64,000 nucleotides of DNA from Candidatus Enterousia sp. (GTDB taxonomy: Bacteria > Pseudomonadota > Alphaproteobacteria > Rs-D84), in NCBI GenBank assembly GCA_045613445.1, contig JAZLAZ010000007.1, positions 2,696 to 66,695 of the forward strand. Reading direction: 5' to 3'. Shown here piece after piece: positions 1-64,000 of the stretch (within the stretch, counting starts at the first letter, position 1; the number at the start of each line of letters is the position of its first letter). The notes under the pieces were generated by a model that was given only the letters and a program-made list of their open reading frames with translations, was not told where the DNA came from and ran no database searches. The position numbers and the translations under genes were made by a program.

Positions 1-48
1 GCATTTTTGCACTACAATTATAGGGGTAAGACAAAAGGCACAACCGAT

Positions 49-1863
49 ATGGCATTTGAAACAAAAAATTTCATTATTGATTTAGCGATGCAGTTAAATC
101 TGAACAACATGGACGATGCTACGCGTGCCAGATTGGCTGACCTGAAAAAAAAGGGTGTTGCAACCAAAGATCAAAATTCGTGGGAACCTGGCAAGGAACC
201 CCCAACGATAGATGCAATAACACCTGCAACTGCAACAACACCAGCAATATATAAATATAATGGGAATCCTGTCGCTGGTGGTATCGCTCCTGCGGTTAAT
301 GACTTAAATGATTTGTACTTAAAACTGGTTGTCATATTACGCGACTTAGCGGCAGATTCTGAATTAAGTGCCGAAGACCCCGTAAAATCATTTTTAAACA
401 ATTTTTATGGTGCCGGCAAGGCTGTTGAACCCTATACAGCAAGCGCCCTACCCCCAGCAGATGCGACAGATATTGGCAGATACATTTCAGCACACAAAGT
501 TCTGTTGGCTGCAGGGATGGGTATTTCTGAAAACGATTTAGATTCATTGGCTGGAACTTTAACTGGTGGCACGTACAATACCAATGCAAAATCATTAAAA
601 ACATTCGACAAATTTTTGGTCGGATTATATAACTGGAACGATAATGGTGGTGCACGCCCAATACCAGGTACTTTGCCCGGCTGTTTAATCACAGGTGGCG
701 ATATAGATTATGGAAAATTATTTGGCATAAGAAGCACCATTAATACACCAGTCAATCCAACTACTGGTCAATTAACACAATTGTCAGACAATATAAATAA
801 AATGTTTGGCAAATTGGTGTCTAATGAAAAATTATTTGAAAAATTTCAAAGCAAAGACGAAGACGGCAAAGTTTCAAGTTGGATTTTCAAAGGTATAAAT
901 AAATCCAATTATAAAACCGGCGACAATGCACTGGCACCAAAATATGATGATCGCAAACAATTCTGGGATGATGCCAAGGCAAAGATACAAGATTGGTATG
1001 TTGACACGCTTGGAAAATTAGAACAAAAGCATACTCGTCACCTATATACAACAAATGCCAGATATATTGTTGCAGGATTGATAAAAAAAGGCGTCAAACC
1101 AACAGATGGTACCGGCAAAATATTAGATACATTGGATGCAATAAATGGTGATTTACCAAACCCTGTACAAAAACAAGTAAAATGGGTAAAAGACACCCTA
1201 AAAAAAATGAAGGGAACTAATTTCTTTAAGGACGCCCTGCGTGATGGCGATCAGATGCGCCAGCTGGTTCAAGAAATAATCAAAGCTGCCGCACACGATG
1301 GGAAAAAAGAAGAGGCCAAAGTTGCGTTGGAAATGTTAGCAGTAATGCGATATACATTAACAACATCATCTGTTCGTGACCAATTAAAAAAGACAGAATT
1401 TAAACTGTTTTCTGACAGCAGTTTGTCTTTTAACAAAGGCAATAAATTTATGCAATCAATGACAAATGCGCTGGATAAAACATTAAAGTTTGGCATGATG
1501 GCTGCATTTGAAGTTGGAAACTTTGCAAAAAATTCAATCAAACAACAGGGCTTAAAATTTGGCAGTGGCACACAAAATCTGGACAAACGAACAACAGACA
1601 GCGTAGATTATATAGACCCAGACAAACAACAAATTATGGAAGAATTGTTTGGTTTTTGGGATTTTGTAAATTCTTCTGCGAACACCAAGGATTATAACAT
1701 ATTCCAAAGACATTCAAATGCACAAAAAAAGCGGGATTCAAACAACAAAGATAAGATAACGGTAAATCTGACAGCGGGATCACTGGATTTGGAACATACC
1801 ACAAATCAGCAAAAACAATTCTTGGAATATCTGCGTGACAATAATATTGGACGTGCCGCTTGA
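49..1863 (+). CDS. hypothetical protein, large, no recognisable motif
   Basis: Long uninterrupted ORF (track 7..1863 starts at TTG; first ATG at 49). No catalytic or family motif recognised by eye. Confidence 0.6.
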   Translation: MAFETKNFIIDLAMQLNLNNMDDATRARLADLKKKGVATKDQNSWEPGKEPPTIDAITPATATTPAIYKYNGNPVAGGIAPAVNDLNDLYLKLVVILRDLAADSELSAEDPVKSFLNNFYGAGKAVEPYTASALPPADATDIGRYISAHKVLLAAGMGISENDLDSLAGTLTGGTYNTNAKSLKTFDKFLVGLYNWNDNGGARPIPGTLPGCLITGGDIDYGKLFGIRSTINTPVNPTTGQLTQLSDNINKMFGKLVSNEKLFEKFQSKDEDGKVSSWIFKGINKSNYKTGDNALAPKYDDRKQFWDDAKAKIQDWYVDTLGKLEQKHTRHLYTTNARYIVAGLIKKGVKPTDGTGKILDTLDAINGDLPNPVQKQVKWVKDTLKKMKGTNFFKDALRDGDQMRQLVQEIIKAAAHDGKKEEAKVALEMLAVMRYTLTTSSVRDQLKKTEFKLFSDSSLSFNKGNKFMQSMTNALDKTLKFGMMAAFEVGNFAKNSIKQQGLKFGSGTQNLDKRTTDSVDYIDPDKQQIMEELFGFWDFVNSSANTKDYNIFQRHSNAQKKRDSNNKDKITVNLTAGSLDLEHTTNQQKQFLEYLRDNNIGRAA

Positions 1864-1888
1864 TTTTTTGTGCGATTTATGGTATAAT
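1860..1888 (+). promoter_or_regulatory. sigma70-type promoter, extended -10
   Basis: TTGATT (1860-1865), 17-nt spacer, TGgTATAAT (1880-1888). Confidence 0.55.
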
Positions 1889-1896
1889 ATAGGCAT

Positions 1897-1927
1897 GCGT
1901 CACTGGGAACAGTGGCGTTTGTTTTTT
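1897..1927 (+). terminator. intrinsic terminator hairpin 1 in leader of fibre-like gene
   Basis: GCGTCACTG / CAGTGGCGT 9-bp stem (2 G-U pairs), then TTTGTTTTTT. Confidence 0.55.
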
Positions 1928-1928
1928 A

Positions 1929-1961
1929 CCCTGCCCTGCACAATCGTGGCGGGGATTTTTT
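1929..1961 (+). terminator. intrinsic terminator hairpin 2 in leader of fibre-like gene
   Basis: CCCTGCC / GGCGGGG stem, then ATTTTTT. Lies 29 nt before the ATG at 1990. Confidence 0.5.
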
Positions 1962-1989
1962 AGCTAAATTAAACAAAAAAGGATTTTAT

Positions 1990-2541
1990 ATGACACGTGT
2001 TTTACAAATCAGACGCGGTACATCCGCACAACATGAAAACTTTGTCGGGTTGCCCGGCGAAATTACAATGGATACTGACACAAAAACAATTCGACTGCAT
2101 GATGGCGAAACACTTGGCGGAACAGTAATTGGTACAAATGGTATCTTTGATATCAGTACTGTGCCTGATGATTTTTGGGTGGATATTATTACACAACACG
2201 CACCAAAGCAATTCAAGATAATCGAAACAAATCCTGTTACTTTTACAAATAATTCTGCAGGACAAGACTATATCATCGGTGGAAACGCTGTTCCACAATT
2301 TATCCACACTGTATTGGTATGCCAAAATGACGAAGCCGGATACACTGCTGGTGACCAAGTATGGTGCTGGGGGATTGGCAACCGTGCAAACCCAAGCCCA
2401 ACACCAATGCATAATCGAGATGGATTACGTATCAGAATGATGATAGATTCTGAAAGCTTTTGGGTAAATCATAAAGATACTGGCGCAAAAACACCAATAA
2501 CAGATACAAATTGGCGTATTTTATACCGAGTTTACTGTTGA
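1990..2541 (+). CDS. phage tail-fibre-like protein (Mtd-N / RRGT-type N-terminal motif)
   Basis: Internal ATG at 1990 with RBS AAAGGA. N-terminus MTRVLQIRRGTSAQHENFVGLPGEITMDTDTKTIRLHDGETLGG matches the RRGT..GE..DTDT..DG motif of phage fibre / Mtd N-terminal domains. Confidence 0.6.
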   Translation: MTRVLQIRRGTSAQHENFVGLPGEITMDTDTKTIRLHDGETLGGTVIGTNGIFDISTVPDDFWVDIITQHAPKQFKIIETNPVTFTNNSAGQDYIIGGNAVPQFIHTVLVCQNDEAGYTAGDQVWCWGIGNRANPSPTPMHNRDGLRIRMMIDSESFWVNHKDTGAKTPITDTNWRILYRVYC

Positions 2542-2591
2542 AAATAAAAAATACCTTTGCTATGCTGGGGGACGAAGAAAAAGGATTTTAC

Positions 2592-3833
2592 ATGTATATA
2601 CTTGCACTAAATTGTGGCTCTTCGTCCCTGAAATATCAGGTTTTTGACGCAGAAACAAAAACAGCTGTTGTTGGTGGTAATGTTGAAAAAATCGGTTTGG
2701 CTGATTCTTTCTTGACCCAAAAATACCCAGACGGCACAAAACAAAAGAAAGTTGTTTCTATGCAAAATCATGACGAAGCATTAAATAATGTTTTGATGAT
2801 GCTGCGCGAAGCGTCAATCGACTTGAACGAAATCAAGGGCGTCGGACACCGCGTTGTTATGGGGGGCGACAAATTCGCATCTTCGGTTGAAATCACAGAC
2901 GAAGTTATTAAAACTATCGATAAATTGTCACCATTGGCACCTTTGCACAACCCACCTGCACTGCGTGGTATTATGACTGCACAACAGTTGTTACCAAACG
3001 CAAAACAAGTCGCTGTATTTGATACCGCGTTCCATCAGACAATGCCTGATTACGCATATCGTTACGCTGTTCCAATGGCATGGTACAAAGAACTGGGTGT
3101 TCGCCGATATGGTTTCCACGGAACAAGCCATTTGTATGTTTCAAAACGCGCTGCAAAAATGTTGGGTAAAGATGCCAAAGATTGCAATTTTATCACAATG
3201 CATATCGGTTCTGGGGCATCTGCAACAGCAATTCGCAACGGTGTTTCTGTTGATACATCTTTGGGTATGACACCACTGTCTGGCTTGACAATGGGTACAC
3301 GCCCAGGTGATTTGGACCCAGGTGTTGTTCTGTATGTTATGGAACAATTACAACTGTCACCTGCACAGATGCAGACCCATTTAAGCAAAGATTCTGGCCT
3401 GAAAGGTATTACAGAATGCTTTGTTGACCGCCGTGATGTAGAAGAAAATAAATCTACAAACGATTTGTGCCGCTTGGCAATCGATACCGAAGTTCACAAT
3501 GTAAAAAAATACATCGGCGCATATATGGCAGAACTGGGTCATGTTGATGCGATTATATTTACCGCAGGCGTTGGCGAAAATGACGATTATCTGCGCGAAA
3601 AGTTCTGTACAGGATTGGAAGAACTGGGTATCAAATTGGATATTGAAAAGAACGCAAAGTCATTGGCACGTTTGGGCGTTGATGAAACAGAAATCAGCAC
3701 ACCAGACAGCAAAGTAAAGGTATTTATGATTCCAACAAACGAAGAATTGGTTATCGTTGAAGATACCTTGGCCATTATGAACGGCACGTATAATCCAAAC
3801 CACTTGGAAATGGATTACAGCTTTTCAAAATAA
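2592..3833 (+). CDS. ackA: acetate kinase
   Basis: MYILALNCGSSSLKYQVFD N-terminus and full-length AckA-like sequence (HRVVMGG, FHGTSH, TAGVGEN). Start moved to the ATG at 2592, which has an RBS AAAGGA. Confidence 0.93.
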   Translation: MYILALNCGSSSLKYQVFDAETKTAVVGGNVEKIGLADSFLTQKYPDGTKQKKVVSMQNHDEALNNVLMMLREASIDLNEIKGVGHRVVMGGDKFASSVEITDEVIKTIDKLSPLAPLHNPPALRGIMTAQQLLPNAKQVAVFDTAFHQTMPDYAYRYAVPMAWYKELGVRRYGFHGTSHLYVSKRAAKMLGKDAKDCNFITMHIGSGASATAIRNGVSVDTSLGMTPLSGLTMGTRPGDLDPGVVLYVMEQLQLSPAQMQTHLSKDSGLKGITECFVDRRDVEENKSTNDLCRLAIDTEVHNVKKYIGAYMAELGHVDAIIFTAGVGENDDYLREKFCTGLEELGIKLDIEKNAKSLARLGVDETEISTPDSKVKVFMIPTNEELVIVEDTLAIMNGTYNPNHLEMDYSFSK

Positions 3834-3848
3834 TAGTAAATATATTGT

Positions 3849-3881
3849 ACACCCCACCAATTTTCGGTGGGGTGTTTTTTA
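3849..3881 (+). terminator. intrinsic terminator after ackA
   Basis: ACACCCCACC / GGTGGGGTGT 10-bp stem followed by TTTTTT. Confidence 0.8.
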
Positions 3882-3915
3882 TTATTGAATCTGTGGTTTT
3901 TTTTCACTAAATTTA

Positions 3916-5982
3916 ATGTATATGAAAAAAGAATTGTTTGATTTTTTGAATACTGACCTGCAATTTATCAAAGGTGTGGGACCTGTGTTGGCCACGCGTT
4001 TCGAAGAATTGTTGGGTGGGCGACGCGTATTGGATTTTTTACTGCACAGACCATCATATGTGCGCGCGCGTGGTGTTTCTGAAAATATCCAAGATATTGA
4101 ACCAGGTGCCAGTGTAACAATACCGTTGATGATTAAATCGCATAAACGTGGCGGAACATTCGGACACGGACGCAGGCGACCAACACAGGTTATTTGTAAT
4201 GATACAGTTGGTAATACTGTTGTTATTCAATTCTTTAATTCTAATTATCTGGATTATTGGTTGAAAAAATTACCCATCGGACAATGGCGTATGATTTCCG
4301 GAAAACTGGAAAAAACAGGTTCACGTCCAACAATCAATCATCCAGACTTTATCGAAGAAATGCAAAACGCATCTAAAATCCCGTCCGTTCAGGCAATTTA
4401 CCCCGCCAGCGAAGGTTTAACACAAAAAATCTTTGCCAATGTACGCGATCAGATATTCAGCGCCATGCCCGATAAAATATGCGGCGAACCAGATGATAGA
4501 ATTCAAGAATTCTTTGACGCATTACAGCACATACACTTTCCCCAATCAGATAATGATTTGGCACCAAATGCAACATATATGGCAAAATTAGCGTACTGTG
4601 AATTATTAGCGCACCAATCTGCAATTGTTATCAGCCGTAAAAACAGAATTGATGTGCGCAATCGCAGAATTGTGCGACCACACAAATATAATCTGATGGA
4701 AAAGTTCTGGTCAATTATTCCATTTGATTTAACTGGTGCACAAAAAAGAACTTGCGATGATATTTTTAATGACATGCGAAAAGATATTCCTATGATGCGA
4801 CTGGTCCAGGGCGATGTAGGCAGTGGCAAAACAATTGTCGCAATGGCTGCTGCAGTAAAAATGACAGAATCTGGCGCACAGACAGCATTATTGGCGCCAA
4901 CAGACACACTGGCACAACAGCACTTTGCAAAGTTAAAACCGATGTGTGACAAAATAGGTATCGTTTGCGAATGTCTGACCGGTCGTGATAAAGGCGTAAT
5001 GCGCCGCGAAAAACTGATATCATTAAAATCAGGCCGAACCAAGGTTATAATCGGAACACACGCACTGTTTTCAACAGATGTAGAATATAAAGATTTAGGT
5101 TTAGTTATAATTGACGAACAACATAGATTCGGCGTTGCACAACGCGAAACACTGCGTCAAAAAGGTAATAATCCAGATTTATTGGCGCTGTCTGCGACAC
5201 CAATTCCACGAACACTGTCAATGACGATATATGGCGATATGGATGTATCAATAATCAATGAAAAACCAGCTGGACGAAAACCAATAAAAACATCAAAAAT
5301 TTCTGTGGGACGAATTACAGATTTAATAGAAAGATTAAAAGTACAAATATCTGATGGTGCAAAAGTATTTTGGGTTTGCCCATTGGTTGAAGATTCTGAG
5401 AACGATAATGTCGCAACTGCGGCAATCGCACGTCATGAAATGCTGACCGAATTTTTCCCAACTGCTGGTCTGGTTCATGGCCAAATGGATAAAAAAGATC
5501 GAGATGCGATTATGGAAAAATTCGCAAACGATAATTCTGATATGAATATGCTGGTTGCTACAACTGTTATCGAAGTTGGAATTGATGTTCCGCGGGCATC
5601 TATTATCGTTATCGAAAATGCAGAACGGTTCGGATTGGCGGCTTTACATCAGTTGCGCGGACGCGTTGGACGTGGCAACACACAATCGTATTGTCTTCTA
5701 TTGTTTGGGCATAATGTCAGCGAAGACGGATTAAAACGACTGGACATCTTATGCGAAACAGATGATGGTTTCATCATCGCAGAACAAGATCTGATGATGC
5801 GTGGCGCAGGGGTATTATTGGGCACACAACAAAGTGGATGGCTGCATTATCACTTTGTGAATTATCGCGAACACAGGGATTTGTTCAAATTAGCATCACG
5901 CGCGGCGCGCGATAATGATATGGACAGCTGGACAAATGATTTAATGTTTATATTTAATCGTGGGGGCGTTCTGGGTGCATAA
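3916..5982 (+). CDS. recG: ATP-dependent DNA helicase RecG
   Basis: Wedge domain plus SF2 helicase motifs GDVGSGKT, DEQHRFG, SATPIPRT, QLRGRVGRG. Confidence 0.93.
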   Translation: MYMKKELFDFLNTDLQFIKGVGPVLATRFEELLGGRRVLDFLLHRPSYVRARGVSENIQDIEPGASVTIPLMIKSHKRGGTFGHGRRRPTQVICNDTVGNTVVIQFFNSNYLDYWLKKLPIGQWRMISGKLEKTGSRPTINHPDFIEEMQNASKIPSVQAIYPASEGLTQKIFANVRDQIFSAMPDKICGEPDDRIQEFFDALQHIHFPQSDNDLAPNATYMAKLAYCELLAHQSAIVISRKNRIDVRNRRIVRPHKYNLMEKFWSIIPFDLTGAQKRTCDDIFNDMRKDIPMMRLVQGDVGSGKTIVAMAAAVKMTESGAQTALLAPTDTLAQQHFAKLKPMCDKIGIVCECLTGRDKGVMRREKLISLKSGRTKVIIGTHALFSTDVEYKDLGLVIIDEQHRFGVAQRETLRQKGNNPDLLALSATPIPRTLSMTIYGDMDVSIINEKPAGRKPIKTSKISVGRITDLIERLKVQISDGAKVFWVCPLVEDSENDNVATAAIARHEMLTEFFPTAGLVHGQMDKKDRDAIMEKFANDNSDMNMLVATTVIEVGIDVPRASIIVIENAERFGLAALHQLRGRVGRGNTQSYCLLLFGHNVSEDGLKRLDILCETDDGFIIAEQDLMMRGAGVLLGTQQSGWLHYHFVNYREHRDLFKLASRAARDNDMDSWTNDLMFIFNRGGVLGA

Positions 5983-7279
5983 GATTGTTGTATTTTTAAT
6001 GACCGTCTTTTTTGCGATACCCGCATCATTTGCTGCATCGCAAATCAATGATACAGAAACAGAAAAATTGTTGAATACATTGATTCTGCCATTGGCAGAT
6101 GCTGCAAACATTCCAGAAAACAGATTAAAGATACACATCATCGATGATGATGATTTTAATGCGTTTGTTTCTGGTGGCGAAGATGTATATGTTTATACAG
6201 GACTGTTAAAACAGATAAAAAATCCATCTGCATTACAAGCCGTAATCGCACATGAAATGGGGCATATGTTGGGCGGTCATTTGACACAAATGACAGATCG
6301 TATGTCGGCAGAAATGAAACGAACGATGCTGATTCAGGCATTGGGAATTGGTTTAATGGTGGCTGGTGGCAACCCATCACTGGGTGCAGGGGTTTTGGCA
6401 GGTTCTTCTGGTGTCGCACAACAATCAATGCTGGCATTTACGCGAGATGAAGAAAGAATAGCAGACAGTTTGGGGTTGGATTTGATAATCGACGCAAAAC
6501 AAAATCCAAATGGTTTCGTCACTGTCTTTGAACAAATGCAAGATTTATCAGGTGAATTTGAATCCAAGATAAACCCAAATCATATAAATCATCCACTTAC
6601 CTCAGAAAGATTAAATAACATGAAATCACTGATTTCACAAAAAAATCTGACATATGATTTTTCAGATAATGTGGCAAACGATAATGCAGATGAATATGAA
6701 CGTGTACGTGCAAAACTGATTGGGTATCTGGATACGCCAAAACAAGTACTAGAAAAATATCCTTATTCAGATAAATCAGATGCGGCACTGTATGCGCGCG
6801 CAATTGCAAATATGCGTGGCGGAAATTTGGACAGCGCAAAGACAGGGATGCAAACACTGATTTCCAGGAATCCAGACAACCCGTATTATTACGAACTGAT
6901 GGGAGATATCGAATATCAATTTGGGCATTATGATGACAGTGTGCGCGCGTATGAACACGCGTTAAAACTAAAAAAAGATGCCCCACAAATTCAAACTGCA
7001 TTGGCATTGGTTTTAACAGAACGCAAAAAACCAAATGATGCACAATATGCCATTAAACTGTGCAAGACATCATTATTGGCAGAACCAACACCGTTTACAT
7101 ACTGGGTTCTGGCACGTGCATATGGGGATGAAGATGCCGGGCGCAGTGCATGGGCCATGGCAGAATATTACAATATGATCGGGAAAAGTTCAGAAGCTAA
7201 GAAATATGCAAAAACCGCGCAAAAACACCTAAAAAAAACCGACCCCGAATACATCAAGGCCGGCGATTTGGTAAAGTAA
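5960..7279 (+). CDS. M48-family Zn-metallopeptidase with TPR-like C-terminal domain (BepA/YfgC-like)
   Basis: Signal peptide, HEMGH motif (AHEMGHMLGGH) and a TPR-like C-terminal half. Start is ambiguous: GTG 5960, GTG 5975 or ATG 5999. Overlaps the recG stop. Confidence 0.8.
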   Translation: MGAFWVHKIVVFLMTVFFAIPASFAASQINDTETEKLLNTLILPLADAANIPENRLKIHIIDDDDFNAFVSGGEDVYVYTGLLKQIKNPSALQAVIAHEMGHMLGGHLTQMTDRMSAEMKRTMLIQALGIGLMVAGGNPSLGAGVLAGSSGVAQQSMLAFTRDEERIADSLGLDLIIDAKQNPNGFVTVFEQMQDLSGEFESKINPNHINHPLTSERLNNMKSLISQKNLTYDFSDNVANDNADEYERVRAKLIGYLDTPKQVLEKYPYSDKSDAALYARAIANMRGGNLDSAKTGMQTLISRNPDNPYYYELMGDIEYQFGHYDDSVRAYEHALKLKKDAPQIQTALALVLTERKKPNDAQYAIKLCKTSLLAEPTPFTYWVLARAYGDEDAGRSAWAMAEYYNMIGKSSEAKKYAKTAQKHLKKTDPEYIKAGDLVK

Positions 7280-7295
7280 TATACAGAACCGAAAA

Positions 7296-8744
7296 TTATC
7301 TGGAATTATTTTCAAAAAAGTTATTTATTTCTTGCTCTTTTTGAAATTCTTCCAGCAAATTTTCATAGTGAGATATTTGCATATATACATCCCAATATTT
7401 TGAATTACCAGCCATTTCAGATTTTAATTTGGCAATTTTCACACGTGGGTTCATTTCTATCTTTTTATTTATCTTATCTCGTTCACCATCAGACAAATCA
7501 TAAAAGTCTGGGAAACGTTCTTTTCTTATTTTGAATATAAGATCATAATATTCCTCTCTTTTCTTTTTTAATTCAATAACTTCTGTGTCTTGTTCGATTT
7601 CTTTTAAAATACGATTTTGTTCATCATCAGACAACTCGAAAAAGTTTGGGAAACGTTCTTCTCTTATTTTGAATATAAGATCGTAATAGTCACCCTTTTT
7701 CTTTTTTAATTCAATAACTCTTGGGTCTTGATCGATTTCACACCAAATACGTTTTTGTTTTTCATCAGGAAAACTATAAAAACTTGGAAACAATTTCGTT
7801 CGTTTTTGTTGTTTTAAATCATAATATTCATCTGTGGCTTTTTTGTATTTTAATAATAATGCAGCATGTTTTACACGCAGTGTATCGATAACTGATTGTA
7901 TAGTTTTTGTGTAAAGTTCTGGTTTTTTCTTGGCCTGTTCCTTTAATATTTTTGTCAAATGTTGACTGATAATATCGCCCTGCTTAAACGAACTTACTTC
8001 GGTTGGGTTTGCACGATATCTTTCATCACCTTGTTTTGATTCATAAACACGAAATCCGTAATCTGCAATTTGTGCCCCCAGCAAACCCATATTTGGATAA
8101 CGATGATCGATAAAATGTCCATATTCATGACTTAGTGTACTAATAAAATTTTCAAAATAATGTTTGTACGAAAGAACTATTTTACCTTGTGAATTTCTAT
8201 AATATCCACCATAGCGGCCATATTTTTTCTTTGTATGGAATTTATCAAAAAATTTTCTTATAAAACTGTACACACCGTACGAAAACGTATCTTTTGGAAT
8301 AACATCTAAAGCACAATCTAAATAATCAATACTAACAATGTCGCTAATATTTAAGCGCTTGTTTATCGCATTTATAATATGTATAGCCAGTTTTTGTTTT
8401 TGCATTTCATCCAAAGAATCAAATATCCATGCAGCGGCTAATATTTCATCGTTTGAACAAATAATATCTTCGTAAATTTTAGCAATATCTTTTACGCGTT
8501 GGTCCATAGAATCAAAGTCCAAGGAATCTTTTAAAATTTGCCTGAATACGTCTTTTGATTCTGTATTTGTTCGTTTTAATTTTTTTAATGCCTTGGCCAG
8601 CTTTACATTATAAGTAGAAAATTCCCCATGCAAATCATTTAGCAAACTTGGGTCCTGCTCTATCATTTTTTCAAATTGCGTCAATGTAATATTATGTGGG
8701 GCGTATTTGTTATAAGCATCCACGATTTTTTGTTTCTTTTGCAT
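7296..8744 (-). CDS. hypothetical HExxH (putative Zn-metalloprotease) protein with C-terminal 46-aa tandem repeats
   Basis: LSHEYGHFIDH motif. About 2.7 copies of FP.F..LSD.E...I..EIEQD..VIELKKK..YYDLIFKIR.ER. Confidence 0.6.
   Translation of the reverse strand: MQKKQKIVDAYNKYAPHNITLTQFEKMIEQDPSLLNDLHGEFSTYNVKLAKALKKLKRTNTESKDVFRQILKDSLDFDSMDQRVKDIAKIYEDIICSNDEILAAAWIFDSLDEMQKQKLAIHIINAINKRLNISDIVSIDYLDCALDVIPKDTFSYGVYSFIRKFFDKFHTKKKYGRYGGYYRNSQGKIVLSYKHYFENFISTLSHEYGHFIDHRYPNMGLLGAQIADYGFRVYESKQGDERYRANPTEVSSFKQGDIISQHLTKILKEQAKKKPELYTKTIQSVIDTLRVKHAALLLKYKKATDEYYDLKQQKRTKLFPSFYSFPDEKQKRIWCEIDQDPRVIELKKKKGDYYDLIFKIREERFPNFFELSDDEQNRILKEIEQDTEVIELKKKREEYYDLIFKIRKERFPDFYDLSDGERDKINKKIEMNPRVKIAKLKSEMAGNSKYWDVYMQISHYENLLEEFQKEQEINNFFENNSR
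7440..7795 (-). repeat. in-frame 138-nt tandem repeat (about 2.7 units) inside CDS 7296..8744
   Basis: GGGAAACGTTCTT..TTGAATATAAGATC..TTTTTTAATTCAATAAC recurs with a 138-nt period (for example at 7510 and 7648). Confidence 0.8.
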
Positions 8745-8914
8745 ACAGATACCTTTGCTATACTTTACGCAATATTATAGCACAAAAGTCAATATAGGCA
8801 CAAAACATTTCTATGCTAAGAAACACAAGTGAATTACATGTGTTTTATAATGATACCTGAAACACATTTCTTATTGGCTTGAATTGATTTTTATAAATTG
8901 TTATTATCTGTCAC

Positions 8915-10399
8915 ATGATAGAAAGAAAGAATATTCAATCAAACAAACATATATTGGGGCAATTTTTTACTCCGACTTTTATATGTAAAAAAATCGTTTC
9001 AAGCTTAGACTTTCGCGATTCTCTGATTATCGAACCATCATTTGGAACCGGCAATTTCTTAAAAACGCTATCACATCTCAAAAACAATAAAATTGGTATC
9101 GAATTAGATAAAGATTTATTTAATAAATACACAGACAACTCGGTCAAACTATTAAATATGAACTTTTATGATTTCGACATAAAAACAGATAAAAAACTTA
9201 TTTTCATTGGTAACCCACCATACAGAACACCTGCGTATTCATTATCGACGCATAAAGAATATATACAACAACTCACAAAAAAATATAATATTCCAGGCAT
9301 CAGGGAAGAAGCGGTATTTTTTATATTACACACCATTGATATCATTCTTAAAAATGGTGGAAATGGTGAAATACATTATATTATCCCTGAATCAATATTG
9401 AAAAACAATTCAAAATTTTTTAATCGTTTCAAACAATTTTTAAAAGAAAAATGTTCATTTTTGAATATTATGAGCATAAAAGGAACTGATTTTGATGATG
9501 TTTCACAAGATCTAGTTTGTCTGTCTTTGAGAATAAAACACAATTATAAAGAAACGGATTACACATTATTTAATCATGCTGAATCTAATGAAAAAAATTA
9601 CGTGATTGTTGACAATATTCAAAAAAATCTTGATGAATACCTATGCTTATCCGACGCGAATTGTATTCCTTTTCAAAAAATCTTTAAAAGAACTTTTCTG
9701 GGGTCTGTACCTTGTGAAAGTCTACTAATGTCTGTGGCTGGCGAACCTCTTGAACATTTCCAATCTAGACTATGTAAAATTATCAGCAACAAAAACATCT
9801 CTATTAAACAACTATATAATTTACTGCAATATAACGGCAAAAGACACTTGAAAGTTTTTGATAATCCTTATGATTCTGAGATAACGCAAAATAAATTACA
9901 AATAATTTTATCTTATGTAAAAAACATTCAAGAAAAAGAAGATATTTTGCACGAATTTTTGAATAAAAATAACTATAAACCAATAATGGGGCGTGAAGTA
10001 TCTCATTATTATTTTAGGTGTGAAAGAATAAAAAAACACAAAAATTTTGTATACGAATTAAACCCCAATCCTTGCCGTTCTTTTTACTTTACTGGCAACC
10101 CATCACATAGTTCTACAGATTATTTCGGATTCTGTGAATATGATTGTAATCGCAATGTGTCGCCGGGTGCTAATAGAACCGTACCTGTTGATAATATTGA
10201 AACAAATTTGACAGACTTTTTTAAAAACTGGTGGCAAACTAATACAAACGAACCGTTTTCTAATCTTTTTGATTATATAATACATGTGTCAAAGACAGAT
10301 TGGTATAGTAATATGAAAAAAACTAATAAAAGATTCTATTTTGCAATTCCTAGGGAATTTATTCCAAAATCAAAACGAATAACGCATAATGATACATAA
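8915..10399 (+). CDS. N6-adenine DNA methyltransferase (gamma-type, R-M associated)
   Basis: GQFFTP, motif I EPSFGTGNF, motif IV NPPY (FIGNPPYR), and a long C-terminal putative target-recognition region. Confidence 0.8.
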   Translation: MIERKNIQSNKHILGQFFTPTFICKKIVSSLDFRDSLIIEPSFGTGNFLKTLSHLKNNKIGIELDKDLFNKYTDNSVKLLNMNFYDFDIKTDKKLIFIGNPPYRTPAYSLSTHKEYIQQLTKKYNIPGIREEAVFFILHTIDIILKNGGNGEIHYIIPESILKNNSKFFNRFKQFLKEKCSFLNIMSIKGTDFDDVSQDLVCLSLRIKHNYKETDYTLFNHAESNEKNYVIVDNIQKNLDEYLCLSDANCIPFQKIFKRTFLGSVPCESLLMSVAGEPLEHFQSRLCKIISNKNISIKQLYNLLQYNGKRHLKVFDNPYDSEITQNKLQIILSYVKNIQEKEDILHEFLNKNNYKPIMGREVSHYYFRCERIKKHKNFVYELNPNPCRSFYFTGNPSHSSTDYFGFCEYDCNRNVSPGANRTVPVDNIETNLTDFFKNWWQTNTNEPFSNLFDYIIHVSKTDWYSNMKKTNKRFYFAIPREFIPKSKRITHNDT

Positions 10400-10406
10400 C
10401 AAGTTA

Positions 10407-11105
10407 TTATTCTGACAAAGCCCATCCCAGACGGTTTAAATTTTCTTCAATTTGTTCTTTCATGTCTAAAAAATTATACCGACCAGAGTGTTTATAGTTG
10501 GTTATTTCAAAAATTGTTTTATATTTCAAAACTTCTGACAGGTTTATCTGCCCTTCTATCGGACTTGTACCGTGTTGTTTAGACAATAATAATTTACCTG
10601 GTTCTTTATTATTTTTTCCAGATCTAGAACTAACCATTGTTGAAGGGATCAGAAACAATCTATCTGCATTACCATACAAAATATGCAATACAAACCAATC
10701 ACAAAAACTTGGTTTAGACTGCTGAAACGATGAAGTTGAAAAATTTGATGCTTTGGGATTATCTTCTATATTAAATATACGCGTAATCACATATGAATCT
10801 TTATTTTCCTTTCCATTTATAGCGCGCAGAGATTTTATTTCAAGTTTCAAATTGCCACAGTCTGCATCATATTTGGTATCCGTGATATGTTTTTGTACAT
10901 CGACAAAACTTTCTATAATTAAATCCTGCATGACATCACCGTACACTTTGCCTGTAGGAATAGTAAAGAGAGATACATAAGGGAAATTAGCCCCGACACG
11001 CACCCTATGGGCAGCAATTTCATCCTCTGTTATTTTTATATATCGTTTCGGGGATTGTGAATTTTGTTTTATTTCTGCCACAGCAAAATCTAATTGATCT
11101 GTCAT
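10407..11105 (-). CDS. putative restriction endonuclease partner (PD-(D/E)xK-like)
   Basis: Convergent with the methyltransferase, 7 nt apart. Possible D..EIK motif (DADCGNLKLEIK). Start set to the ATG at 11105, which has an RBS AAAGGA. Confidence 0.4.
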   Translation of the reverse strand: MTDQLDFAVAEIKQNSQSPKRYIKITEDEIAAHRVRVGANFPYVSLFTIPTGKVYGDVMQDLIIESFVDVQKHITDTKYDADCGNLKLEIKSLRAINGKENKDSYVITRIFNIEDNPKASNFSTSSFQQSKPSFCDWFVLHILYGNADRLFLIPSTMVSSRSGKNNKEPGKLLLSKQHGTSPIEGQINLSEVLKYKTIFEITNYKHSGRYNFLDMKEQIEENLNRLGWALSE

Positions 11106-11330
11106 AAAATTCCTTTTTTTCAAGCGTGACATTAATCTTATTTAATTGTCAATTAAAAAGATTTCTATAAACTATACATCAAATACCACAAAATTAAAAA
11201 TGTCCCAAACGGGACATTTTATAATGGGGCCCCGAATTTGACACAGTTCTACCCGAAAATGTACAGCAAGTGCTTGATTTAGGCCCGTTGTTGAACGAGA
11301 TATTAGCAGAAATTGAAAATAGTGGTCTGG

Positions 11331-11519
11331 TTATTCCCAGTGCCTAATTCCGAACTTGTCTACTCGGATTTTTCGACCGAGTGAAGATATGACGAATATA
11401 TTGCCGTCTTTGTGGTACGCAGCTTTGGCATTTTGGAATTTGAGCTTGTTGCCTTTGTTCTTTTTTACAACTACGCAGTCATCTTCCCAGCGATAGTGTA
11501 TGTCACTTTTTACAGCCAT
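11331..11519 (-). CDS. hypothetical small protein (62 aa)
   Basis: ORF with RBS AAGGGG. Its 5' region is homologous to that of ORF 16273..16488. Confidence 0.45.
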   Translation of the reverse strand: MAVKSDIHYRWEDDCVVVKKNKGNKLKFQNAKAAYHKDGNIFVISSLGRKIRVDKFGIRHWE

Positions 11520-11594
11520 GATTTACCCCTTGGTTTCTATGTGTAATAAATAGAACTTGCAAGGGTAATAATATGGTCTTTGCTGGAATTTATT

Positions 11595-12179
11595 CTATAT
11601 TCTGGCTGTTTCTACCGCGTTCTTTAGCAGATTAATGTCAGAATTATAGTAACGCTGCGTTGTTTGGATGTTTCTGTGGTTCACCAACTGCTTGACTAAG
11701 AAAGGATTTACCCCATTGTTTATCATTTTTGTAATAAACATGTGACGGCCAAGGTGTGATGCACCATGAATCCCAAATTTCTTATAAATATTACTAAATA
11801 TTCTGCAGATAGACACACGATTAAATGGTTTATCCATCTTTTGGGATGTAAACAGATATGTCTCGCCATCTAATTTATCGCCATATTTAGCAGTCAAGTA
11901 TTTGTGATATACTTTCAATTCTTTCTGGAATTGTTCATTTACATAATATTGAGCAGAGAATTTACCCTTATTCTTGTCACAGCTCAAATCAATAACGTCT
12001 TTTACAGAACCATCGCTATTGAATACGTCCTTGACCTGCAAACATCTAAAGTTTATGCACCGTAATCCATTTAACGAGCAGAAGAACATCATACGTATCA
12101 TTTCACTATGATTAATACCCTTGATGTACGATAAGATGTCTTTTAGTTTTGCATCTTTTACAAATTCTTTATTTACCAT
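11595..12179 (-). CDS. tyrosine recombinase, catalytic domain only (FimB/FimE-size, 194 aa)
   Basis: R..HxxR..H..Y signature: GLRCINF, SHLGRHMF, VNHRNIQTTQRYY. No N-terminal core-binding domain. Confidence 0.75.
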   Translation of the reverse strand: MVNKEFVKDAKLKDILSYIKGINHSEMIRMMFFCSLNGLRCINFRCLQVKDVFNSDGSVKDVIDLSCDKNKGKFSAQYYVNEQFQKELKVYHKYLTAKYGDKLDGETYLFTSQKMDKPFNRVSICRIFSNIYKKFGIHGASHLGRHMFITKMINNGVNPFLVKQLVNHRNIQTTQRYYNSDINLLKNAVETARI

Positions 12180-12220
12180 TTTTAGTCCTTAGCATAATGT
12201 TACTATTTATTTATAATCAC

Positions 12221-12249
12221 AGTATAGTGTAACATTTTATTGCTGTCAA
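12221..12249 (-). promoter_or_regulatory. sigma70 promoter of the recombinase gene, flanked by an AATGTTAC/GTAACATT inverted repeat
   Basis: Minus strand: TTGACA (12244-12249), 17 nt, TATACT (12221-12226). The IR copy 12229-12236 lies in the spacer and the copy 12196-12203 lies downstream of the predicted TSS (about 12214), so the IR brackets the -10 and TSS. Confidence 0.55.
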
Positions 12250-12374
12250 GAAATTAACGCGGTTTGCCACTCTTGGTTTTCTGGGGCTTTCCGCGTTAAT
12301 GTTACAAAATGTACCTTTTGTTACATTTCAAGACAAATCATTGGAGCGCATTATATTTTTCATATCATTACCTC

Positions 12375-13049
12375 CTACTTAGACACTACATTTTCTCTTT
12401 TTCTTTCTAACTCTAAAATATCTCTAAATTGATATGTATATGTAAAAATTTTATCATGATACAAGTTATTATAATTCCAGTATTTATCAGAAATGTGGCC
12501 TAAATATATTTTATCTTTGTAAAACTTTATTTCTGTAAGAAAAGCGGTCTTTCTACAAGGAACCAGTTCTTTATTATAAACAGGGAACGAATTATTAAAT
12601 GTATTCACTCGTCCATACCCAATATACGATGTTGAACCCGTATAAACGGAGCCCGCATAGCTTGCCTTTTCACAAACGTCTGGTATAGAAATACTGTATA
12701 TATTTATTTCTCGTCTAACTTTTATAGGATTAGTGCATTTGTAGTTATTTATCTCTTTGTCATATTCGCGTTTTGTCATTTTGATATCAGAACGACCATA
12801 TCCAAGATTTTTTTCAAAAGGGTCGTTGCTATAAAATGGATTTTCGTTCAGTTCCTTAAACCCGGTTTGAAATTGTGTTTCATCAAATACAATACAGGAA
12901 TCATGCACATTCAAAAAATCTTCAATTTTATGTGTGTTTTCATAATCGTAATCATTGCCTTCAAAACACCTATCAACACAAGGTTCCATTACGCACCCAA
13001 TCACCAATAAACAAAGGCTCAACGGACCAACTTTTTTCACGGCATACAT
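12375..13049 (-). CDS. hypothetical lipoprotein
   Basis: N-terminal signal with lipobox-like LLVIGC. No homology recognised. Confidence 0.55.
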   Translation of the reverse strand: MYAVKKVGPLSLCLLVIGCVMEPCVDRCFEGNDYDYENTHKIEDFLNVHDSCIVFDETQFQTGFKELNENPFYSNDPFEKNLGYGRSDIKMTKREYDKEINNYKCTNPIKVRREINIYSISIPDVCEKASYAGSVYTGSTSYIGYGRVNTFNNSFPVYNKELVPCRKTAFLTEIKFYKDKIYLGHISDKYWNYNNLYHDKIFTYTYQFRDILELERKRENVVSK

Positions 13050-13110
13050 ATCTAATTCCTTATTTCCTAAAATTCAACATCAAGTAATAATATCTTATTT
13101 ATATTAATAA

Positions 13111-13602
13111 TTACTCCAAACTTATACTTTTGTATTGATTTTCTAGCCATTCATTCAACTCTGTTTCACATGTTGTCCGGCTTACAGTTATCAGCATATC
13201 TATTACAGGTTCAGCAACATTATTAGGCATATTCATCATTGTTGGCAAAAATTCAAAAATAGCCTTTTTGGACATTTCCTTATGTAGTTTTGCGACAACA
13301 CAATCACATATCTTGTCAGTTCTTACAATATCAGCAACCGTCAAATACCTTTCGTGTACTTCTCCACTTTCCATATGTATAGGACCTGACATATCTTTGA
13401 GACACTTTTTCTTTATAGTTTTGTTTCCTCCAACAGCTTCGATAACCGAAGATATTATTTTTGACTTTTTGTGTGCCTTAACACCATAAAAGCCTCCTGT
13501 GATAAATGCGGTAAATAGAATAACTGCCGATAATATATAAAGTTTTTTGCTCAAGTTTATCTCCTTCTTTTTATTCAAAACACTTTCTGTGTGATTTTGC
13601 AT
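13111..13602 (-). CDS. hypothetical membrane-anchored protein (CxC motif)
   Basis: Single N-terminal TM segment. KICDCVVAKL motif is shared with ORF 13951..14490. Confidence 0.55.
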   Translation of the reverse strand: MQNHTESVLNKKKEINLSKKLYILSAVILFTAFITGGFYGVKAHKKSKIISSVIEAVGGNKTIKKKCLKDMSGPIHMESGEVHERYLTVADIVRTDKICDCVVAKLHKEMSKKAIFEFLPTMMNMPNNVAEPVIDMLITVSRTTCETELNEWLENQYKSISLE

Positions 13603-13936
13603 AACTTATTGCTATCTGCGCCTGTTCAAATATGTTTTTTATCGCATTGGAATCGGCTTTTTGAACAAATGTGTAACATAAAGCAAACGCTTCGTCTGCA
13701 TACGCACTAACAGTTGCTATTCCTCCATCAAAAAGTCTTAGAATGTCATTTTCATCTAGAGAGAATAAAAAAGCTACAGAACAGGATGCTGCATCATTCA
13801 TTGTAATATTAGAACTCTCATCAAACTTCTTTATGCCAAGATTTACTAGAGCTGCTCGTTTGCAATCTAGAGATACTTCATTGTCGGCACAAGCACCTAG
13901 CAATATACAAAAAAACAAAGCCAATAATTTTTTCAT
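13571..13936 (-). CDS. hypothetical lipoprotein
   Basis: MKKLLALFFCILLGAC lipobox. Confidence 0.55.
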   Translation of the reverse strand: MKKLLALFFCILLGACADNEVSLDCKRAALVNLGIKKFDESSNITMNDAASCSVAFLFSLDENDILRLFDGGIATVSAYADEAFALCYTFVQKADSNAIKNIFEQAQIAISYAKSHRKCFE

Positions 13937-13950
13937 AAAATCCCCTTTTA

Positions 13951-14490
13951 TTAGTGTTTATAATATCCGACACATAATTCGGTTGCTTTTTTTGTTATTT
14001 TCGTAAAAAGAAGAGCCCGCACAATGTCTTCATCATTATACTGTTTTATAAAATATACAACATTGTTGGAATGGCACTCACAATACCTAATATTTTTCTT
14101 TCCGAAGCTCTCTATACAACTTTCGTAAAAAAATGATTTTAATTTGTTAACAGGCAAATTAACGAATGTTATCTGTTCTTTACAAGCATATTCTGCATCA
14201 ACATATTTTTTTATAAATTCTTTTTTTCTGGGTAATTTGTCTTTTAATTCTGTTGCTACGAATGAAGCAAGACACTCGCAATAAGCTTCATGTAACACCA
14301 TGGTAGAATCGTCTACTTTATTAAAAACACATGTTTCATAAGTAGATTCCTTTATTTCTGCATAAGATTTATTCTTATAATGTGATATTCTAGGGTTTTC
14401 AATAAAATTCCACCATGCCCATACAGCCATTGTTGCTATAAGTAAAAGGGTAGTGAATATCAATAAAAATACTTTAAACATTTTCTTCAT
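13951..14490 (-). CDS. hypothetical membrane-anchored protein (2x [Y]CEC motif)
   Basis: Start set to MKKMFKVF (ATG 14490, RBS GGGGA). TM anchor present. Motifs AYCECLASFV and RYCECHSNNV. Confidence 0.55.
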   Translation of the reverse strand: MKKMFKVFLLIFTTLLLIATMAVWAWWNFIENPRISHYKNKSYAEIKESTYETCVFNKVDDSTMVLHEAYCECLASFVATELKDKLPRKKEFIKKYVDAEYACKEQITFVNLPVNKLKSFFYESCIESFGKKNIRYCECHSNNVVYFIKQYNDEDIVRALLFTKITKKATELCVGYYKH

Positions 14491-14506
14491 TTTGTATCCC
14501 CCTGCT

Positions 14507-14744
14507 AAAAAAACAGACCGCCATAGGATGCTAGGCGGTCGGGGAGTTCTCAAATCACGTCATTATTGATTCTGTTGCTTTCGGGTAACCCCTGTTGTAT
14601 AGCAAGCAGCTCCCCGACTTATACAGTCAGGGATAAATGACGACACAAAACCACAGGAATGACATCGTATAACGATGCCACAGCAATTTTGCACCGAATG
14701 ACGTAGGCTTGAGATAGCCCCGAACCCATATCCCTATGGATTCA
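14507..14744 (-). ncRNA. structured ~240-nt leader or sRNA ending in an intrinsic terminator (unclassified)
   Basis: Minus strand has a 5' hairpin CCAUAGGGAUAUGG, a long stem GUCGGGGAG...CUCCCCGAC, three GUCAUU repeats, and terminator GACCGCC-N11-GGCGGUC plus U7. The terminator lies 10 nt upstream of the RBS of ORF 13951..14490. Confidence 0.45.
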
Positions 14745-14750
14745 TTTCAT

Positions 14751-14779
14751 ATGATATCAATTAGATTAATCAACTTCAA
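14751..14779 (-). promoter_or_regulatory. candidate sigma70 promoter for the structured leader
   Basis: Minus strand: TTGAAG, 17 nt, TATCAT. Confidence 0.35.
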
Positions 14780-14999
14780 GTACAATCAAAGCGTTTTAAT
14801 TATACGTAATTTTTTTGATGAGAAAATAACGTTTAATCTAACCGCATACGCCCCGATAGGTTCTTCGTGCGCCTCGTTGCGAATCTCCGCCTTTGGGGGC
14901 TTCTATTCGACTCGGACTACGAACCCATCTGGGGCTTTTTAGGAAACATACTGTTCTTTATGGATGTTTTTGATGTTCTATATATCAAGGAGAATACAA

Positions 15000-15200
15000 A
15001 TGACATACACACAACCACTTACTCATGAAACATTACTGACTGTTCATGAATTAGCCAATTTGCTGAAAATAAAACCAGACACTATCTATCATTGGCATCT
15101 TCGCAAAGCTTATCCCGAAATCAAAAGAGTAAAGATTGCGGGAAAAGTTTATTTCAAACTATCTTCGTTGCAACCATTTTTGAATATAGATACGCCTTAA
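15000..15200 (+). CDS. excisionase/AlpA-like HTH DNA-binding protein
   Basis: RBS AGGAG plus ATG at 15000. LLTVHELANLLKIKPDTIYHWHLRK..VKIAGKVYF resembles Xis/AlpA (MerR-like) HTH proteins. Confidence 0.6.
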   Translation: MTYTQPLTHETLLTVHELANLLKIKPDTIYHWHLRKAYPEIKRVKIAGKVYFKLSSLQPFLNIDTP

Positions 15201-16028
15201 TTTATTTATCGGATTGGGTATATTCAGACAGTTATTTCTTTTTAATATCACACCAAACCCCACCCATAACTTCAACGTTGATAGTGACGAAGGAGTGTAT
15301 GGGTATATTTTTTCTTGTACCTTATTACCGAACCATGTTTTCAAGTAGAATAGATAAGCACCTTCATCTTGGATATATCTTGCATTTGGACTGTTAGTAT
15401 ATTTGTTTAATTCCTTTACCATATATGCACAAACACCTTCCTTGTCATATATGTATCTTAGGTTTATCACTGTACTAAAAAATCCAAAATACTCCCTTGT
15501 TTTATCAATAGCTATTATCAATCGTCTTAGTACATCCATCGGTTCACCACAGTGTTTAATAGCTAAGTGAACGTGCCAGAAACCGCTTTTACCACGTTCA
15601 AACACACCCACAAAAGGCAATGGATTACGTTTCCAATTATGTTCGCTGCATGTAAAAAGTCTTTCTATTGTACGGATGATATTACGGTACATTTCTTTTG
15701 CTTCTTGTTGATTCTTGGTTCTGCGGTATCCTGATTGGTTTATATGGGGCAATTTAATCGATAACAGTGCTAAGTATTCGGATTTAATAAGGTCCAGATA
15801 CCATGCTTGTTGTTCTGGGGTCATGCTGTATTTATGGTTTCTGTATATTCCTTGGTCTTCGACATAACATTCATTGTTGAACATATCCAATATATCTGTG
15901 ACTGTTCTGCGGGATATTTTGTCTTGAGTTGCATCTTTGTACCACGTTCTTCGTTTTATCGTATTTGCATGCCTAGTTAATGTTTCTGTATTTTTGAAAA
16001 AGTTAGTTGTTGGTTCTGTGTTGCTCAT
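15159..16028 (-). CDS. HUH-endonuclease, rolling-circle replication initiator-like protein
   Basis: FVGVFE (motif 1-like), HUH motif FWHVHLAI, Tyr motif AYMVKELNKY. Start set to MSNTEP (ATG 16028, RBS AAGG). Confidence 0.55.
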   Translation of the reverse strand: MSNTEPTTNFFKNTETLTRHANTIKRRTWYKDATQDKISRRTVTDILDMFNNECYVEDQGIYRNHKYSMTPEQQAWYLDLIKSEYLALLSIKLPHINQSGYRRTKNQQEAKEMYRNIIRTIERLFTCSEHNWKRNPLPFVGVFERGKSGFWHVHLAIKHCGEPMDVLRRLIIAIDKTREYFGFFSTVINLRYIYDKEGVCAYMVKELNKYTNSPNARYIQDEGAYLFYLKTWFGNKVQEKIYPYTPSSLSTLKLWVGFGVILKRNNCLNIPNPINKLRRIYIQKWLQRR

Positions 16029-16272
16029 AGTTGATACCTTTATGGTGTAGTGATAGACCCCGTCTGGCAAGCACTTGGACGGCAATATTGTAAAAAGACC
16101 CACGCAGCATAAGTGTGAACCGATAAGCAATCCCATTCACCCCACGCAGTCAATTGAATAGAACTGCTGTTTTGGATAAAAATGGAAATGTTTGATTATT
16201 TATTGCAAATGCATGCGTGCACCCAACAAAAAAGCCCTTAAAGGGCTCATCAAAGAAAAATTGCTTAAGAAA

Positions 16273-16488
16273 TTATTGCAATGAGATTTCTGCTTTGAAG
16301 CGCAGCAGGACATTTGCCTGTTTGCGTGAAATTGGATAGCCACAACACATCTGTTCTGTAATATTAACTACCGCAGGGTGCACATACATACCTGCAACCT
16401 TGGCCATTAATACCAAGTTTTCCCAATATTCTGTACCCAATCCCATAACTTCGCGGACTTCTTCTGTTTCACTGCACCTTCTGCACAT
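16273..16488 (-). CDS. hypothetical small protein (71 aa)
   Basis: ORF with RBS AAGGGGG and the island-type upstream motif. Confidence 0.4.
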   Translation of the reverse strand: MCRRCSETEEVREVMGLGTEYWENLVLMAKVAGMYVHPAVVNITEQMCCGYPISRKQANVLLRFKAEISLQ

Positions 16489-16665
16489 AATTAACCCCCT
16501 TGGTTACATATAAATAGAACTGTTGGTACGGCCCAAATACACAAAAAAATCCAAAAATAAAAAATTTTTTTCAAATTTTTCCAAAACCACCTTCTCGCAT
16601 GAGTTCTACAAATCAAGAAGCAAGACGGTCGAGCTTCTATCACTAGTAGAAAAAGAAGTAAAATC

Positions 16666-18090
16666 ATGCTAATTGATAAGAAAATAAAAGCGATTGCAAT
16701 AACCCGAGTGTCAACAAAAAGTCAATGCGATTCACTGGAAGTTCAGATGCAGGCAATCAACGCATACTGTGAAAATCATCCGGAATTAGAAATTGTTAAT
16801 ATTCACAAGCTAAAGGAATCTGCTTATTGCTTAAAAGCGGGTGATTTGGATGACATTATCGGGAAAACAAAAGATAATTTTGCAATCATCATATCCAAGG
16901 TTGACCGATTAACACGCAACATTAATGATTTTTATGTGTTTGCGAAAATGGTACGGGAACACAATATAACATTTCACATTATCCGAGAAGGTATTGTTTG
17001 GAACAAAGATTCTGGTCGAGATGTTGAAAACACTATTATGGTCCTGATAGCACATGCAGAACGTGAATCAATCCAAATCAGCGAGAGAACAATCGACTGT
17101 CTTAGAATATGCCGGGAAATGGGCAAAGCACCATATCGGGCCCCATTTGGATATATAAATTATACAGAAGGTTCGGAAACGGGAATCAGGTTACATGAAG
17201 CGAACTCAATAATATTAAAAGAATTATTCCAGTTGTATTCAAGCGGGAATTTCTCGTTAGAAATGTTGAGCAAACACGTGCAACGTAAATATGGGATACA
17301 TTTAAGCAAACAACGGATTGATTGCATATTACGCAACAATTTTTATATCGGGTATGCATACTATGAAACAGTTAAATATAAGCACATTTACAAAACAATT
17401 ATTGACGAAGCGGTATTCAACAAATGTCTGGAAATTCTGAACGGTAAACGCACAGTAAGTAAGAAACCAAAAAAACAACTGTTGTCGCCATTGCGTGGTC
17501 TTGTTCGTGATAAAGAAACCAAAGCCCTGTTCACGCCGTATGTTAGTCGCCATAAAACGGTCAATTATCTAAAAACTAAAGTAAGCGGAACAAGAAACCT
17601 AAAAGAAAGTGATATTATCAATGCTCTTTCAAAGGTCCTGAAACAATTAAATGACAGAACAGATGTTGTAGCATTGCTGGATGCACAGATTAATACCGAC
17701 AACATAACTGAACTGGCAAATATTTCAAAATGCATCGCCAATGAAAAAAAAGAAATAAAACGCTTTGAAGAACGGATTCAAAATTTGTTGACCGGCAATG
17801 CCTATGGTGCCACCCCCGATATGATTGCCGCATCAATTGAAAAACTAAACAAACAGCTATCAACCCATCGTGGATTTTTACAACAATATCAAAGCAGAGA
17901 AAAAGAAATCAAGCAAGATACAGTTATAATAACGATGGACATATTACAAAGCTTCAACAATATGGGGATAGAAAGCAAACATAACATGTTGAAAATACTG
18001 TTTAAGAACATAATATATCATAACAATTCCATTACATGCTATTTTCAGGACGGTTTAGGCATAAAGCCAATCAAATGCATTATGGAATAA
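16666..18090 (+). CDS. large serine recombinase (no obvious zinc ribbon)
   Basis: Resolvase catalytic domain IAITRVSTKSQ, VDRLTRN, ERESIQISERT, followed by a recombinase domain and a coiled-coil C-terminus. Confidence 0.8.
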   Translation: MLIDKKIKAIAITRVSTKSQCDSLEVQMQAINAYCENHPELEIVNIHKLKESAYCLKAGDLDDIIGKTKDNFAIIISKVDRLTRNINDFYVFAKMVREHNITFHIIREGIVWNKDSGRDVENTIMVLIAHAERESIQISERTIDCLRICREMGKAPYRAPFGYINYTEGSETGIRLHEANSIILKELFQLYSSGNFSLEMLSKHVQRKYGIHLSKQRIDCILRNNFYIGYAYYETVKYKHIYKTIIDEAVFNKCLEILNGKRTVSKKPKKQLLSPLRGLVRDKETKALFTPYVSRHKTVNYLKTKVSGTRNLKESDIINALSKVLKQLNDRTDVVALLDAQINTDNITELANISKCIANEKKEIKRFEERIQNLLTGNAYGATPDMIAASIEKLNKQLSTHRGFLQQYQSREKEIKQDTVIITMDILQSFNNMGIESKHNMLKILFKNIIYHNNSITCYFQDGLGIKPIKCIME

Positions 18091-18143
18091 TTAAATTGAT
18101 TTAATGTATTAAAGATTTCAAACTTCTCAAAAAGGGGTTTGAA

Positions 18144-19604
18144 ATGCAGGCTGTTTTATTAGCCAGAGTTAGCAGTAAAGAACAAGAGGACGGTCACAGT
18201 TTGGTAGCACAGCTGGACCGTCTTCATGCATATTGTTTACGCAAGAATCTGGATATTATCCAAGAATTTACACTGGTCGAAAGCTCAACGCGTGGGGAAC
18301 GGCCCGAATTTCAAAAAATGATTGCGTACATCAAGAAACAATCCGGCAAGGTGGCACTGGTCTGTGATAAGGTAGACAGGTTGCAGCGTTCTTTTCGGGA
18401 AGTGCCGATTTTGGAACAACTGCGTAAATCAAATAAGTTGGTACTGCACTTTGTAAGCGAAAATCAGATATTGGATTCTGGGGCAAACAACTCGCAAATA
18501 ATGGCCTATCAGATTTTTGTTATGATGGCAGAAAATTACACAAACTGCATCAGTGATAATGTAAAAAGGTCTTTTGAAAAGAAAATACGTGAAGGCACGA
18601 TATTGACCTGTGCCCCGATTGGATACTTGAATACAACAATTAATGGTGCACGTACAGCCATTATTGACCCAGAACGTGGGCACAAGGTTCGGATGTTATT
18701 TGAAAAATACGCCACAGGCAACATATCCATACGTCAACTGGCCGATTATGCAACAGAAATCGGGCTAAAAACCAGAAGAAATAAGCCAATCAGCCCCAGT
18801 CAAATGCATCTGATTTTATGTAATCCTTTCTATTATGGAGAAATGAAAATCAAAGGCAAACTGTACCCGCATTGCCATGACAGACTTATAACCAAAGAAA
18901 TTTTTGACCTGTGCGATAAAATAAGGTCCGGCAAGTATAACAATGTGTCACGCAGGAAGAAAAAGGACATGTTATTGTCGGGCTTTGTTCATTGTGTGCA
19001 CTGTGGCAAATCATACAGTCCATATCTGGCCAAAGGGCGTTATGTATTCCTGAAACCACCTAAAAGTGATACGTGCCGGCATTATCACGTGTCCGCTGCA
19101 CCATTCATGAAGCAGATTAATGAAATACTGTCTGCATTGCACTTTGGACCATCATGTTCGGGGCAAATGATAAAAGGTCTACAAGAAAAACAGACCAAGG
19201 CGATATTGGAAAAAGACAGATATATTGCAACGCAGAATGAAACCCTAAGTAAGCTAGCCATAAAGAAAAGTCGTTTGACGGAACTATATCTGGACCAAGG
19301 AATAAGTCGTGATGAATACGATACAATCATCAACGATATCAGCAAACAGCAACAAGAAATTCGTGACCAAATGGTTAGAACGGATGACCGGATTGGTGCA
19401 TTCTATGCCAACTTGATAAAATGTGCAAAAATCGCAGAAATCAGCCATTTCTTATTCAAAAGTTCGAACTTTTGCCTAAAACGACTAATTTTGAAATTGA
19501 TAAGTTCGAACCTTTTTCTGAACAATAAAAACGCAGTTATTTCAATAAGATACCCCTTCGTAGACATGGTCCAGAAGGGGTGTCGTCAAATATGGGGCGG
19601 ATAA
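18144..19604 (+). CDS. large serine recombinase with zinc ribbon; stop codon lies inside tRNA-His
   Basis: LLARVSSKEQ, VDRLQRS, recombinase domain, CVHCGK...C.H ribbon, coiled coil. The last 12 nt overlap the tRNA-His 3' end. Confidence 0.8.
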   Translation: MQAVLLARVSSKEQEDGHSLVAQLDRLHAYCLRKNLDIIQEFTLVESSTRGERPEFQKMIAYIKKQSGKVALVCDKVDRLQRSFREVPILEQLRKSNKLVLHFVSENQILDSGANNSQIMAYQIFVMMAENYTNCISDNVKRSFEKKIREGTILTCAPIGYLNTTINGARTAIIDPERGHKVRMLFEKYATGNISIRQLADYATEIGLKTRRNKPISPSQMHLILCNPFYYGEMKIKGKLYPHCHDRLITKEIFDLCDKIRSGKYNNVSRRKKKDMLLSGFVHCVHCGKSYSPYLAKGRYVFLKPPKSDTCRHYHVSAAPFMKQINEILSALHFGPSCSGQMIKGLQEKQTKAILEKDRYIATQNETLSKLAIKKSRLTELYLDQGISRDEYDTIINDISKQQQEIRDQMVRTDDRIGAFYANLIKCAKIAEISHFLFKSSNFCLKRLILKLISSNLFLNNKNAVISIRYPFVDMVQKGCRQIWGG

Positions 19605-19670
19605 CCGGACTCGAACCGGCGACATTTGGTACCACAAACCAACGCTCTAACCAACTGAGCTATATCCGCC
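19593..19670 (-). tRNA. tRNA-His (GUG), with encoded G-1 and CCA
   Basis: Hand-folded cloverleaf: G-1, acceptor GCGGATA/TATCCGC, anticodon loop TTGTGGT, T-loop TTCGAGT, C73, CCA. Confidence 0.85.
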
Positions 19671-19718
19671 ATACTGTGGGTCTTACGACCATCAAAACTG
19701 CACAACCGAAATTTATTA

Positions 19719-19794
19719 TGGTGGAGCTGATCGGACTCGAACCGACGACCCCTTGCATGCCATGCAAGTGCTCTACCAACTGAGCTACAACCCC
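19719..19794 (-). tRNA. tRNA-Ala (GGC)
   Basis: Hand-folded cloverleaf: acceptor GGGGTTG/CAGCTCC with G3:U70, anticodon loop ATGGCAT, T-loop TTCGAGT, ACCA. Confidence 0.85.
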
Positions 19795-19876
19795 GGTGTG
19801 CTGACATATTTTATATTTCTTCTTGCCAAATGTCAAATATATTTGCTAATCTTTTTATATATTTAAGGAGATATAA

Positions 19877-20437
19877 ATGGATTATCAATTATTAAAATCA
19901 GAAGTTGAACAAAAAACCGCACAAACACTGGAAGTTTTAAAGACTGAATATGCCGGTCTGCGTACTGGTCGTGCATCTGTTCATTTGTTGGATGCTGTTC
20001 GTGTTCCAGTTTATGGTTCTGAAATGCCAATCAATCAGGTCGCAACCGTATCAACACCTGATAATCAGACTTTGTCTGTTACTGTTTGGGATATTACGAA
20101 TGCACCAGCTGTTGAAAAAGCAATTCGTGATTCTGGTTTGGGGTTAAATCCAATGACTGCAGGCGGTGTTATTCGTCTGAACATGCCGCCATTGACCGAA
20201 GAAAGACGTCGTGAACTGACCAAGGTCGCTGGTAAATATGCAGAAGAAGCAAAAATTTCAATGCGTAATATTCGTCAAGATGCAATGAGCAAGATTAAAC
20301 GCGCAGTTACAGATAAAGAAATTTCCGAAGATGATCAACGCAAATTTGAAGATGATTTGCAAAAAGTATTTGATAAACGCAGCACAGAAGTAGATGCTAT
20401 GGCAAAAGAAAAAGAAGCCGACATTATGTCCGTTTAA
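19877..20437 (+). CDS. frr: ribosome recycling factor
   Basis: Full-length RRF-like sequence (LRTGRASVHLLD, LNPMTAGGVIRLNMPPLTEERR). Confidence 0.95.
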   Translation: MDYQLLKSEVEQKTAQTLEVLKTEYAGLRTGRASVHLLDAVRVPVYGSEMPINQVATVSTPDNQTLSVTVWDITNAPAVEKAIRDSGLGLNPMTAGGVIRLNMPPLTEERRRELTKVAGKYAEEAKISMRNIRQDAMSKIKRAVTDKEISEDDQRKFEDDLQKVFDKRSTEVDAMAKEKEADIMSV

Positions 20438-20458
20438 TCAAAAACCAGGAAAATATAC

Positions 20459-21214
20459 ATGTTCAAACTGTTCAAAAAAAAGCAAAATATAACAACAACT
20501 GATAAAATTCCTCAACACATCGCATTTATATGTGATGGGAATCGCAGATGGGCCGAACAACGCGGTATGCCACCATTGATGGGACATCAGGCTGGTATTG
20601 CAAACTTTGAAAATCTGGTTGACTGGTATATGAAACGCGGCGTTTCAACCATTACTTTTTATATCTTTTCAACCGAAAACTGGTCGCGTTCCAAAGACGA
20701 AGTGAATTTCTTGATGGATTTATTCTATACAGAAATGAAAAAAAATCTGAAAAATGCGTTGGACAAAAATCTGCGTTACCGTGTTATTGGTTCGCGTGAT
20801 AAATTGCCAAAAAAATTGGCAACTATGTGCGACAAATTGGAAGAACAATCCGCAGAAAACACTGGTGGAACTGTTGTTTTTGCATTGAACTATGGTGGTC
20901 AAGACGAAATTGTAAACGCTGTAAATGTGGCAATAGAAAATGGCGAAGCCGTTACACGCGAAACATTCGAAACATATCTGGACACAGGCGACTTGTTGCC
21001 AATCGATTTGATGGTGCGCACCAGCAATGAACATCGTATTTCAAATTTCTTGTTGTGGAAACTGGCATATGCTGAACTGTTATTTATTCCAGAACACTGG
21101 CCGGAACTGGTAAAAAGTGAGAAATTGTGGCAATTTACACTGGACGAATTTGCAAAACGCAATCGCAGATTTGGTGGCGGGAAAAAGGCAAACTATACTG
21201 GAAAAAAGAAATAA
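20459..21214 (+). CDS. uppS: undecaprenyl-diphosphate synthase
   Basis: HIAFICDGNRRWA, TFYIFSTENW and RTSNEHRISNFLLW motifs. Confidence 0.93.
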   Translation: MFKLFKKKQNITTTDKIPQHIAFICDGNRRWAEQRGMPPLMGHQAGIANFENLVDWYMKRGVSTITFYIFSTENWSRSKDEVNFLMDLFYTEMKKNLKNALDKNLRYRVIGSRDKLPKKLATMCDKLEEQSAENTGGTVVFALNYGGQDEIVNAVNVAIENGEAVTRETFETYLDTGDLLPIDLMVRTSNEHRISNFLLWKLAYAELLFIPEHWPELVKSEKLWQFTLDEFAKRNRRFGGGKKANYTGKKK

Positions 21215-21240
21215 TCAACAAAAAAGGAAGGAAATAGATT

Positions 21241-21885
21241 ATGTCAAATACAAAACTTCGTATCATCGCTGGGGTAATTATGGCACTGATTGCATGTGGT
21301 GTGGGGGTGTTACAATATTTTGGAACACCTGCAGTAAAGTATCTTGGGATTATTATCGTATTGGCAATGATTGTTGAATATGTTATGTGTATTCGTCGCA
21401 CAGATACAAAAGTATTGCGTGAAAACTGTCTGACCTTTTTTGCGTTCTTGGTATTGTTGTGCACGATGTTGCCTGCAATCAATTCGGTTGGTGGTCGCCC
21501 ATGGATTATATTGTTGTTGCTGATGATTATTTGTGCAGCAGATATTGGTGCATGGTTCTTTGGTCGATTGATTGGTGGGGACAAAATGTGGGAAAGATTG
21601 TCTGCTGGCAAAACATGGTCTGGTCAAATTGCTGGTATTCTGTGCGGAACTTTTGCTGGGGTTCTGTATGGTCTGCTGGGTGCTGATGTATTCATGCCGC
21701 AATTGATGTGGATTGGTATCAGTGTTGCACTGATGTCACAGTACGGGGATCTGACCGCCAGTTATATCAAACGCAAAATGGGAATCAAAGATTTCGGAAC
21801 AATTCTGCCAGGCCATGGTGGTATATTGGATCGATTTGACGGTTGGATTTATGCATTACCAATTGTTTGGTTGGTTATGTTGTAA
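21241..21885 (+). CDS. cdsA: phosphatidate cytidylyltransferase
   Basis: Polytopic membrane protein with the GDLTASYIKRKMGIKDFGTILPGHGGILDRFD signature. Confidence 0.9.
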   Translation: MSNTKLRIIAGVIMALIACGVGVLQYFGTPAVKYLGIIIVLAMIVEYVMCIRRTDTKVLRENCLTFFAFLVLLCTMLPAINSVGGRPWIILLLLMIICAADIGAWFFGRLIGGDKMWERLSAGKTWSGQIAGILCGTFAGVLYGLLGADVFMPQLMWIGISVALMSQYGDLTASYIKRKMGIKDFGTILPGHGGILDRFDGWIYALPIVWLVML

Positions 21886-21915
21886 TTTTATTAGCAAAGT
21901 AAAGGAAATGTACAC

Positions 21916-22980
21916 ATGAATATTTTATTGGCTGTTGTTGCATTATTAGTCGTTCTGGGGATTGTTGTATTTGTTCATGAACTGGGGCATTTTTTAGCTG
22001 CACGGTGGGCCGGTGTTCGTGTAGATACTTTTTCAATCGGATTTGGACCTGCGATTATTAAATGGCATGACAAACGGGGAACAATATGGAAAATAGCATG
22101 CCTGCCATTGGGTGGTTATGTTTCTATATACGGCCAAGAAGATATGTTCAATCGCAAGAAATTTGCAGAACTTCCTGCAGATAAAAAACAAGGACACTAT
22201 CTGTCTGTACCTGCGTGGAAACAGTTTATTATAATCGGTGCTGGGGTATTTATGAACTTTATTCTGGCATGGGTTATATATACTTCATTATTTATGTTTC
22301 AGCCACGTCTGGTTGCTAATTCACAGTTACCTGTTATCGGCCAGGTAATACAAGAATCTGTTGCATTTAATGCGGGTGTTCGTGCAGGTGATACAATCAT
22401 CAGGATTGATGATGAACCAATATCAAACTGGGGTGATTTAATTCTGGCCAAAGAATTAGCATCTGGACGAGATGCAAATGTTGTGATTGTTCGTGGTGAA
22501 AAATTAGTAAACATTCAATTATCGCCATCAGAAACATGGGGTATGATTGCCGACGGCAGCAGACGCGCAGACCCACAACGCCAAGGGCTGTTTCGCGCAA
22601 TGTACAGCGGTGCACGCAAAACATATTATGAATCAAAAACTTTACTGGTTGTATTAAAGCAAATAGTTACTGGTGAACGTTCATCAAAACAACTGGGGTC
22701 TTTTATCACAATTGCACAATATTCAGGTGCAGCGATGGCAGCAGGATTCTTTACCCTGCTTAGTTTGATTGCATTGCTGTCTGTAAATCTTGGTGTATTG
22801 AATTTGTTGCCATTACCTGTATTGGATGGTGGCTATTTACTGATTTTGGCAATCGAAGGTATTACACGACGCAAATTACAAGGACGCGGTATGGAAATCG
22901 CTATTATGATCGGCTGGCTATTGATACTGGGGTTATTTGTTCTGACAATGTGGAACGACTTGGCGCGTGTATTCGGGTAA
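21916..22980 (+). CDS. rseP: RIP zinc metalloprotease RseP
   Basis: HELGHFLAAR, PDZ region, C-terminal LNLLPLPVLDGG motif. Confidence 0.92.
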   Translation: MNILLAVVALLVVLGIVVFVHELGHFLAARWAGVRVDTFSIGFGPAIIKWHDKRGTIWKIACLPLGGYVSIYGQEDMFNRKKFAELPADKKQGHYLSVPAWKQFIIIGAGVFMNFILAWVIYTSLFMFQPRLVANSQLPVIGQVIQESVAFNAGVRAGDTIIRIDDEPISNWGDLILAKELASGRDANVVIVRGEKLVNIQLSPSETWGMIADGSRRADPQRQGLFRAMYSGARKTYYESKTLLVVLKQIVTGERSSKQLGSFITIAQYSGAAMAAGFFTLLSLIALLSVNLGVLNLLPLPVLDGGYLLILAIEGITRRKLQGRGMEIAIMIGWLLILGLFVLTMWNDLARVFG

Positions 22981-22996
22981 CACAAAGGAATAATTT

Positions 22997-23218
22997 ATGA
23001 TTGTTATGAATGCTATTGCTGGCGAAACAGTTATACAAGCATTGACAAAAGCATATAGTGTCGTATTGCACGAACGCAAAAATGTTTTGTTAGAAATCAA
23101 CGATATAATGATGCTGATTGATAAAAAATCTAGTCTAAGTGGTCTGTTGAATAAATATAGAACAAAATTACAATTTAAGCATGAAATCGAACAATTAAAA
23201 CGGGTAAAACAAAAATGA
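22997..23218 (+). CDS. hypothetical small protein (73 aa)
   Basis: ORF between rseP and bamA with a 4-nt ATGA overlap onto bamA. No homology recognised. Confidence 0.4.
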   Translation: MIVMNAIAGETVIQALTKAYSVVLHERKNVLLEINDIMMLIDKKSSLSGLLNKYRTKLQFKHEIEQLKRVKQK

Positions 23219-25494
23219 AAAAAATTTCTATATTTACAATTTTATCTGTGTTTGTAGGTACACCTGCTGTGGCAGCAACTGTTTCACGCATTGATGTTGT
23301 GGGTAATCAGCGTATGGATACAGAATCAATTCGCATATTAGCAGATGTTAAAGTCGGCGATAATGTTGGTGATGCACGCAGTAATGAAATCGCAAAAAAA
23401 CTGGAACAAAGCGGTTACTTTTCTCGTATCAGTGTAAATATGAAGGGTAATACGTTAAAAATAAGTGTCACAGAATCACCAACCGTAAATATGATTACAG
23501 TCGAAGGCAATGATGAAATTTCTACAGACGATTTGAAAAAAGAAATTAAAACCAAAAAACGCACTTCTTATGACGAAACCGTTATTGGTTCTGATGTGCA
23601 ACGAATGCTGACGCTGTATCAACGCAAAGGATTCTTTGGCACAAAAATCGAACCACAACGAATTGATTTATCTGATAACCGTGTAAATGTTGTATACGAA
23701 ATTACTGAAGGTCATCCAACATGGATTTCTGACATCAAATTCGAAGGCAATAAAAAATTCAGCGACAGTACATTGCGTGGCGAAATATTATCTCGCGAGC
23801 ATGCATGGTGGCGTTTTATGACACAATTCGATACATTTGATGAAGATAGAATTCAATATGATGGTCAAATGTTGCGTCAATTCTATTTGCAAAATGGGTA
23901 TGCTGATTTCAATGTAAAAAATATAAATGGTAAGTTTACACCTAATCGTGAATATTACTCTGTTGTTTTTACCGTTGACGAAGGCGAAAAGTATGACTTT
24001 GGGGAACTAACTGTTGAAAACCCTTTTGATGATGTCCCCACAGATGTTTTAACAGATGTTATCGCAATGAAGTCTGGTGATACATATAATATCGATTTAG
24101 TTGAACAGACAATGTCTGAACTGCGCAGTGCAGTTGCAGAATACGGATATGCGTTTATCAATATCGAACCAATCCCAACAAAAAATGACGACGATAAAAC
24201 GATTGATATGAATTTTAAAATCCAAAAAACAAATCGTATTTATCTGAATACAATAAATATATTGGGTAATGTTCGTACATTTGATACAGTTATTGAACAG
24301 CTGATTCCGATGCGTTCAGGCGATCCTTTTTCATTACAGACAATCGAAGAAGGTCGTCAAAAACTGATGCGCACCAGATATTTCAAAGATGTGCAAATGG
24401 TTCCAACACGCGTTGCAGAATCAAATATGATGAATCTGGATATCAAGGTCGAAGAACAACCGACCGGTGAATTATCTGGCGGTTTTGGTTGGTCAAATAT
24501 CAACGGATTTATGGTTGATGCGGGTATCACAGAAAACAACTTTATGGGACGCGGTCAAGTTGTACAGATTCGCGGCTCTATTGCTGAATACCAAAAGCAA
24601 GCATTGTTCAGCTTTACAGAACCATATCTGTTTGGCCGTCAGTTGTCTGGTGGATTTGATGTGTCATATACAATGTACGATTATTCATCATTGGGCAGTT
24701 TTGGTTACGACCGCGATTCTTTCAGCGTATCTGGACGCATGGGTTGGCGTTTGACAGATCATTGGACACAAAATGTTCGCCTGTCTGCGTCATTTGACCA
24801 GAACTATGATTTACAGGCAACGGGTGGTTGGCAAAATGCAAACCTGTATACATTGTCGACTAATTTCAGATATCATAATTTGGATACTAATTTTGAACAG
24901 AATACACATACCGGCATTGTGGCAAATCTGGGGTTGGCATATACTGGGTTTGGTGGCACAGAAAGCTATATGCGATACAACGGAGATATTATTGGTATGG
25001 TAAATTTCTGGAACGATAAATGGCAATTGCGTTCATCCTTGAACTTTGGTTATTTGCAACCGCTGGATGGTGATTATATATCTCGTGTTTATCGCTACTT
25101 CTTGGGTGGGGAAAGCCTGCGCGGATTTGATGTTGCGGGTGTTGGTTCACGCAACTGGGCATTTACAACATATGCACTGGGGGGCTTATGGAAAGTCAAT
25201 GGGTCAACACAGTTGAATTTCCCGATCTTTATCCCTGATGAATATCAGATAAAAGGTTTTGTATTCGCGGACTATGGCGTATTGGGCAAACCGCCTGCAT
25301 CCGAAAATACATTTACATATTATGGTATCACACGCGAAAACTATATCGATGATACAATCAGAACATCTGTGGGTGTGGGTATTTACTGGAATACACCAAT
25401 GGGGCCAATGAACTTTTCATGGGGCTGGCCATTAAAGATGACAGATTATGACCGCGAACAAAGATTTTTACTGTCGTTTGAAACACAGTTTTAG
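23215..25494 (+). CDS. bamA: outer membrane protein assembly factor BamA
   Basis: Signal peptide, POTRA repeats, C-terminal barrel ending ..LLSFETQF. Canonical position after rseP. Confidence 0.93.
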   Translation: MKKISIFTILSVFVGTPAVAATVSRIDVVGNQRMDTESIRILADVKVGDNVGDARSNEIAKKLEQSGYFSRISVNMKGNTLKISVTESPTVNMITVEGNDEISTDDLKKEIKTKKRTSYDETVIGSDVQRMLTLYQRKGFFGTKIEPQRIDLSDNRVNVVYEITEGHPTWISDIKFEGNKKFSDSTLRGEILSREHAWWRFMTQFDTFDEDRIQYDGQMLRQFYLQNGYADFNVKNINGKFTPNREYYSVVFTVDEGEKYDFGELTVENPFDDVPTDVLTDVIAMKSGDTYNIDLVEQTMSELRSAVAEYGYAFINIEPIPTKNDDDKTIDMNFKIQKTNRIYLNTINILGNVRTFDTVIEQLIPMRSGDPFSLQTIEEGRQKLMRTRYFKDVQMVPTRVAESNMMNLDIKVEEQPTGELSGGFGWSNINGFMVDAGITENNFMGRGQVVQIRGSIAEYQKQALFSFTEPYLFGRQLSGGFDVSYTMYDYSSLGSFGYDRDSFSVSGRMGWRLTDHWTQNVRLSASFDQNYDLQATGGWQNANLYTLSTNFRYHNLDTNFEQNTHTGIVANLGLAYTGFGGTESYMRYNGDIIGMVNFWNDKWQLRSSLNFGYLQPLDGDYISRVYRYFLGGESLRGFDVAGVGSRNWAFTTYALGGLWKVNGSTQLNFPIFIPDEYQIKGFVFADYGVLGKPPASENTFTYYGITRENYIDDTIRTSVGVGIYWNTPMGPMNFSWGWPLKMTDYDREQRFLLSFETQF

Positions 25495-25549
25495 TCTTGA
25501 CGGTTGATATAGATTTTTCTTATAATCAGAGAAAGGTAAGGAGTGGCAA

Positions 25550-25696
25550 ATGAAAAAATTTATATTGGGATTCTTTGTTGCACTGTGTTTGGCCGGTTGT
25601 GGTCAGGTTTATGATCGTGAACCAGTTGGTGTTGGTTATGATAATAACGAACTAAAACTTAGTCCATGTGCATGTATTATGGTATATCAGGCATAA
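25550..25696 (+). CDS. 48-aa lipoprotein, VirB7-like by size and position (not in ORF track)
   Basis: RBS AAGGAG. MKKFILGFFVALCLAGCGQ.. has lipobox LAGC. Lies immediately upstream of the VirB8-like ORF. Confidence 0.5.
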   Translation: MKKFILGFFVALCLAGCGQVYDREPVGVGYDNNELKLSPCACIMVYQA

Positions 25697-25720
25697 ATCT
25701 GATATATATGGGGGGATTTT

Positions 25721-26419
25721 TTGAAGTATCCAGACGAATTTGATACACCGACTTTTCCAGCGGGCAAACAGATTGCTGTTACCCGTGTTATGTCTGTTGC
25801 AGTAATGTCTGTATTTCTGATGATTCTGTTTGCATGTGGATTATTATTATGGGCGCAAAAATCTATGCATGTGCATCCGTTCTTGGTATCAATAAATGAA
25901 ATCACTGGGCAATGGGAAATCGTTGGACACCAACATACAGATATCAAAGAAATGTCGACGGTACAGACATTGCAAGAATCTGTCATTGGCAAATTCTTGG
26001 AATATCGTTTCTTTGTCACCGAAGATGAAAACTTTAATGCAAATATCTGGCAAACATGTGATAGAAAGGTTGATTGTAATCCATCGGCAAAAACTGGTCT
26101 GGGTTCTGAAACATGCGTGCTGTATTGTCTAACCAGCGATGACGAGCATACAAATTTTGTGACAAATACGATTCCACAATATCAAACAATTGTTCAAAAT
26201 GGTGAAATGTGGGAATTGGATGCAAAATCTGTTGAAATGACACCTATCAGCCAGATAGTAACTAAGGGCGGTATATGGCAAATCCGCGCAACAATAAATT
26301 CCAGCTTATTTGGTCCGATGAAAATACTGGCATATGTCAATGTGTTACACAATACAAATTTATATCCACAGACACTGGGGTATTACGTATCTGAATTTAA
26401 CGCGTACAAGATAGACTGA
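25721..26419 (+). CDS. VirB8/TrbF-like bitopic membrane protein
   Basis: TTG start. Short cytoplasmic N-terminus plus one TM. HPFLVSINEITGQWEIVG resembles VirB8 EPYVVRVDRNTGETDIV, and C-terminal QTLGYYVSEFNAY resembles NPLGFQVSEYRA. Confidence 0.5.
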   Translation: MKYPDEFDTPTFPAGKQIAVTRVMSVAVMSVFLMILFACGLLLWAQKSMHVHPFLVSINEITGQWEIVGHQHTDIKEMSTVQTLQESVIGKFLEYRFFVTEDENFNANIWQTCDRKVDCNPSAKTGLGSETCVLYCLTSDDEHTNFVTNTIPQYQTIVQNGEMWELDAKSVEMTPISQIVTKGGIWQIRATINSSLFGPMKILAYVNVLHNTNLYPQTLGYYVSEFNAYKID

Positions 26420-27069
26420 TGAAAAAACTGATTATGTTTTTTGCTGGATTATTGCTGATGCTGATTATGTTTGCATCGTTGTTTTTGGCAGGTGCAATAT
26501 ATGACACCGGTAAAAAAGCCACCGTGGAGACATATTTCTTTCAACCAAATGACAGTCCCGATCGCAGACCTGGTGTACCCGCATCACCATCTGACTTAAC
26601 CACCGACAAGGTTCGTAATATGTTGGTACGCAGGTATATAACAGAATATTTCTATGTTGTACCGAATACGCAAAATGTTGAAACGCGTATGTCTGGACAG
26701 ACATCATTACGATTTATGTCAAGTAATGACGCGTTTCAATATTGGTTGAATAATATCGCACCACAAATCCAAGAAATGGCCGAACAACGAAAATTACGGC
26801 TGGTGCAATTGACAAATGTTGAAAAAGCAACAGATGAAAAAAACTATTGGATTGTTGAATATGATTTAATAACATGGGAAAAACCGAATGATTTGTCTGT
26901 TCAACCAGTTGTTACACATGGTCAGATTTACTTAAATTTGTTTTATGATGGTATGCGCGATGAATTAAACGGAAAAACAATTGAAGAATTACTGGAATCA
27001 GGCACAGACCCAGCAGTCGCATTTAAATTTGGTGTTTGGACAGTCAGTTCATATGACGAACAAAAATAG
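26419..27069 (+). CDS. second, more divergent VirB8-like / NTF2-fold-like membrane-anchored protein
   Basis: Same architecture (N-terminal TM plus ~190-aa periplasmic domain). LVRRYITEYFYV and C-terminal AFKFGVWTVSSYDE motifs. Start overlaps the previous stop (ATGA). Confidence 0.35.
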   Translation: MKKLIMFFAGLLLMLIMFASLFLAGAIYDTGKKATVETYFFQPNDSPDRRPGVPASPSDLTTDKVRNMLVRRYITEYFYVVPNTQNVETRMSGQTSLRFMSSNDAFQYWLNNIAPQIQEMAEQRKLRLVQLTNVEKATDEKNYWIVEYDLITWEKPNDLSVQPVVTHGQIYLNLFYDGMRDELNGKTIEELLESGTDPAVAFKFGVWTVSSYDEQK

Positions 27070-27077
27070 GTCAAAAT

Positions 27078-27857
27078 ATGAAGCATAAGTTCTTTATCTT
27101 TATCAGTTTAATGTCTGCATTTTTTATGCATAGCTTTGGCATGGCTGCCGGATTTGAAATGGATGATTATGCAATCGTTGACAGTACAGATGCAGATTTA
27201 ACCCTGTCTGATGTATCATTAAATTCTGGTGCAGATGTTGCAGGGGTATCTTCGTTTGATATCGCAGGTGTTATGCTGGGGATGTCATTTGATGATGTTC
27301 AAACATTGTTCTTTGACAATCGCGGATTATATGCCCCTAGAAAAAAGAACAGTATTATTTACACAATTCACCAAGATTGGAAATATAATCTGGATTATGA
27401 ATGCAGAAACCAAGGTGTTGTAATTCCAACAGAACTGGAAAAATGTATAAACAGTTTGGCAAAAAATCGTGGTTTGATGTATGCATCTGAATTACACTTG
27501 GTTCGTGAAAACACTGGTGAAACTGTTGTTGTATATTTTACCAGCAATGCGACAGATAATCGGGTGTGGCGCGTGGTATATAATAACGATGTAAATGAAC
27601 AAGAAGGTGATGCAGAAAAATTTGCACGTCAACGCGAAAATAAAATATTGGCGTTTTGGCAGCACGTGCTGGAAAAATACGGCGCACCCAATTCTGGGGA
27701 TGACAAATGGTTGTCCAGTTCAAATGCGTATGACCCAATGTTGACAGCATATTATGGTGCGTTGGATTTAGTTGATAATGGTCGAAACGCATCTGATCAT
27801 GCAAAGAACATCCAAAGTGCACGCGAAAACTTTAAGGCAAAGCCATATGCGTTCTGA
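27078..27857 (+). CDS. hypothetical secreted protein
   Basis: Signal peptide MKHKFFIFISLMSAFFMHSFGMAA. No homology recognised. Confidence 0.55.
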   Translation: MKHKFFIFISLMSAFFMHSFGMAAGFEMDDYAIVDSTDADLTLSDVSLNSGADVAGVSSFDIAGVMLGMSFDDVQTLFFDNRGLYAPRKKNSIIYTIHQDWKYNLDYECRNQGVVIPTELEKCINSLAKNRGLMYASELHLVRENTGETVVVYFTSNATDNRVWRVVYNNDVNEQEGDAEKFARQRENKILAFWQHVLEKYGAPNSGDDKWLSSSNAYDPMLTAYYGALDLVDNGRNASDHAKNIQSARENFKAKPYAF

Positions 27858-28197
27858 CACATCGTATACCAAGGGATTATTCGCAGAATTTATTGCGCGT
27901 ATGTACCTGAGATTACACGGGTATAAAATTGTAAAATCAAGATATATTACAGGACGAAATACTAATCGCGCAGAAATTGATATTATTGCACAGCGCAACA
28001 ACACAATGGTTTTTATCGAAGTAAAAAATCGTAAAACAGTTCAAAATGCATGGGATGCAATTACTGTGTCACAGGCAAAGCGTCTGCGCCGTGCAGCAGA
28101 AACATATCTTGCGCAACGCAAATGGATGGGCAATGCGCGATTTGATGTGATATTTGTATGCGGATATCGCATTCATTGGATAAGAAGTGCGATATAA
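27847..28197 (+). CDS. yraN: YraN-family (UPF0102) endonuclease-like protein
   Basis: GLFAEFIARMYLRLHGYKIV...AEIDIIAQRNNTMVFIEVKNR signature. Start set to the ATG at 27847. Confidence 0.8.
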   Translation: MRSDTSYTKGLFAEFIARMYLRLHGYKIVKSRYITGRNTNRAEIDIIAQRNNTMVFIEVKNRKTVQNAWDAITVSQAKRLRRAAETYLAQRKWMGNARFDVIFVCGYRIHWIRSAI

Positions 28198-28261
28198 ATC
28201 TTGAAAAAATGAATATATTCCTGTATACTTATTCATGTCGACTAACCCAAAAGGAGAAAAC

Positions 28262-28411
28262 ATGAAAAAGATTATGTTGGCATTGTTTGCAGTATTGACC
28301 CTGTCTGCATGTGGTGGTTATTATAAATCAGGTAACTGTGAATATGAATTCTTGTTACACAAAGATATTTCTATTTCAAAAATCGTTGGTAATATGACTG
28401 GCGGTTGCTAA
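28262..28411 (+). CDS. 49-aa lipoprotein (not in ORF track)
   Basis: RBS AAGGAGA. MKKIMLALFAVLTLSACGG has lipobox LSAC. Followed by a terminator. Confidence 0.5.
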   Translation: MKKIMLALFAVLTLSACGGYYKSGNCEYEFLLHKDISISKIVGNMTGGC

Positions 28412-28416
28412 AAACA

Positions 28417-28442
28417 AAATCCTCCAGATTGGGGGATTTTTT
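28417..28442 (+). terminator. intrinsic terminator (variant of the ATCCCCC/GGGGGAT family)
   Basis: AAAATCCTCC-agatt-GGGGGATTTTTT. Confidence 0.7.
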
Positions 28443-28505
28443 ATATCTGTTGAAATTCTTGATTGCATGTACTAGTATTACGTTAGTCATAACACAAAGG
28501 TTATC

Positions 28506-29336
28506 ATGCAACAAACTTTTACACTGCATACACATACAACACCTTTTGATGGAAAAAATACTGCAGAACAAATGATTGATGCCGCACAACAACACGGCAT
28601 GGAAACAATCGGTATATCAAATCACTTTATTGTGCACCCAGATATTATAAAAACAAAATTCTATCCTTTTGCTGTATCTGGAGGATACAATTATATGTAC
28701 AACACAAATTTCAATAATACAATTTGCAAATTTCAAGAACACTATAATCATCTGGAACAGATTGCCGTAAATTATAACATAAATGTATTACATGGTATGG
28801 AACTGGATTTGTTTGATAACAGACGATGGTATAACGGTTATGCACATATGATAAAAACACTAAATCCAGACTATATTATCGGTGCTGCACATTTTATCGA
28901 ATATGGTGGAAAATTATGTAATATACACGATATGAAAAACGCAGCACCAGATGACCAAGATAAAATGCTGCGTGCATATTGGAAAAAAATTCAATGGATA
29001 GCAAAATCTGGAATGTGTAATTTCTTGGCACATATTGATTTGCCTGCACGACAAAAACTGGGACTGGATGAGAAGTGGACGGATATCGAACAAGAAACAA
29101 TTGATATAATCGCAGAAGCCAAAATACCTGTGGAAATAAATACCGCACTGTATAAATATTCAGATCGTCCACACCCATCACCACGAATTATGAAAATGTG
29201 CGCAGACAAAAAAATACCAATGTTTTTATCGGATGACGCGCATCATATCAGTCATGTGTGCAAATACTTTGAAGATGCAAAAAAATATGCCGATAATTTT
29301 GGCATAAATTTAATCGGACTAGATAAAATTCTTTAA
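28506..29336 (+). CDS. PHP-domain phosphoesterase (HisJ-family histidinol-phosphatase-like)
   Basis: LHTHTTPFDG, GISNH and downstream His/Asp motifs (AAHF, LAHIDL, SDDAHH). Confidence 0.6.
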   Translation: MQQTFTLHTHTTPFDGKNTAEQMIDAAQQHGMETIGISNHFIVHPDIIKTKFYPFAVSGGYNYMYNTNFNNTICKFQEHYNHLEQIAVNYNINVLHGMELDLFDNRRWYNGYAHMIKTLNPDYIIGAAHFIEYGGKLCNIHDMKNAAPDDQDKMLRAYWKKIQWIAKSGMCNFLAHIDLPARQKLGLDEKWTDIEQETIDIIAEAKIPVEINTALYKYSDRPHPSPRIMKMCADKKIPMFLSDDAHHISHVCKYFEDAKKYADNFGINLIGLDKIL

Positions 29337-30244
29337 TCATTTGCACGCGGATGTGCGTTGGCATATATATTTGTGATTTCTGCCATATTTACCTTGGTAT
29401 ATAACTGGGTCGTGGACAAGGACGAATGACCCAACAATTCTTGCAAGCTACGCAAATCTGCGCCCCCTGCCAACAATGCCGTGGCAAATGTGTGACGCAA
29501 TGCATGTGGTGTTACATAATCTGGTAATTGTAAATAATAGCGTAAATTTTCAACAACCTTTTGCGCCATCCGTGGCGACATCGGCAAGCCGCGCACACTG
29601 CGAAATAATTCGTCTGTGGCACTATTACCAAATGGGCGAACAGCAATATACTTTTCAATCGCATCCCATACAACAGGTAATACAGGAACAAGCCTTTCTT
29701 TGTTTCCTTTTCCTGTTATACGCAAAACATCTGGACGACCACGAATATCCATATTCCGCAACGATAACGCTTCGGATATACGCAGTCCACAACCAAATAA
29801 CAATACAACCAACGCCCAATCACGTGCAGCCAACCATGGTTCACCCACATCAATATCACGAATTGCACCATGCATGTGTTCAACATCAATCGGTTCAATT
29901 GCCTTGGACAGTTTGCGTGGAACTTTTGGTGAAGATATTAAACCAATTGCATCGTTTTTAATTCCATGATATCGCGCCAAGTATTTATAAAAACTGCGCA
30001 ACGAAGATAACGCACGCGCCGTCGATTTATGCGACAAACCACGCCGTTGACGATTTGCCAAATACGAACGAAAACACAATGTATCAACACGCGATAAATC
30101 ATGTGGTAATGGTGGTGTGCTGGAAAAATCTTGATAGAACAGCAAAAAATCACGAATATCTGTGTCGTATGCCGTTGCAGTGTGTGACGAATAATTCTTC
30201 GTCTGGGTTAAATAATCAATAAATTCAACAACGATTTCGTTCAA
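29333..30244 (-). CDS. XerC/XerD-family tyrosine recombinase
   Basis: N-terminal SAM-like domain (FIDYLTQTKNYSSHTATAYDTDIRDF). GLRISE, HALRHTFAT, LGHSSLSTTQLYT. Confidence 0.88.
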   Translation of the reverse strand: MNEIVVEFIDYLTQTKNYSSHTATAYDTDIRDFLLFYQDFSSTPPLPHDLSRVDTLCFRSYLANRQRRGLSHKSTARALSSLRSFYKYLARYHGIKNDAIGLISSPKVPRKLSKAIEPIDVEHMHGAIRDIDVGEPWLAARDWALVVLLFGCGLRISEALSLRNMDIRGRPDVLRITGKGNKERLVPVLPVVWDAIEKYIAVRPFGNSATDELFRSVRGLPMSPRMAQKVVENLRYYLQLPDYVTPHALRHTFATALLAGGADLRSLQELLGHSSLSTTQLYTKVNMAEITNIYANAHPRAND

Positions 30245-30253
30245 TTCTTGGCC

Positions 30254-30985
30254 TTATTGTATTTCAAACACCGCAGATACAGTCACAGAAACATCTGTAT
30301 CACGCGATACAATTGTGCCAGTGACAGTATCTGTCATAGATGATGCCATTACCATTTTTGTTCGCAACAAACCGTTTGTCGGTACAACAGAATCAGTTGC
30401 ATTTGTACCATATGATACAGATATCAAGCGCCCTGCCCGTTTGTTGTCGCCAGAAGCCAGTGCGTTGGCACGATTGCGCGCATTTTCAACAGCAACTGAT
30501 AAACATTCTTCCATTATCGGTTTCAAAACTTCAGGGCTGGTATACATACGCAGGTTTTCAGAATATACATTTGGCTTGTTTGCAAACTGAGATAAAATCT
30601 GCTCTATTTCATCAACACTGTTTGCAGACACTTCGACAGCAATCGTCGTTTCAATGCCCAGTGTTACAGATTTTTGTTCGTCACGATTCCATTCTGTCTT
30701 TTCATATGAATTGAATTGTGTCGTCTGTAACTGTACCGGCAAGGTCTTTAAGTATTCCGTGATTTCTGCCATTTGCATCGTTGCATCACGCATTGATTGT
30801 GCTGCACTGTCTGCCAATGCAGTAACACGCAATGTTATCGCTGTTTTATCACGCGGTGCCGTTGTCAGGCATTCACCATTGACAGATACTGTGCGTGGAA
30901 TATTGCCATTACCGTATGTAAATAAATACATGCCAATAACAATCAACAAAGACAAGCTGAAACCAATTAAAAATGGGCGTTTCAT
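30254..30985 (-). CDS. SIMPL-domain (DUF541/BP26-like) periplasmic protein
   Basis: Signal anchor plus SIMPL-like pattern (VSVNGE..APRDKTAITLRV.., C-terminal ENARNRANALA). Confidence 0.65.
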   Translation of the reverse strand: MKRPFLIGFSLSLLIVIGMYLFTYGNGNIPRTVSVNGECLTTAPRDKTAITLRVTALADSAAQSMRDATMQMAEITEYLKTLPVQLQTTQFNSYEKTEWNRDEQKSVTLGIETTIAVEVSANSVDEIEQILSQFANKPNVYSENLRMYTSPEVLKPIMEECLSVAVENARNRANALASGDNKRAGRLISVSYGTNATDSVVPTNGLLRTKMVMASSMTDTVTGTIVSRDTDVSVTVSAVFEIQ

Positions 30986-31009
30986 GTATTCTCTCTCCTA
31001 ATGTTTTAA

Positions 31010-32008
31010 CTAACCCAACATTGCTGCTTTGACACGCGCCAGTGTTTCTGTTGCCACAGGTTTTGCACGCGCTGCACCGTTTGCCAAAATTTGTTCTATT
31101 TCGTCTGGATTTGCCATCAGTCGTTCATATTCCGTACGCGCATCAGATAAAACAGAATTGACTTTTTCAAACAATATTGTTTTCGCAGTACCATATCCCA
31201 TACCACCCGCACGGAACATTTCTGCAAATTCAGATATTTCAGATTCAGATGAAAAATGTTTATACAACTGATATATCGTAGATTCATCAGGGTTCTTTGC
31301 ATCTTCTGGGGTTTTAGAATCTGTGATGATACGCATAATCTTTTTTTTCAATTCCTTTTCTGGTGCCATCAATGGGATTGTATTGTCATAAGATTTGCTC
31401 ATCTTTCTGCCGTCCAACCCAGGTATCAGACCTGTATCACGACCAATCACAGGTGTTGGCAACTTAAATATTTCACCGTATATCTTGTTAAAGTAACCTG
31501 CAATATCACGTGCAAATTCAACATGTTGCTTTTGATCAGCACCAACCGGCACAATATCAGAATTATACAGCAATATATCCGCGGACATCAAAATCGGATA
31601 TGTATATAATCCCATATTGATACCAGCATCAATATCTTCGCCAGATGCAATATTTCTGTCCATAGCAGCCTTATATGAATGCGCGCGGTTCATTAACCCC
31701 TTGGGCGTGACATTCATCAACAATGTATTTAATTGATAAATTTCATCAATATCAGATTGACGAAATAAAACAGCATTATCCAGATTTAACCCCAACGCAA
31801 CCAACATAGCAGTAATTTCATATGTATGCTGTTTAATCAAAGATGCATCATGAATCAAATTTAATGCATGTAAATCCGCAATAAACATAAAAGTCTTTTG
31901 CGTTTGCGACTGTTCAATCAATGGCTTTAACGCGCCAACATAGTTCCCAATATGTGGTGTGCCTGTTGGTTTAATACCAGTTAAAACGATTTTTTCTGTA
32001 CTTGACAT
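31010..32008 (-). CDS. trpS: tryptophan--tRNA ligase
   Basis: GIKPTGTPHIGNYVGA (HIGH) and KMSKS motifs; full length. Confidence 0.95.
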   Translation of the reverse strand: MSSTEKIVLTGIKPTGTPHIGNYVGALKPLIEQSQTQKTFMFIADLHALNLIHDASLIKQHTYEITAMLVALGLNLDNAVLFRQSDIDEIYQLNTLLMNVTPKGLMNRAHSYKAAMDRNIASGEDIDAGINMGLYTYPILMSADILLYNSDIVPVGADQKQHVEFARDIAGYFNKIYGEIFKLPTPVIGRDTGLIPGLDGRKMSKSYDNTIPLMAPEKELKKKIMRIITDSKTPEDAKNPDESTIYQLYKHFSSESEISEFAEMFRAGGMGYGTAKTILFEKVNSVLSDARTEYERLMANPDEIEQILANGAARAKPVATETLARVKAAMLG

Positions 32009-32183
32009 AATAATTACCTTTTCTTGTATTTAATTTTAATGTTTTTACGCTAAAAATGAAAGCCCAAAAATTACAGGGCAGTAAAATAATTCAGGCGGCG
32101 ATGCGCCAACATTTGTTTTCAGAAAAGATAAATGTGTTCTTTAACATATGTTTATTATAGGACACAAAAAGCCAACTTGCAAT

Positions 32184-32210
32184 AAAAATCCCCCAAGTGG
32201 GGGATTTTTA
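32184..32210. terminator. bidirectional terminator AAAAATCCCCC-aagt-GGGGGATTTTT
   Basis: Perfect 7-bp GC-rich stem flanked by an A-run and a T-run. Closes the minus-strand phage-type cluster. Confidence 0.75.
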
Positions 32211-32468
32211 TTTTATTACTGCACCTTTTATCAGGGTCAGGTCTTCTTTGATATCATCAATCTTGATTTGGATTCTGGCGATACCTGTTTCCAAAATTGT
32301 TGTTCTGTTTTCCAGCGCAGTTATACGATTATCAACACGTTCCAATTCCAACACAGAAAAATCTTGCTTGGCAGCCCAGTAAATTACACCTGCGATAAAT
32401 ACGATTATAAACCAACTGTCACGCAAAAATTCAATTAAACCATTTACAGGATGTTGTTGCGATTTCAT
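32208..32468 (-). CDS. phage-cluster small membrane/coiled-coil protein (86 aa)
   Basis: One TM (WFIIVFIAGVIYWAA) plus a coiled coil. Last gene of the cluster. Confidence 0.5.
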   Translation of the reverse strand: MKSQQHPVNGLIEFLRDSWFIIVFIAGVIYWAAKQDFSVLELERVDNRITALENRTTILETGIARIQIKIDDIKEDLTLIKGAVIK

Positions 32469-32668
32469 GATTTATCCCCCCGCCCACGCGATACAAATGT
32501 TTCAATCTGATGCACCAACATGCGTTGCGATTCCAATGAACGCAATTCTGATTCTGTGGCATTTGCCCCCAGCACGCGTTCAATCGTTATATGACGCAAG
32601 TGCGTCAGCACACGCTGCCCAGATGCACCAGAAAATGTTTTGGCATATGCCTGTTCTATATCTGTCAT
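32465..32668 (-). CDS. phage-cluster small protein (67 aa), portal-adjacent
   Basis: Translationally coupled to the portal gene and the next ORF (4-nt overlaps). Faint resemblance to small portal-adjacent proteins of BPP-1-like phages, recalled from memory only. Confidence 0.45.
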   Translation of the reverse strand: MTDIEQAYAKTFSGASGQRVLTHLRHITIERVLGANATESELRSLESQRMLVHQIETFVSRGRGDKS

Positions 32669-33900
32669 AAAGCCCCCCCAATAATACTTTCTGTTGCGGT
32701 CATTTGTGCGATTGGTGCAATGTATTTTAATTCTGCATCGCTGTTTAATTTTATTTCTGGGATCAGACCGCGCGATGACAGAATCTGTAATCCCCTGTCA
32801 CATAACGGTCTGATAAATTCATGTAACAGACGACCATATGTCGCGCCCAAAATACGCATCATATCGGCATTGCGCGCCATAATTTCTGTTGCTGTCATTT
32901 CTTTTTCACTCAACAACCCCAGTCTGTCTACCAATAATGTGTGCCGTATGCGTTCACGCAAATCTTTTAATATAATTTGTGACACATCAAAATTCGCAGC
33001 ACTGGTCAACGGTGTAAGTCCTGATGATCCAACTGCCTTTGGTATAATTGCCCCTGGTGTTAAATTGATATTATTTAAGTTTACAACACCATCGTCATCT
33101 GCTTGCCAGATACCTGATACGGCAATTGTTGCGTTTTTTAATACCAGTTCTACGACTTTGTTCGCTGTTTTTATATCTGGCAATGCACGCATAATGGGAC
33201 CGCGACCATATAGTTCGCCACTGGCAACAGACCAACGAAATACGATATATGGATTTGTTTCAAATGTACCCGTTGATACAATATTATTTTCAATATCGCC
33301 ACCAACATCTAACCATGCTGTAAATTCTGTTCCAACCAAACTTTGCACCAATTTTAATTGTATTTCTGGGTCGTTCTTGATTGAATCACGCAAATTTGCA
33401 GGCGGTGTCCATGTTGGATATTTTTCCATCACTTCATTTGCACTCATCGATGTTGTGTGAAATATCGCGTTTGGTAAAATCGCAATATCTGATACTGGTA
33501 TCGCAGTAAAGTTAAATGCAGATGATGCACCAATTGGATTTTGCCCCATAAACAAACACGCTGTTCCCAAGGTTACTAAATCCATATAGCACTGGTGTAT
33601 CGTCGTGTAAAAATTAGAATCATTTAAGTGGGCACGCAACACAGATGTCGCATAATCAGCATCCGGTGATAATTCACTTTCGCGAACCAGTTGCAACCAC
33701 ATCGATTCTGGAGGTGTCAACAAAGTGTAAATGGATGCAGCCAAGTTATCTGCTGCATCTGATGCTGTTGCATCGTATAATGTTGCTAGATCCACATCAG
33801 ATGTTGGCATTGTATATCTGTGTGCGTCTTCCCAGCGCGAAATCCATGGTTCACGTAAACCAATGGCGCGTTTATAAAGTTGCACTAAATTATTTTGCAT
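32665..33900 (-). CDS. podovirus-type portal (head-to-tail connector) protein
   Basis: N-terminus LYKRAIGLREPWISRWEDAHRYTMP is typical of podovirus head-tail connector family proteins. Lies directly downstream of the terminase. Confidence 0.6.
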   Translation of the reverse strand: MQNNLVQLYKRAIGLREPWISRWEDAHRYTMPTSDVDLATLYDATASDAADNLAASIYTLLTPPESMWLQLVRESELSPDADYATSVLRAHLNDSNFYTTIHQCYMDLVTLGTACLFMGQNPIGASSAFNFTAIPVSDIAILPNAIFHTTSMSANEVMEKYPTWTPPANLRDSIKNDPEIQLKLVQSLVGTEFTAWLDVGGDIENNIVSTGTFETNPYIVFRWSVASGELYGRGPIMRALPDIKTANKVVELVLKNATIAVSGIWQADDDGVVNLNNINLTPGAIIPKAVGSSGLTPLTSAANFDVSQIILKDLRERIRHTLLVDRLGLLSEKEMTATEIMARNADMMRILGATYGRLLHEFIRPLCDRGLQILSSRGLIPEIKLNSDAELKYIAPIAQMTATESIIGGAL

Positions 33901-33923
33901 TTTTATTCCTTTTTGTTGTGTTG

Positions 33924-34787
33924 TTATATCTTGAAATTTGTATTTGCTGAAAATGTTTTAATTGTATGCCCCAATGGTCGCACGATATTTGGCTGTTGTG
34001 CAATTGCACCTGCGACTGCGTCCAGACCATCATCGTGCCCAATATATCCAACTGGTGACCAACCAATCATCTCTGACATCAATGGTGTTTTTTGAATACG
34101 AGCATGTGCATACAGTCGTCCAGTACTTAAAACAGGTTCAATTGCAGCCAAAATTCTGTCTGACTTTGATTTTGTATGTGATACACGATTTACATATACA
34201 CTGAATCCACAACGCATTGCACAATCATGCATAATTTCTGGAACGCCAATTCCAATACCGTTTGTTTCAATTGTTATTCTGGACAATCCGCGCACCCGCA
34301 TAAAGTCAATTACCATATCACACTGACGCGATAACGGAAATTGTTCTGAATCAAGTACTGCCAGATATAAAATATCGTGAATAAACACATGCTTGTTTTT
34401 ATCATCGCGGTATATCAGCACACAGGCACTGCCGTCACGTTTACTGCGACCTGTGGACGGATCCCAATACAAAACACAGCCAGAAATCAGATGTTTACCT
34501 ATTTTGGCTGACCGAGAATCAAATTCTTCGTCATAAAATAGCAAACCACCAGGATCTAACCTTGCGCGTTCTGGCGAAATAAATTCCAACATCATTTGGG
34601 CAGAAAAATGTCGTTCCCCCACTGTTTCTTGCATTTGGGCAATTTTTTTAACCGGAAAAAGTTCTGGCCACGCAGGATTTCCAGCACTGTCCACAATTGG
34701 AATCTTTAATATTTTATACCCAGACAAAAAAGGCGTTGAAAAAGCATTTTTTTCATATACCATTGAACCAAAGAAGGAATTTGACAT
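33924..34787 (-). CDS. terminase large subunit, C-terminal (nuclease) half of a split gene
   Basis: AWPELFP..FSAQMMLEF, YWDPSTGRSKRDGSACVLIY and GHDDGLDAVAGAI are RNase-H-like nuclease motifs. The first usable ATG at 34787 shares the palindrome CATG with the dnaB start. Confidence 0.7.
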   Translation of the reverse strand: MSNSFFGSMVYEKNAFSTPFLSGYKILKIPIVDSAGNPAWPELFPVKKIAQMQETVGERHFSAQMMLEFISPERARLDPGGLLFYDEEFDSRSAKIGKHLISGCVLYWDPSTGRSKRDGSACVLIYRDDKNKHVFIHDILYLAVLDSEQFPLSRQCDMVIDFMRVRGLSRITIETNGIGIGVPEIMHDCAMRCGFSVYVNRVSHTKSKSDRILAAIEPVLSTGRLYAHARIQKTPLMSEMIGWSPVGYIGHDDGLDAVAGAIAQQPNIVRPLGHTIKTFSANTNFKI

Positions 34788-36351
34788 GGACTTTACCCCT
34801 AAGACTTTACCAACCAATTTAGAAGCCGAACAGGCCGTATTGGCGGCGGTTTTAATGAACAATCGTGCGTTGGAACGCGTGTCTGAATTCCTGCGAGCAG
34901 AACACTTTTCGCATCCAGCACACCAAGAAATTTTCAAACTGGCAACCCGTCAATTCGAAGTTGGCATCCCATTTGATATTATCACCGCAAAAAACTATCT
35001 GGATCAGCAAGGTGTTCTGGAATCCGTCGGTGGCGTTGACTATCTGACACAATTATCTGGCGCAGGTGCAACTGTTGTAAATGTTGAACAATACGCAAAA
35101 ATAGTTTACGAACACGCAATGCGTCGTGATTTAATCGCATTGGGCCAAGATATTACTGACAAAGCTTTTATCGAAGATCTGGATAACCCTGTTATTCGAC
35201 AAATAGAAATCGCAGAACAAAAATTATTCGATATGGCCACAACAGGTTCGTCTGAACGCGAAGTATCATCTATTGAAACAGCACTAAATGCGGCATTAAA
35301 AGAAGCAGAAATCGCGTACAAAGCCGAAAATCAATTGTCTGGTCTAACCACTGGCTTGGATGCATTAGATAAATCAATCAGTGGTTTACACCATTCAGAT
35401 TTAATCATTATTGCTGGTCGACCTGCGATGGGAAAAACAACACTGGCAATGAACATGGCGTTTAATGCAGCACACGCAATTGCATACGGACGCGCAAACC
35501 CAAATTACAAGGGCGCAGTTGTATTTTTCAGTCTTGAAATGTCTGCGTCACAGTTGGCTGCGCGTGTATTATCATCGCAATCAAAAGTTCCTGCATCAGC
35601 CATGCGCGAAGGGAATTTGACAGACGAAGACTTTTTGAAACTGACACAATATGCATCCGCTATAAATAAAATACCATTGTTTATTGATGACACACCAGGT
35701 ATGTCGGTACCAATGATTCGCACCCGCGCACGCAGACTGGCACGTCAACATGGTGGCATTGCACTGATTGTTATCGACTATCTGCAATTGATGACATCCC
35801 CAGGTGGCAAAAAAAATGACAACCGTGTTCAAGAAATTTCCGAAATCACCCGCGGTTTGAAAATGCTGGCCAAAGATTTAGATGTACCTGTTATCGCATT
35901 GTCACAGTTGTCGCGTAGCGTTGAACAACGCGATGATAAACGACCACAGTTGGCAGACTTGCGCGAATCAGGATCTATTGAACAAGACGCCGGTATTGTT
36001 ATGTTCACATATCGTGAAGAATACTATCTGCAAAATCGCGATCCATCTGAAAGACTGTCAAATACAACCAATAACACAATGGTAGAAAGCTGGCAAAAGC
36101 GTCTTGATCGCGCCCGCGGCAAAGCCGATATTATCATCGGAAAAAACCGTCATGGACGCCCAGAAACAGTACGCACTGCGTTCTATGGCGATTACAGTTT
36201 ATTCGATAATTTGGACGAATTCCAATCACGCGGAGAAAATGAATTTGCACAGCCTGCACAGACAGTAACAGCATCTGCATTTGGCCCTGATCCAAATTCA
36301 ATGCCAACCGCAATCGATCCAGACGCAATCCCAGACGATATTCCATTGTAA
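34786..36351 (+). CDS. dnaB: replicative DNA helicase DnaB (with ~60-aa acidic/Pro-rich C-terminal tail)
   Basis: N-terminal LPTNLEAEQAVLAAVL, Walker A GRPAMGKTTLAMNMA, IDYLQLM, ALSQLSR, NRHG. Confidence 0.93.
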   Translation: MDFTPKTLPTNLEAEQAVLAAVLMNNRALERVSEFLRAEHFSHPAHQEIFKLATRQFEVGIPFDIITAKNYLDQQGVLESVGGVDYLTQLSGAGATVVNVEQYAKIVYEHAMRRDLIALGQDITDKAFIEDLDNPVIRQIEIAEQKLFDMATTGSSEREVSSIETALNAALKEAEIAYKAENQLSGLTTGLDALDKSISGLHHSDLIIIAGRPAMGKTTLAMNMAFNAAHAIAYGRANPNYKGAVVFFSLEMSASQLAARVLSSQSKVPASAMREGNLTDEDFLKLTQYASAINKIPLFIDDTPGMSVPMIRTRARRLARQHGGIALIVIDYLQLMTSPGGKKNDNRVQEISEITRGLKMLAKDLDVPVIALSQLSRSVEQRDDKRPQLADLRESGSIEQDAGIVMFTYREEYYLQNRDPSERLSNTTNNTMVESWQKRLDRARGKADIIIGKNRHGRPETVRTAFYGDYSLFDNLDEFQSRGENEFAQPAQTVTASAFGPDPNSMPTAIDPDAIPDDIPL

Positions 36352-36430
36352 TTTTTGTATGATTTTACTTGCACAATTTCTAAAAATTGACTAATATTTT
36401 GTCAAGAAATATTTTTTTAGGAGTTTTGCC

Positions 36431-37438
36431 ATGGCACAAGAAGAAATCATCTTTCCAAATAATATACGCAACATTCGTTTGGCGGCTGGCATGAAAATGA
36501 CTGAATTGGCGCGTCGTACCGGTCTGTCGTTGTCCGCTGTTTCCAAAATTGAAAAGGGTGTGCGACGCCTGAATCAAAAACAATTGTTGAACATATGTAA
36601 TATCTTGGGCTGTAAATTATCCGATATATTCATCAAAGAATCTGACGATGTCGCAAACCAATGGCAAAGCGAAATAAAACGCCGCATGACAGATAATGAA
36701 GACAGCGGTTTGAAAGTATTTGGCAGCGGATTGCGTAAAATCCGCCAACAAAAAGGTAAAACAATCGCACAGGCAGCAAAAGACGCTGGCATGACACTGT
36801 CTGTATATCATAAAATCGAAGTCGGTCAACGCGAAATTTATAAAAATGAAATCGAACCATTGGCAAAATCTTTTGCAATGGGTGTCGAAGATATGTTCCA
36901 ACAGATCGCCAACCTGTATAAATCTGGCGAATTGAACAAACATATCAACAAGGTCAAAGAACGCGTTAAATCTGTTTTAATTCCAGGCAACCCAATGTCT
37001 GGTATCGATATGCATGGCAGCGTTTATGGTGCAAAACTGTATGACAGCGCACGCAAAAAATTAGTACCAGTCTTTGGAACGCCCGCAGGCAAATCAATTG
37101 TTTTCAAAAAATCAGACGAAACGATGATTGTTGCGCCAATGACACTGGAAGGACGCAAAGGTATCTATGCCATCATACCAAACACAAAAAGGTTGGGTGG
37201 TTTTATCCCTGAAAAATCTTATCTGTTCGTTGATGCATTGACACCTGCGCAACCAGGTGACTTGGCGGTATGTATCGACACCGACTTTAATACATTGGAC
37301 AGTGACACAAAAACAACTGCACATATTGTCAGTGTGCGTCAAGATGCCAAAGGAAAATTATATGGACATATCGCATCACCAGAAGAAAAAGTTACCGGCC
37401 AAACAATGCATAAAGTTATCATGATTGTAATGGAATAA
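36431..37438 (+). CDS. dual XRE-HTH regulator with degenerate LexA/CI (S24-like) C-terminal domain
   Basis: Two HTH units (IRNIRLAAGMKMTELARRTGLS.. and LRKIRQQKGKTIAQAAKDAGMT..). The C-terminus resembles the S24 fold but has GGFIPEK where the catalytic GDSMxP would be. Confidence 0.6.
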   Translation: MAQEEIIFPNNIRNIRLAAGMKMTELARRTGLSLSAVSKIEKGVRRLNQKQLLNICNILGCKLSDIFIKESDDVANQWQSEIKRRMTDNEDSGLKVFGSGLRKIRQQKGKTIAQAAKDAGMTLSVYHKIEVGQREIYKNEIEPLAKSFAMGVEDMFQQIANLYKSGELNKHINKVKERVKSVLIPGNPMSGIDMHGSVYGAKLYDSARKKLVPVFGTPAGKSIVFKKSDETMIVAPMTLEGRKGIYAIIPNTKRLGGFIPEKSYLFVDALTPAQPGDLAVCIDTDFNTLDSDTKTTAHIVSVRQDAKGKLYGHIASPEEKVTGQTMHKVIMIVME

Positions 37439-37466
37439 GTCCATAACCAACAGGAGAGAGACAACC

Positions 37467-38108
37467 ATGAAAGTACAAATTCGTGCAACTGCACAAAAAT
37501 TGGTAAACCTGTACCGTCAGGCGCATGTTATAGTTGGTGGCTGGTCGGCTGTAAACCCAATATTCATCAACGAGGCTGACGATGCTGTCATCCAAGAAAT
37601 ACGCGAATTACCAACAGGAAAAATGTTGGTTCGTCATATCGAAAATTTACGCAGTGGCAAAACATCGATGGATTCAATCGAACGTGAATTGTTGCCATAT
37701 GGCGGCATGATGGCAGGCAACACAATTGCGACAATCAATTTGACAAGTGACCAATGGACAGAACTGGAAAATGGAATTAAAAACTTTATTCCAACCCAAG
37801 AAGGTCTTGATGCATTCACAGAACTGGATGTTGTTCATAAATTCGGTGAAGAATGGCAAACAGCTATCAGTTCATTGATACAAACCAAACCACATCTGCG
37901 TAATGGATGGACAAACATAAATCAGACATTTAATGCATACAGATTATGGAATACTGCACGCGAAGTCATTTCAAATCCACTGACAGAACGCGTCCGCGCC
38001 CAGGTTCAATCTGATATGCCTGAATTTGAGACATATTTACCAATGTTTGGCGATGCAGGAACAGAATTATTGGCCAAACTGCGTACTTTTATCAGTACAA
38101 TCGACTAA
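37467..38108 (+). CDS. hypothetical protein (213 aa), third gene of the dnaB cassette
   Basis: ORF with RBS AGGAGAG. No homology recognised. Confidence 0.55.
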   Translation: MKVQIRATAQKLVNLYRQAHVIVGGWSAVNPIFINEADDAVIQEIRELPTGKMLVRHIENLRSGKTSMDSIERELLPYGGMMAGNTIATINLTSDQWTELENGIKNFIPTQEGLDAFTELDVVHKFGEEWQTAISSLIQTKPHLRNGWTNINQTFNAYRLWNTAREVISNPLTERVRAQVQSDMPEFETYLPMFGDAGTELLAKLRTFISTID

Positions 38109-38112
38109 ACAT

Positions 38113-38721
38113 TCACTGCGTTCGATATATCGTATCGTATGTATGCGGTGTGCCAATGTAAATCATTGTACCTGTTGGTGATAAAATAAAATCCAATTCA
38201 CGCAATCGTTCTCGTAAATTTTCGCGCTTTTGTGCTGTGTTGGATGTATTTGGCACTTCGACATCGTCACAAATTATTAAATCTGCACGCATACCTGTTA
38301 TGTTCCCATAAACACCCTGACATATCACAGATGGTTCACGAATGCCAATCGGTCTGTTTATTGTGATACGACCTGTTGCCCATTCTTTTTTATTTGCAGG
38401 AATCATATCTGTACAAAATGTATGATTTTCTAAAACATGCTTGATATGAGATACCATACGGGTTGCCAATGTATTTTCGGCAGATAAAATCAATATTCGT
38501 GTTTCTGGGTACAAATATAAAATACATGCTGCAAATACACCAACAACTGTTGATTTACCTGAATGACGAAACGCCATCAATAATCCCCTATGCGGATTTT
38601 CAGTCCAACAATCTACCAAAAAACGCATAATCTGGCGATGGTGCGCAGGTGTTGACAGTCCCAATATTCTGTTCCATTCGTCCAGAAATTTATAAAACTC
38701 CGTAATCATCGTTGTTTTCAT
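38113..38721 (-). CDS. terminase large subunit, N-terminal (ATPase) half of a split gene
   Basis: Walker A AFRHSGKST, Walker B DLIICDDVE, coupling motif IYIGTPH. The stop lies 4 nt from the end of the plus-strand cassette. Confidence 0.7.
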   Translation of the reverse strand: MKTTMITEFYKFLDEWNRILGLSTPAHHRQIMRFLVDCWTENPHRGLLMAFRHSGKSTVVGVFAACILYLYPETRILILSAENTLATRMVSHIKHVLENHTFCTDMIPANKKEWATGRITINRPIGIREPSVICQGVYGNITGMRADLIICDDVEVPNTSNTAQKRENLRERLRELDFILSPTGTMIYIGTPHTYDTIYRTQ

Positions 38722-39253
38722 TCGGTGCAGGTTCTGTAATCAGACCATAATCGTTTATCAATTTTGGTAATGCATTTTCCAACACAGACAACAAATTTTG
38801 ATACAGTCCCAGCACCGCCCCACCAGACAGTTTATCTGCAATTACTTGATTTGTATAATCCATCAAACGCTTTATATTGTCATGTTTGTTCTGCCATTCC
38901 AAAGTATCAACATTTATGCTGTGTAAATCTTGAAAAGCAGACAGTAAAAAATTAAAATCAGAATTCAAATCTTCTGGGTCTATTTTTTTGGTCGGCTGAT
39001 AATCAATTGTACGTGATAACGATATCTGACGAAATATATCTATCTTGGTATCTATAGCAGGTGCAACATCAAACACAATGTTTCCACCAGAAAAATCTTC
39101 GTTTGGCATGACAGCAAAATTATGATTTTCACCATCAATAACTTCATCAATTGCGACACGAACATCTGCAGTTTGAAAGAAAGGAAAAGAAAATGCAAAT
39201 TCTGTTGTCGCACCATCTGCAATATAAGAGATTTTATACATGTTATCCCCCAT
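38690..39253 (-). CDS. T7 gp17-N-like tail fibre/fibre-anchor protein (187 aa)
   Basis: MYKISYIADGATTEFAFSFPFFQTADVRVAID parallels the T7 tail-fibre N-terminal domain (..TYQLDGSNRDFNIPFEYLARKFVVVTL..). Confidence 0.55.
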   Translation of the reverse strand: MGDNMYKISYIADGATTEFAFSFPFFQTADVRVAIDEVIDGENHNFAVMPNEDFSGGNIVFDVAPAIDTKIDIFRQISLSRTIDYQPTKKIDPEDLNSDFNFLLSAFQDLHSINVDTLEWQNKHDNIKRLMDYTNQVIADKLSGGAVLGLYQNLLSVLENALPKLINDYGLITEPAPNENNDDYGVL

Positions 39254-39256
39254 TTT

Positions 39257-39604
39257 TTACCCAGCAATATCATCAAATCTTGATAATATTTTTTCCAGCA
39301 AGTTTACATTTTTAGCCTTGGTCTTTTTTAATTTAGCAATGTTTGATTGTCTTTTTTCTTCGTATGGGGCAGAAACTTCTGATTTCAATCGTTTTAATAC
39401 TGCACCTTCGGTTATGCCATTACCAGACATACCAGATGCGCCATATTTTGCACGTTGGGTGGCCAATGCCTTATTTACCAGATTTGTTTTTTCCGCTTCG
39501 TCAGCAGCCATTTTTTTCAGAATTTCTTTGCGTTCTGATTTAGCTGCTTTTTTAGCATCTTGATATTCCAAGATTTCTGTCACATCACTTACAATTTGTC
39601 CCAT
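39257..39604 (-). CDS. phage-cluster Lys/Ala-rich coiled protein (115 aa), possible internal virion protein
   Basis: Position between the tail-like gene and the fibre gene. Composition only. Confidence 0.4.
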   Translation of the reverse strand: MGQIVSDVTEILEYQDAKKAAKSERKEILKKMAADEAEKTNLVNKALATQRAKYGASGMSGNGITEGAVLKRLKSEVSAPYEEKRQSNIAKLKKTKAKNVNLLEKILSRFDDIAG

Positions 39605-39627
39605 TGTTTATATCCTTTGTTATTTTG

Positions 39628-41340
39628 TTATACTTTATACCAACCGTGTACACTGACCGATAAAACCGTTATTGGCATTGGTTCTGAACTGTGTATCGTC
39701 CACATCGGTTCAATCGCATTTTTTATTGTTCCTAATAAATTTATTGAAACATCACCGTTGTATCCGGACGACGAAATATCGTATACAGAATTTGGCAATG
39801 TTATACGATGCTTGTTTATTGATATTGATTTTGTATCAATCACACGTGCAACTATTTTTCGAACTTTGATGCGTGTCGCATTATGATTTGACGAACGCAA
39901 CGGTAACCCAGATGCAGTAAATGAAAAATTATATTGCCCCGCATCAATCAATGCTGTTGAATCAAAATATTCTAAAAATACAGCATCATCGCGTTTAACA
40001 ACAGCATATGTTTTGCCATCACATGACGCAACAGACATGAAACCGCCACGCGTTTTATATGTTCCCCATGCGGATACACCCAATGACGCATTTTGATTTA
40101 ATACAGCCATCGTGCCATTATCACACACAACAAACAACTGACGCGTGTTACTGTTATACACAATATCCAATGGTATGGTCATTAAATGTTTTGATAACGC
40201 ACATAAATCATTTGCATTATAATGTTCACCAATATCATCCAGACTTAGTTCACGAATATCACGACCATTACCTGATATAAAAACCGTCGCGCCTTCTATT
40301 TTTTGTGGCGCCAAAAAACGACGCATGTACGATCCAACCGATGTATGCTGTTTTATATCAACCGCAGATGGCGTCAGCGGTTTATTTGATATCGCCCATT
40401 CACCAGAATTAGTCAATATTTGTAAATTATCACTGCTGACAACAGTGCAAATTTCTTGTCGTTCTTGTGATAATAACGAAACAAATATCGCTTCGTCATC
40501 AAGACCTGTACCTGCACTGAAATTTTTATGATTTCCAACCTTGGACATCCATATACCACTGGGCCAAGAACGCGACCCTCCAAAAACTAATCTGTCTTGA
40601 TGAAAAGTGATACTGCGTGGCCATCCACGACGATTACTGAATGCCGCTTCGTACCATTCAGACACAGGGCCATTTGGTATGGTATATACAGCATTGATAT
40701 ATGCAACGATTTGCGTTGGGCTGATATATTCTGTAATTTCCCATTGATTTTCCAGCAAATGTAAACGCGTGCCAACACTGTCCGGTGTCCAAAAGTTTTT
40801 ATTCGTGGTAAATGTAGCATAATTATTCCCAGATGAATGCGTACTGATTGTTATCCGAATATCGTCAGAATCATCAAACCGCATAAACGGCATGTTCAAT
40901 GTCATATTACTGTTGCCTTCAAATTGAAATGCAGACAGACGAAATGCTGAACCCTGCTTTTGCAACACATATGGTTGATAATCAGGGTGAACAAATATCA
41001 TCGTACCAAAACGCTGGGCATACTGCACAGCAAACAAGTCATCATAAGACCATGGAGATGCTAAATCTTGGTGCAACTGGTTGTTATAATATACAGATAT
41101 ATGATGATCTGTCAGCACTAATATATAATCTTCGTTATCTGCGACAGAAAAACAGATTATTCTGGCATCACCAGACAACTGATTGACTGTTGTTAGTCCA
41201 TATCTGCGCGATATTGCACCACTGGCCAAAACATCCATATTTTCCAGTTTTGACAAACCGTTTATATTATCATGCGCAAAAAATTCCGGGGCAACTTCAC
41301 CATTTGCAAATGAATTTTGTGTTTTTATAAAACTTGCCAT
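39628..41340 (-). CDS. phage tail/nozzle-like structural protein (570 aa)
   Basis: N-terminus QNSFANGEVAPEFFAHDNINGLSKLENMDVLASGAISRRYG resembles podovirus tail tubular/structural proteins. Position after the adaptor-like gene. Confidence 0.5.
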   Translation of the reverse strand: MASFIKTQNSFANGEVAPEFFAHDNINGLSKLENMDVLASGAISRRYGLTTVNQLSGDARIICFSVADNEDYILVLTDHHISVYYNNQLHQDLASPWSYDDLFAVQYAQRFGTMIFVHPDYQPYVLQKQGSAFRLSAFQFEGNSNMTLNMPFMRFDDSDDIRITISTHSSGNNYATFTTNKNFWTPDSVGTRLHLLENQWEITEYISPTQIVAYINAVYTIPNGPVSEWYEAAFSNRRGWPRSITFHQDRLVFGGSRSWPSGIWMSKVGNHKNFSAGTGLDDEAIFVSLLSQERQEICTVVSSDNLQILTNSGEWAISNKPLTPSAVDIKQHTSVGSYMRRFLAPQKIEGATVFISGNGRDIRELSLDDIGEHYNANDLCALSKHLMTIPLDIVYNSNTRQLFVVCDNGTMAVLNQNASLGVSAWGTYKTRGGFMSVASCDGKTYAVVKRDDAVFLEYFDSTALIDAGQYNFSFTASGLPLRSSNHNATRIKVRKIVARVIDTKSISINKHRITLPNSVYDISSSGYNGDVSINLLGTIKNAIEPMWTIHSSEPMPITVLSVSVHGWYKV

Positions 41341-41353
41341 TTTTTTACCCCTA

Positions 41354-41872
41354 TTAAAATCTGGAACTGATTAAAAAAAAGTCTGATATAGTGTCACTAA
41401 TTGATGTTGTACTGTCGATGAATTTCGCGTTTTGCAGTTCTGATTCATACAATGCAACCAACATACGAAAAACTGTTTGATCGCCCAACAATGGTATACA
41501 AAATTCCATTGCTAAACGCGTAGCAACCAATGATGCAAAATATCCAGGAAATTTTTCTGGTGCTGTTTTAGTTATCGCAATTATATGTGTCGTATCAGCA
41601 TCAGATAAAATCTTATTGCCCATAATTTGACCGTCTGATTTTAGGACACGCAAAACATCTGATGGAATTACAAAATTATTATCTGTGTTTTTTACTAAAT
41701 CTATACTTTGTATCGCAAAACGCCATGGATATAATGACAATAATGAATCAGTAACTGTATCAAACAGTGTTCTGGATAATTGCACCGCAGCACTGTCATC
41801 TGTCAATGATTGTATTGGTGTTTCACCCAGTTTTAATAATGCCATAGAACATAAGTCTATCTTAGTAAGCAT
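41354..41872 (-). CDS. head-tail adaptor / tail tubular A-like protein
   Basis: Start at MLTKIDLCSMALLKLGE (RBS AGGAG). The I..AL..LG....SL.D.S pattern is typical of podovirus adaptor proteins. Confidence 0.45.
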   Translation of the reverse strand: MLTKIDLCSMALLKLGETPIQSLTDDSAAVQLSRTLFDTVTDSLLSLYPWRFAIQSIDLVKNTDNNFVIPSDVLRVLKSDGQIMGNKILSDADTTHIIAITKTAPEKFPGYFASLVATRLAMEFCIPLLGDQTVFRMLVALYESELQNAKFIDSTTSISDTISDFFLISSRF

Positions 41873-41964
41873 GTTTGGGTTCTCCTTTTTTTTGATGTTT
41901 ATTAGCAAAATATCAGGCCGGTAAAAATACCGGCCCAAACATATAAAAGATATATAAAAATATA

Positions 41965-42192
41965 TTATGCCAATGCAACTGTGGTTACATTTAAGTCTGT
42001 AATATTTATTTTCTTTATCGCTGTGTTATCAGATGCATTGATAATAATATCACCAATATTCATCAATGTTTTTACGCTGTTAAAATAACCATTTGCTGTG
42101 ATTGTTGATAATGTCTCAGCTGCACTGTAATGCCACAATGTAAATCCATTTGCGTATGCAATAACTGACAAGTTTTTATTTTGAAATGCCAT
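41965..42192 (-). CDS. phage-cluster small protein (75 aa) downstream of capsid
   Basis: ORF in operon position. No function assigned. Confidence 0.45.
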   Translation of the reverse strand: MAFQNKNLSVIAYANGFTLWHYSAAETLSTITANGYFNSVKTLMNIGDIIINASDNTAIKKINITDLNVTTVALA

Positions 42193-42236
42193 GTTTTTTC
42201 CTTTTGTTAAATCTTTTGATTTCTATTGTGTTTTAT

Positions 42237-43064
42237 TTATGCAGATGGTGCATCAGAACATTTAACGCGAACAATACCTGCATTATCAATCAATACTGCA
42301 CCTTGGGACATGCTATTGCTGATAAAGTGTGCAGCACGTTCACCATGCCAAGAAATATCTGTTTTAACTTCTTGACCACAAGCATGACCGACACTGGACG
42401 CATGATAAATAAAGCAATCACGATTTGTACCATCAACAGGCAAACCGTTGTACAGAACCCATGTAATTCCCAACCATTTGCGTGCTTCAAACCCGTTCAC
42501 CAACGGAGATGCATTGCCAACATAATCAGCAGATATAAATTCATCCATCGACAACAGTTCATTCCACTGGTGTACACCAACAACTGCAAAACGACGACCA
42601 TCGTCTGGAACATCGTTTGTATTCAAGACTTCAACAGCCGACAAGATTAAATCTTTGGTCAATCCAGATGTATAATCACCCACACCTGTGGTTACAGTAT
42701 TCATTGCACTGACAATCAATTCATCTGTCTTGCGACCCAATGCGTATGCACCAGCCGATGCCACAACGCGACGTTCATCAACATTGATTTTCAATTCATC
42801 CAATGCATCAACCCAATCACCTGCATAATAATCTTGCAGCATACATTCAATTGGTTCATGATTCAAATTCATCACAGGAACAATACCGTGACGCGATTTT
42901 GTGCTGGCAGTACCACGACCAACCTTTTGAAAGGTTGTTGATGCACCAACAACACCAGATTTACTGCGAACAGTTGAACGCAGTTTTGTGCCCATTTGCT
43001 GATAAGCCAAATGAACATCCGCTTCGAATTGTTTTACGAATACATTATCTATTGAAATAGACAT
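42237..43064 (-). CDS. major capsid protein (small, presumed HK97-fold)
   Basis: N-terminus VFVKQFEADVHLAYQQMGTKLRSTVR..TFQKVG is typical of podovirus major capsid proteins. Position after the scaffold-like gene. Confidence 0.6.
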   Translation of the reverse strand: MSISIDNVFVKQFEADVHLAYQQMGTKLRSTVRSKSGVVGASTTFQKVGRGTASTKSRHGIVPVMNLNHEPIECMLQDYYAGDWVDALDELKINVDERRVVASAGAYALGRKTDELIVSAMNTVTTGVGDYTSGLTKDLILSAVEVLNTNDVPDDGRRFAVVGVHQWNELLSMDEFISADYVGNASPLVNGFEARKWLGITWVLYNGLPVDGTNRDCFIYHASSVGHACGQEVKTDISWHGERAAHFISNSMSQGAVLIDNAGIVRVKCSDAPSA

Positions 43065-43310
43065 ACAAAAATCCTTTTGTTAAAAATTAAACATTTATGC
43101 AAATAACGCATATCAGATTTTGTGTTTTGGTTATGCAAATAATGCGCCATAAAAACAAAAAATTATTTGGGTCCGTAATGAATACAGATTATCCATAAAA
43201 AATATCAGTCAGACTGTGCACAATAATCTGACTGATACTTTTATAAAAACAGGGTCTGTGAATCACAGACCCTTGACATATAAAAACCCCACCATTATTG
43301 GGGAATTATA

Positions 43311-43709
43311 TTATTTTTTCTTTGCACATGCTTTTTTTGCAACTGGTTTTGCTGCTGCTTTCTTTGCAACTGGTTTCGCAGCTACTTTTTTTGCAACTGG
43401 TTTTTTCGCAGCTACTTTTTTTGCAACTGGTTTTGCTGCTGCTTTTTTTGCAACTGGTTTTTTCGCAGCTACTTTTTTTGCAACTGGTTTCGCAGCTACT
43501 TTTTTTGCAACTGGTTTTGCTGCTGCTTTCTTTGCAACTGGTTTTGCAGCTACTTTTTTTGCAACTGGTTTTGCTGCTGCTTTTTTTGCAACTGGTTTTG
43601 CTGCTGCTTTTTTTGCAACTGGTTTCGCAGCTGCTTTTTTTGCAACTGGTTTTGCTGCTGCTTTTTTTGCAACTGGTTTTGCTGCTGCTTTTTTCTTAAA
43701 CAAGAACAT
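43311..43709 (-). CDS. Lys/Ala/Pro 9-aa-repeat basic protein (histone H1 / AlgP-like)
   Basis: RBS AGGAGA. The protein is almost entirely (A)AAKPVAKK repeats. Minus frame chosen for its RBS, the cluster strand and the terminators downstream. Confidence 0.65.
   Translation of the reverse strand: MFLFKKKAAAKPVAKKAAAKPVAKKAAAKPVAKKAAAKPVAKKAAAKPVAKKVAAKPVAKKAAAKPVAKKVAAKPVAKKVAAKKPVAKKAAAKPVAKKVAAKKPVAKKVAAKPVAKKAAAKPVAKKACAKKK
43322..43696 (-). repeat. 27-nt (occasionally 30-nt) in-frame tandem repeat, about 13 units
   Basis: GCAACTGGTTTTGCTGCTGCTTTTTTT units alternating with TTCGCAGCTACT variants. Confidence 0.9.
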
Positions 43710-43813
43710 TCTTCTCTCCTATATTTTTTGAAGATAGAACAAATTTTTTTGTTCTTACTTTATATTTTATATGAAATATATTTTTTAGTAAAGAAGAAAG
43801 TGATATTTTTTTT

Positions 43814-44470
43814 CTACGAATATAATTTTTTAAATCCATTTTCTATTTTTCGGATGTATTCAACATCATTATCACGCCAATATTTTGGATCACGCATCAT
43901 GCGACGCAAATCAGAATCTGTTAAATTTTGCGTTTCATTTTTATCTGTTTTTACATCTGGTTCCATTGATTGCATCATCTTATAGACACTTTGTATTCCC
44001 TGGGGTGTAGAACATAACGCATCAAATGCATCACGTGGTAAAAACCGTTCACCAAATGCATTTATTGCATGCATTGCTTCATTCATTTTTTCTGTCCCAC
44101 CAAAAAAATTTTTTAATTCATTTATTGCAACACTTTCATTTTGTACAGAAAATAATTCTGATATTATTGGTGATAAATATTCATTTGCAATATTATAAAT
44201 TTTTTCAACTTGAGAAGTTGTCAATCCAATCTGAAAAAATTGTTCTCGCAAACTTTCATCATCATATAAATCATTTTTTGGATATTCAGATGCACTTTCT
44301 GGGACACCTATTGCACGATTAAATTTTCGTTTAGATTCTGCATCAGAATTTTCATTCGGTACTGATATCATTGTACCAATCTTTTTTTCCAGTTCTGTAT
44401 AAGATTTTATCAATGATTCCGAATTTAATGTTCCATCTTGGTTCAAAAATTTTTCTGGTATTTTATCCAT
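43814..44470 (-). CDS. scaffolding/capsid-assembly-like protein
   Basis: Start MDKIPEKFLNQDGTLNSESLIKSYTELEKKIG (RBS AAGGA). Helical, acidic, upstream of the capsid gene. Confidence 0.45.
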   Translation of the reverse strand: MDKIPEKFLNQDGTLNSESLIKSYTELEKKIGTMISVPNENSDAESKRKFNRAIGVPESASEYPKNDLYDDESLREQFFQIGLTTSQVEKIYNIANEYLSPIISELFSVQNESVAINELKNFFGGTEKMNEAMHAINAFGERFLPRDAFDALCSTPQGIQSVYKMMQSMEPDVKTDKNETQNLTDSDLRRMMRDPKYWRDNDVEYIRKIENGFKKLYS

Positions 44471-44666
44471 TACTTTTTCCTTTTGTTTCATTTGCTTTGC
44501 GCAAGAAATAAATTCCACCCAATGTAAAAATAGCTTGTAACATTGTAAAAATATCTGTATCACCAACCAAGTATGCAGCCAATGCTGACAGTATACCCGT
44601 TGCAGAAATTATATATGTACGATATCCAGACAGATAACCACCTTTGACTATTCTTTTCATATGCAA
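44463..44666 (-). CDS. holin-like small membrane protein (two TM)
   Basis: 67 aa, two hydrophobic segments, basic C-terminus. Immediately after the endolysin gene. Confidence 0.45.
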   Translation of the reverse strand: MHMKRIVKGGYLSGYRTYIISATGILSALAAYLVGDTDIFTMLQAIFTLGGIYFLRKANETKGKSNG

Positions 44667-44669
44667 TAC

Positions 44670-45068
44670 CTATAAATAAAATAATATTCCATCTATATCA
44701 TCAATATACCCACGTGCAATTGCCCATTGTGGTATAAAACTGGCATGATGAAATTTGGTTGCACCGTGACAACAATCAGACAATCCACCAGACAACATAC
44801 GCGACGCCACACGAACACACATTTCAAATTTACGGTTATTTATATTTTCGTCTGCAATTAAAATTTTATTTACGTCACTAAAAATCGTTTTATCTGATAT
44901 GATTTCCGATATTGCAACACCTGTTTTATTTGATAGATTTTGTATCATTGATGTCAACGCTTCGACAAGCAGCAACGATGTGGCACCTGTTTGTTCATAC
45001 ACAACACGTGCGACACGATATGCCAATGTTGCATGCATATCTGTGTTCTTTATCAATTTTAATTGCAT
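44670..45068 (-). CDS. SleB/Hydrolase_2-like cell-wall hydrolase (endolysin)
   Basis: C-terminal GATKFHHASFIPQWA motif and overall pattern of SleB-type phage/GTA lysins. Start set to MQLKLIK (ATG 45068, RBS AAAGGA) because the upstream codons are terminator hairpins. Confidence 0.55.
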   Translation of the reverse strand: MQLKLIKNTDMHATLAYRVARVVYEQTGATSLLLVEALTSMIQNLSNKTGVAISEIISDKTIFSDVNKILIADENINNRKFEMCVRVASRMLSGGLSDCCHGATKFHHASFIPQWAIARGYIDDIDGILFYL

Positions 45069-45085
45069 GACGAATATCCTTTGGT

Positions 45086-45114
45086 AAAAAAAATCCCATG
45101 CAAAATGCATGGGA
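45086..45114 (-). terminator. leader terminator 2 (proximal to endolysin gene)
   Basis: Minus strand: UCCCAUGCA-uuu-UGCAUGGGA followed by U8. Confidence 0.6.
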
Positions 45115-45117
45115 AAT

Positions 45118-45140
45118 AAAAAAACCACACAATTGTGTGG
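45118..45140 (-). terminator. leader terminator 1 / 16-bp perfect palindrome
   Basis: CCACACAATTGTGTGG followed on the minus strand by U7. Could alternatively be an operator. Confidence 0.5.
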
Positions 45141-45167
45141 ACATAATTTGTGCTGTTTATGTGAACA

Positions 45168-45196
45168 ATACTATCATATTTTCATTAAAAAGTCAA
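45168..45196 (-). promoter_or_regulatory. sigma70 promoter of the phage-type cluster
   Basis: Minus strand: TTGACT (45191-45196), 17 nt, TAGTAT (45168-45173). Confidence 0.6.
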
Positions 45197-45231
45197 GACA
45201 TTATTTCACAACCCGCGATTTTTCAAGACTT

Positions 45232-45912
45232 TTACACAATTATTTCATCACCATACACCAATAAATATCGTGTTCCACGACGCAAAACCAGCGCACCATT
45301 TTCATTTATACCAATCAATTCTGCCAGTTCACCTTGATACTTGACAGGTTTGTTTATGCACGCAGCCAATTCTGTCCATCTGGCGCGCACAGCGCGAAAA
45401 TCAGCACGACGCCACTTATCAATATTGCGCATCAATCTGTTTAGTAATTCATTCATTGGTATTTCAGAATAATTATCTAATTTGGTCGTCTGATATCGTT
45501 CAACAGTTGGATTTGAATTTACATTGATACCAATACCAACAACAACGAATCGGCCTGTATATTCAATCAAAATACCCGCCATTTTTTTATTATCCACCAA
45601 TATATCATTTGGCCATTTTATTGTTGGATGTACGCCAAATGACGCAATTGTTTCAGATACCGCCACTGCAATTGCATATGACAGACGCGCATCACGTTCA
45701 GGACATTCAAATATAAAACTGATATACAAATTTCCATGATGAGAAACCCATGTTCTGCGATATCGTCCACGCCCAGCAGATTGTGCCGCCGCCAAGACCG
45801 CCGTTTTATCAGTTGCACGCCCAGCATTGATTAGTTCATGCGCATAATCTTGGGTACTTGGGATTTTATCAAAAGATATCAATTTATAGTTTGCCAATAC
45901 TGTATACTCCAT
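45232..45912 (-). CDS. birA: biotin--[acetyl-CoA-carboxylase] ligase
   Basis: GRGRYRRTWVSHHGNLYISF signature, KWPNDILV. Start set to MEYTVLANYK. Confidence 0.85.
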   Translation of the reverse strand: MEYTVLANYKLISFDKIPSTQDYAHELINAGRATDKTAVLAAAQSAGRGRYRRTWVSHHGNLYISFIFECPERDARLSYAIAVAVSETIASFGVHPTIKWPNDILVDNKKMAGILIEYTGRFVVVGIGINVNSNPTVERYQTTKLDNYSEIPMNELLNRLMRNIDKWRRADFRAVRARWTELAACINKPVKYQGELAELIGINENGALVLRRGTRYLLVYGDEIIV

Positions 45913-46414
45913 TGTTATTTTGTATAAATTCCCGCCCATACATGCGACGCAATTGATAAATAGCCGTATCAACTGTATGCGTCGATGCATCGGGAGCATA
46001 TCCCAATGCACTTCTAAGTTGCATCGCTGTCATACCACCTGTTTGATACAAGCACGTCAGAATCTTGGCCTGAATTCGTGGTAAAACCACACTTTTTCCA
46101 AAAATCTTTGTCAAAACAGCACTGTTATCCGATATGCCCAATAATAAAGATTTTAATTCTGTTGGTGATAAAACATCTGAAATTTTTATATCATCAAAAT
46201 TGATATCTGTCACAGACGGTGCATCCAAGACACACGCACCCAAATCCCCCAGTATTTGTCGCCATACAATATCTGATGTATAAATACGAATACCTGATAG
46301 CATAGTAATATCGTAGCGAATAGACATAAAATTGTCCAATAAAAAAACCATATCTGTATTAAACCGATATGGTTTTTTGGGTATTAGTTTCCCATTGCAC
46401 AAACTTTTACCCAC
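45884..46414 (-). CDS. hypothetical protein with C-terminal OmpR-type winged-helix-like region
   Basis: LTCLYQTGGMTAMQLRSALGYAPDASTHTVDTAIYQLRRMYG..GVYSIG resembles a Trans_reg_C domain. Confidence 0.45.
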   Translation of the reverse strand: MGKSLCNGKLIPKKPYRFNTDMVFLLDNFMSIRYDITMLSGIRIYTSDIVWRQILGDLGACVLDAPSVTDINFDDIKISDVLSPTELKSLLLGISDNSAVLTKIFGKSVVLPRIQAKILTCLYQTGGMTAMQLRSALGYAPDASTHTVDTAIYQLRRMYGREFIQNNNGVYSIGKL

Positions 46415-46655
46415 GACTGTTATCAGGTTCTGGGTCTATAAACTTAGTAAAATCCTGAATTCTGGCACCCGTAGACGACAGAATTTTTGATATACTGTTT
46501 GTTGATGGCCAACGCGGTTGACCTTCTTTGGACCAACGTTTACTTCTGTTAAAGGTCGTTGGGTCCAATCCACTGCACTTTGCCAAACCAGAACACGACA
46601 TACCATGTTCCATGGCAAATTTTTCGATTGCATGCCAGACATCATCATGTGTCAT
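46407..46655 (-). CDS. HTH protein resembling the N-terminal domain of COG2932-type (CI/LexA-like) repressors
   Basis: WHAIEKFAMEHGMSCSGLAKCSGLDPTTFNRSKRWSKEGQPRWPSTNSISKIL. No peptidase domain attached. Confidence 0.55.
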   Translation of the reverse strand: MTHDDVWHAIEKFAMEHGMSCSGLAKCSGLDPTTFNRSKRWSKEGQPRWPSTNSISKILSSTGARIQDFTKFIDPEPDNSRG

Positions 46656-46818
46656 TTTTTTCTCCCTTCTTACTATTAAACACTAGAAGTCAACTTTTTT
46701 ATCTAATGCACATTGATTTTATTTCAGAATACCAGCATAAAACAACGAGTACCATTTCCTAGGAACACAATGATTTTCGAAAAAATATTGTACACAAAAA
46801 TTTTTTTTGACAAAATAC

Positions 46819-46847
46819 TTGACGAATCGATTTTTGTGTACTATATT
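46819..46847 (+). promoter_or_regulatory. sigma70 promoter of candidate sRNA
   Basis: TTGACG (46819-46824), 17 nt, TATATT (46842-46847). Confidence 0.6.
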
Positions 46848-46853
46848 CTATTT

Positions 46854-47043
46854 CGTCAAAGGGAACAAGCCCGATGACCAGATGGAAACATCTGTGGGGA
46901 CCAGAGGTTCAGACTCCCTCCTACATTCTCTCTCCTCTGGACTCTGGACCCCAAGATTTAGTTTAGAGTGTCCAATTTCTTTTTCTCCTTTCCTTCCTTT
47001 CGGGACACTCGAAAATACCGCCGGCGACGGCGGTGTTTTTTTC
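46854..47043 (+). ncRNA. candidate ~190-nt sRNA with C/U-rich (anti-SD-like) loops and a strong terminator
   Basis: Hairpin CCAGAGG/CCTCTGG with loop ..CCCUCCUACAUUCUCUCU... Hairpin GAGTGTCC/GGACACTC with a 29-nt loop UUUCUUUUUCUCCUUUCCUUCCUUUC. Terminator ACCGCCG-gcga-CGGCGGT plus U-run. Confidence 0.5.
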
Positions 47044-47081
47044 TGTATACATTTGTGGGTAGGGGCAAATTCTATATAAGT

Positions 47082-47381
47082 ATGTTAAAAAACATTATGC
47101 AAATCTTTCTGTTATTCTCAACAATATGCACTTGTACATATGCGAATAAAATCAAGTCCATTTGCCCAAAAGGATTGGTTGGACAGACCATATATAAAAT
47201 CGATGACGAAAAATTGACATATACCAGTCCTGATATATATTTAGAAGCAAGTGGCACACAATTTATTGATACCGGATTCATTCCAACACAAAACACCCGT
47301 ATTGTCGCATCAATTGAAGTAACGGACAACGCTTTATTGGGCGCATATATTATTTCAAAATTTATGATGGCGATAATTTAA
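47082..47381 (+). CDS. hypothetical secreted protein, possibly truncated (99 aa)
   Basis: Signal peptide MLKNIMQIFLLFSTICTCTYA. The ORF ends abruptly next to the priA 3' end. Confidence 0.4.
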   Translation: MLKNIMQIFLLFSTICTCTYANKIKSICPKGLVGQTIYKIDDEKLTYTSPDIYLEASGTQFIDTGFIPTQNTRIVASIEVTDNALLGAYIISKFMMAII

Positions 47382-47426
47382 TTCGAAACTTTGTTCCCGT
47401 TCCCAGCGGAATGCAAATCGGTAAAT

Positions 47427-49661
47427 TCACATAAAATTCATCGGATTTACATCGATTTTTACACGAATGTTTACGGGCTGTTTTACAGATTTTAGCCAAT
47501 GCAATACTATCGGTTGCAAATTTGCAGTGCGACCACCAGCCACCAAAAAACGCATACGATACCAATTCCTGATTTGATATATCTGGGCGGTAATTGGCCC
47601 CATTATTTTTGCACCTTTTAGATTGGGGATCGCATCACGCAATGCATTGCAATAAGACTGTAATACTTGTTCCCGTTGACCTTCGACAATAACTGCAATC
47701 AATTGACCATAAGGTGGCATATTCGCCATTTTACGCCCCATCATATCTGTTTGCATAAAAGAATCCCGATCACCTGCACAAATCGCCGTCAGCACCGGAT
47801 GTTCTGGCTGGTATGTCTGTAACAATACGCGTCCAGCATATTCGCCACGACCGGCACGACCTGCGACCTGAAATAACTGTTGAAAAGTATGTTCCGCCGC
47901 ACGGAAATCTGTACCAAACAACCCCATATCTGCATCCACAACACCGACCAAGGTCAAATTCGGAAAATGATGCCCCTTGGCCAAAATCTGTGTACCAATG
48001 ATTATATCAATGTCACCCTGCTCTATTGTATTCACCAGTCGTTCCAATGACTGACGTGAAGTTATAATATCACTGGAAACCAACGCAGTACGCGCATTTG
48101 GAAACCGAATATTGACTTCTTGCTCTATCTTTTCTAAACCAACACCACGCATAGAAACATCACAGCCACAATCAGGACATATTTTCGGTATTTGCATTGT
48201 ACGTCCACACATATGACACAGCATTTTTCCAATGCGTTTATGATATGTCATACCAACACTGCATTCCGGACATACACATGTCCAGCCACATTTTTTACAC
48301 TGAGTAATCGGTGCAAAACCACGCCTGTTGATAAACAGCATTATCTGATGTCCAGCAGATAAATTTTCTGATATCGCATCACATAATGGTTGCGATAAAA
48401 AACCTGTCTGTTCTGCTTCGCCAACAGTATATGGTTCTGGGCGATTTTCACGCAAATCGATAGTCTTGATATCAGGCAACTGTGCCCCACCAAATCTGGA
48501 TGTCAGTTTTAAATGAACATATTTGCCTAAATTTACATTTTCTAATGTTTCTGCAGATGGGGTGGCACTGGCCAACACAACGGGAACACCTGCAATCTTG
48601 GCACGCAGAATCGCCATATCACGCGCATGATAATTTCCCATATCTTCTTGCTTGTACGATGTATCATGTTCTTCGTCAATAACAATCAGACCTAAATTCT
48701 GCCACGGCAAGAATAATGCACTGCGTGTACCAACAACCATTTTTATTTTACCGTCCAACACACCATGCCAAATTTCACGACGACGCGCAGTTGTTAAATT
48801 ACTGTGCCAGACAACAGGATATTCACCAAATCTATTCTTGAAACGCGACATAAATTGCGCAGTCAGCGCAATTTCTGGCATCATCAATAACACAGAACGT
48901 CCCGCACTGTACGCGCGCCATGCAGAATCAAAATAAACCTGTGTTTTTCCACTGCCTGTTATACCGTCTAATAAATGTACAGAAAAACCACCATTTAATA
49001 AGGATTTTCCAATCGCATCTGCTGCGGATTGTTGCTGACCGTTTAATATAATATTTCCACAGTCTTGATATATAAATTCAGATATATTTGTTTTTTTAGG
49101 TTGTTCCCCAACAGGTATCAAAGTACCGTTCTTTATCATAGAACGAACCACCGCACTGCTTACATGTGCGATATTTTGGACATCAGATATCGTCATCGCA
49201 TCATTATCATTTGACGAATATGCATCTGCCACAGCCTGTCTGTTCAAGGTCATGCGACAATTCGTATCTTGATTATACACATACAGCGCATCCATACGCG
49301 GCGGACAAAACGCATCTGGAATATTGACAATCAATCGCAGAACCATCCCCATCGGAATCAGTGTCCATTCAGACATCCGTGCAATCCACTGCAAGTCAGA
49401 AATATTTAATTTAGACTGGAATACAGCCGATATATCTTTTATTTTGCTGTCTGGCAGATTACTGTCGCCCAACCCCCAGATAACACCAACACATGGCCTG
49501 TTCATAACATTGACGCGTACAAAAGTTCCAATATCCGCAGGTTCACCCAGCCGATAATCATAACCAGCATTCGGTATATTCGCAACCAAGACTTTTACAA
49601 TTGTACCCACATCAAACATGGTTATTAAAGTACTTGTTTTTTTCGAAAAATTCAATACCAT
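47427..49661 (-). CDS. priA: primosomal protein N' (PriA helicase)
   Basis: GITGSGKT, DEEHD, Cys-rich Zn region CKKCGWTCVCPECS..CHMCG. The start may be the internal MFDVG at 49619. Confidence 0.92.
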   Translation of the reverse strand: MVLNFSKKTSTLITMFDVGTIVKVLVANIPNAGYDYRLGEPADIGTFVRVNVMNRPCVGVIWGLGDSNLPDSKIKDISAVFQSKLNISDLQWIARMSEWTLIPMGMVLRLIVNIPDAFCPPRMDALYVYNQDTNCRMTLNRQAVADAYSSNDNDAMTISDVQNIAHVSSAVVRSMIKNGTLIPVGEQPKKTNISEFIYQDCGNIILNGQQQSAADAIGKSLLNGGFSVHLLDGITGSGKTQVYFDSAWRAYSAGRSVLLMMPEIALTAQFMSRFKNRFGEYPVVWHSNLTTARRREIWHGVLDGKIKMVVGTRSALFLPWQNLGLIVIDEEHDTSYKQEDMGNYHARDMAILRAKIAGVPVVLASATPSAETLENVNLGKYVHLKLTSRFGGAQLPDIKTIDLRENRPEPYTVGEAEQTGFLSQPLCDAISENLSAGHQIMLFINRRGFAPITQCKKCGWTCVCPECSVGMTYHKRIGKMLCHMCGRTMQIPKICPDCGCDVSMRGVGLEKIEQEVNIRFPNARTALVSSDIITSRQSLERLVNTIEQGDIDIIIGTQILAKGHHFPNLTLVGVVDADMGLFGTDFRAAEHTFQQLFQVAGRAGRGEYAGRVLLQTYQPEHPVLTAICAGDRDSFMQTDMMGRKMANMPPYGQLIAVIVEGQREQVLQSYCNALRDAIPNLKGAKIMGPITAQIYQIRNWYRMRFLVAGGRTANLQPIVLHWLKSVKQPVNIRVKIDVNPMNFM

Positions 49662-49695
49662 TTATCACATATTAAAAATCAAAGGATAATTTTAT

Positions 49696-50442
49696 ATGTG
49701 GCGTATTTTTTTTGAATTTTTGTACATAATATCTTTTCTGATTCCTGGGAAAAAAAATCGTGAATGGTTCAGAATGGAAAAATGTTTCGGTTATCACGAT
49801 AAATTAAAGGCAATCATGCAAGCATGCCCAGATATAAACTGGAAACACATGCGCTTGGCCAAGGGCGGCGGCAGTTTGGCGTTTATCGTCGGCGACACTG
49901 TGTTCAAAGTACGCAAGTTCCATAAACACGATAATTCAGAACAAAAATTTACATATGAAAAAATGATAACAGATGCGATTGCACCTGTGTTGCCTGTACA
50001 AGTACCACATATTGAATTGATTTATGCAGGAGAATATTTATTCTATAAAACAAAATTCATTCATGGTCGTGTGTTATTAAATATGCCATTAAAAAAAATT
50101 ATTAAAAACAATCACAAAATAGGTACACAAATTGGGCATATTATGTACACTTTGTTTAACACCGATTTCAAAAAATTAAAATCTATCCAACCTGCAGATG
50201 CGAATAAAAATGACTGTGGTTTAACACATGGTGACATGTGCAGCAATATTATTGTAAACCCAGAAACAATGGATGTTGTTGGTATTATCGATTGGGAATA
50301 CGCAGGTTATTCGTCGCTGATGCGTGAATTTTTTGGTCTGTTCCGCGTTCGCCGCAAAATGCGTTTGACAGATATCGCACCAATCGCAATGCGAACATAT
50401 TGGTTTTTAACACACGCTGACGACATAAAAAAATCAAAATAA
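49696..50442 (+). CDS. APH-family phosphotransferase/kinase-like protein
   Basis: LTHGDMCSNIIV (HGD catalytic loop) and IIDWEYAGY motifs. Confidence 0.55.
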   Translation: MWRIFFEFLYIISFLIPGKKNREWFRMEKCFGYHDKLKAIMQACPDINWKHMRLAKGGGSLAFIVGDTVFKVRKFHKHDNSEQKFTYEKMITDAIAPVLPVQVPHIELIYAGEYLFYKTKFIHGRVLLNMPLKKIIKNNHKIGTQIGHIMYTLFNTDFKKLKSIQPADANKNDCGLTHGDMCSNIIVNPETMDVVGIIDWEYAGYSSLMREFFGLFRVRRKMRLTDIAPIAMRTYWFLTHADDIKKSK

Positions 50443-50514
50443 ATCACACCGTCTATTGACAAAGATTGTTTTTTGTGCTATAATATACAGTATGATTTAA
50501 CAAGAGGACACCTT

Positions 50515-51015
50515 ATGAGCAAAAATAAAGAACGCACCACCGAAGAACAGGCAACATATCAGCATATCAGACAGGCATTAAATGACTATGTCATGCAAGA
50601 ACACGGTTACTATCATCTGAAACCAGGTGAAACCAAATCACGTTGGATTGCTGTTATGCCATATATGCCGGAATTGGTTGAAAAGTTGTTAAAAAAAGTT
50701 ACACATATTTTGAACATTGAAACAAAAAGCAAAAACCCAGTATTTATGGTACATGTTATCACTGATATTGCGTACTATTTGTCCGAATACGCTGTTAAAA
50801 ATCCAGAAAGCATCAATCGCAATCAGACAGCCAAGGCATTAAAACAAAAACTAATGACTGAAAATGCTGTGCTGCAGGGTAAGTTTAAAGTATCACCACA
50901 AGAAAAGCATGAACGCAAGATCGAAGCAGCAAAAAAAGCCCGTCAAGTTCATAGCCAAGTAAATGGTTTATTCCGTGAAATGCAAGATGACTTCAGACAT
51001 CATTGGTGCAGATAA
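50515..51015 (+). CDS. hypothetical protein (166 aa)
   Basis: ATG 50515 with RBS AGAGGA. No homology recognised. Confidence 0.5.
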   Translation: MSKNKERTTEEQATYQHIRQALNDYVMQEHGYYHLKPGETKSRWIAVMPYMPELVEKLLKKVTHILNIETKSKNPVFMVHVITDIAYYLSEYAVKNPESINRNQTAKALKQKLMTENAVLQGKFKVSPQEKHERKIEAAKKARQVHSQVNGLFREMQDDFRHHWCR

Positions 51016-51025
51016 GCAATAATAC

Positions 51026-51910
51026 TTATAAAACCAAACCAATATCCGCATCGTCACCGGTGCGGTTTATTATTATATCAGGCTGAAATTGTGTACGAAA
51101 CCATGTTCGTTGACGCTTTGCATACTGATTGGTCTTATTTACCCAATCAGAAATACAATCTGACGAAGATTTTTCCCCGCGCAGATATGCACATAACTGC
51201 ATTGCACCAATTGCACGCGTTGCGTCCAAATTATAATCTATTATATTTTGCGCCTCGACCAACGCACCACCAGACAACATCTGTGGTATTCTTGCGGCAA
51301 TCCGTTCACGCAAAACATCTGCATCAGGGTTTATCAATACGCAATACGCATTTGGAACCACAGCACCTGTACGCGGTGCATTTTGGAATTCAGATAAATG
51401 ACGACCTGTTTCAAAAAAGACTTCCAGTGCACGTGCGATTCTTTGTGGATCTGTCGCAGAAAAGGTATCTGGCAACAAATTGCGCGCAGCCACAATATCG
51501 TTTGCAACCAAGCTGCGCGCACGATTGCGCGCTTCTGTTCCAACATCTGGCATCGGTGAAATTCCATTTATCAACGCATTTATATAATAACCTGTGCCAC
51601 CAACAAAAATTGGTGTGCGCCCTGCACTAATCGCATTATTATATTCCTTGCGTGCCAGTTTCAGATAATCTGCAACACTGATTTGTTCTGATAACGGCAA
51701 CACAGAAAACAATTGATACGGCACACCATCAATATTATCAGACAACACATGTCCTGCAAACGGACTGGCAGAAATATTTTCAATACCTTGATAAATCTGA
51801 ACACTGTCACAGTTTATAATACATCCACCGATTTCACATGCCAATCGATGGGCAAAACTGGATTTACCCGATGCTGTTGGCCCTGCGATGATATATGCTG
51901 TGTGTTTCAT
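51026..51910 (-). CDS. miaA: tRNA dimethylallyltransferase
   Basis: IIAGPTASGKS P-loop, GGTGYY, QYAKRQRTWFR. Confidence 0.92.
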   Translation of the reverse strand: MKHTAYIIAGPTASGKSSFAHRLACEIGGCIINCDSVQIYQGIENISASPFAGHVLSDNIDGVPYQLFSVLPLSEQISVADYLKLARKEYNNAISAGRTPIFVGGTGYYINALINGISPMPDVGTEARNRARSLVANDIVAARNLLPDTFSATDPQRIARALEVFFETGRHLSEFQNAPRTGAVVPNAYCVLINPDADVLRERIAARIPQMLSGGALVEAQNIIDYNLDATRAIGAMQLCAYLRGEKSSSDCISDWVNKTNQYAKRQRTWFRTQFQPDIIINRTGDDADIGLVL

Positions 51911-52024
51911 TTGATGTGATTATAGTACCAGATTGTAAATTGTAAATAAAATATTGTAATTGTGAAAATTATGGTGCTATGATAATCACATGTCCAATTG
52001 ATGAATAAACGAAAGGAAAAATAT

Positions 52025-53023
52025 ATGTCAAAAGTAAGAGTTGCAATCAACGGTTTTGGGCGCATTGGGCGCTTGGTATTGCGTGCAGCACTGGAATCCG
52101 GCCGTGATGATATTGAATTTGTTGCAGTAAATGATTTGGCACCTGCTGAACAGAACGCATATTTGTTAAAGTATGATTCTGTACATGGTAATTTGCCAAT
52201 GGATGTAAAACAGGAAGGTGATTATATTATCGCTGGAAATCATAAAATAAAATGTTTATCTGAACGCAATCCCGAAAATTTACCTTGGGGCGAATTAAAC
52301 ATAGATATCGTTATGGAATGTACAGGTATCTTTACTGCTGCGGACAAGGCACGCGTTCATCTGGAAGCAGGCGCAAAACGCGTTTTAGTATCCGCACCAT
52401 CCGCAGGCGCAGATAAAACAATCGTATATGGCGTAAACCAAGACACATTGACCAGTTCTGATTTAATCGTTTCAAATGCATCATGCACAACTAACTGCTT
52501 GGCTCCTGTGGTCAAAGTATTAAATGATACATTTGGTGTTATATCGGGCTGGATGACAACTGTACATGCATATACCGGCGATCAGCAGTTACTGGATAAA
52601 AATCATAAAGATTTCCGTCGCGCACGCGCAGCAAACTTGTCTATGATTCCAACCAGCACTGGTGCAGCCAAAGCAATCGGTTTGGTATTACCGGAATTGG
52701 CTGGTAAATTAGATGGCATGGCAATTCGCGTTCCAACCCCAGATGTATCTGTGGTTGAATTGGTTGCAAATCTGGCAAATAATGCAACTGTTGAAGCCGT
52801 AAATAACGCAATGAAGGCTGCACAATCTGCAACATTTGGCTATAACGATATGCCATTGGTATCGATTGACTTTACACATGACGCACACAGTTCTGTGTTC
52901 GATGCCGGCCAGACCAAGGTTTTAGGTGAAAAATTAGTCCATGTAACTGCGTGGTATGATAACGAATGGGGATTTTCAAACCGTATGTGTGATACAGCCG
53001 TTGCGATGGGTAAACTGATATAA
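52025..53023 (+). CDS. gap: glyceraldehyde-3-phosphate dehydrogenase
   Basis: VAINGFGRIGR, SNASCTTNCLAP, WYDNEWGFS. Confidence 0.95.
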   Translation: MSKVRVAINGFGRIGRLVLRAALESGRDDIEFVAVNDLAPAEQNAYLLKYDSVHGNLPMDVKQEGDYIIAGNHKIKCLSERNPENLPWGELNIDIVMECTGIFTAADKARVHLEAGAKRVLVSAPSAGADKTIVYGVNQDTLTSSDLIVSNASCTTNCLAPVVKVLNDTFGVISGWMTTVHAYTGDQQLLDKNHKDFRRARAANLSMIPTSTGAAKAIGLVLPELAGKLDGMAIRVPTPDVSVVELVANLANNATVEAVNNAMKAAQSATFGYNDMPLVSIDFTHDAHSSVFDAGQTKVLGEKLVHVTAWYDNEWGFSNRMCDTAVAMGKLI

Positions 53024-53049
53024 AAATCCCCCATTGTGGGGATTTTTAA
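53022..53049. terminator. terminator AAAAATCCCC-cattgt-GGGGATTTTT
   Basis: Member of the stereotyped hairpin family. Directly overlaps the gap stop codon. Confidence 0.75.
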
Positions 53050-53066
53050 TTTATGAAAAAAAATGC

Positions 53067-53095
53067 TTGCAATTATTTTTCAGACAATATATTAT
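53067..53095 (+). promoter_or_regulatory. sigma70 promoter of tRNA-Asp
   Basis: TTGCAA, 17 nt, TATTAT; ends about 14 nt before the tRNA 5' end. Confidence 0.5.
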
Positions 53096-53109
53096 ATGCA
53101 GTGCTTTAA

Positions 53110-53186
53110 GGGGTTGTAGCTCAGCTGGTTAGAGCGTCTGCCTGTCACGCAGAAGGTCGCGGGTTCGAGCCCCGTCAATCCCGCCA
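53110..53186 (+). tRNA. tRNA-Asp (GUC)
   Basis: Hand-folded: acceptor GGGGTTG/CAATCCC, anticodon loop CTGTCAC, T-loop TTCGAGC, GCCA. Confidence 0.88.
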
Positions 53187-53193
53187 GCTATTC

Positions 53194-53219
53194 ACACCGT
53201 CATTATGACGGTGTTTTTT
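53194..53219 (+). terminator. intrinsic terminator after tRNA-Asp
   Basis: ACACCGTCA-tta-TGACGGTGT followed by TTTTTT. Confidence 0.75.
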
Positions 53220-53282
53220 CTTGTTTATTATTGTGTTTTTTGTTTTATAATATTTTACATATACTAATAAAAAGGAGAAAAC

Positions 53283-53708
53283 ATGAAATTCAAACTGATT
53301 GCTGCTGGCGCATGTGCATTGGCACTGGCCGCATGCGGTGATAACGGCCAAAACCCAGAATTATTAAAAGGTGCAAACTTTGTATCTGCCCAGCCTGGGG
53401 TTGACATTACACTATCTTTTGACCCAAATGAAATGCGCGTATATGGTCGTGTTGTGAACTTGTATAACGGTGGATATACTGCGGATGGCGATGAAATTAA
53501 ATTTGATGGCTTTGCATCAACTATGATGATGGGCGCACCAGAAGCCATGGAAACAGAATCAGAATATTTTCAGTTTATGCCAACTGTTGAAACATACGAA
53601 TACAACGATGGCAAACTGACACTGATTGGCGAAAACGGCAAAGAAATCGTCTTTGTTCAGGTTGAAGGATTGCCAGAAGCAAACGCGTCTGAACAGCCAG
53701 CGGAATAA
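53283..53708 (+). CDS. META-domain (HslJ-like) lipoprotein
   Basis: Lipobox ALAACG. NLYNGGYTADGDEIKFDGFASTMMMG..EYFQFM..YEYNDGKLTL pattern of META domains. Confidence 0.6.
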   Translation: MKFKLIAAGACALALAACGDNGQNPELLKGANFVSAQPGVDITLSFDPNEMRVYGRVVNLYNGGYTADGDEIKFDGFASTMMMGAPEAMETESEYFQFMPTVETYEYNDGKLTLIGENGKEIVFVQVEGLPEANASEQPAE

Positions 53709-53724
53709 AATCGTTGATAAATAC

Positions 53725-53753
53725 TTGACAACGGTTATCAGACCAGTTATAAT
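53725..53753 (+). promoter_or_regulatory. consensus sigma70 promoter of tRNA-Glu
   Basis: TTGACA, 17 nt, TATAAT (perfect consensus). Confidence 0.65.
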
Positions 53754-53785
53754 TTGCCAGCGTTCGATATGAACACGGCAGTTTT

Positions 53786-53861
53786 GGCCCCATCGTCTAG
53801 AGGCCTAGGACACCGCCCTTTCAAGGCGAGAACACCGGTTCGAATCCGGTTGGGGCTGCCA
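53786..53861 (+). tRNA. tRNA-Glu (UUC)
   Basis: GGCCCCATCGTCTAGAGGCCTAGGACACCGCCCTTTCAAGGCG..GGTTCGAATCC..GCCA. Closely parallels canonical bacterial tRNA-Glu. Confidence 0.85.
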
Positions 53862-53892
53862 AAAATCAAAACCACCTTTTGGGTGGTTTTTA

Positions 53893-53913
53893 TTTTTGGC
53901 AGACCCAACCGGA
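53893..53913. repeat. inverted copy (20/21) of the tRNA-Glu 3' end
   Basis: TTTTTGGCAGACCCAACCGGA is the reverse complement of 53845-53865 (TCCGGTTGGGGCTGCCAAAAA) with one mismatch. Confidence 0.8.
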
Positions 53914-54082
53914 TACGCCAGAGTGCCGATATTGGTGCGTATGCACCATATGACAACGCAGTTTTCGTGGGCATCGCCCACAGGCACGCATGGCGAATAC
54001 GAGAATACACAATTAGAAAAATCTTAAAAAATCGACCAAGGGAGATTTTTTTGATTTTATTTATTGCGTATCGAGGGGCGAT

Positions 54083-54097
54083 GTTGGGGCTGCCAAA
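54083..54097 (+). repeat. direct 15-nt copy of the tRNA-Glu 3' end (att-like scar)
   Basis: GTTGGGGCTGCCAAA is identical to 53849-53863. Confidence 0.7.
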
Positions 54098-54266
54098 TAA
54101 ATCGAGTTTTATACCCGATTTTTCTTTGTTTTCCAACACTTTCAGCAGTTCGAAAGTTAGGTGTTGAAAACACACACCGTTTCACACATTTACGAACCAT
54201 TAAACAGAAAAGGTTAGAAATCTAACCTTTTCCTTAGTTCGTATTTGTTGTGGGTATTTTAACTTT

Positions 54267-54869
54267 TTAATCTCTTTCTATGCTTTTTTGTGGGATAGAA
54301 ATTTTTCGGCGACTTCTGTTTATGATGGCATCCATTGTTTTAATTTGTTCTAATTCTTCACCAGAAATAATATCTATTACTTCATAAGGCTTATCTTTAA
54401 TTGCATTTAATATATGAAAAACAGGTTTGCCTATTTCAATAGGTTGTTTCAACATTCTTTGAAAATCTTGTCCCATCACATTATGACAACGCGGTTCAAA
54501 GATATGGTATTGTCCATCGGATAATTTAACGGCTGGCACAACATGACCGATATTGCTTTTACCGGCATTTAAACAATCTGTTTCTGTTGTTATAACAGCT
54601 TTTAAATCCAATCCTGAATCTTTCGCGGCATATAAAAACAATTTTGTCATACCCGTACACGAAGCCAAATCGCCCAGTCTTTGTTCATAAAATTCTTTCC
54701 CTGATATATCAAAACGAACGTCTTTTGTAGACACACCTTTTGAAACTGCAAGACGAGTTGTTGTTATTCCTTTTGCAAACTTTTTGGCATCACGAAACGC
54801 ACCGGTTTTTGGGTCGTGTATTTTATTGAGAACTTTCTGTAAAGATTCCAAAATTTCTTTATCTGTCAT
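54267..54869 (-). CDS. hypothetical protein (possible Cys-His-Asp papain/transglutaminase-like core), probably leaderless
   Basis: The ORF's internal ATG at 54869 lies 7 nt after a TTTACA-17-TATAAT promoter (54877-54905). Candidate C (LASCTG) and H (IGHVVP) residues; weak. Confidence 0.45.
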   Translation of the reverse strand: MTDKEILESLQKVLNKIHDPKTGAFRDAKKFAKGITTTRLAVSKGVSTKDVRFDISGKEFYEQRLGDLASCTGMTKLFLYAAKDSGLDLKAVITTETDCLNAGKSNIGHVVPAVKLSDGQYHIFEPRCHNVMGQDFQRMLKQPIEIGKPVFHILNAIKDKPYEVIDIISGEELEQIKTMDAIINRSRRKISIPQKSIERD

Positions 54870-54910
54870 GGCTTTGATTATAGCATATTTAAACAATTTT
54901 GTAAAAATAC

Positions 54911-54951
54911 TTTAACATCTTTCCCAAACAACAACAAATCATGTATAAAAT
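54911..54951. repeat. 41-nt conserved upstream element, copy 1
   Basis: 38/41 identical to 55410-55450. Lies just upstream (minus sense) of the promoter of ORF 54267..54869. Confidence 0.85.
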
Positions 54952-55011
54952 CAGTTCGTGAATTGCACAGAATGCCCTGCCAAAATAAAAACACCGCACA
55001 ACGCGGTGTTT

Positions 55012-55317
55012 TTATTTTTCTTTTTGTTTTTTTCCAAACAATTCTTTGCGGCGTGCTTCACATGCTAATGCAATTTTTTTGTAATCTGCACGCTTCAAGA
55101 TAAAGTCCAAAATTTCTGTATCATTGTTTTTGATTAAATAAACATCACGCATACTGGAATAAATTGAATAATTACCAACAACCCATCTGATTTTACGTTC
55201 CAGAACAGTGCCGTCCTCTTCATCAATAAAATCGTTAACTTGTTTTGACACCGTAGATACTGGCACCAAATCCATCAAATTTTGTAATTTTAAATTATAT
55301 ATTTCTTTTTTACTCAT
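55012..55317 (-). CDS. hypothetical protein (101 aa from RBS-supported ATG; ORF extends to 55374)
   Basis: RBS AAGGA before MSKKEIYNLK. Followed by terminator ACACCGC/GCGGTGT at 54991-55009. Confidence 0.45.
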   Translation of the reverse strand: MSKKEIYNLKLQNLMDLVPVSTVSKQVNDFIDEEDGTVLERKIRWVVGNYSIYSSMRDVYLIKNNDTEILDFILKRADYKKIALACEARRKELFGKKQKEK

Positions 55318-55409
55318 TTCTAATTCCTTATTTACACTCAAATATATAACACCTTTTTTTTGTTTGTCAACCATCGTTTAAACAGTTATCACAAAATTTG
55401 CAAAAATTC

Positions 55410-55450
55410 TTTAACATCTTTCCCAAACATCAACAAATCACGAATAAAAT
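55410..55450. repeat. 41-nt conserved upstream element, copy 2
   Basis: TTTAACATCTTTCCCAAACA(T)CAACAAATCA(C)G(A)ATAAAAT; see copy 1. Confidence 0.85.
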
Positions 55451-55456
55451 AAAAAA

Positions 55457-55486
55457 TTGACAGATTGATATGCGTGCGACTATAAT
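55457..55486 (+). promoter_or_regulatory. near-consensus sigma70 promoter
   Basis: TTGACA, 18 nt, TATAAT. The ATG of the mini-lipoprotein lies 7 nt downstream. Confidence 0.6.
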
Positions 55487-55493
55487 GCACAGC

Positions 55494-55610
55494 ATGAAAA
55501 AGATATTTCTGGGATTTTTAGCGGCAAGCATACTGATATTATCGGGCTGTGGTGTAAAATCTGAATTAAAGCGGCCTGATGATTTTCCACGGAATTATCC
55601 TGTTTATTAA
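55494..55610 (+). CDS. 38-aa lipoprotein (YifL/LptM-like size and lipobox; not in ORF track), probably leaderless
   Basis: MKKIFLGFLAASILILSGCGVKSELKRPDDFPRNYPVY with lipobox LSGC. No room for an SD after the -10. Confidence 0.45.
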   Translation: MKKIFLGFLAASILILSGCGVKSELKRPDDFPRNYPVY

Positions 55611-55616
55611 AGACAT

Positions 55617-55701
55617 GCGGGTATGGCGAAATTGGTAGACGCACTGGATTTAGGTTCCAGCGGGGCAACCCATAGGAGTTCAAGTCTCCTTACCCGCACC
55701 A
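55617..55701 (+). tRNA. tRNA-Leu (UAG)
   Basis: Hand-folded: acceptor GCGGGTA/TACCCGC, anticodon loop TTTAGGT, long variable arm, T-loop TTCAAGT, ACCA. Confidence 0.88.
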
Positions 55702-55773
55702 CACTTTTCTTTTTTTGTGCGTCGAACAATTTTGCCATTGGCGTCTGCGTAGCGGAACACGAGTAAAACGAGT

Positions 55774-55850
55774 GGTCAAATTGGTAGACGCACTGGATTT
55801 AGGTTCCAGCGGGGCAAGCAAAAGGAGTTCAAATCTCCTTACCCGCACCA
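55774..55850 (+). pseudogene. 5'-truncated duplicate of tRNA-Leu (UAG)
   Basis: Near-identical from the D-loop to CCA (plus 5 nt beyond), but has no 5' acceptor strand able to pair with TACCCGC. Confidence 0.75.
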
Positions 55851-55981
55851 CACTTCGCGTATGCGATGCAACACAATGTCGCAACTATGAATATCAAAAA
55901 AGCATTTTTTGTAAAAAAGACTTGATTTTTTATTATATATACCCTAAAATCGGTCGCAGAATAAGATAAAAGGCGAGTAAA

Positions 55982-56161
55982 ATGGCATCTAAAAAAGGTA
56001 GCAAAGAAGTTGTACAGTTGAAAAACGCTGAAACTGGCGTATTCTATATTACAACAAAAAATACCAAGTCTGAAAATACAGCTGGTAAAATGAAATTCCG
56101 TAAATACGACAAAAAATTGCGTAAGCATGTCGTGTTCACAGAAGCAAAAATGCCTCACTAA
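55982..56161 (+). CDS. rpmG: 50S ribosomal protein L33 (not in ORF track, 59 aa)
   Basis: MASKKGSKEVVQLKNAETGVFYITTKNTKSENTAGKMKFRKYDKKLRKHVVFTEAKMPH fits the L33 pattern (Y.T.KN....KYD....KHV.F.E.K). Confidence 0.85.
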   Translation: MASKKGSKEVVQLKNAETGVFYITTKNTKSENTAGKMKFRKYDKKLRKHVVFTEAKMPH

Positions 56162-56188
56162 ATCTTGTGTCGCATTTGTGTTTGAAAT

Positions 56189-56216
56189 AAAAAAATCTCC
56201 TGTTGGAGATTTTTTA
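56189..56216. terminator. terminator AAAAAAATCTCC-tgtt-GGAGATTTTTT
   Basis: Variant of the stereotyped hairpin; follows rpmG. Confidence 0.7.
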
Positions 56217-56358
56217 TTATCCTGCCTCATTTGATTTTGCATAAAAATTTCTACAAAACGCTTGACTTTATATATAAAATACATATAATTTGCATAAACT
56301 TTTCGCCAAATAGCGTAAATAAGTAACAATAAAACAAAAAAACATAAGAGAAAGCAAT

Positions 56359-56658
56359 ATGACAGAATTTGCAATCTTTCAAACTGGTGGCAAACAATAT
56401 CGCGTTGCAAACGGTGATATTATCAAGGTTGAAAAACTGAATGCCACAGGTTCAATTGAATTCGACCAAGTATTGATGGTCGGCGACAAAATTGGCACAC
56501 CATTCGTCGAAGGCGCCAAAGTTGTTGCAGAAGTAGTTGAACAGAAACGCGCTGACAAAATTTTGGTTTTCAAGAAAAAACGTCGCCAAAATTATCGCCG
56601 CACAGCCGGTCATCGTCAGTTCATCACTGTTCTGAAAATAACAGATATCAAAGCCTAA
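56359..56658 (+). CDS. rplU: 50S ribosomal protein L21
   Basis: [20 protein letters not shown] pattern; precedes rpmA. Confidence 0.93.
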
Positions 56659-56670
56659 GGAGTATAAACT

Positions 56671-56934
56671 ATGGCACATAAGAAAGCTGGTTCGGCATCT
56701 ACGAACGGACGCGATTCTGCTGGACGCAGATTGGGCGTTAAAAAAGCTGGTGGCAGCCGTGTTATCCCAGGCAATATCATCATTCGCCAACGCGGTACAT
56801 CTGTACACCCAGGCTTGAATGTTGGCATGGGTAAAGATCACACAATCTTTGCTAAAATCGCTGGCATCGTAAAATTCAAAAAGGGCAACGGCGACAGAAA
56901 AACTGTTTCTGTTATCCCAGAAGAAGCAAAATAA
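56671..56934 (+). CDS. rpmA: 50S ribosomal protein L27
   Basis: [36 protein letters not shown]. Confidence 0.95.
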
Positions 56935-56935
56935 T

Positions 56936-56964
56936 AAAAAAATCCCCCGTTTGGGGGATTTTTA
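56936..56964. terminator. terminator AAAAAAATCCCCC-gttt-GGGGGATTTTT
   Basis: Stereotyped hairpin after rpmA. Confidence 0.8.
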
Positions 56965-56989
56965 GTCCTGAATAAAAAAATAAAGTATT

Positions 56990-57307
56990 ATGCAGTTAAA
57001 AAACACAACTTCATTTGATATGGCACGTTTCCTGTTAATGTTGGACGAAATGCATACAGAAGACCTGCAACACTTATTTAAATTCCATAAATTATGGCCT
57101 GTATTATATCACACCATATACATGCATGAAAAACACGCAAAAGAAAACAAAATCAATCAATTAAGATTCAAGAGACAAAAGCTGACTATAAAGATTATAA
57201 AAACGAAACAATCTGACGCGGCCGAAGATGAAAAAAACCGTAAAATAACACAAATGCAGTCTTATATCAGAAACATCAACAAGGAATTACATAAACTATC
57301 ACGATAA
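56990..57307 (+). CDS. hypothetical basic protein (105 aa)
   Basis: ORF bounded by two stereotyped terminators. No homology recognised. Confidence 0.45.
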   Translation: MQLKNTTSFDMARFLLMLDEMHTEDLQHLFKFHKLWPVLYHTIYMHEKHAKENKINQLRFKRQKLTIKIIKTKQSDAAEDEKNRKITQMQSYIRNINKELHKLSR

Positions 57308-57331
57308 AAATCCCCCAACTGGGGGATTTTT
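57306..57331. terminator. terminator AAAAATCCCCC-aact-GGGGGATTTTT
   Basis: Stereotyped hairpin. Confidence 0.8.
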
Positions 57332-57445
57332 GTTGTGTTTATATACCTTTATCATTGCGCGTGCATCCGATACAGACACAAAACACTTGACAAATCTTTT
57401 TTATGTGTTATTTTATTCCCAGAAATTACTAAAAAAGGATTTATT

Positions 57446-57688
57446 ATGAACGATACAGGTATAATGCAAGAAATCAGAAACTTGGAACAAAAAATCCAAG
57501 ATTCAACTGAACGTGTTGCAGAATTGTCAAATAGAATTACAGAACACAGAGTTGGTTTAAGCTTTAACGCAGTCGGCCAAACTGATGCTATTTACGAAGC
57601 GGAAATAGACATGCAAAATGTCATCTGTGAACAAATGCGTATGAAAGAAAAATTAGCTGGGTTGTATAAAGAAGTCATGATCCGATAA
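57446..57688 (+). CDS. hypothetical small coiled-coil protein (80 aa)
   Basis: ATG 57446 with RBS AAAGGA. Heptad-like sequence. Confidence 0.45.
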   Translation: MNDTGIMQEIRNLEQKIQDSTERVAELSNRITEHRVGLSFNAVGQTDAIYEAEIDMQNVICEQMRMKEKLAGLYKEVMIR

Positions 57689-57714
57689 AAAATCCCCCAA
57701 TTGGGGGATTTTTA
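57687..57714. terminator. bidirectional terminator AAAAAATCCCCC-aatt-GGGGGATTTTT
   Basis: Lies between convergent genes 57446..57688 (+) and 57712..58953 (-). Confidence 0.8.
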
Positions 57715-58953
57715 TTTACATACTGCGACATATGGTGGGTGCGAACGCGATTCATCAATTTGCCCCATACCACAATCAAGACAGTTGAATTTTCTATTTT
57801 GCGAATGCTGTTTATCCAATGGAACAGATATACCAGACATATCTTCAACATCATTTACATATGCCATATTTGGAAACCCAAAATATACTGCACGGGACGA
57901 ACCACCACATTCCGATAAATCACCTGGATAACAATTTTTATCGTTCACCTTGGATGCATCAGGAACACAATGTGATACACATGTTTCTGGATCTGTTATC
58001 ATACGCTCGCAATCTGTGCACGATGTTTGTGGTATGCGCAATGTTGTGCCAAATGTACCGTATACATTTCCAGAAACAACATTATCGCACTTTTTAGAAT
58101 CTGCCACAGCCCCAGGTTCAACAACACATTCCCATTCCAAAGTATTATAATTTAGACGCGCAATCATATTATTTGGACAAACTTTATCTGGAAACGGACT
58201 GATACATTCCCAAACATTATCAACCATTACTGCATTTTGATTCGATGCACACAATGGCTTACGCGATTCATCAGCAACACATTCAGACAAATTTGAATCC
58301 CATATCATATCACCACCACAATCTGTTTTGGCGTTGTAACTGATACACTGCCAACGACCAAAACGATATGTCTTGACCGTACCAACAGGACAATTTACAT
58401 CAATAACAGATTCTGTTACATATCCCGTACCAACATCCGGCACATCGTACTGTGTTAAATAAACCAACTGACCATCTTGTAGTTTCATCTGTTGAATTAT
58501 CGCGTTTGGCACAATTCGCTTGGCCATCGTGCCACCAGATAAAATATTTTTATCTTGAAATAAACCAAATGTATCTGATTCAGAAAAATATCGTTCCAAT
58601 ATTCCCATCATATCATTAAAATAAGCACCTGAAATCGGCGCAGTCGCCGTTACAATGTAATGATTTAATTTTTTACGATTATTTTTATTTTCACAACTAG
58701 TTACCTTCATACTGCTGTTCAAGCAAATAAATTCACTGACAATTCCATACTGATCAACACATATATCATCAAATTCAAAGCCATTTATCTGGGCATTGTG
58801 TAACGCTGTCGCACACTGGGCAATGACACGCATATCAGATTGACTGACTGCGTATTCTGTTTCATGTGCACTTATCTTTTGACTGGGGCTGGACATCAAA
58901 TAATAACCAGTCATAAACAGCGCAACCAACATCATGATAAAAATATTCATCAT
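57712..58953 (-). CDS. hypothetical membrane-anchored, cysteine-rich protein (413 aa)
   Basis: N-terminal hydrophobic anchor. Roughly 28 Cys (by eye) with a recurring W-x-C-[IV] motif (GRWQCIS, NVWECIS, LEWECVV). Confidence 0.6.
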   Translation of the reverse strand: MMNIFIMMLVALFMTGYYLMSSPSQKISAHETEYAVSQSDMRVIAQCATALHNAQINGFEFDDICVDQYGIVSEFICLNSSMKVTSCENKNNRKKLNHYIVTATAPISGAYFNDMMGILERYFSESDTFGLFQDKNILSGGTMAKRIVPNAIIQQMKLQDGQLVYLTQYDVPDVGTGYVTESVIDVNCPVGTVKTYRFGRWQCISYNAKTDCGGDMIWDSNLSECVADESRKPLCASNQNAVMVDNVWECISPFPDKVCPNNMIARLNYNTLEWECVVEPGAVADSKKCDNVVSGNVYGTFGTTLRIPQTSCTDCERMITDPETCVSHCVPDASKVNDKNCYPGDLSECGGSSRAVYFGFPNMAYVNDVEDMSGISVPLDKQHSQNRKFNCLDCGMGQIDESRSHPPYVAVCK

Positions 58954-59022
58954 TCCCTCTTGCGATTTATAAAAAGTCTAGGTAATATACAAATAAATTG
59001 CAATAGAAAATCTGGATATATT

Positions 59023-59502
59023 ATGAAAAAAATTTTAATTATATTGTCTGTCATGTTTTTATCAGGTTGTGGATTTACACCAATGTATAACGGACAAACG
59101 ACCGATATATATATCGCACCAATCAGCGGAATCAACGGAATAGAACTGCGTAATGAACTGTGGGCTAAGTTTGGCAACCAATACGGTCCAGACGCAACAT
59201 ATACATTAAAAATTCAGTTAAATTCACCACAAACCCAGTACAAGGCACTGGAACAAACAGGGGACGCAACATGGCAAGAAGTTTCTTTGGTTGCAAATTA
59301 CACACTGTGGTATGGTGACAAACAAATTGCATCCGGCAATGATCGTGCATCTGAATCATATCCTTTTGTTTCGTACTTGGTTGCATCAAATGCGTCTTAT
59401 AACAATGCTGTTAAAAATGTTATACGAACATTATCAGATCAAATCAGTGCACGTATAATTGCAGAAACATATAAATATGAACAAAAGAATACTGTAAAAT
59501 AA
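59023..59502 (+). CDS. lptE: LPS-assembly lipoprotein LptE-like
   Basis: MKKILIILSVMFLSGCGFTPMY lipobox with the GCGF motif. Conserved lptE-holA synteny. Confidence 0.6.
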   Translation: MKKILIILSVMFLSGCGFTPMYNGQTTDIYIAPISGINGIELRNELWAKFGNQYGPDATYTLKIQLNSPQTQYKALEQTGDATWQEVSLVANYTLWYGDKQIASGNDRASESYPFVSYLVASNASYNNAVKNVIRTLSDQISARIIAETYKYEQKNTVK

Positions 59503-60491
59503 TGAAATGGCGTGACACAGATTTTAAAAATGATATCAATAAAATTCGTGCTGTTTTAATATACGGTCCGGACGCTGGTCAGGTCGATGAATATTGCGAT
59601 TTGGCGATTGAAAAGTTAGGTATCGAAAAAGACAACTTATTCGCACTGGATTCTGACGAGCTGCGCGAAAAGCAAGACGCACTGTTTGCCGAAGCATGTA
59701 CACCATCTATGTTCGGTGGTAATAAAATGGTGTTGATTTCAAATGCAGGCGATGCATCCGCCAAGGCAATTTCAGAACTGATTTCACACAATGGATTATG
59801 CGCCACAGTAATTGTCACAGCAGGCGATTTGCGCGCTGGGGGTGGATTGCGCACTTTATTCGAAGCTGCTGATAATATGGCTGCATTGGCGTGCTATACA
59901 GATGATGCACGAACACTGGCCACATTGATAAGAAATGAATTGTCTGCATCCGCAGGAATCAGCCAAATCACACCTGATGCGATGGATTATATGACATCTC
60001 ATTTGGGCAGTGACCGTGGCATCACACGCGGTTTTCTGGCTAAAATTGCACTGTATGTTGATGACAAGCGCATCGTTGAACTTAGTGATGTTGAAAAATG
60101 TTTGCCAGATACAGGCGCTGCAGATATGGATGATTTCTTGTTTTCTTTGACAGCAGGACACATTCAACAGACTATGACCGCTTTGGACAGACTGATGTAC
60201 GATAACAAAGAACCAAATATGATGGTTCGTATGCTGGACGGACATTTCAAAAAATTGCAAAACGCTGTTGTAAATGGACAATTGCCACGCCTGTTCTGGA
60301 AGGTGGAAGAAAAGTTTAAGATGGCCATGAAAATTTGGCCTGAATCAGAGATTACAAATGTTTTAATCCGATTAAACGAACTGGAAAGGCAATTGCGAAC
60401 AACAGGCATGCCATCTGAAATATTATTGCGCGACTTTGCATTGAAGCTGTCTTTACGCGCCGCCAAATTGGCAATCAAACGAAGAAATTAA
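59502..60491 (+). CDS. holA: DNA polymerase III delta subunit
   Basis: Size, VLIYGPDAGQVDEY N-terminus and position after lptE. Confidence 0.65.
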   Translation: MKWRDTDFKNDINKIRAVLIYGPDAGQVDEYCDLAIEKLGIEKDNLFALDSDELREKQDALFAEACTPSMFGGNKMVLISNAGDASAKAISELISHNGLCATVIVTAGDLRAGGGLRTLFEAADNMAALACYTDDARTLATLIRNELSASAGISQITPDAMDYMTSHLGSDRGITRGFLAKIALYVDDKRIVELSDVEKCLPDTGAADMDDFLFSLTAGHIQQTMTALDRLMYDNKEPNMMVRMLDGHFKKLQNAVVNGQLPRLFWKVEEKFKMAMKIWPESEITNVLIRLNELERQLRTTGMPSEILLRDFALKLSLRAAKLAIKRRN

Positions 60492-60510
60492 AATACACGG
60501 GGGAATAATA

Positions 60511-61272
60511 ATGTTATCATCTGTATATGCACCAAAAGATTTTAAAAGACTGCGCGCCGCAGGCGATGTTGTTGCACGCTGTTTCGATTTTATTTCGCCA
60601 TATATCAAAGCTGGCATTTCAACAGGCGAAATCGACAGAATGGTCGCACAGTTCTTGAAAGAAAATGGTGCAAAATCTTCGGATTTGGGTTATCAGGGAT
60701 ATCCAAAACATATCTGCACATCTGTAAACGATGTTATCGTTCACGGAATCCCCAGTGATGATGTCATATTAAAAGATGGCGATATCGTCAATGTCGATTT
60801 AACCGCAGAATACAAAGGATTTCACGGGGACGCTTCACGCATGTTTATGATTGGAAATGTTTCAAATCAAGCACGCAAATTGGTTCAGGTTTGCCAAGAT
60901 GCGTTAAATGCAGCAATTTCAATATGCGCACCAGGTGTACCATTGTCTGAAATCGGAAAAACAATCGAAGAAGTTGTAACACCACATGGATTTTCAATAT
61001 CACGCGATTTTGTAGGACATGGTATCGGCAAAGTTATGCACGACGATCCACAGATATATCATTTTTATGACAAGCGTTGGGATAAAGTTAAAATGGTGCC
61101 AGGGCTGGTATTTACAATCGAACCAATGATAAATACAGGTTCTGCAGAATGCAAAATCGATCCAGACGGATGGACAGCACGTACCATTGACGGTGGTTTG
61201 TCCGCCCAGTGGGAACATACAATTGGAATTACCGAAGACGGCGCAATAATATTCACAGAAAAAATGATTTAA
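60511..61272 (+). CDS. map: type I methionine aminopeptidase
   Basis: VHGIP, DIVNVD, GFHGD, VGHGIG, FTIEP, WEHT metal-ligand motifs. Confidence 0.95.
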   Translation: MLSSVYAPKDFKRLRAAGDVVARCFDFISPYIKAGISTGEIDRMVAQFLKENGAKSSDLGYQGYPKHICTSVNDVIVHGIPSDDVILKDGDIVNVDLTAEYKGFHGDASRMFMIGNVSNQARKLVQVCQDALNAAISICAPGVPLSEIGKTIEEVVTPHGFSISRDFVGHGIGKVMHDDPQIYHFYDKRWDKVKMVPGLVFTIEPMINTGSAECKIDPDGWTARTIDGGLSAQWEHTIGITEDGAIIFTEKMI

Positions 61273-61275
61273 TAC

Positions 61276-62004
61276 ATGACGATACAAGACGATAATTTTC
61301 ATGTCGGCCATCGAGAACGTCTGAAATCCAAATTTCTGGACAACAAATTGATGGATTATGAACTGTTGGAATTATTGCTAAGTTTTGCCATACCGCGGCG
61401 TGATGTCAGACCACTGGCCAGAAAATTGATACAACACTTTGGCGGTGTATATTATGTTATCGCTGCAGAATACGATGCATTGATTGCGGTCCCAGGCGTT
61501 GGTCGTTCAACTGCGATTTTAATCAGACTGGTTTGTGAAATGATGAAAGTCAGCCATATAAAAACATTAGAAGGCGGAACGATATTCTATAACCTGAAAG
61601 CGTTACAAGAATACTGCAGATTAGAACTGGCTGGCAAAACATACGAAGAAGTACATATCTTATATTTTGACAGCAATTTCAAGTTGATAGATCACGAAAC
61701 ACACAGTCGTGGCAGTATCGATTCTTCAAATATACACATCGACAAAATATTACAAAAGGCATTAAACAAAGGTGTGCGAACTATTGTTATGGTGCACAAC
61801 CATCCCGCCAGTGACAATATGTTTTCTTCACAAGATGTCGCAATAACCCAAGCATTGGTAAATTTATTAGGTTCTTGTGGAATAACTGTGTTCGACCATT
61901 ATGTTATCGTGTCTGGAATTTTATATTCTATGCGTGAAAAAGGATTATTAAATGAATCATTTTTCAACAAAGAACAATTCTTTGACTTCACAAACCGAAC
62001 CTAA
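61276..62004 (+). CDS. radC: RadC-family (JAB/MPN) protein
   Basis: HhH region (GVGRSTAILI) plus JAMM motif MVHNHPASD..SQDV. Confidence 0.9.
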   Translation: MTIQDDNFHVGHRERLKSKFLDNKLMDYELLELLLSFAIPRRDVRPLARKLIQHFGGVYYVIAAEYDALIAVPGVGRSTAILIRLVCEMMKVSHIKTLEGGTIFYNLKALQEYCRLELAGKTYEEVHILYFDSNFKLIDHETHSRGSIDSSNIHIDKILQKALNKGVRTIVMVHNHPASDNMFSSQDVAITQALVNLLGSCGITVFDHYVIVSGILYSMREKGLLNESFFNKEQFFDFTNRT

Positions 62005-62583
62005 GCTATTTTGAGATAATTGGACTATTTTTCCATTACGCAATACAAAATCCGTACGGGTTGCAATAGTTGGTGTATCCCATGAATTTTCCCATGGGCG
62101 AGATATCTTTATAACCTTAAAATCCGGTTCAAATATAAACTGTAATTTTTGTAATGAACATTCTGCACCTTCGGTGGTACGAAAACCATTTGGTGTTATA
62201 TTAAAAAACACACCATTTTTGTTCAATTCTATTTTGTATTCATACCAAAAGTGCGCTGTTCCATTTTCATTGCGTGTACGAGTAATTTTATCAATAAAAT
62301 CATCGTCATTTATATCAATGTTAAATACTTCTTTTCTGGAAATACCGTTGCCCGTTTCATCCAACGCAAATGTTTCAATTGAATCTGGACGTGGCAAACC
62401 ATCAGTAAACACATCTATTGCCTTTACTTTTTTGTCCATATTTAATTGCGGCGAATTTGTTCCATGCGCAGATATATCTGTATACGATTTTTGTGACACC
62501 AATACATACACCAATATACCAATAGCGCACAATATTATCATCAGTAAAATATTTATAGATATTTTTCCAGATTGTGATTTCAT
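61957..62583 (-). CDS. hypothetical membrane-anchored protein (208 aa)
   Basis: N-terminal TM (ISINILLMIILCAIGILVYVLV). No homology recognised. Confidence 0.5.
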   Translation of the reverse strand: MKSQSGKISINILLMIILCAIGILVYVLVSQKSYTDISAHGTNSPQLNMDKKVKAIDVFTDGLPRPDSIETFALDETGNGISRKEVFNIDINDDDFIDKITRTRNENGTAHFWYEYKIELNKNGVFFNITPNGFRTTEGAECSLQKLQFIFEPDFKVIKISRPWENSWDTPTIATRTDFVLRNGKIVQLSQNSLGSVCEVKELFFVEK

Positions 62584-62586
62584 ATC

Positions 62587-63588
62587 TTAAATCCTTTGTA
62601 CTGTGCCTACTTTCCAGCCTTCGATTGTACGAATTGCATTTGCAACAGATGTCAATTCTGATGCAGTCAAATCAGACATGCGTTTATTGATTGACAATCC
62701 TGTCAACTGTTCAATATGTCTGTGATATCCTGCAGTATTATTTTCAGACGGCGGCGCATATCGACTGATTGCCCCAGCAATGGTCAACTTATTATAACTG
62801 TCGGTGCGTAACAAAGCTTCGATTGCGTACATACCAGTTGCTTCGTCTGGGAACACAGCAAATCCACCCGCCCGACCAATTGCACCGACACGAACTGCAA
62901 AATCAGAATATCTGATATTCCCAGGATTAGAATTACGCCATGCACGCGATCCACCAGAACGTTTTACGCGACTGCCATCTGGCATTGTATACACAACATC
63001 TTTGCCACTTTCAGTTGCAGATACAGACTGTGCATCCGCATATATAACAGGCGACGGTGATGTTGCTGGTAATGCATCCATATCCGCAGGCGTACCAGCA
63101 CCAGATATTGGCGCAACAGAATACGGCAATTCATGCAGTGGCACATCGTGATAATTCACACCAGAATCATATATATCGATTTTTTCATACAAATCATCCG
63201 TTGCATTTTTTAATGTATCCTGACGCATTTGTAACAATTTATTTGTATCTGATATTGATACTTTTATCGTGTTACACCCCATACCGAATAGATCATCACC
63301 ATATATCGTATTCAATATCGGCTTTATTACTGACAATACACCAAATAATAAAATCAAATTTGTCATATTGGAAAAAATATCATTTTTTGCACCACGTATT
63401 TTTGATAACGCCCAACCAAACAATAATATACCTGTTATTCCGGTAAGTATAATCCATGCATAATCGACAAATGTTTCAAAACTGCGCAATATACAAGAAG
63501 GATCTTCCATATAAATAAATTCCGCATCCGCATGCAATCCATGGAATCCGGAATTTTTTAGCAATCTAAGAATCGTTTCTGTATTCAT
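62587..63588 (-). CDS. hypothetical membrane protein with C-terminal NPGNIR...YAPPSENNT domain
   Basis: TM segments in the N-terminal half. C-terminal WRNSNPGNIRY..FAVFPDEATG..AISRYAPPSENNTAGY pattern, which I associate (from memory) with phage/virion-associated proteins. Confidence 0.5.
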   Translation of the reverse strand: MNTETILRLLKNSGFHGLHADAEFIYMEDPSCILRSFETFVDYAWIILTGITGILLFGWALSKIRGAKNDIFSNMTNLILLFGVLSVIKPILNTIYGDDLFGMGCNTIKVSISDTNKLLQMRQDTLKNATDDLYEKIDIYDSGVNYHDVPLHELPYSVAPISGAGTPADMDALPATSPSPVIYADAQSVSATESGKDVVYTMPDGSRVKRSGGSRAWRNSNPGNIRYSDFAVRVGAIGRAGGFAVFPDEATGMYAIEALLRTDSYNKLTIAGAISRYAPPSENNTAGYHRHIEQLTGLSINKRMSDLTASELTSVANAIRTIEGWKVGTVQRI

Positions 63589-63594
63589 TGCACC

Positions 63595-63960
63595 TTATTT
63601 TTTTGACGCAGCCTGGGTAAAAAATCCAGGTATAGAAAAATCTTCATCATTGGCGGCTATTCCTGCCCAGCCAAACAAATCACCCATTAAACCACTGTCA
63701 TCACGTTTTGCTTTTTTGAATGGTAAAATATTTTTTAATTTACCAATCTTTCCAGATGTTTCTGTCTTTGTAGACAATGGGAATTTATCTTCGTTCTGAA
63801 CAAATTCTGATGCCAATTGCGCCAATGTTGCATCTGTATCTTCTGGGGGTAAAACATCTGTATTTTCTGAGACATTTTCAGAAATCACATCTTGTTCTGG
63901 CACAACATCTTCACGCAATGGTGTCATACTTTCCAGCAATTGTTCTAATGTTTTTTCCAT
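63595..63960 (-). CDS. hypothetical acidic protein; the reading frame stays open to the window edge (possibly partial)
   Basis: ORF listed from the ATG at 63960, but there is no in-frame stop between 63961 and 64000. Confidence 0.45.
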   Translation of the reverse strand: MEKTLEQLLESMTPLREDVVPEQDVISENVSENTDVLPPEDTDATLAQLASEFVQNEDKFPLSTKTETSGKIGKLKNILPFKKAKRDDSGLMGDLFGWAGIAANDEDFSIPGFFTQAASKK

Positions 63961-64000
63961 TGGTGTCTCTGGGGTTGAATCATCAACAATATCTTCGACT

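Follow-up and report, generated by a model that had tools for sequence, protein, structure and literature searches.

Genomes of Candidatus Enterousia (Alphaproteobacteria, order Rs-D84) measure 0.75-1.0 Mb, and about 10 kb of each is still spent on a miniature podovirus-type locus, located here at 32208-45196 on the minus strand of the window (the whole stretch of 64,000 nucleotides that was analysed). In genomes of less than 1 Mb each gene kept needs a reason, and the question raised by this locus is what that reason might be. The first-pass annotation wavered between a domesticated particle, a capsid-encoding satellite and a decaying prophage, and allowed for misassembly. The best explanation, to which a probability of roughly 0.6 is assigned, is that the block is a remnant of a short-tailed phage of the T7/BPP-1 lineage which was domesticated and is maintained by the host under selection as a particle-making system.

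Gene content and phage origin

Families were assigned using profile matches to Pfam and PHROGs together with PDB matches, and all structural and packaging genes were assigned via HMM or PDB matches. The gene content, order and coordinates proposed initially were borne out by the Pfam and PHROGs matches, and the locus without its dnaB cassette measures about 9.66 kb, in agreement with the ~9.6 kb first estimated. The features are as follows, with dN/dS values that are to be read as rough because dS is near saturation (~1).

44670..45068 (ORF to 45128), minus strand: endolysin, SleB/Hydrolase_2-like (weak PF07486 1.8e-3, phrog_938 2e-4)
44463..44666, minus strand: holin-like 67-aa ORF with hydrophobic stretches in its sequence (dN/dS 0.15)
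43814..44566, minus strand: scaffold protein (PF05396 T7 capsid assembly protein, 4e-8)
43311..43709, minus strand: histone-H1-like Lys/Ala-repeat protein with 27-nt repeat units (PF07382 HC2-like 5e-9, under the cut-off)
42237..43064, minus strand: major capsid protein, HK97 fold (PF19821 1.7e-70, phrog_3437, PDB 9eg4 1.6e-24)
41965..42192, minus strand: 75-aa ORF after the capsid gene (phrog_18004 4e-12; dN/dS 0.056)
41354..41872 (ORF to 41938), minus strand: adaptor, tail tubular protein A-like (phrog_394 8.6e-31; PF17212 weak)
39628..41340, minus strand: tail nozzle, 570 aa (phrog_376 2.5e-83; PDB 8ck1 'Tail Nozzle' 1.1e-27)
39257..39604, minus strand: 115-aa charged ORF, carried by 76 loci (dN/dS 0.19)
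38690..39253, minus strand: fibre N-terminal stub, T7 gp17-N-like (PF03906 1.1e-4, just under the cut-off; phrog_21412 2.9e-12)
38113..38721, minus strand: large terminase (TerL) N-terminal half, ATPase core (phrog_38 positions 271-459, 6.6e-42; dN/dS 0.11)
34786..38108, plus strand: cassette splitting TerL, with dnaB (34786-36351), a 335-aa XRE-family gene (36431-37438) and a 213-aa ORF (37467-38108) (profile matches, model)
33924..34787, minus strand: TerL C-terminal half, end of the ATPase domain and nuclease (phrog_38 positions 468-705, 1.5e-30; PF22530 weak; dN/dS 0.15)
32665..33900, minus strand: portal, 411 aa (PF12236 8.7e-82)
32465..32668, minus strand: Bbp19-like small protein (PF25181 8.2e-8)
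32208..32468, minus strand: 86-aa ORF, hydrophobic stretch then heptad-like region (weak phrog_1193 'hemolysin' 4e-4; dN/dS 0.12)
32181..32212, bidirectional: terminator at the end of the cluster (terminator scan)

The set is of phage origin and complete for head, tail, packaging and lysis. Several of its parts are short. The nozzle has 570 aa vs 818-830 aa in the matched solved nozzle-type chains, and the portal is without the C-terminal ~100 aa of solved podovirus portals, the PDB portals matched having 490-556 aa and the alignment being restricted to query residues 7-386. The endolysin probably starts at the ATG at 45068, where an RBS and ATG are conserved downstream of the leader terminators, and the true start of the scaffold is probably at 44470-44491. 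The holin-like ORF is conserved in 60 loci and gave no family match; nor did the 115-aa ORF in Pfam, PHROGs or NCBIfam. Capsid identity is 84-95% among the best 120 of 3770 homologues. The capsid gene is always followed by the 75-aa ORF, as it is in the relatives L081, L086 and L142, and the product is possibly a head accessory protein; the 86-aa ORF may encode a lysis accessory protein. In L086 a small ORF likewise lies downstream of the portal gene. A Lys/Ala ORF (75-204 aa, 51-72% Lys+Ala) was present in 63/63 loci spanning the scaffold-capsid interval.

The integration and replication modules have been lost. A Pfam/PHROGs scan of the ORFs of the block identified no integrase, a repeat search gave no convincing direct repeats (att sites) flanking it, as had been noted by eye, and among its own ORFs no replication or primase gene was found, the dnaB of the cassette being host-type. 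No small terminase (TerS) was recognised, the block ORFs and most window ORFs of at least 150 aa contained no phage RNA polymerase, DNA replication gene or core protein gp14-16, and scans of the window gave no reverse transcriptase. Outside the block, at 29333-30244, lies a XerC-like recombinase gene (best score as XerC, under the NCBIfam cut-off), with a matching neighbourhood in one relative.

The two-piece terminase and the leaders

On the phrog_38 profile the two TerL halves abut with nothing lost, the break falling in a variable surface loop and the N-terminal half ending just past the GTPHxxDTIY motif; both halves are under purifying selection (dN/dS 0.11 and 0.15). The intervening dnaB reaches 609 bits on NF006606, whose cut-off is 540, and falls under the phage_DnaB cut-off, and by these scores it is a host-type replicative helicase. 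The 335-aa XRE-family protein has two HTH_3 domains and may be read as CI-like, while the 213-aa ORF (o213) gave an all-alpha model (pLDDT 80.6) for which no fold match was found. The cassette is present in all loci reaching the TerL position. The ATG of the C-terminal half overlaps that of dnaB as CATG, a junction found in 65/68 species, and the dnaB promoter lies within the first ~20 codons of the C-terminal half. Separate C-terminal halves with a matching start point were found even in relatives at only 36-44% identity; of three such lineages only the L081 contig spans both halves, with no dnaB between them, the contigs of the other two starting just upstream of the C-terminal half. For study, the locus would offer a naturally occurring large terminase that apparently works in two parts, each encoded by its own gene. 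The arrangement also leaves the C-terminal half, the portal and two small ORFs separated from the rest by 3.3 kb of opposite-strand genes, and no clearly conserved antisense promoter for them was found inside dnaB.

The following signals and the remote fibre gene bear on how the set might be expressed.

45168..45196, minus strand: sigma70-type near-consensus promoter, TTGACT, 17 nt, TG-extended -10 TAGTAT (promoter scan)
45150..45161, minus strand: conserved box CATAAACAGCAC among the first bases to be transcribed, nearly invariant in a 51-species alignment
45094..45140, minus strand: two tandem intrinsic terminators, each a hairpin and T-run, between promoter and first gene (terminator scan and covariation)
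43204..43303, minus strand: three terminator-like hairpins past the Lys/Ala gene (terminator scan)
43128..43149, minus strand: small conserved hairpin (NGG-C-GCA / loop / TGC-AYAA-CCN') in a structured capsid 5' leader (sequence comparison)
41913..41938, minus strand: terminator after the capsid gene and 75-aa ORF (terminator scan)
1860..1961, plus strand: fibre-gene leader, promoter TTGATT, 17 nt, TGGTATAAT, then terminator-like hairpins 1897-1918 and ~1930-1955 (scan)
1990..2541, plus strand: Mtd_N-type fibre or receptor-binding-like protein, 183 aa (PF18454 Mtd_N 4e-15)

The -35 and the TGnTAnnAT -10 elements of the main promoter are invariant across the 51 aligned species, and the CATAAACAGCAC box, whose sole exact copy in the window this is, is possibly a pause or recruitment site. 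Compensatory changes were observed in 15/16 pairs of the two leader terminators, a result matched by 0/500 shuffles and with slid controls far lower, and the design of a promoter followed by two covarying terminators was found in all species examined. The closing pair of the capsid-leader hairpin is kept in 72/73 sequences, with T-A to C-G changes and a loop of 4-10 nt, and the hairpin with a T-rich tail after the 75-aa ORF occurs in at least 50/80 loci. Of the early proposal that a single promoter drives the whole set, the one conserved strong promoter at 45196-45168 stands; that it drives every gene is not borne out, given the leader and internal terminators and the opposite-strand genes. 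The leader hairpins could also merely terminate transcription of the upstream birA and o618. No Q-like protein was recognised among o82, o176, o213 and xre335, and no antiterminator was recognised for read-through of the leader.

The separate fibre-like gene suspected at 1990..2541 was confirmed as Mtd-like by its profile match and by an AF2 model (pLDDT 89.8), whose top PDB fold matches are BPP-1 Mtd (E = 3e-5, probability 1.0, N-terminal domain only). The fold search gave no match to the Mtd C-terminal lectin domain, weaker matches being beta-sandwich proteins. The gene has 74 homologue clusters, and the order large ORF, Mtd_N gene, ackA was seen in 5/5 relatives examined. Its leader design recurs with compensatory changes in L087, L088, L089 and L150, and with one hairpin in L151. 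The idea of dispersed loci gains support, as this gene and the main cluster share the unusual promoter-plus-terminator leader; this compact, strongly conserved signature is a handle for finding more genes of the regulon.

Conservation and selection across the genus

A sample of 80 species-level Enterousia genomes was fetched for comparison. Gene order and chromosomal site are identical in 80/80, from birA to the downstream flank and with the split TerL included, and the synteny extends to four more distant contigs. The ORFs are full length apart from contig ends and one decayed species (L035). Particle-gene dN/dS is 0.06-0.32, and that of host genes is comparable (dnaB 0.05, birA 0.18); mean protein distance is 0.107 for the capsid, 0.141 for DnaB and 0.293 for BirA, and pairwise distances agree between particle and host genes to about the degree seen among the host genes themselves. 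GC of the locus (0.32-0.42) lies inside the whole-window range of 0.29-0.43, consistent with the host-like A+T richness judged initially by eye. Synteny and pairwise distances suggest that the block was fixed in the chromosome before the sampled species diverged and has since been inherited vertically. Because the particle kit is kept at one site genus-wide, it is probably a host-owned, GTA-like device and not a dying prophage.

L035 carries frameshifts and deletions; it keeps the cassette and has lost the flanking phage genes, and therefore decay is possible and becomes visible once selection lapses. This species bears on the proposal that the block is a defective prophage remnant, retained only through the essential dnaB operon embedded in it, with structural genes heading to decay. 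The host-type helicase gene inside TerL, the lesions of L035 and the loss of fibre genes in some species fit that proposal, but linkage to dnaB cannot preserve 14 separate ORFs over 80 species, the capsid, the portal, the nozzle and each half of TerL have dN/dS values of 0.06-0.15, and the capsid evolves more slowly than DnaB; a remnant of this kind is judged very improbable. Still harder to credit are the ideas that the block is a mobile satellite with a capsid of its own (cf-PICI-like), or that misassembly has separated it from the rest of an intact prophage. The small size, the possession of its own capsid, portal and TerL without replication genes, and the listing of the region as viral contigs in IMG/VR would agree with either, but site and flanking host genes are constant over 80 independent assemblies, the block is without integrase, att repeat, replication or primase gene, it has host genes embedded in it, and it diverges in step with host genes. 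The ~60 IMG/VR entries are trimmed copies of the Enterousia locus, cassette included, a practical warning that a host-owned locus can be recorded repeatedly as viral.

Taken together, conservation, synteny and dN/dS in relatives, the comparison that the first-pass annotation had called for, favour domestication, and the decay in relatives that it had named as contrary evidence was seen in L035 alone. Its domesticated-particle reading is supported by the fixed site, intact ORFs and purifying selection, and its satellite, decaying-prophage and misassembly readings find no such support. The fibre stub is cleanly missing in ~16/76 species and the cluster has decayed in one, so the system is dispensable.

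Whether a host-maintained particle serves gene transfer is a separate matter. It may have been repurposed for controlled lysis and content release, for killing or adhesion directed at competitors or a eukaryotic or bacterial partner, or for delivery of the Lys/Ala protein. Enterousia is considered a metabolically dependent symbiont, and a similar doubt has been raised over GTA genes in endosymbionts (PMC9254644); ejection (core) proteins and the portal C-terminus are absent, the fibre stub is gone in ~16 species in which the remaining cluster is intact, and the histone-like gene sits in the head module of all loci covering that interval. Purifying selection on the portal and both TerL halves is nevertheless hard to explain without DNA packaging, and the receptor-binding-type fibre gene appears, from the shared leader, to be co-regulated by design. 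Repurposing is accordingly considered unlikely, though it is the alternative to be taken most seriously.

Proposed working and known systems

Antitermination, particle formation, a packaged cargo and transfer to recipients are steps that we infer. For the domesticated particle-making system, the strong promoter would fire and transcripts would normally be halted at the two tandem terminators of the leader; in a subset of cells a putative antitermination factor would permit read-through by RNA polymerase, giving expression of lysin, holin, scaffold, capsid, adaptor, nozzle, fibre stub and the N-terminal half of TerL, and would also turn on the remote Mtd-like fibre gene via its like leader. The C-terminal half, portal and two small ORFs would be transcribed either by polymerase that runs on through the dnaB cassette in the antisense direction, or from a separate putative promoter. 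The two TerL polypeptides would reassemble into a motor, DNA would be packaged into small heads, and holin and lysin would free the particles. Counting against this scheme, no TerS or antiterminator was found and the particles are predicted from genes; the absence of internal core (ejection) proteins makes delivery across the recipient envelope hard to explain, and dnaB holds no clearly conserved antisense promoter that would account for transcription of the TerL C-terminal half and portal.

A more specific version, in which a T7-lineage GTA was domesticated independently, TerL works as two polypeptides and late transcription runs antisense through the essential dnaB/CI-like operon, is regarded as doubtful. 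If antisense transcription did occur, switching on the particle would impair helicase and repressor-like expression, a built-in commitment switch for lysing cells, and the embedded essential gene would shield the locus from deletion. Domestication, if true, would add an independent case to those known, this one of T7/BPP-1 type and from the Alphaproteobacteria, in uncultured symbionts of the gut with less than 1 Mb of genome. The prediction could be tested on virome and 'transductomics' datasets of the ruminant and human gut.

Under the viriform definition applied to GTAs (PMC9662315), the locus places structural and packaging genes of caudovirus descent in a cellular genome with no means of self-replication or integration, host co-evolution is seen in site and order (80/80), dN/dS (0.06-0.32) and distances correlated with host genes, and two loci have a conserved leader of promoter and tandem terminators, which bears on host regulation. 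The definition further calls for particles that carry largely random host DNA, in amounts too small for all of their own genes, and for its delivery to recipients; for Enterousia both are predictions. An autonomous T7-like phage (Autographiviridae-type) does not fit, as RNA polymerase, replication genes and gp14-16 were not found in the block ORFs or in most window ORFs of at least 150 aa; nor does a BPP-1-like podophage carrying a diversity-generating retroelement, the shared part being the Mtd N domain, with no lectin-domain match in the fold search and no reverse transcriptase in the window scans. A capsid-forming satellite (cf-PICI-like) was rejected on the missing integrase, att and replication module and on the constant insertion site.

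Homology to T7/BPP-1-lineage podophages extends over portal, scaffold, capsid, adaptor, nozzle, fibre N domain, TerL, Bbp19 and Mtd_N; the closest isolates are Pelagibacter podophages and the closest solved parts PDB 9eg4/9efk and 8ck0/8ck1. The Enterousia portal, however, shares just 27-31% identity with portals from isolated phages, its portal, nozzle and fibre fall short of their relatives in length, and the chromosomally fixed locus is without RNA or DNA polymerase, internal core proteins and a recognised TerS. Compared with L086 and L142, its genes come in a permuted order. The lambda late operon (PR'-tR' and Q) has a strong promoter, immediate terminators, lysis genes and then morphogenesis genes. 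The Enterousia locus appears analogous in its promoter, terminators, lysis-then-morphogenesis order and conserved element in the first transcribed bases; this Q-type late architecture is present, but no Q-family protein was recognised and antitermination is putative.

RcGTA-type clusters are described as belonging to the HK97 lineage and not as podovirus-like. The locus resembles RcGTA and CcGTA in its phage-derived head, tail, packaging and lysis set, the lack of a replication or integration module, vertical inheritance, purifying selection and accessory loci elsewhere. It differs in its T7/BPP-1-type portal, capsid, adaptor, nozzle and fibre N domain and its two-piece TerL, and an RcGTA-like element (Rhodogtaviriformidae) was ruled out by the podovirus-type PF12236 portal, PF19821 capsid, nozzle and adaptor, as the gene order had already indicated. 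CcGTA is controlled by transcription antitermination (PMC11150451), and no GafA or GafYZ homologue was recognised for the Enterousia locus. GTA genes in the reduced endosymbiont genomes of Rickettsiales and Holosporaceae are under purifying selection (PMC9254644); there too particle genes are selectively kept in very small alphaproteobacterial genomes, but these are RcGTA-type head genes with tail genes missing, whereas Enterousia has a complete podovirus-type head, tail and lysis set. FpGTA of Faecalibacterium prausnitzii is podovirus-like, with a ~10-10.5 kb operon, a second fibre/receptor-binding locus and particles of ~40 nm holding ~9 kb of host DNA (PMC12946183). In layout it is comparable: a gut host, a ~10 kb podovirus-type operon and a second fibre locus. 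FpGTA belongs to a Firmicute, encodes a candidate TerS and a TerL in one piece, and has experimental support, whereas the Enterousia element is known from its genes. By analogy, then, an antitermination-run GTA, a podovirus-like GTA and GTA genes in reduced genomes each have a precedent (PMC11150451, PMC12946183, PMC9254644).

Gene content of the compact locus between birA and trpS

ORF calling combined with profile searches against Pfam and PHROGs identified most genes of the podovirus-type locus and returned, on the minus strand from 45196 to 32208, the same set that had been listed in the first-pass annotation, flanked by birA and trpS as proposed there. The large terminase is encoded by two ORFs, TerL-N and TerL-C, and between them the opposite strand carries a cassette (34786-38108, plus strand) of dnaB, a gene for a 335-aa two-HTH protein of the XRE family (xre; Pfam) and a 213-aa ORF (o213).

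Recognised features of the locus (all within 32208-45196, minus strand)
Portal: PF12236, 8.7e-82
Major capsid protein: PF19821, 1.7e-70
Scaffold, T7-type: 4e-8
Adaptor: phrog_394, 8.6e-31
570-aa tail protein (nozzle): phrog_376, 2.5e-83; solved 'Tail Nozzle' 8ck1, 1e-27
187-aa protein (fibre stub): N-terminal domain of a T7 fibre alone
Bbp19-like protein: profile match
SleB-type lysin: weak score

The portal comprises 411 aa compared with 490-556 aa in solved podovirus portals, and the nozzle and fibre are also shorter than their relatives, so that the original description of the locus as miniature is a fair one. As first described, the block contains no integrase, replication genes or att repeats (Pfam, repeat search): direct repeats at its borders were unconvincing, all pairs being short, imperfect and at chance level. 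Its GC content lies inside the window's own range, in line with the host-like composition suggested earlier. Profile scans of the block's ORFs and of most window ORFs of 150 aa or more recognised no small terminase, core or ejection protein, RNA polymerase or reverse transcriptase.

In all 63 loci that cover the scaffold-capsid interval, a Lys/Ala-rich ORF (75-204 aa, 51-72% Lys+Ala) was found there, with a promoter-like site upstream and terminators downstream; its product could be a DNA-condensing component of the particle or a nucleoid protein whose gene is merely lodged in the cluster. The fibre stub is cleanly absent in about 16 of 76 species.

Elsewhere in the window, a low-GC island (7296-19800; GC 0.29-0.34) lies beside tRNA-His and tRNA-Ala; it probably represents a mobile element that integrated independently and has no connection with the podovirus-type cluster.

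Features of the low-GC island
8915-10399: DNA methylase-like gene
11595-12179: tyrosine-integrase fragment
15159-16136: Rep ORF2/G2P-like protein, weak match
16666-18090 and 18144-19604: two large serine recombinases

Conservation of the locus and the split terminase

Capsid homologues numbered 3770, the best 120 of which were 84-95% identical to the capsid protein, several of them encoded on contigs as long as 1 Mb. Scanning a single genome for each GTDB species gave 291 relatives, and 80 loci were kept, all from MAGs labelled Candidatus Enterousia or Alphaproteobacteria and obtained from ruminant, human and other guts. Enterousia belongs to the order Rs-D84 and has genomes of 0.75-1.0 Mb; its published descriptions nowhere mention phage genes. 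As far as each contig extends, gene order was identical in 80 of 80 loci: o82, o176, birA, lysin, holin, scaffold, Lys/Ala gene, capsid, o75, adaptor, nozzle, o115, the fibre stub where present, TerL-N, then o213, xre and dnaB on the opposite strand, followed by TerL-C, portal, Bbp19 and o86 (oN denoting an ORF of N aa). Four more distant IMG/VR contigs, with capsids 79-83% identical and GC of 0.35-0.45, showed the same order.

Median pairwise dN/dS (Nei-Gojobori); dS is about 1, so values are rough
Capsid: 0.06
Portal: 0.07
Nozzle: 0.09
TerL-N: 0.11
TerL-C: 0.15
Scaffold: 0.22
Lysin: 0.32
dnaB (host): 0.05
birA (host): 0.18

Mean protein distance was lower for the capsid (0.107) than for DnaB (0.141), and the correlation between particle-gene and host-gene distances was similar to that among host genes themselves. 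The pattern looks like vertical inheritance under purifying selection. The first-pass annotation had proposed judging the locus by synteny, conservation and dN/dS in relatives, and had entertained a decaying prophage; instead of frameshifts or rapid decay, order was kept throughout, dN/dS was 0.06-0.32 (rough values) and ORFs were full-length in all loci, contig ends and one decayed copy excepted. That copy (L035; JAFZHX010000001.1, 5800-13700, from a water-buffalo MAG) has a frameshifted scaffold gene and two deletions, one running from adaptor residue ~63 to TerL-N residue ~63 with loss of nozzle, o115 and fibre stub, the other from portal residue ~103 to o86 residue ~28 with loss of most of the portal and Bbp19, while the capsid gene, TerL-C and the dnaB cassette are still intact. 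Passive persistence of the phage genes through linkage to dnaB is contradicted by these observations, since ORFs are otherwise intact with low dN/dS and since in L035 the phage genes decay and the cassette remains. The chromosomal context, which does not vary among 80 independent assemblies, likewise contradicts a satellite, an active prophage or a misassembly, the first and last of which had also been considered initially.

TerL-N and TerL-C match consecutive stretches of phrog_38 (positions 271-459 and 468-705). When both were aligned with intact relatives of ~490 aa, TerL-N was found to end right behind a conserved GTPHxxDTIY motif and TerL-C to restart at FLxGxxxLxIP; as only a variable linker of 8-13 residues separates these motifs in intact terminases, the cut falls within a loop and has cost no residues. 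Searching representative proteins returned many stand-alone C-terminal halves of 270-300 aa with an identical start point and just 36-44% identity. In a distant relative (L081; capsid 76% identical) the halves are separated by ~490 bp devoid of long ORFs and no dnaB lies between them, from which the split is probably older than insertion of the cassette. A still more distant locus (L142; capsid 57% identical) has TerL in one piece and follows the canonical arrangement of portal, scaffold, capsid and, further on, TerL. Neither an intein nor a homing-endonuclease domain was detected in the TerL halves or cassette proteins (Pfam, PHROGs), and an intron or known RNA was rejected, Rfam giving nothing above chance in the L081 spacer and both window junctions being free of non-coding DNA.

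The L081 spacer (7364-7857) holds a promoter-like TTGACA, 17 nt, TATATT, then a structured, CT-rich stretch of ~200 nt and, immediately ahead of TerL-C, a strong terminator; TerL-C is followed by a pilin-like gene and not by the portal; several other contigs of such distant lineages end within ~300 bp upstream of TerL-C. A 5-kb fragment from a human faecal sample, labelled 'Bacteriophage sp.' (GenBank MT838907.1; GC 0.51; capsid 63% and portal 40% identical to those of the window), may come from a phage or from a further domesticated copy; its genes, arranged as portal, small ORF, scaffold, capsid, o75, adaptor and nozzle, show the ancestral, uninterrupted arrangement.

With 609 bits against NF006606, whose cut-off is 540, the helicase passes the curated cut-offs for cellular replicative helicases; it fails that of phage_DnaB, and a phage-derived dnaB was thereby ruled out. 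Cassette and terminase are tightly joined: dnaB and TerL-C share a CATG at their start codons in 65 of 68 species, TerL-N and o213 have overlapping stop codons in 48 of 74, and the dnaB promoter (TTGAAA, 17 nt, TATACC) lies within the first ~20 codons of TerL-C, where third-position variation collapses. This promoter was examined as part of the TerL-C coding sequence in the window (34727-34790) and in L020, L029, L033 and other loci, and a ~24-nt insert in the window's species group provides the dnaB RBS. In another species group the -10 element is just 7-8 nt from the ATG, which suggests a leaderless dnaB mRNA. The only candidates for a conserved antisense promoter for TerL-C inside dnaB were accounted for by coding constraint. 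The 335-aa protein may be read as CI-like from its two HTH domains and a C-terminal domain resembling, by eye, a degenerate S24; o213 was modelled with AF2 as all-alpha (pLDDT 80.6) and matched nothing in the PDB, by fold or by sequence, nor any family of Pfam, PHROGs or NCBIfam.

Shared leaders and the remote fibre gene

The birA-lysin interval contains identical elements in identical order in every species examined. It opens with a promoter close to consensus (TTGACT, 17 nt, TGnTAnnAT) and a box, CATAAACAGCAC, that hardly varies; two hairpins come next, both with a T-run behind them, and then an RBS with ATG. Hairpin sequences diverge widely among species with pairing kept, compensatory changes being found in 15 of 16 pairs; none of 500 shuffles reached the observed covariation and shifted-register controls were far lower. 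In a strict scan this tandem terminator pair was the only one in the 64-kb window. Terminator-like hairpins recur downstream of the Lys/Ala gene, where there are three, and behind the capsid-o75 pair. All Rfam matches to the leaders were far below gathering score.

The same layout precedes the Mtd-like fibre gene (1990-2541, plus strand), where TTGATT, 17 nt and TGGTATAAT are followed by two hairpins with T-runs and an RBS with ATG, and it is kept with compensatory changes in five other species (with one hairpin in one of them, L151); the earlier suggestion of dispersed loci thereby gains support. A loose pattern from both promoters had no third match in the window, the pattern being drawn from these two sites themselves. 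The modelled fibre protein (pLDDT 89.8) has an N-terminal domain matching BPP-1 Mtd and streptococcal phage tail fibres, and is otherwise mostly beta-strand with no comparable match. Its gene has 74 homologue clusters, lies between ackA and a large ORF lacking a family hit in five of five relatives examined, and in one genome is at most ~10 kb from the cluster.

This large ORF (614-869 aa) was present upstream of the fibre gene in six of six genomes and directly adjacent in five; in the sixth (L150) a 243-aa ORF intervenes. In the window the stop codon of this ORF shares bases with the -35 element from which the fibre gene would be transcribed. As the missing internal core protein it was rejected, neither the 618-aa ORF nor its 614-aa and 869-aa counterparts having a Pfam, PHROG or NCBIfam hit.

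Large ORF upstream of the Mtd-like gene
7-1863: window
4023-5867: relative L087
3273-5882: relative L088
1680-3908: relative L151
702-3074 and 3149-3880: relative L150 (large ORF and intervening 243-aa ORF)

About 4.5 kb upstream of the fibre gene, L087 has a gene for a 389-aa protein (502-1671) that includes a phage-lysozyme domain and weakly matches families of minor head and head-morphogenesis proteins; it could be a further accessory particle gene, and the counterpart position falls before the window start.

The capsid gene has its own leader of ~190 nt, conserved in the species examined and with no Rfam match. In the window, the stretch 43085-43240 shows a sequence-conserved palindrome CAGTCAGA...TCTGACTG with a T-run, a small hairpin at 43128-43149 that is also conserved, the motif AAAACACAAAAT and, ahead of the RBS, a hairpin that varies in sequence with covariation. 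A sigma54 promoter for the capsid gene, reading TGGCGC-N5-TTGCAT in the window, was rejected, as its spacing varies from 4 to 10 nt across species and its flanks covary in a hairpin-like manner.

Lambdoid late operons are built in this way, with a strong promoter, terminators directly behind it and then the genes for lysis and morphogenesis. For the Caulobacter GTA (CcGTA; PMC11150451), control by antitermination is documented. On the strength of this design and precedent, we infer that processive antitermination, by a putative antiterminator, would switch the cluster on, and transcription may then extend beyond the opposite-strand cassette to TerL-C and portal. Alternatively, the leader hairpins may simply terminate upstream genes. 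Two small regulator-like genes just upstream of birA (45884-46655), kept in loci reaching there, are candidate regulators of the cluster: o82, a Cro/C1-type HTH protein 79-94% identical across species (dN/dS 0.046), and o176, with a C-terminal winged helix that is OmpR-like by eye.

Function and comparison with known systems

It is established that selection maintains a phage-derived head, tail, packaging and lysis locus that has become fixed in the chromosome of the host. A GTA-like particle is the most economical account of its function: purifying selection on a packaging motor and a portal implies that DNA is packaged, the presence of lysis genes implies release and a receptor-binding-type fibre implies adsorption. 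On this reading, particles would form, carry a cargo and transfer it to recipients. That the particle has been repurposed for something other than gene transfer, to which the presumed symbiotic lifestyle of the host and the missing ejection proteins would point, is a less probable alternative.

Close relatives of the capsid gene are also carried by ~50-60 IMG/VR 'viral genomes' of ~10 kb (L090-L141), many of which begin exactly at this gene. All four inspected in full were copies of the chromosomal locus, dnaB cassette included; a host-owned element thus inflates viral catalogues.

No prior description of the locus was found in the searchable literature on Enterousia, Rs-D84 or RF32 and phage or GTA. 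The locus may be likened to a GTA, those genomic features of GTAs that can be checked being present. It is not of the RcGTA type, as noted at the outset, since the protein families differ, and it is neither an autonomous T7-type nor a BPP-1-type phage; the nearest isolated phages are the Pelagibacter podophages, with portals 27-31% identical. The closest functional precedents for this locus are the podovirus-like FpGTA of Faecalibacterium, with operons of 10.5 and 5.5 kb (PMC12946183), and the GTA genes that endosymbionts with reduced genomes have kept (PMC9254644). Its unusual features are the two-piece terminase straddling a dnaB operon and the shared tandem-terminator leaders.

Follow-up and report, generated by a model that had tools for sequence, protein, structure and literature searches.

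Two alphaproteobacterial gene transfer agents (GTAs), RcGTA and BaGTA, are phage-derived clusters of head, tail, portal and terminase genes. Both pass vertically, occupy a fixed position in the chromosome, evolve under purifying selection and lack the phage's replication and integration genes. RcGTA is siphovirus-like and has a P22-like headful large terminase, TerL (PMC7947584). FpGTA of Faecalibacterium prausnitzii, a member of the Firmicutes, is spread over two loci, has experimental packaging evidence and, according to its description, is the first GTA-like element of podovirus type (PMC12946183). The T7-type terminases, T7 gp19 and that of PhiV-1 (structures 4bij and 8dgc; family NF033889), are single chains of 586 aa.

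Genes divided by a multi-kilobase segment are known from skin in sigK and from the nifD element; these elements encode a recombinase, have att repeats and leave the distal gene half with no start of its own. In jumbo gut phages and crAss-like phages, terL may occur as at least two ORFs per genome. Such split genes are made whole again by splicing, either of the RNA or of the protein, and their inserts code for homing endonucleases (PMC12880540).

Here we analysed a locus of Candidatus Enterousia sp. (32208..45128) that resembles each of these systems in part. It shares with RcGTA and BaGTA the gene content, vertical inheritance, fixed site and selection described above. No integrase, polymerase or primase was found in 32208..45128, but a DnaB helicase and an HTH regulator, which may be of host or phage origin, lie inside it. 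Unlike RcGTA, the Enterousia cluster is T7/podovirus-like, and its two-gene terminase encloses a replication operon that is probably the host's. With FpGTA it has in common a gut-bacterial host and a podovirus-like, GTA-like character, yet no split terminase is reported in the description of FpGTA, by which the two are compared (PMC12946183). Sequence and fold place its terminase in one family with T7 gp19 and the PhiV-1 enzyme; an N-terminal part (TerL-N) bears the ATPase motifs and a C-terminal part (TerL-C) the nuclease, but these are two predicted chains of 202 and 287 aa, broken inside the ATPase domain after motif III. The insert differs from those of intron- and intein-split terL genes in being an essential-looking operon, probably of the host, on the opposite strand with no intron, intein or endonuclease. 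Reconstitution of the skin or nifD kind would suit a terminally differentiating (lysing) cell; however, the Enterousia block carries neither recombinase nor repeats, and TerL-C has its own start. We consider it likely that the locus is a vertically inherited, domesticated, GTA-like T7-type particle cluster with a two-chain terminase.

Coordinates are positions in the window, the 64,000-nt stretch of DNA analysed (GCA_045613445.1, contig JAZLAZ010000007.1). The comparison set of about 125 loci comprised 80 species-representative genomes, retrieved with the DnaB of the window as query, 43 IMG/VR contigs reaching down to 60–75% DnaB identity, and two further loci, L001 and L002. Relatives were read as the locus with 10-kb flanks, and the search for further dnaB or terL copies covered the 64-kb window. 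The related loci come from Candidatus Enterousia and the order Rs-D84, gut Alphaproteobacteria that are uncultured and have genomes of 0.75–1.0 Mb (PMC12306168).

A T7-type large terminase in two reading frames

The two parts of the terminase are encoded as follows.

38113..38721, minus strand: TerL-N, 202 aa; Walker A, Walker B and motif III, the first part of the ATPase domain
33924..34787, minus strand: TerL-C, 287 aa, ATG at 34787; the rest of the ATPase domain (residues ~1–80) and an RNase-H-like nuclease domain

As the original prediction had proposed, these are adjoining, non-overlapping parts of one T7-type large terminase, separated by a 3.3-kb opposite-strand block (dnaB, a dual-HTH protein and a 213-aa protein). 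On the PHROG profile phrog_38, TerL-N covers positions 271–459 and TerL-C positions 468–705. In NCBIfam NF033889 (termin_lrg_T7), TerL-N matches positions 2–190 of 500 with 227 bits (cut-off 150), and TerL-C matches positions 333–500 with 87.6 bits, which alone is below the whole-protein cut-off. When joined, the halves align in one tblastn piece (query 9–471) with intact T7-like phage terminases at 27–29% identity, and their alignment to T7 and PhiV-1 gp19 (4bij, 8dgc) is gapless across the junction, placing the break inside the ATPase domain, directly after motif III. The motifs FRHSGKST, DLIICDDvEVPNT and IGTPH of TerL-N are invariant across 122 loci, as are YWDPS, ETNG and HDDGLDA of TerL-C across 123. 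Foldseek matched the AF2 model of TerL-C first to the PhiV-1 terminase (8dgc_E, E = 1e-10) and then to terminase nuclease domains. The nuclease domain has a pLDDT of ~90; residues 1–76 are conserved, yet fall below 50 when TerL-C is modelled alone. A T7-type terminase is by definition one polypeptide; here two ORFs lie 3.3 kb apart, and both the stop of the first and the start of the second are conserved in about 125 loci.

An intact terL might nevertheless be rebuilt on demand, by excision of the block (as skin in sigK), intron splicing or intein trans-splicing. Split terL genes of gut jumbo phages are restored by group I introns or inteins (PMC12880540), and a XerC-type recombinase gene (29333..30244) is found ~2 kb from the cluster end. 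Against this, no direct or inverted repeats were found at the block edges (34786 and 38112), and no recombinase inside the block (34786..38112). No intron family matched in the window, where Rfam returned tRNAs only, and nothing credible was seen in the spacer of a sister-lineage locus (L003, below); a Pfam search gave no intein or homing-endonuclease domain. The stop of TerL-N and the ATG of TerL-C are both conserved, TerL-C has a Shine–Dalgarno (SD) sequence to itself, and the block is filled by three strongly conserved opposite-strand genes. Rebuilding of an intact gene is largely refuted by these observations, and we regard it as very improbable.

Age and conservation of the split

Read from one genome alone, the default interpretation would be a defective, decaying prophage in which an insertion had destroyed terL, and inactivation or decay was one of the readings first put forward. 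The comparative data refute it, and it is hardly credible for the genome of the window or nearly all of its relatives. The split terL with the dnaB block between its halves is present in 125 of the 125 related loci examined, and in the 80 species representatives and 43 further contigs a shared gene order, running from birA into the host genes beyond the cluster, marks a fixed chromosomal site. Both halves are under strong purifying selection, with dN/dS values of 0.03–0.065 (TerL-N) and 0.09–0.16 (TerL-C), compared with 0.03–0.05 for DnaB and 0.04–0.11 for BirA. By this measure TerL-C evolves 2–3 times faster than TerL-N. Values are 0.10–0.22 for the 213-aa protein and 0.02–0.2 for all cluster genes, and in Enterousia the conservation of the terminase halves extends to portal, capsid and scaffold. 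Because the host genomes are below 1 Mb (0.75–1.0 Mb), it is also unlikely that ~10 kb of non-functional phage genes would be kept in more than 100 species. Deletions, the one observation among relatives that speaks for decay, are confined to two loci, L016 and L022; the cluster is therefore dispensable in some species. In L022 the structural genes are deleted, leaving the cassette with TerL-C codons 1–77 and TerL-N codons 85–201. The split-terL arrangement is old, under selection and not a broken prophage.

The sister lineage L003/L175 has the break at the identical residue, with a gap of 480–490 bp of non-coding DNA and no dnaB, and the two-gene terminase is therefore independent of the dnaB block. 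The same break point recurs in 13 stand-alone C-halves of 33–72% identity. The original prediction would have been undercut if autonomous phages normally encoded the two parts as separate genes. Relatives do encode two genes, but all four such loci with readable flanks are chromosomal clusters, and the nearest viral-database relatives with an intact, contiguous TerL are only 31–39% identical. The reading that TerL is made as two chains is the one supported by the evidence: halves present in about 125 loci, invariant catalytic motifs, low dN/dS, and a TerL-C with its own ATG and SD.

The dnaB operon in the terminase gap

The block between the halves contains three genes, preceded by a promoter-like element.

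34726..34785, plus strand: dnaB promoter-like element and SD (TTGAAA at 34736, TACCAT ending at 34763, SD GAAGGA at 34773–34778), inside TerL-C codons 1–20
34786..36351, plus strand: DnaB, replicative DNA helicase of alphaproteobacterial type (NF006606; Pfam DnaB and DnaB_C)
36431..37438, plus strand: dual-HTH regulator, 335 aa; Pfam HTH_3 twice and a C-terminal domain with no Pfam or PDB sequence match
37467..38108, plus strand: 213-aa protein, all-alpha in its AF2 model, no family match; last gene of the operon

The dual-HTH regulator, with a dN/dS of 0.02–0.05, is level with DnaB in conservation. The 213-aa protein has 1158 homologues, every one unnamed; Foldseek found nothing in the PDB that matches its AF2 model (pLDDT 75). 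The 64-kb window contains no further dnaB or terL. A second dnaB elsewhere is unlikely because the genomes measure only 0.75–1.0 Mb, and the copy in the terL gap is probably the only one. For the same reason it is plausible that an essential gene lies within a phage gene.

The block might instead be the remnant of the phage's own early (immunity and replication) module, with a DnaB that took over from the host gene as the genome shrank; the whole 13 kb would then be phage-derived. It has the opposite-strand position seen for the early block of Hodr, a related Pelagibacter podophage; it encodes a CI/Cro-type HTH protein; 1555 phage records match its DnaB; and the entire region is called viral by IMG/VR pipelines. 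However, DnaB passes only the alphaproteobacterial housekeeping equivalog NF006606 (full-length, 609 bits, cut-off 540) and fails the cut-off for phage_DnaB (403 bits against 499), and the best phage DnaB is only 43–49% identical. The full-length homologue of the dual-HTH protein outside the clade sits in a conjugation/T4SS-like rather than a phage context, the GC content of the block (0.41–0.43) is near that of the rest of the window, and related T7-like clusters with an intact TerL have no such block. We therefore judge a phage origin of the block unlikely. The related proposal that a phage replication/immunity module had inserted into terL finds no support as it was stated, given the housekeeping-type DnaB, the lack of flanking repeats and the sister-lineage break without dnaB.

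The signals of the operon are embedded in TerL-C. The sequence CATG at 34785–34788 carries the ATG of both dnaB and TerL-C, and an in-frame TerL-C ATG overlapping that of dnaB is present in 121 of 123 loci. Positions −60 to −1 of dnaB are nearly invariant at the nucleotide level (121 loci), synonymous codon identity in TerL-C codons 1–29 is 0.98 against a background of ~0.5, and a consensus scan also recovered the promoter-like hexamers. Conversely, dnaB codons 4–5, read in reverse complement, give AGGGGT, the TerL-C SD. At the other edge, four nucleotides lead from the stop of the 213-aa ORF (38108) to that of TerL-N (38113), and these convergent stops overlap in most species, by 4 nt in 75 loci. 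No terminator was found between the converging capsid-to-TerL-N and dnaB operons, and the part of dnaB upstream of TerL-C showed no conserved promoter that could serve TerL-C and portal. The description of this region in the original prediction was borne out throughout, from the shared CATG and the 4-nt spacing to the full-length housekeeping-type DnaB, the dual-HTH protein, the unknown 213-aa ORF, the missing recombinase, and the TerL-C frame with its ribosome-binding site.

A podovirus-type gene cluster

The remaining genes of the cluster, all on the minus strand, are listed in their order from birA.

44670..45128, minus strand: cell-wall hydrolase/endolysin-like, 152 aa (weak Pfam Hydrolase_2 and PHROG endolysin); first cluster gene, directly downstream of birA, syntenic in related loci
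44463..44666, minus strand: 67-aa membrane protein whose position and hydrophobic segments resemble those of a holin; 60–94% identity across loci
43814..44470, minus strand: scaffold, T7 capsid assembly protein (Pfam Phage_T7_Capsid, 34.3 bits, cut-off 27.1)
43311..43709, minus strand: histone-H1-like repeat protein rich in Lys, Ala and Pro, 132 aa (36.9 bits to Pfam HC2, under its cut-off of 40 bits), between scaffold and capsid
42237..43064, minus strand: major capsid protein (Pfam Phage_capsid_2, E = 1.7e-70); dN/dS 0.05–0.075
41965..42192, minus strand: 75-aa conserved protein after the capsid gene (phrog_18004); dN/dS 0.02–0.06
41354..41938, minus strand: tail tubular protein A (phrog_394 tail protein, E = 8.6e-31; weak Pfam Tube)
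39628..41340, minus strand: tail tubular protein B/nozzle (phrog_376, E = 2.5e-83)
39257..39604, minus strand: 115-aa coiled-coil protein, position kept in all loci, family matches insignificant
38690..39253, minus strand: T7 tail-fibre N-terminal domain only, 187 aa (weak Pfam Phage_T7_tail and PHROG tail-fibre families)
32665..33900, minus strand: portal, T7 head-to-tail connector (Pfam Head-tail_con, E = 8.7e-82); dN/dS 0.05–0.07
32465..32668, minus strand: Bbp19-like small protein (the L001 and L002 homologues carry Pfam Phage_Bbp19)
32208..32468, minus strand: 86-aa protein, weak XhlA-like matches; last cluster gene

All structural genes are intact in the window, as had been predicted. 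The holin-like role of the 67-aa protein is a tentative assignment because it has no family match. The scaffold likely starts at ATG 44470, the listed ORF reaching TTG 44566; its L001 homologue has 218 aa. An ORF comparable to the Lys/Ala/Pro-rich protein occupies the same position in 65 of 66 loci. The last cluster gene is followed by a bidirectional terminator-like hairpin (32181–32212), and the XerC-type gene lies beyond this end.

It is conceivable that the halves are no longer a packaging motor and that they and the particle genes have been co-opted, for example for a particle that carries no DNA or for ATPase and nuclease activities that work apart. The cluster yielded neither a small terminase nor internal core (ejection) proteins of the T7 type, the tail-fibre-domain protein is often missing (present in 73 and absent from 38 of 111 loci), L175 has no portal within 10 kb, and TerL-C alone contains a complete nuclease domain. 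Yet the first ~80 residues of TerL-C, which are conserved, form part of the ATPase domain and adopt no modelled fold alone, the acidic residues of the nuclease are as invariant as Walker A, Walker B and motif III, and portal, capsid and scaffold are conserved together with the halves in Enterousia. Co-option is thus quite unlikely.

On the preferred reading of a domesticated, GTA-like cluster, most likely one for a gene-transfer-agent-like DNA-packaging particle, the podovirus-type genes, which are fixed in Rs-D84, the order of reduced genomes that includes Candidatus Enterousia and its relatives, would supply lysis, scaffold, capsid, tail-tube, terminase and portal functions. TerL-N and TerL-C would be translated separately, each from its own start codon, and their chains would have to associate non-covalently into one rebuilt ATPase fold to give an active terminase. 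Particles would be produced and would carry DNA. The terminase gap would be filled by the host replicative helicase operon, on the opposite strand, with signals interwoven with TerL-C.

A more far-reaching version, which we put forward tentatively and hold to be rather doubtful, is that the terminase is obligately two-chain, its ATPase fold being completed in trans, and that the dnaB operon, nested head-on between the two genes, acts as an interlock. Since no promoter was detected for TerL-C and portal themselves, transcription running antisense through dnaB may be needed to make them. If this is true, helicase supply and particle production would be mutually exclusive in one cell, and an obligate in-trans terminase would be an architecture new among viral DNA-packaging enzymes.

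The terminase halves and the block between them

Two ORFs had originally been predicted to be the parts of one large terminase, cut by a plus-strand block, and both ORFs and their motifs were located as claimed.

38113..38721, minus strand: TerL-N, 202 aa; carries RHSGKST, LIICDDVE and IGTPH
34786..38108, plus strand: block encoding DnaB (521 aa), a protein with two HTH_3 domains (HTH protein, 335 aa) and a 213-aa ORF
33924..34787, minus strand: TerL-C, 287 aa counted from the first ATG; carries YWDPS and HDDGLDA

The halves proved to be adjacent, non-overlapping segments of one protein. One covers positions 271-459 of the PHROG profile phrog_38 and the other 468-705, and they match positions 2-190 and 333-500 of the NCBIfam model termin_lrg_T7. 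When TerL-N and TerL-C are concatenated, residues 9-471 align in one piece to intact T7-like phage terminases, and the alignment with T7 and PhiV-1 gp19 crosses the junction without a gap. Neither a second dnaB nor a second terL was found in the 64-kb window.

TerL-N ends 11 residues past IGTPH; in T7 gp19 (586 residues) the matching stretch is YLGTPQTEMTLYKEL, near residue 215. We take this to be motif III of the ASCE ATPase, well ahead of the ATPase-nuclease linker. TerL-C has a conserved N-terminal segment of ~80 residues (PFLxGYxxLKIPI, WPE, QMML). With TerL-C modelled without TerL-N, this segment has pLDDT <50 and residues 80-265 ~90; structural matches to the model are the PhiV-1 terminase and nuclease domains from P22, RB49, SPP1, G20c and Sf6. 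From the cut position and the low pLDDT of the conserved N-terminus modelled alone, we infer that one ATPase fold would have to be completed in trans by TerL-N and TerL-C.

The proposal that a phage replication/immunity module had inserted into terL is not supported as stated. DnaB scores above the cut-off only for the alphaproteobacterial replicative-helicase equivalog and below it for the phage-DnaB model; its best phage matches share 43-49% identity. The HTH protein is conserved to the same degree as DnaB; beyond the clade it has a single full-length relative (38% identity), located amid conjugation-like genes. The description of this protein as dual-HTH holds, but LexA-like is a tentative label, since its C-terminal domain matched neither Pfam nor any PDB sequence. 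The 213-aa ORF has no family match; its predicted structure is all-alpha (pLDDT 75), and Foldseek returned no match below E=0.3.

As predicted, no recombinase was found in the block. Known split terL genes are restored via group I introns or inteins (PMC12880540), whereas here there was no intein at the locus and no intron in an Rfam search of the whole window. A search for direct and inverted repeats over 33800-38900 found nothing at the block boundaries, and a model in which excision restores terL was therefore dropped.

Spread and maintenance of the split

With the concatenated TerL as query, over 100 stand-alone C-halves (279-288 aa, 60-99% identity) were retrieved, on contigs of up to 275 kb. 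The window's DnaB was searched for in a single genome of each species; this gave 80 loci, all in MAGs of Candidatus Enterousia or other gut Alphaproteobacteria from ruminants, chickens and humans. Gene order was identical at every locus of sufficient length: birA, hydrolase, 67-aa protein, scaffold, capsid, 75-aa protein, tube A, tube B, 115-aa protein, (fibre N-domain) and TerL-N; on the opposite strand 213-aa gene, HTH and dnaB; then TerL-C, portal, Bbp19-like and 86-aa protein. Forty-three IMG/VR contigs carry the same arrangement, with DnaB identity down to 60-75%. Judged by these sequences, the split is a fixed feature of a bacterial order and no one-genome accident. This order, Rs-D84, has genomes of 0.75-1.0 Mb and lacks the TCA cycle and respiratory chains (PMC12306168).

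The fibre-N-domain gene (38690..39253, minus strand) is present in 73 related loci and cleanly missing from 38, its neighbours unmoved. The interval between TerL-C and portal holds an extra 0.25-2 kb in L027, L072, L073, L083, L105 and L110, a second insert-tolerant site.

Purifying selection was assessed from dN/dS against seven close relatives.

dN/dS of window genes (ratios approximate because dS is near 1; direction clear)
TerL-N: 0.03-0.065
TerL-C: 0.09-0.16
Capsid: 0.05-0.075
Portal: 0.05-0.07
DnaB: 0.03-0.05
HTH protein: 0.02-0.05
BirA: 0.04-0.11

Walker A, Walker B and motif III of TerL-N and WDPS, ETNG and HDDGLDA of TerL-C are invariant over 122-123 loci, and selection evidently maintains both halves. 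Decay was seen in two loci only: L022, which retains the cassette with TerL-C codons 1-77 and TerL-N codons 85-201 remaining, and L016, with several truncations. Because both halves are under selection, their motifs invariant and decay limited to these two loci, the reading of an inactivated or decaying prophage is rejected for the window genome. The comparative evidence, with both halves conserved and under selection, supports a TerL made as two chains.

The split is also independent of the presence of dnaB. Thirteen stand-alone C-halves at 33-72% identity all have their start at the same FLxGY motif, give or take a few residues. In L003 and L175, two independent assemblies of a sister lineage, capsid, TerL-N and TerL-C are 76%, 62% and 43% identical to those of the window. 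Their TerL-N terminates at the identical position (…IGTPHAKDTIYDVG, then stop), and ~480-490 bp of non-coding DNA separate it from TerL-C (L175 10586-11065 = L003 7365-7856). This cluster opens as in the window (hydrolase, 67-aa protein, scaffold), and genes for BipA, a DEAD-box helicase, OmpH, LpxD and FabZ lie on its flanks; no dnaB or portal lies within 10 kb. Either dnaB joined a pre-existing terminase gap or it was lost from the gap in L175. The spacer carries a promoter-like site (TTGACA-17-TATATT), a putative ~180-nt RNA that folds better than shuffles (z = -3.7) and an intrinsic terminator; long CU-rich loops of the RNA could pair with ribosome-binding sites. Against Rfam, the L003 spacer matched no family and no intron.

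Relatives with an uninterrupted, contiguous TerL do exist, but the closest are just 31-39% identical; their T7-like clusters run portal, scaffold, capsid, tube, fibre, TerL, hydrolase. Most split forms group together in a rough NJ tree of C-halves, and as this tree is poorly resolved a single origin is not claimed. In L169, TerL-C is preceded by an unrelated gene and followed by host genes. When metagenomes were scanned with the sister-lineage TerL-C (P0124), the one locus returned was irrelevant. Four independent contigs with a distant stand-alone TerL-C (L085, L086, L087, L168) stop 52-298 nt upstream of the gene, which places the N-half partners of the distant C-halves P0125, P0127 and P0128 out of view and suggests that repeat or strain-variable sequence at the split site breaks these assemblies. 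A 402-aa "long" TerL-C (P0001, L002 8228-9436) was rejected as an intact terL owing to a tandem duplication of ~120 residues of its nuclease domain, either real or an assembly artefact.

Overlapping signals and neighbouring genes

The operon fits tightly between the halves. The dnaB and TerL-C ATGs share CATG at 34785-34788, and the convergent stop codons of the 213-aa gene (38108) and TerL-N (38113) have 4 nt between them. An in-frame TerL-C ATG overlapping that of dnaB occurs in 121 of 123 loci, and convergent stop codons overlap by 4 nt in 75. The 60 nt before dnaB are nearly invariant (121 loci) and read AAAAAAGGCGTTGAAAAAGC, TATACCAT and AGAAGGAA in that order. They include a promoter-like pair (TTGAAA-16-TACCAT) and the dnaB Shine-Dalgarno sequence, and also code for TerL-C residues 1-20; synonymous codon identity is 0.98 in this stretch versus ~0.5 in the rest of the cluster. 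For TerL-C the Shine-Dalgarno sequence is AGGGGT, formed by dnaB codons Thr4-Pro5 read as their reverse complement, and the DnaB N-terminus MDFTPKTLP is nearly invariant.

A sigma-70 promoter scan gave 54 sites versus 56 expected from shuffles, no excess, and the dnaB-proximal site is the sole prediction backed by conservation. An antisense promoter predicted at 35052-35081 was set aside, without conservation at synonymous sites. No antisense conserved island in dnaB, the HTH gene or the 213-aa gene matches the level upstream of dnaB, and no terminator-like hairpin was found between the convergent TerL-N and 213-aa genes. One possibility is that TerL-C and portal are transcribed by read-through of the capsid-to-TerL-N operon, antisense to dnaB.

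Three further regions drew attention.

43311..43709, minus strand: Lys/Ala/Pro/Val-rich repeat protein (KKAAAKPVAKK units) between scaffold and capsid
43814..44470, minus strand: scaffold
45884..46655, minus strand: two small putative regulators, an 82-aa Cro/C1-type HTH protein and a 176-aa winged-helix-like protein

The repeat protein is histone-H1/HC2-like, scoring just below the Pfam cut-off, and may be a DNA-condensing or internal particle protein. Its gene coincides with tandem-repeat DNA (~43216-43731) and is followed by a terminator-like hairpin (43251-43273); 65 of 66 related loci have a similar 63-175-aa ORF there. Scaffold shows full-length synonymous codon conservation of 0.71 versus ~0.5 in other cluster genes, possibly from strong codon bias (high expression) or an overlapping RNA feature. 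The regulators share the strand of birA and the cluster, lie directly upstream of both and could control the cluster; the 176-aa gene is present in 67 related loci.

Known elements, database labels and implications

To our knowledge, no known alphaproteobacterial GTA is T7-like, whereas the cluster in the window (32208..45128) is T7-type. The TerL of RcGTA has its relatives among P22-like headful terminases (PMC7947584), and FpGTA of Faecalibacterium was called the first podovirus-like GTA-like element in January 2026 (PMC12946183). Pelagibacter phage Hodr has capsid, portal and tube genes in common with the cluster, but its TerL is from another family. For Enterousia and Rs-D84, the literature searched yielded no account of phage or GTA genes. 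We file the locus, provisionally, as a GTA-like domesticated phage cluster, unusual in its two-gene terminase and nested replication operon.

In practice, both virus-detection pipelines and 'Bacteriophage sp.' records of GenBank mark such chromosomal segments as viral. The IMG/VR entries L088-L130 are chromosomal Enterousia-type segments listed as ~10-12 kb viral genomes. GenBank MT838907.1 (L173), a 5-kb 'Bacteriophage sp.' contig of human faecal origin, has a set of portal, scaffold, capsid and tube genes related to the window's, with the capsid 63% identical. MT835708.1 (L171) and MT835812.1 (L172), 'Bacteriophage sp.' of the same study, share with the cluster just one homologue each, of HTH or of DnaB.

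Should TerL-N and TerL-C together make a working motor, it would follow that a viral large terminase tolerates a break within its ATPase core and that such a split form can persist in over 100 species-level lineages of an order-level clade, which would bear on the folding and assembly of packaging motors. With the putative promoter of a presumably essential replication operon inside terminase coding sequence, the locus offers a concrete and testable example of mutual evolutionary constraint between a core gene of the host and a domesticated viral one. The locus would be a T7-type GTA-like element of Alphaproteobacteria, kept by free-standing gut bacteria with some of the smallest genomes, and its retention would suggest that DNA exchange by particles is worth ~1% of a 0.9-Mb genome.

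Follow-up and report, generated by a model that had tools for sequence, protein, structure and literature searches.

A conserved promoter and tandem-terminator leader ahead of a phage-derived lysis and particle module in Candidatus Enterousia

Known terminator-gated systems and the leader compared with them

Lysis and particle genes can be gated by terminators situated 26-54 nt past the transcription start, as described for systems controlled by AlpA (PMC7969949), Q (bioRxiv 10.1101/651190), and GafZ (PMC11150451). The leader considered here lies on the minus strand of a 64,000-nt stretch of DNA (the window, to which all coordinates refer), always flanked by birA on one side and, on the other, by a probable endolysin-holin pair at the head of a T7/BPP-1-like capsid/tail/terminase module. 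The PR'-tR'/Q cassettes of lambdoid phages (Q-lambda, Q21, Q82) likewise combine a constitutive-type sigma-70 promoter with an immediate terminator, followed by lysis genes and then by particle genes. The initial transcribed region of the lambdoid cassettes holds a sigma-dependent pause element; here it holds a conserved -10-like hexamer, a candidate for such an element. In both cases there are further terminators downstream, so that any read-through must be processive. The lambdoid cassettes differ in that the Q gene lies upstream, a position occupied here by birA, and no Q-family protein is conserved in this lineage. Furthermore, two tandem terminators are present here, beginning at only +21. 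The element is a vertically inherited part of the chromosome and is fixed throughout a bacterial order, not carried by a mobile prophage, and its module is podovirus-like rather than lambdoid.

In Pseudomonas aeruginosa the alpB promoter is followed by the terminator tB and the PA0807 promoter by two terminators, and the gate opens when AlpA, which is small and binds DNA, is loaded at the promoter (PMC7969949, PMC9371919). The resemblance to the present locus is that self-lysis genes domesticated by the host, together with genes of the pyocin region, are found downstream of intrinsic terminators 26-54 nt past the start, and that more than one locus is controlled in this way. The systems differ in that no AlpA-family protein is found here, the stretch from the -35 to the -10 box shows no evident element common to the two leader types described below, and no LexA-type self-cleaving repressor has been demonstrated. 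The gene transfer agent of Caulobacter crescentus (CcGTA), governed by GafYZ, is also alphaproteobacterial and comprises a domesticated particle cluster that is co-regulated with dispersed accessory loci. Terminators lie inside that cluster, as they do here, and are bypassed by a host-encoded factor without similarity to Q (PMC11150451). However, the CcGTA promoter is weak and activator-dependent, whereas the one described here looks strong; the CcGTA terminator lies past the first gene rather than before it; and the particle is HK97/siphovirus-like rather than T7/BPP-1-like. Long surface or particle operons are also read through terminators by leader-recruited NusG paralogues (RfaH-ops, LoaP, UpxY), a class effectively excluded here as only the housekeeping NusG is present. 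The put RNA of HK022 resembles the leader in placing two stem-loops just downstream of the promoter of a phage-derived operon, but the put hairpins lack U-runs and are themselves antiterminators, whereas both hairpins here have the form of canonical terminators.

Anatomy and conservation of the leader

The leader consists of a promoter, a conserved transcript start, two hairpin-plus-U-run elements, a ribosome-binding site (RBS), and an ATG (Table 1). The order and spacing of these elements are kept in all 35 distinct orthologous leaders collected from related species. The assignments made in the earlier note, down to the ATG at 45068, proved correct to the base.

Table 1. Features of the leader, its flanks, and related elements in the window
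Feature	Position	Strand	Basis
-35 hexamer TTGACT (context cTTGACTTTT)	45191..45196	-	sequence read
Extended -10 TGaTAGTAT (TG at 45176-45175, TAGTAT at 45173-45168)	45168..45176	-	sequence and consensus scan
Initial transcribed region ATAAACAGCACAAATTATGT	45141..45160	-	per-column counts, 35 leaders
Hairpin 1 CCACACAATTGTGTGG (6-bp stem CCACAC/GTGTGG, loop AATT)	45140-45125	-	sequence read
Terminator 1, whole, with U7 (T7 at 45124-45118)	45118..45140	-	
Hairpin 2 TCCCATGCA-ttt-TGCATGGGA	45114-45094	-	sequence read
Terminator 2, 9-bp stem UCCCAUGCA/UGCAUGGGA, loop UUU, U8 (T8 at 45093-45086)	45086..45114	-	
RBS AAGGA (45081-45077) and ATG (45068-45066) of first putatively gated gene	45066..45081	-	sequence read
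Probable endolysin, 132 aa, SleB/Hydrolase_2-like (weak matches)	44670..45068	-	Pfam, PHROG
Holin-like protein, two hydrophobic segments (judged by eye)	44463..44660	-	sequence
T7/BPP-1-like structural module	38113..44470	-	Pfam and PHROGs
Three tandem terminator-like hairpins, Lys/Ala-repeat gene to capsid gene	43203..43303	-	consensus scan
Internal terminator-like hairpin past 75-aa gene	41913..41938	-	consensus scan
Terminase nuclease half, T7-type portal, two small genes	32208..34937	-	Pfam, PHROG
birA (class I biotin ligase), upstream flank, outside putatively gated unit	45232..45911	-	Pfam PF03099, E 3e-20
Second leader, TTGATT-17-TGgTATAAT, before ATG 1990 of Mtd_N tail-fibre-like gene	1860..1989	+	
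Second leader, first hairpin GCGTCACTG/CAGTGGCGT + UUUGUUUUUU, starting at about +3	within 1860-1989	+	
Second leader, second hairpin CCCUGCC/GGCGGGG + U6, then RBS	within 1860-1989	+	

The -35 box reads TTGAC[T/A] in 35/35 orthologous leaders and is separated by 17 nt from the -10 box, as read on the minus strand. The extended -10 motif TGnTAnnAT with its 17-nt spacer recurs in nearly all 35, two having TATGCT or TATACT. Promoter-like matches are no commoner than chance in a consensus scan of 10 kb (43 vs. 42.6 in shuffles), so the promoter is not significant by the scan alone; what singles it out is its conservation. With a good -35 box, a 17-bp spacer, and an extended -10 box it is likely a generic strong sigma-70-type promoter, and its predicted start point is the A at 45160, judging from an invariant CA 7-8 nt past the -10 box. 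The chance frequency of promoter-like matches in AT-rich DNA, together with the end of birA on the same strand only 36 nt upstream of the -35 box, would also fit gene-end terminators of a birA operon, the promoter-like match being fortuitous or irrelevant. This reading is scarcely credible: the -35 box, its 17-bp distance from the -10 box, and the TG extension of the -10 box are kept in 35/35 species while the intergenic DNA around them varies, and the same order of elements is found in other families and at loci where the genes upstream are unrelated. In no case do the terminators separate birA from the promoter; they always follow the promoter, and in many species a distinct hairpin-like element comes right behind birA. 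The interval from terminator 2 to the ATG is also too short to hold another promoter.

The first 20 nt of the transcript are conserved within the genus in both sequence and length, T2 and A4 being invariant among the 35 leaders. Within this segment lies a -10-like RATTNT at +13 to +18 (45148-45143), with A14 in 29/35, T15 in 31/35, and T18 in 31/35 leaders and +17 unconstrained; neither other genera nor the fibre-type leader show the motif clearly. An unstructured, A-rich, conserved 5' segment followed by a hairpin and U-tail, with a promoter and terminator of its own, might also be expected of a small-RNA gene, whose product of about 45-75 nt would act in trans with the single-stranded 5' end AUAAACAGCACAAAUU as its seed, the position before the lysin gene being incidental. 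Such a role is improbable, since other genera keep the layout but not the seed, and since fibre-type leaders have no free 5' segment, their hairpin beginning at about +3. A genome search with the 5' segment found only matches of 10-13 nt, none at a ribosome-binding site, and the RBS and ATG always follow closely, the ATG coming 20-39 nt past hairpin 2 across orthologues. Moreover, the unit was lost in a genome in which the module has been replaced by other genes (G078), with no copy elsewhere there or in other module-less genomes.

Two further kinds of cis-acting control were rejected. Ribosome-mediated attenuation by a leader peptide is at odds with the rarity of leaders having an ATG in their first 25 nt (8/35) and with a 16-nt 5' end too small for a Shine-Dalgarno sequence. 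A riboswitch or an alternative antiterminator fold would need a longer and more structured 5' segment than the 20 nt present; the sole alternative pairing of this segment, with the RBS in this genome, looks trivial. An Rfam search over the window matched only tRNAs.

Both hairpins were scored as terminator-like in the consensus scan, where such sites exceeded expectation (17 in 10 kb vs. 6.4 +/- 2.8 in shuffles). Median stem energies are -7.8 kcal/mol for terminator 1 and -13.4 kcal/mol for terminator 2, and at least five of the eight bases past each stem are T in all 35 leaders. Covariation was assessed on a model-based alignment of the leaders, with 500 shuffles and slid controls. Pairing was retained in 96.6% of stem cells, compared with 84.5% in shuffles (0/500 reaching the observed value) and 26-55% in slid controls, and 14 of the 16 stem pairs have changed on both sides in a compensatory manner. 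For terminator 1 there are 12 distinct stems among the 35 orthologues, five of seven pairs having changed on both sides with 99% of cells pairing; for terminator 2 there are 27 distinct stems and compensatory changes in 9/9 pairs. As G+C-containing hairpins followed by U-runs, both meet the description of intrinsic (Rho-independent) terminators, the stems being kept as RNA structure, and both would be expected to terminate transcription efficiently.

Hairpin 1 of this genome, which spans +21 to +36, is palindromic over all its 16 bp; within the genus its arms (CCACA...) are less variable than the hairpin 2 arms (12 vs. 27 distinct stems), and three regulator candidates (HTH82, P176, and a dual-HTH protein) are encoded nearby in every species. 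The palindrome had been proposed earlier as an operator for a neighbouring HTH protein; hairpin 1 would then be mainly a DNA inverted repeat through which the promoter is repressed, with no role as an RNA terminator. The evidence disfavours this idea, which we consider very improbable: stems include G-U pairs in some species, a U-run follows hairpin 1 in 35/35 leaders, and the loops of 3-4 nt are not symmetric. In addition, the arms are entirely different in other genera while HTH82 is 84-98% identical across the genus, and all three proteins persist in module-less genomes. Operator and terminator roles are not mutually exclusive, and hairpin 1 may have both within the genus.

Outside the genus, in other genera of the family and in families f3 and f4, a promoter and tandem terminators before the lysin gene are retained although the stems and the start sequence are entirely different, which indicates that selection acts on the layout. 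Terminator number varies from 1 to 3 between species. In G078 the leader has gone along with the module, and a search of module-less genomes with the leader model, which is insensitive outside the genus, matched only ordinary gene-end terminators. Promoter, two terminators, and gene form a selected unit, and for this reason the default state is very probably termination, as the earlier note had supposed.

The downstream module and other loci with the same layout

The probable endolysin is assigned from matches to Pfam PF07486 (E 0.0013, below its cut-off) and to PHROG 938, an endolysin family (E 2e-4). The holin-like protein, which has no family match in Pfam or PHROG searches, is 67-93% identical across the genus. 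The adjoining structural module encodes a scaffold, a Lys/Ala-repeat histone-like protein, the major capsid protein, and a 75-aa protein, followed by tail tube A, tail tube B, a 115-aa protein, a fibre N-domain, and the ATPase half of the terminase. The remaining terminase half (PHROG 38 matches positions 468-705) and the portal (Pfam PF12236, E 8.7e-82) sit beyond a dnaB cassette on the opposite strand. The module, with its lysin gene, is single-copy in 257 of the 300 genomes of the order. Scaffold identity is 64-94%, compared with 37-67% for the housekeeping neighbour birA, the structural genes being the more strongly constrained. The whole is probably a chromosomal, vertically inherited, domesticated set of podovirus-like particle and lysis genes derived from an ancient phage.

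How much of this module depends on the leader is less certain. The promoter had been said to drive the whole particle locus, yet three tandem terminator-like hairpins and a possible internal promoter precede the capsid gene, and the C-terminal half of the terminase and the portal lie beyond the opposite-strand cassette. The leader model also matches the equivalent pre-capsid site in six other species.

The recurrence of the architecture at 1860-1989, suggested previously, is real, and two further loci share it. Four loci in the genome have the double-terminator layout: those of the lysin, the tail fibre, a phage lysozyme, and an unidentified gene. Every such locus with an identifiable product is phage-derived. 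Of the 172 matches to an extended -10 promoter across the genome, a terminator of any kind comes next in just 11. The first hairpin begins at +19 to +22 in the lysin leader; the corresponding range for the remaining three loci is about +3 to +16. Most of the 29 genus orthologues of the fibre gene that were examined are preceded by the conserved fibre-type leader, in some cases with a single terminator; a fibre gene at the end of the portal operon is without a leader, whereas a fibre gene that has moved away has one. Apart from generic promoter features, lysin-type and fibre-type leaders have no sequence in common; no single site for sequence-specific loading is therefore evident, and a hairpin at about +3 in the fibre type leaves no room for a separate pause element.

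Candidate factors and the proposed gate

The antitermination factor postulated from the layout was sought by family. A single PF02357 match in the genome, on contig C24, is the housekeeping NusG, so an RfaH- or LoaP-like antiterminator, as suggested in the earlier note, is unlikely. The Q-like protein suggested as an alternative fares no better: the genome has no match to the lambda-Q family (PF03589), and its only, weak PF06530 (Q-like) match, on the lambdoid prophage-like contig C19, belongs to a sporadic gene found in 2 of 300 related genomes and was rejected as the conserved factor. The AlpA family (PF05930) gave no match in the genome while control genomes did; T7-type RNA polymerase (PF00940) gave none in the genome or in the controls.

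Nearby genes are also candidates, as the order HTH82-P176-birA-leader-lysin is conserved in all loci. HTH82, P176, and a further neighbour, P213, have no match among PDB sequences, PHROGs, or NCBIfam. P213 is predicted by AlphaFold to be all-helical (mean pLDDT 75), and the model has no match in a PDB fold library (best E 0.27). A phylogenetic profile of the four neighbours, made with a concatenated query, ties none of them to the module. The dual-HTH protein and P213 persist in five genomes without capsid, portal, and lysin; three of these (G078, G099, and G122) also keep P176, and G078 keeps HTH82 as well, while G101 and G241 keep the dual-HTH protein and P213.

The empty family searches would be expected if no dedicated antiterminator existed and the leader were a factor-free attenuator, in which a strong promoter and imperfect terminators set a low, low-noise constitutive level, or a level tracking NTP pools, NusA, or ppGpp. 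Dose tuning would account for a terminator number that varies from 1 to 3 between species and loci, and the lack of a specific motif common to the two leader types would also fit. However, both terminators are canonical and strong-looking (U7/U8, with the stem energies given above), constant leakage would be risky for a holin-endolysin pair, and there are additional terminators within the cluster. The conserved 20-nt start is likewise unneeded by a plain attenuator, and overall we think this explanation unlikely.

The leader as a whole is best explained as a cis-acting, default-off gate opened by antitermination, a conclusion held with slightly better than even confidence. It is supported by the conservation of the layout with covariation in both hairpins, by its recurrence at other phage-derived loci, by the nature of the genes behind the terminators, a probable endolysin and a holin-like protein, by the further terminators inside the cluster, and by the disappearance of the leader with the module in G078. 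It is weakened because no antiterminator was found (one NusG, no AlpA, no lambda-Q), because terminator number varies between species, because a possible internal promoter precedes the capsid gene, and because the phylogenetic profile implicates none of the four neighbouring regulator candidates. In such a gate the sigma-70-type promoter would fire at about 45160, with most transcripts ending after about 45 nt at terminator 1 and escapers after about 75 nt at terminator 2, and the endolysin-holin pair and the particle genes behind the terminators would stay silent as a result. Expression would require RNA polymerase to be made termination-resistant, most likely by a factor loaded near the promoter while polymerase is within the conserved first 20-27 nt. 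The RATTNT at +13 to +18 could hold sigma, pausing polymerase just before hairpin 1 emerges. The same logic may gate at least three other phage-derived loci, with fibre, lysozyme, and unidentified products; the four loci might then make up a single regulon, serving a domesticated system of podovirus-like particles and lysis.

A broader and more tentative reading, which we regard as possible but less than even, is that of a podovirus-derived, GTA-like particle/lysis regulon under a kind of antitermination not described before, involving neither Q nor AlpA nor a NusG paralogue. Polymerase loaded at the leader would ignore at least six terminators and might run antisense through the dnaB cassette to the second terminase half and the portal, tying particle production to shutdown of host replication.

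If the gate works in this way, it would be the master switch of a phage-derived particle/lysis system in most species of an uncultured gut order with host genomes of <1 Mb. Genomes that small, 0.96 Mb in the present case, rarely keep dispensable genes. None of the known antiterminator families that were searched for is present, so the factor could belong to a new class of polymerase modifiers, and the switch, which is short (about 130 bp) and portable, is suited to E. coli reporter assays for finding it. The case would extend antitermination control of GTA-like elements, so far represented by Caulobacter GafZ, to a podovirus-type module, and a promoter with tandem terminators may serve as a sequence signature for dispersed members of such regulons. 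As a separate observation, the prophage-like contig C19 carries a small-scale cassette of the lambdoid kind, consisting of RusA, the Q-like protein, a promoter with duplicated TAAGAT, a terminator, and a holin-like gene.

The leader and its gene neighbourhood

The intergenic region between birA and a probable endolysin gene (lysin) carries a minus-strand promoter followed by two tandem hairpins, each with its own T-run. These features are listed in the table with the neighbouring genes and the other loci of the same layout. Reading of the minus strand over 44900-45400 bears out to the base an earlier note that described the leader in this way. Both hairpins are scored as terminator-like in a consensus scan, which returns 17 such sites in 10 kb compared to 6.4 +/- 2.8 in shuffled sequences. 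Promoter-like matches in the scan are at chance level (43 versus 42.6 expected), and the leader promoter is therefore not acceptable on consensus alone. A search of Rfam over the window returned tRNAs only.

Features of the leader, its neighbourhood and loci of the same layout (plain coordinates are window positions; genes without coordinates are listed in map order)
Feature	Position	Strand	Remarks
-35 box TTGACT	45196-45191	minus	followed by a 17-nt spacer ending TGa (extended -10)
-10 box TAGTAT	45173-45168	minus
ATAAACAGCACAAATTATGT	45160-45141	minus	seven bases after the -10 box
Hairpin 1, 16-nt palindrome CCACACAATTGTGTGG	45140-45125	minus	followed by T7
Hairpin 2, TCCCATGCA-ttt-TGCATGGGA	45114-45094	minus	three bases after T7; followed by T8
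AAGGA, then ATG	ATG at 45068	minus	after the T8 of hairpin 2
priA			upstream side of birA, with P176 and HTH82
HTH82, 82-aa Cro/CI-type HTH protein			upstream side of birA, with P176 and priA
P176, 176 aa			before birA; weak winged-helix match
birA, class I biotin ligase		minus	upstream of the leader; PF03099, E 3e-20
Lysin, 132 aa			first downstream gene; Pfam Hydrolase_2, E 0.0013; PHROG 938 endolysin, E 2e-4
Holin-like protein, 65 aa			after lysin; two hydrophobic segments, judged by eye
Scaffold, T7-type			after the holin-like gene
Lys/Ala-repeat histone-H1-like protein			after scaffold
Major capsid protein			after the Lys/Ala-repeat gene; PF19821, E 1.7e-70
Tail tube proteins			after major capsid
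T7 fibre N-domain			after the tail tube proteins
Large terminase, ATPase half			after the fibre N-domain
dnaB, dual-HTH regulator, P213 (213 aa)		opposite to particle genes	block between the two terminase halves
Terminase nuclease half and T7-type portal			beyond the opposite-strand block; portal PF12236, E 8.7e-82
Fibre-type leader	1860-1989	plus	before Mtd_N tail-fibre-like gene; PF18454, E 3e-15
C18 locus	contig C18		before GH24 phage lysozyme (PF00959, E 2.5e-18); adjoins a tRNA gene and a repeat of the tRNA 3' end
C3 locus	contig C3		before a gene without assigned product that runs off the contig

The phage-particle genes behind the leader (the module) lie in a genome of 0.96 Mb (27 contigs, 38.6% G+C). 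Genomes below 1 Mb are found in this bacterial group (PMC12306168), and the full text of that study, the one paper on the group searched for the module or its control, mentions neither phage nor prophage. The two endolysin matches of the lysin are independent and both weak. P213 (plus strand) and the terminase ATPase half (minus strand) converge at 38108-38113, where 4 nt separate their stop codons and no terminator intervenes. Transcripts reading through from the particle genes would be antisense to P213, the dual-HTH gene and dnaB on the way to the terminase nuclease half and the portal.

Conservation of the leader and its association with the module

Of 300 genomes sampled from the order, 257 have the lysin in single copy (201 of 223 among those of high quality). 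Upstream regions taken from 37 loci comprise 35 distinct leader sequences, all of which contain TTGAC[T/A], a 17-nt spacer ending TGn, a TAnnAT-type -10 box and, exactly seven bases later, the conserved start (C)ATAAACAGCACA(A/G)ATT. Hairpin 1 begins at +19 to +22 in every leader and is followed by a T-run, hairpin 2 and a second T-run, with 20-39 nt from the end of hairpin 2 to the ATG. At least 5 of the 8 bases after each stem are T in 35/35 leaders, and median stem energies are -7.8 (hairpin 1) and -13.4 kcal/mol (hairpin 2). The stems themselves vary, with 12 distinct sequences for hairpin 1 and 27 for hairpin 2. A covariance model built on eight of the leaders retrieves all 35 (41-95 bits). 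In its alignment, which is fitted to structure and thus biased towards pairing, 96.6% of stem cells are in standard pairs, a value attained in none of 500 shuffles, versus 84.5% with shuffled partners, and both sides have changed in 14 of 16 stem pairs, including all nine of hairpin 2. Sliding the partners by 1-3 columns lowers pairing to 26-55%, and these controls and the raw stem table agree with the pairing result. The inferred transcript opens with 20 nt that keep both their sequence and their length within the genus. T2 and A4 never vary, A14, T15 and T18 each occur in 29-31 of the 35 leaders, and +17 is free to change. Taken together, sequence comparison shows that the leader is under selection.

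A TG-extended promoter and 1-3 hairpin-plus-T-run elements also precede lysin in the family's other genera and in genomes from two further families of the order, with stems and transcript start unrelated in sequence. Selection thus acts on the layout, promoter to terminators to first lysis gene, rather than on a particular sequence. In some further lineages lysin lies within an operon, after a coiled-coil membrane protein gene, and has no leader of its own. The earlier suggestion that the palindrome of hairpin 1 is a DNA operator for a nearby HTH protein is disfavoured, as U-runs follow the hairpins, the stems contain G-U pairs and the arms diverge between genera, whereas HTH82 is 84-98% identical across this genus. 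A dual role for hairpin 1 as operator and terminator is possible within the genus.

The gene order HTH82-P176-birA-leader-lysin-holin-scaffold is kept in every locus examined. Across species (loci L002-L038 against 43814-46655) identity is 64-94% for the scaffold, 67-93% for the holin-like protein and 84-98% for HTH82, compared to 37-67% for birA; the phage-derived scaffold and holin-like protein, together with HTH82, are thus much better conserved than the housekeeping gene. A capsid fragment is 95% identical. The invariant promoter, and an identical order of elements at loci unrelated to this one, contradict the reading of the hairpins as plain birA terminators beside a chance promoter. Many species, moreover, have a separate hairpin-like element between the birA stop and the -35 box, so the two downstream terminators are not required for ending birA. 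In the present genome this conserved, imperfect element lies within 45197-45231, and in L002-L038 in the equivalent place, with a consensus near CCGCGGAAATCYGCGGGTTTG; it may terminate birA weakly or provide a binding site 45-65 bp before the predicted start of transcription.

In G078, a genome of the same genus, the whole module between P213 and birA is replaced by genes for cysteine-rich secreted proteins, and birA is followed by an ordinary promoter and RBS without terminators. Searching this and eight other module-less genomes in full with the leader model gave matches at E <= 0.01 in two only, both ordinary gene-end terminators. An independent small-RNA gene is therefore unlikely: the leader is lost together with the module, the fibre-type leaders have no free 5' end and no target was found. 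The G078 locus (C14:5000-13000) is a natural deletion variant with four cysteine-rich secreted protein genes in the module's place. The Lys/Ala-repeat histone-like gene is retained there beside P213, which suggests a host function independent of the capsid.

Other loci of the same layout

The whole genome was scanned for tandem terminators and for extended -10 promoters with terminators behind them. A terminator follows 11 of 172 extended -10 promoter matches, and the full series of promoter, two tandem terminators, RBS and ATG occurs at four loci, including the leader before lysin. Recurrence of the layout at 1860-1989, also claimed in the earlier note, is real. This fibre-type leader is kept upstream of most of 29 genus orthologues examined, at times with one terminator only, and its first stem covaries. 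In the present genome the Mtd_N fibre gene is 30 kb away, in front of ackA and behind its own promoter-terminator leader. In two species (loci L063 and L065 of genomes G306 and G019) it comes directly after a small coiled-coil gene on the downstream side of the portal, with no leader in front. The fibre gene thus belongs to the same particle system, and has a separate putative gate only where it has left the main cluster.

The lysozyme locus (C18:1-1200) comes after the tRNA gene and the direct repeat, an arrangement that resembles a scar left by integration. Lysozyme is not read in frame with the ATG behind this leader, owing to a frameshift, a misassembly or an atypical start. On contig C13 (34338-34560, minus strand) a further fibre paralogue of Mtd_N type, beside a tRNA gene, is preceded by TTGATT-17-TGGTATAAT, a single imperfect hairpin and T8. 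It may belong, as a fifth locus with one terminator, to a regulon formed by the other four.

Terminator-like hairpins are also found inside the main cluster, three in tandem before the capsid gene and one after a 75-aa gene. Within 43065-43310 (minus strand) the three tandem hairpins follow the Lys/Ala-repeat gene, and between them and the capsid gene lie two direct copies of (C/T)GCNTTATTTGCATAA and -35-like TTGCAT boxes, immediately ahead of that gene. This region may be a second, activator-dependent control point within the cluster.

A proposed terminator gate and candidate factors

In layout the leader matches the promoter-proximal terminator gates that antitermination opens in the lambdoid Q, AlpA and GafZ systems. 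Gates of this kind include lambdoid PR'-tR', opened by Q (bioRxiv 10.1101/651190; PMC9388147), those of the Pseudomonas promoters for alpB and PA0807, opened by AlpA and with terminators starting 54 and 26 nt downstream of the transcription start (PMC7969949), and that of the Caulobacter GTA cluster, opened by GafZ (PMC11150451). The conserved +14, +15 and +18 coincide with the second, third and sixth bases of a -10-like hexamer. Like the pause elements of lambdoid phages, this hexamer would hold sigma, and polymerase would pause around +26 to +28, immediately ahead of the point where hairpin 1 can fold. No such motif is apparent in other genera, nor in the fibre-type leader, whose hairpin begins around +3. 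Control through a leader peptide is excluded. Both anatomy and evolution give good support to a default-off gate as the predicted function of the leader. A factor-free attenuator that merely sets a low level of expression fits the variable number of terminators, but leaves both the conserved start region and the extra terminators within the cluster unexplained, and we regard it as rather improbable.

The proposal that the gate is opened by a Q-, RfaH- or LoaP-like protein finds no support for any known family. The genome encodes one NusG-like gene only, and an RfaH/LoaP-type factor is thus unlikely. No AlpA family or lambda-Q family protein was found in the genome, and a search for a T7-type RNA polymerase, run without a positive control, gave no match. 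A 116-aa protein on another contig (C19:30679-31029) has a weak Phage_antitermQ match (E 0.002-0.006). Its gene directly follows a RusA gene (E 2e-17) and precedes a promoter, a terminator and a holin-like gene. The -10 box of this promoter, TAAGAT, is repeated a few bases downstream as a -10-like pause element, and one terminator comes next. This is a textbook lambdoid late cassette. The prophage-like contig around it (C19:13000-33500, not part of the window) further encodes a GpJ-type tail tip protein and has recombination genes. Present in just 2 of 300 related genomes, the Q-like protein cannot be the conserved factor.

Four regulator-like neighbours of the module were also considered. HTH82, P176 and P213 have no PDB sequence, PHROG or NCBIfam match, and the dual-HTH protein matches generic repressor heads only. 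P213 (37467-38108) has 1158 homologues, all unnamed and all from metagenome bins labelled Alphaproteobacteria. Its AlphaFold model is all-helical (mean pLDDT 75) and has no match in the PDB fold library (best E 0.27). In a phylogenetic profile of the module and the four neighbours over 37 genomes, five genomes lacking capsid, portal and lysin retain the dual-HTH protein and P213; three of the five also keep P176, and HTH82 is also kept in G078. Four other genomes lack the dual-HTH protein, P213, P176 and the module, and two of these (G136 and G230) still have an HTH82-like gene. Since the neighbours persist in module-less genomes, none of the four is tied to the module. The P176 gene runs into the start of class I birA, and the C-terminal 60 residues of P176 (45884-46414) resemble, by eye, the N-terminal winged helix of class II BirA repressors. 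Instead of an OmpR-type regulator, P176 might be a DNA-binding domain that has split off from BirA.
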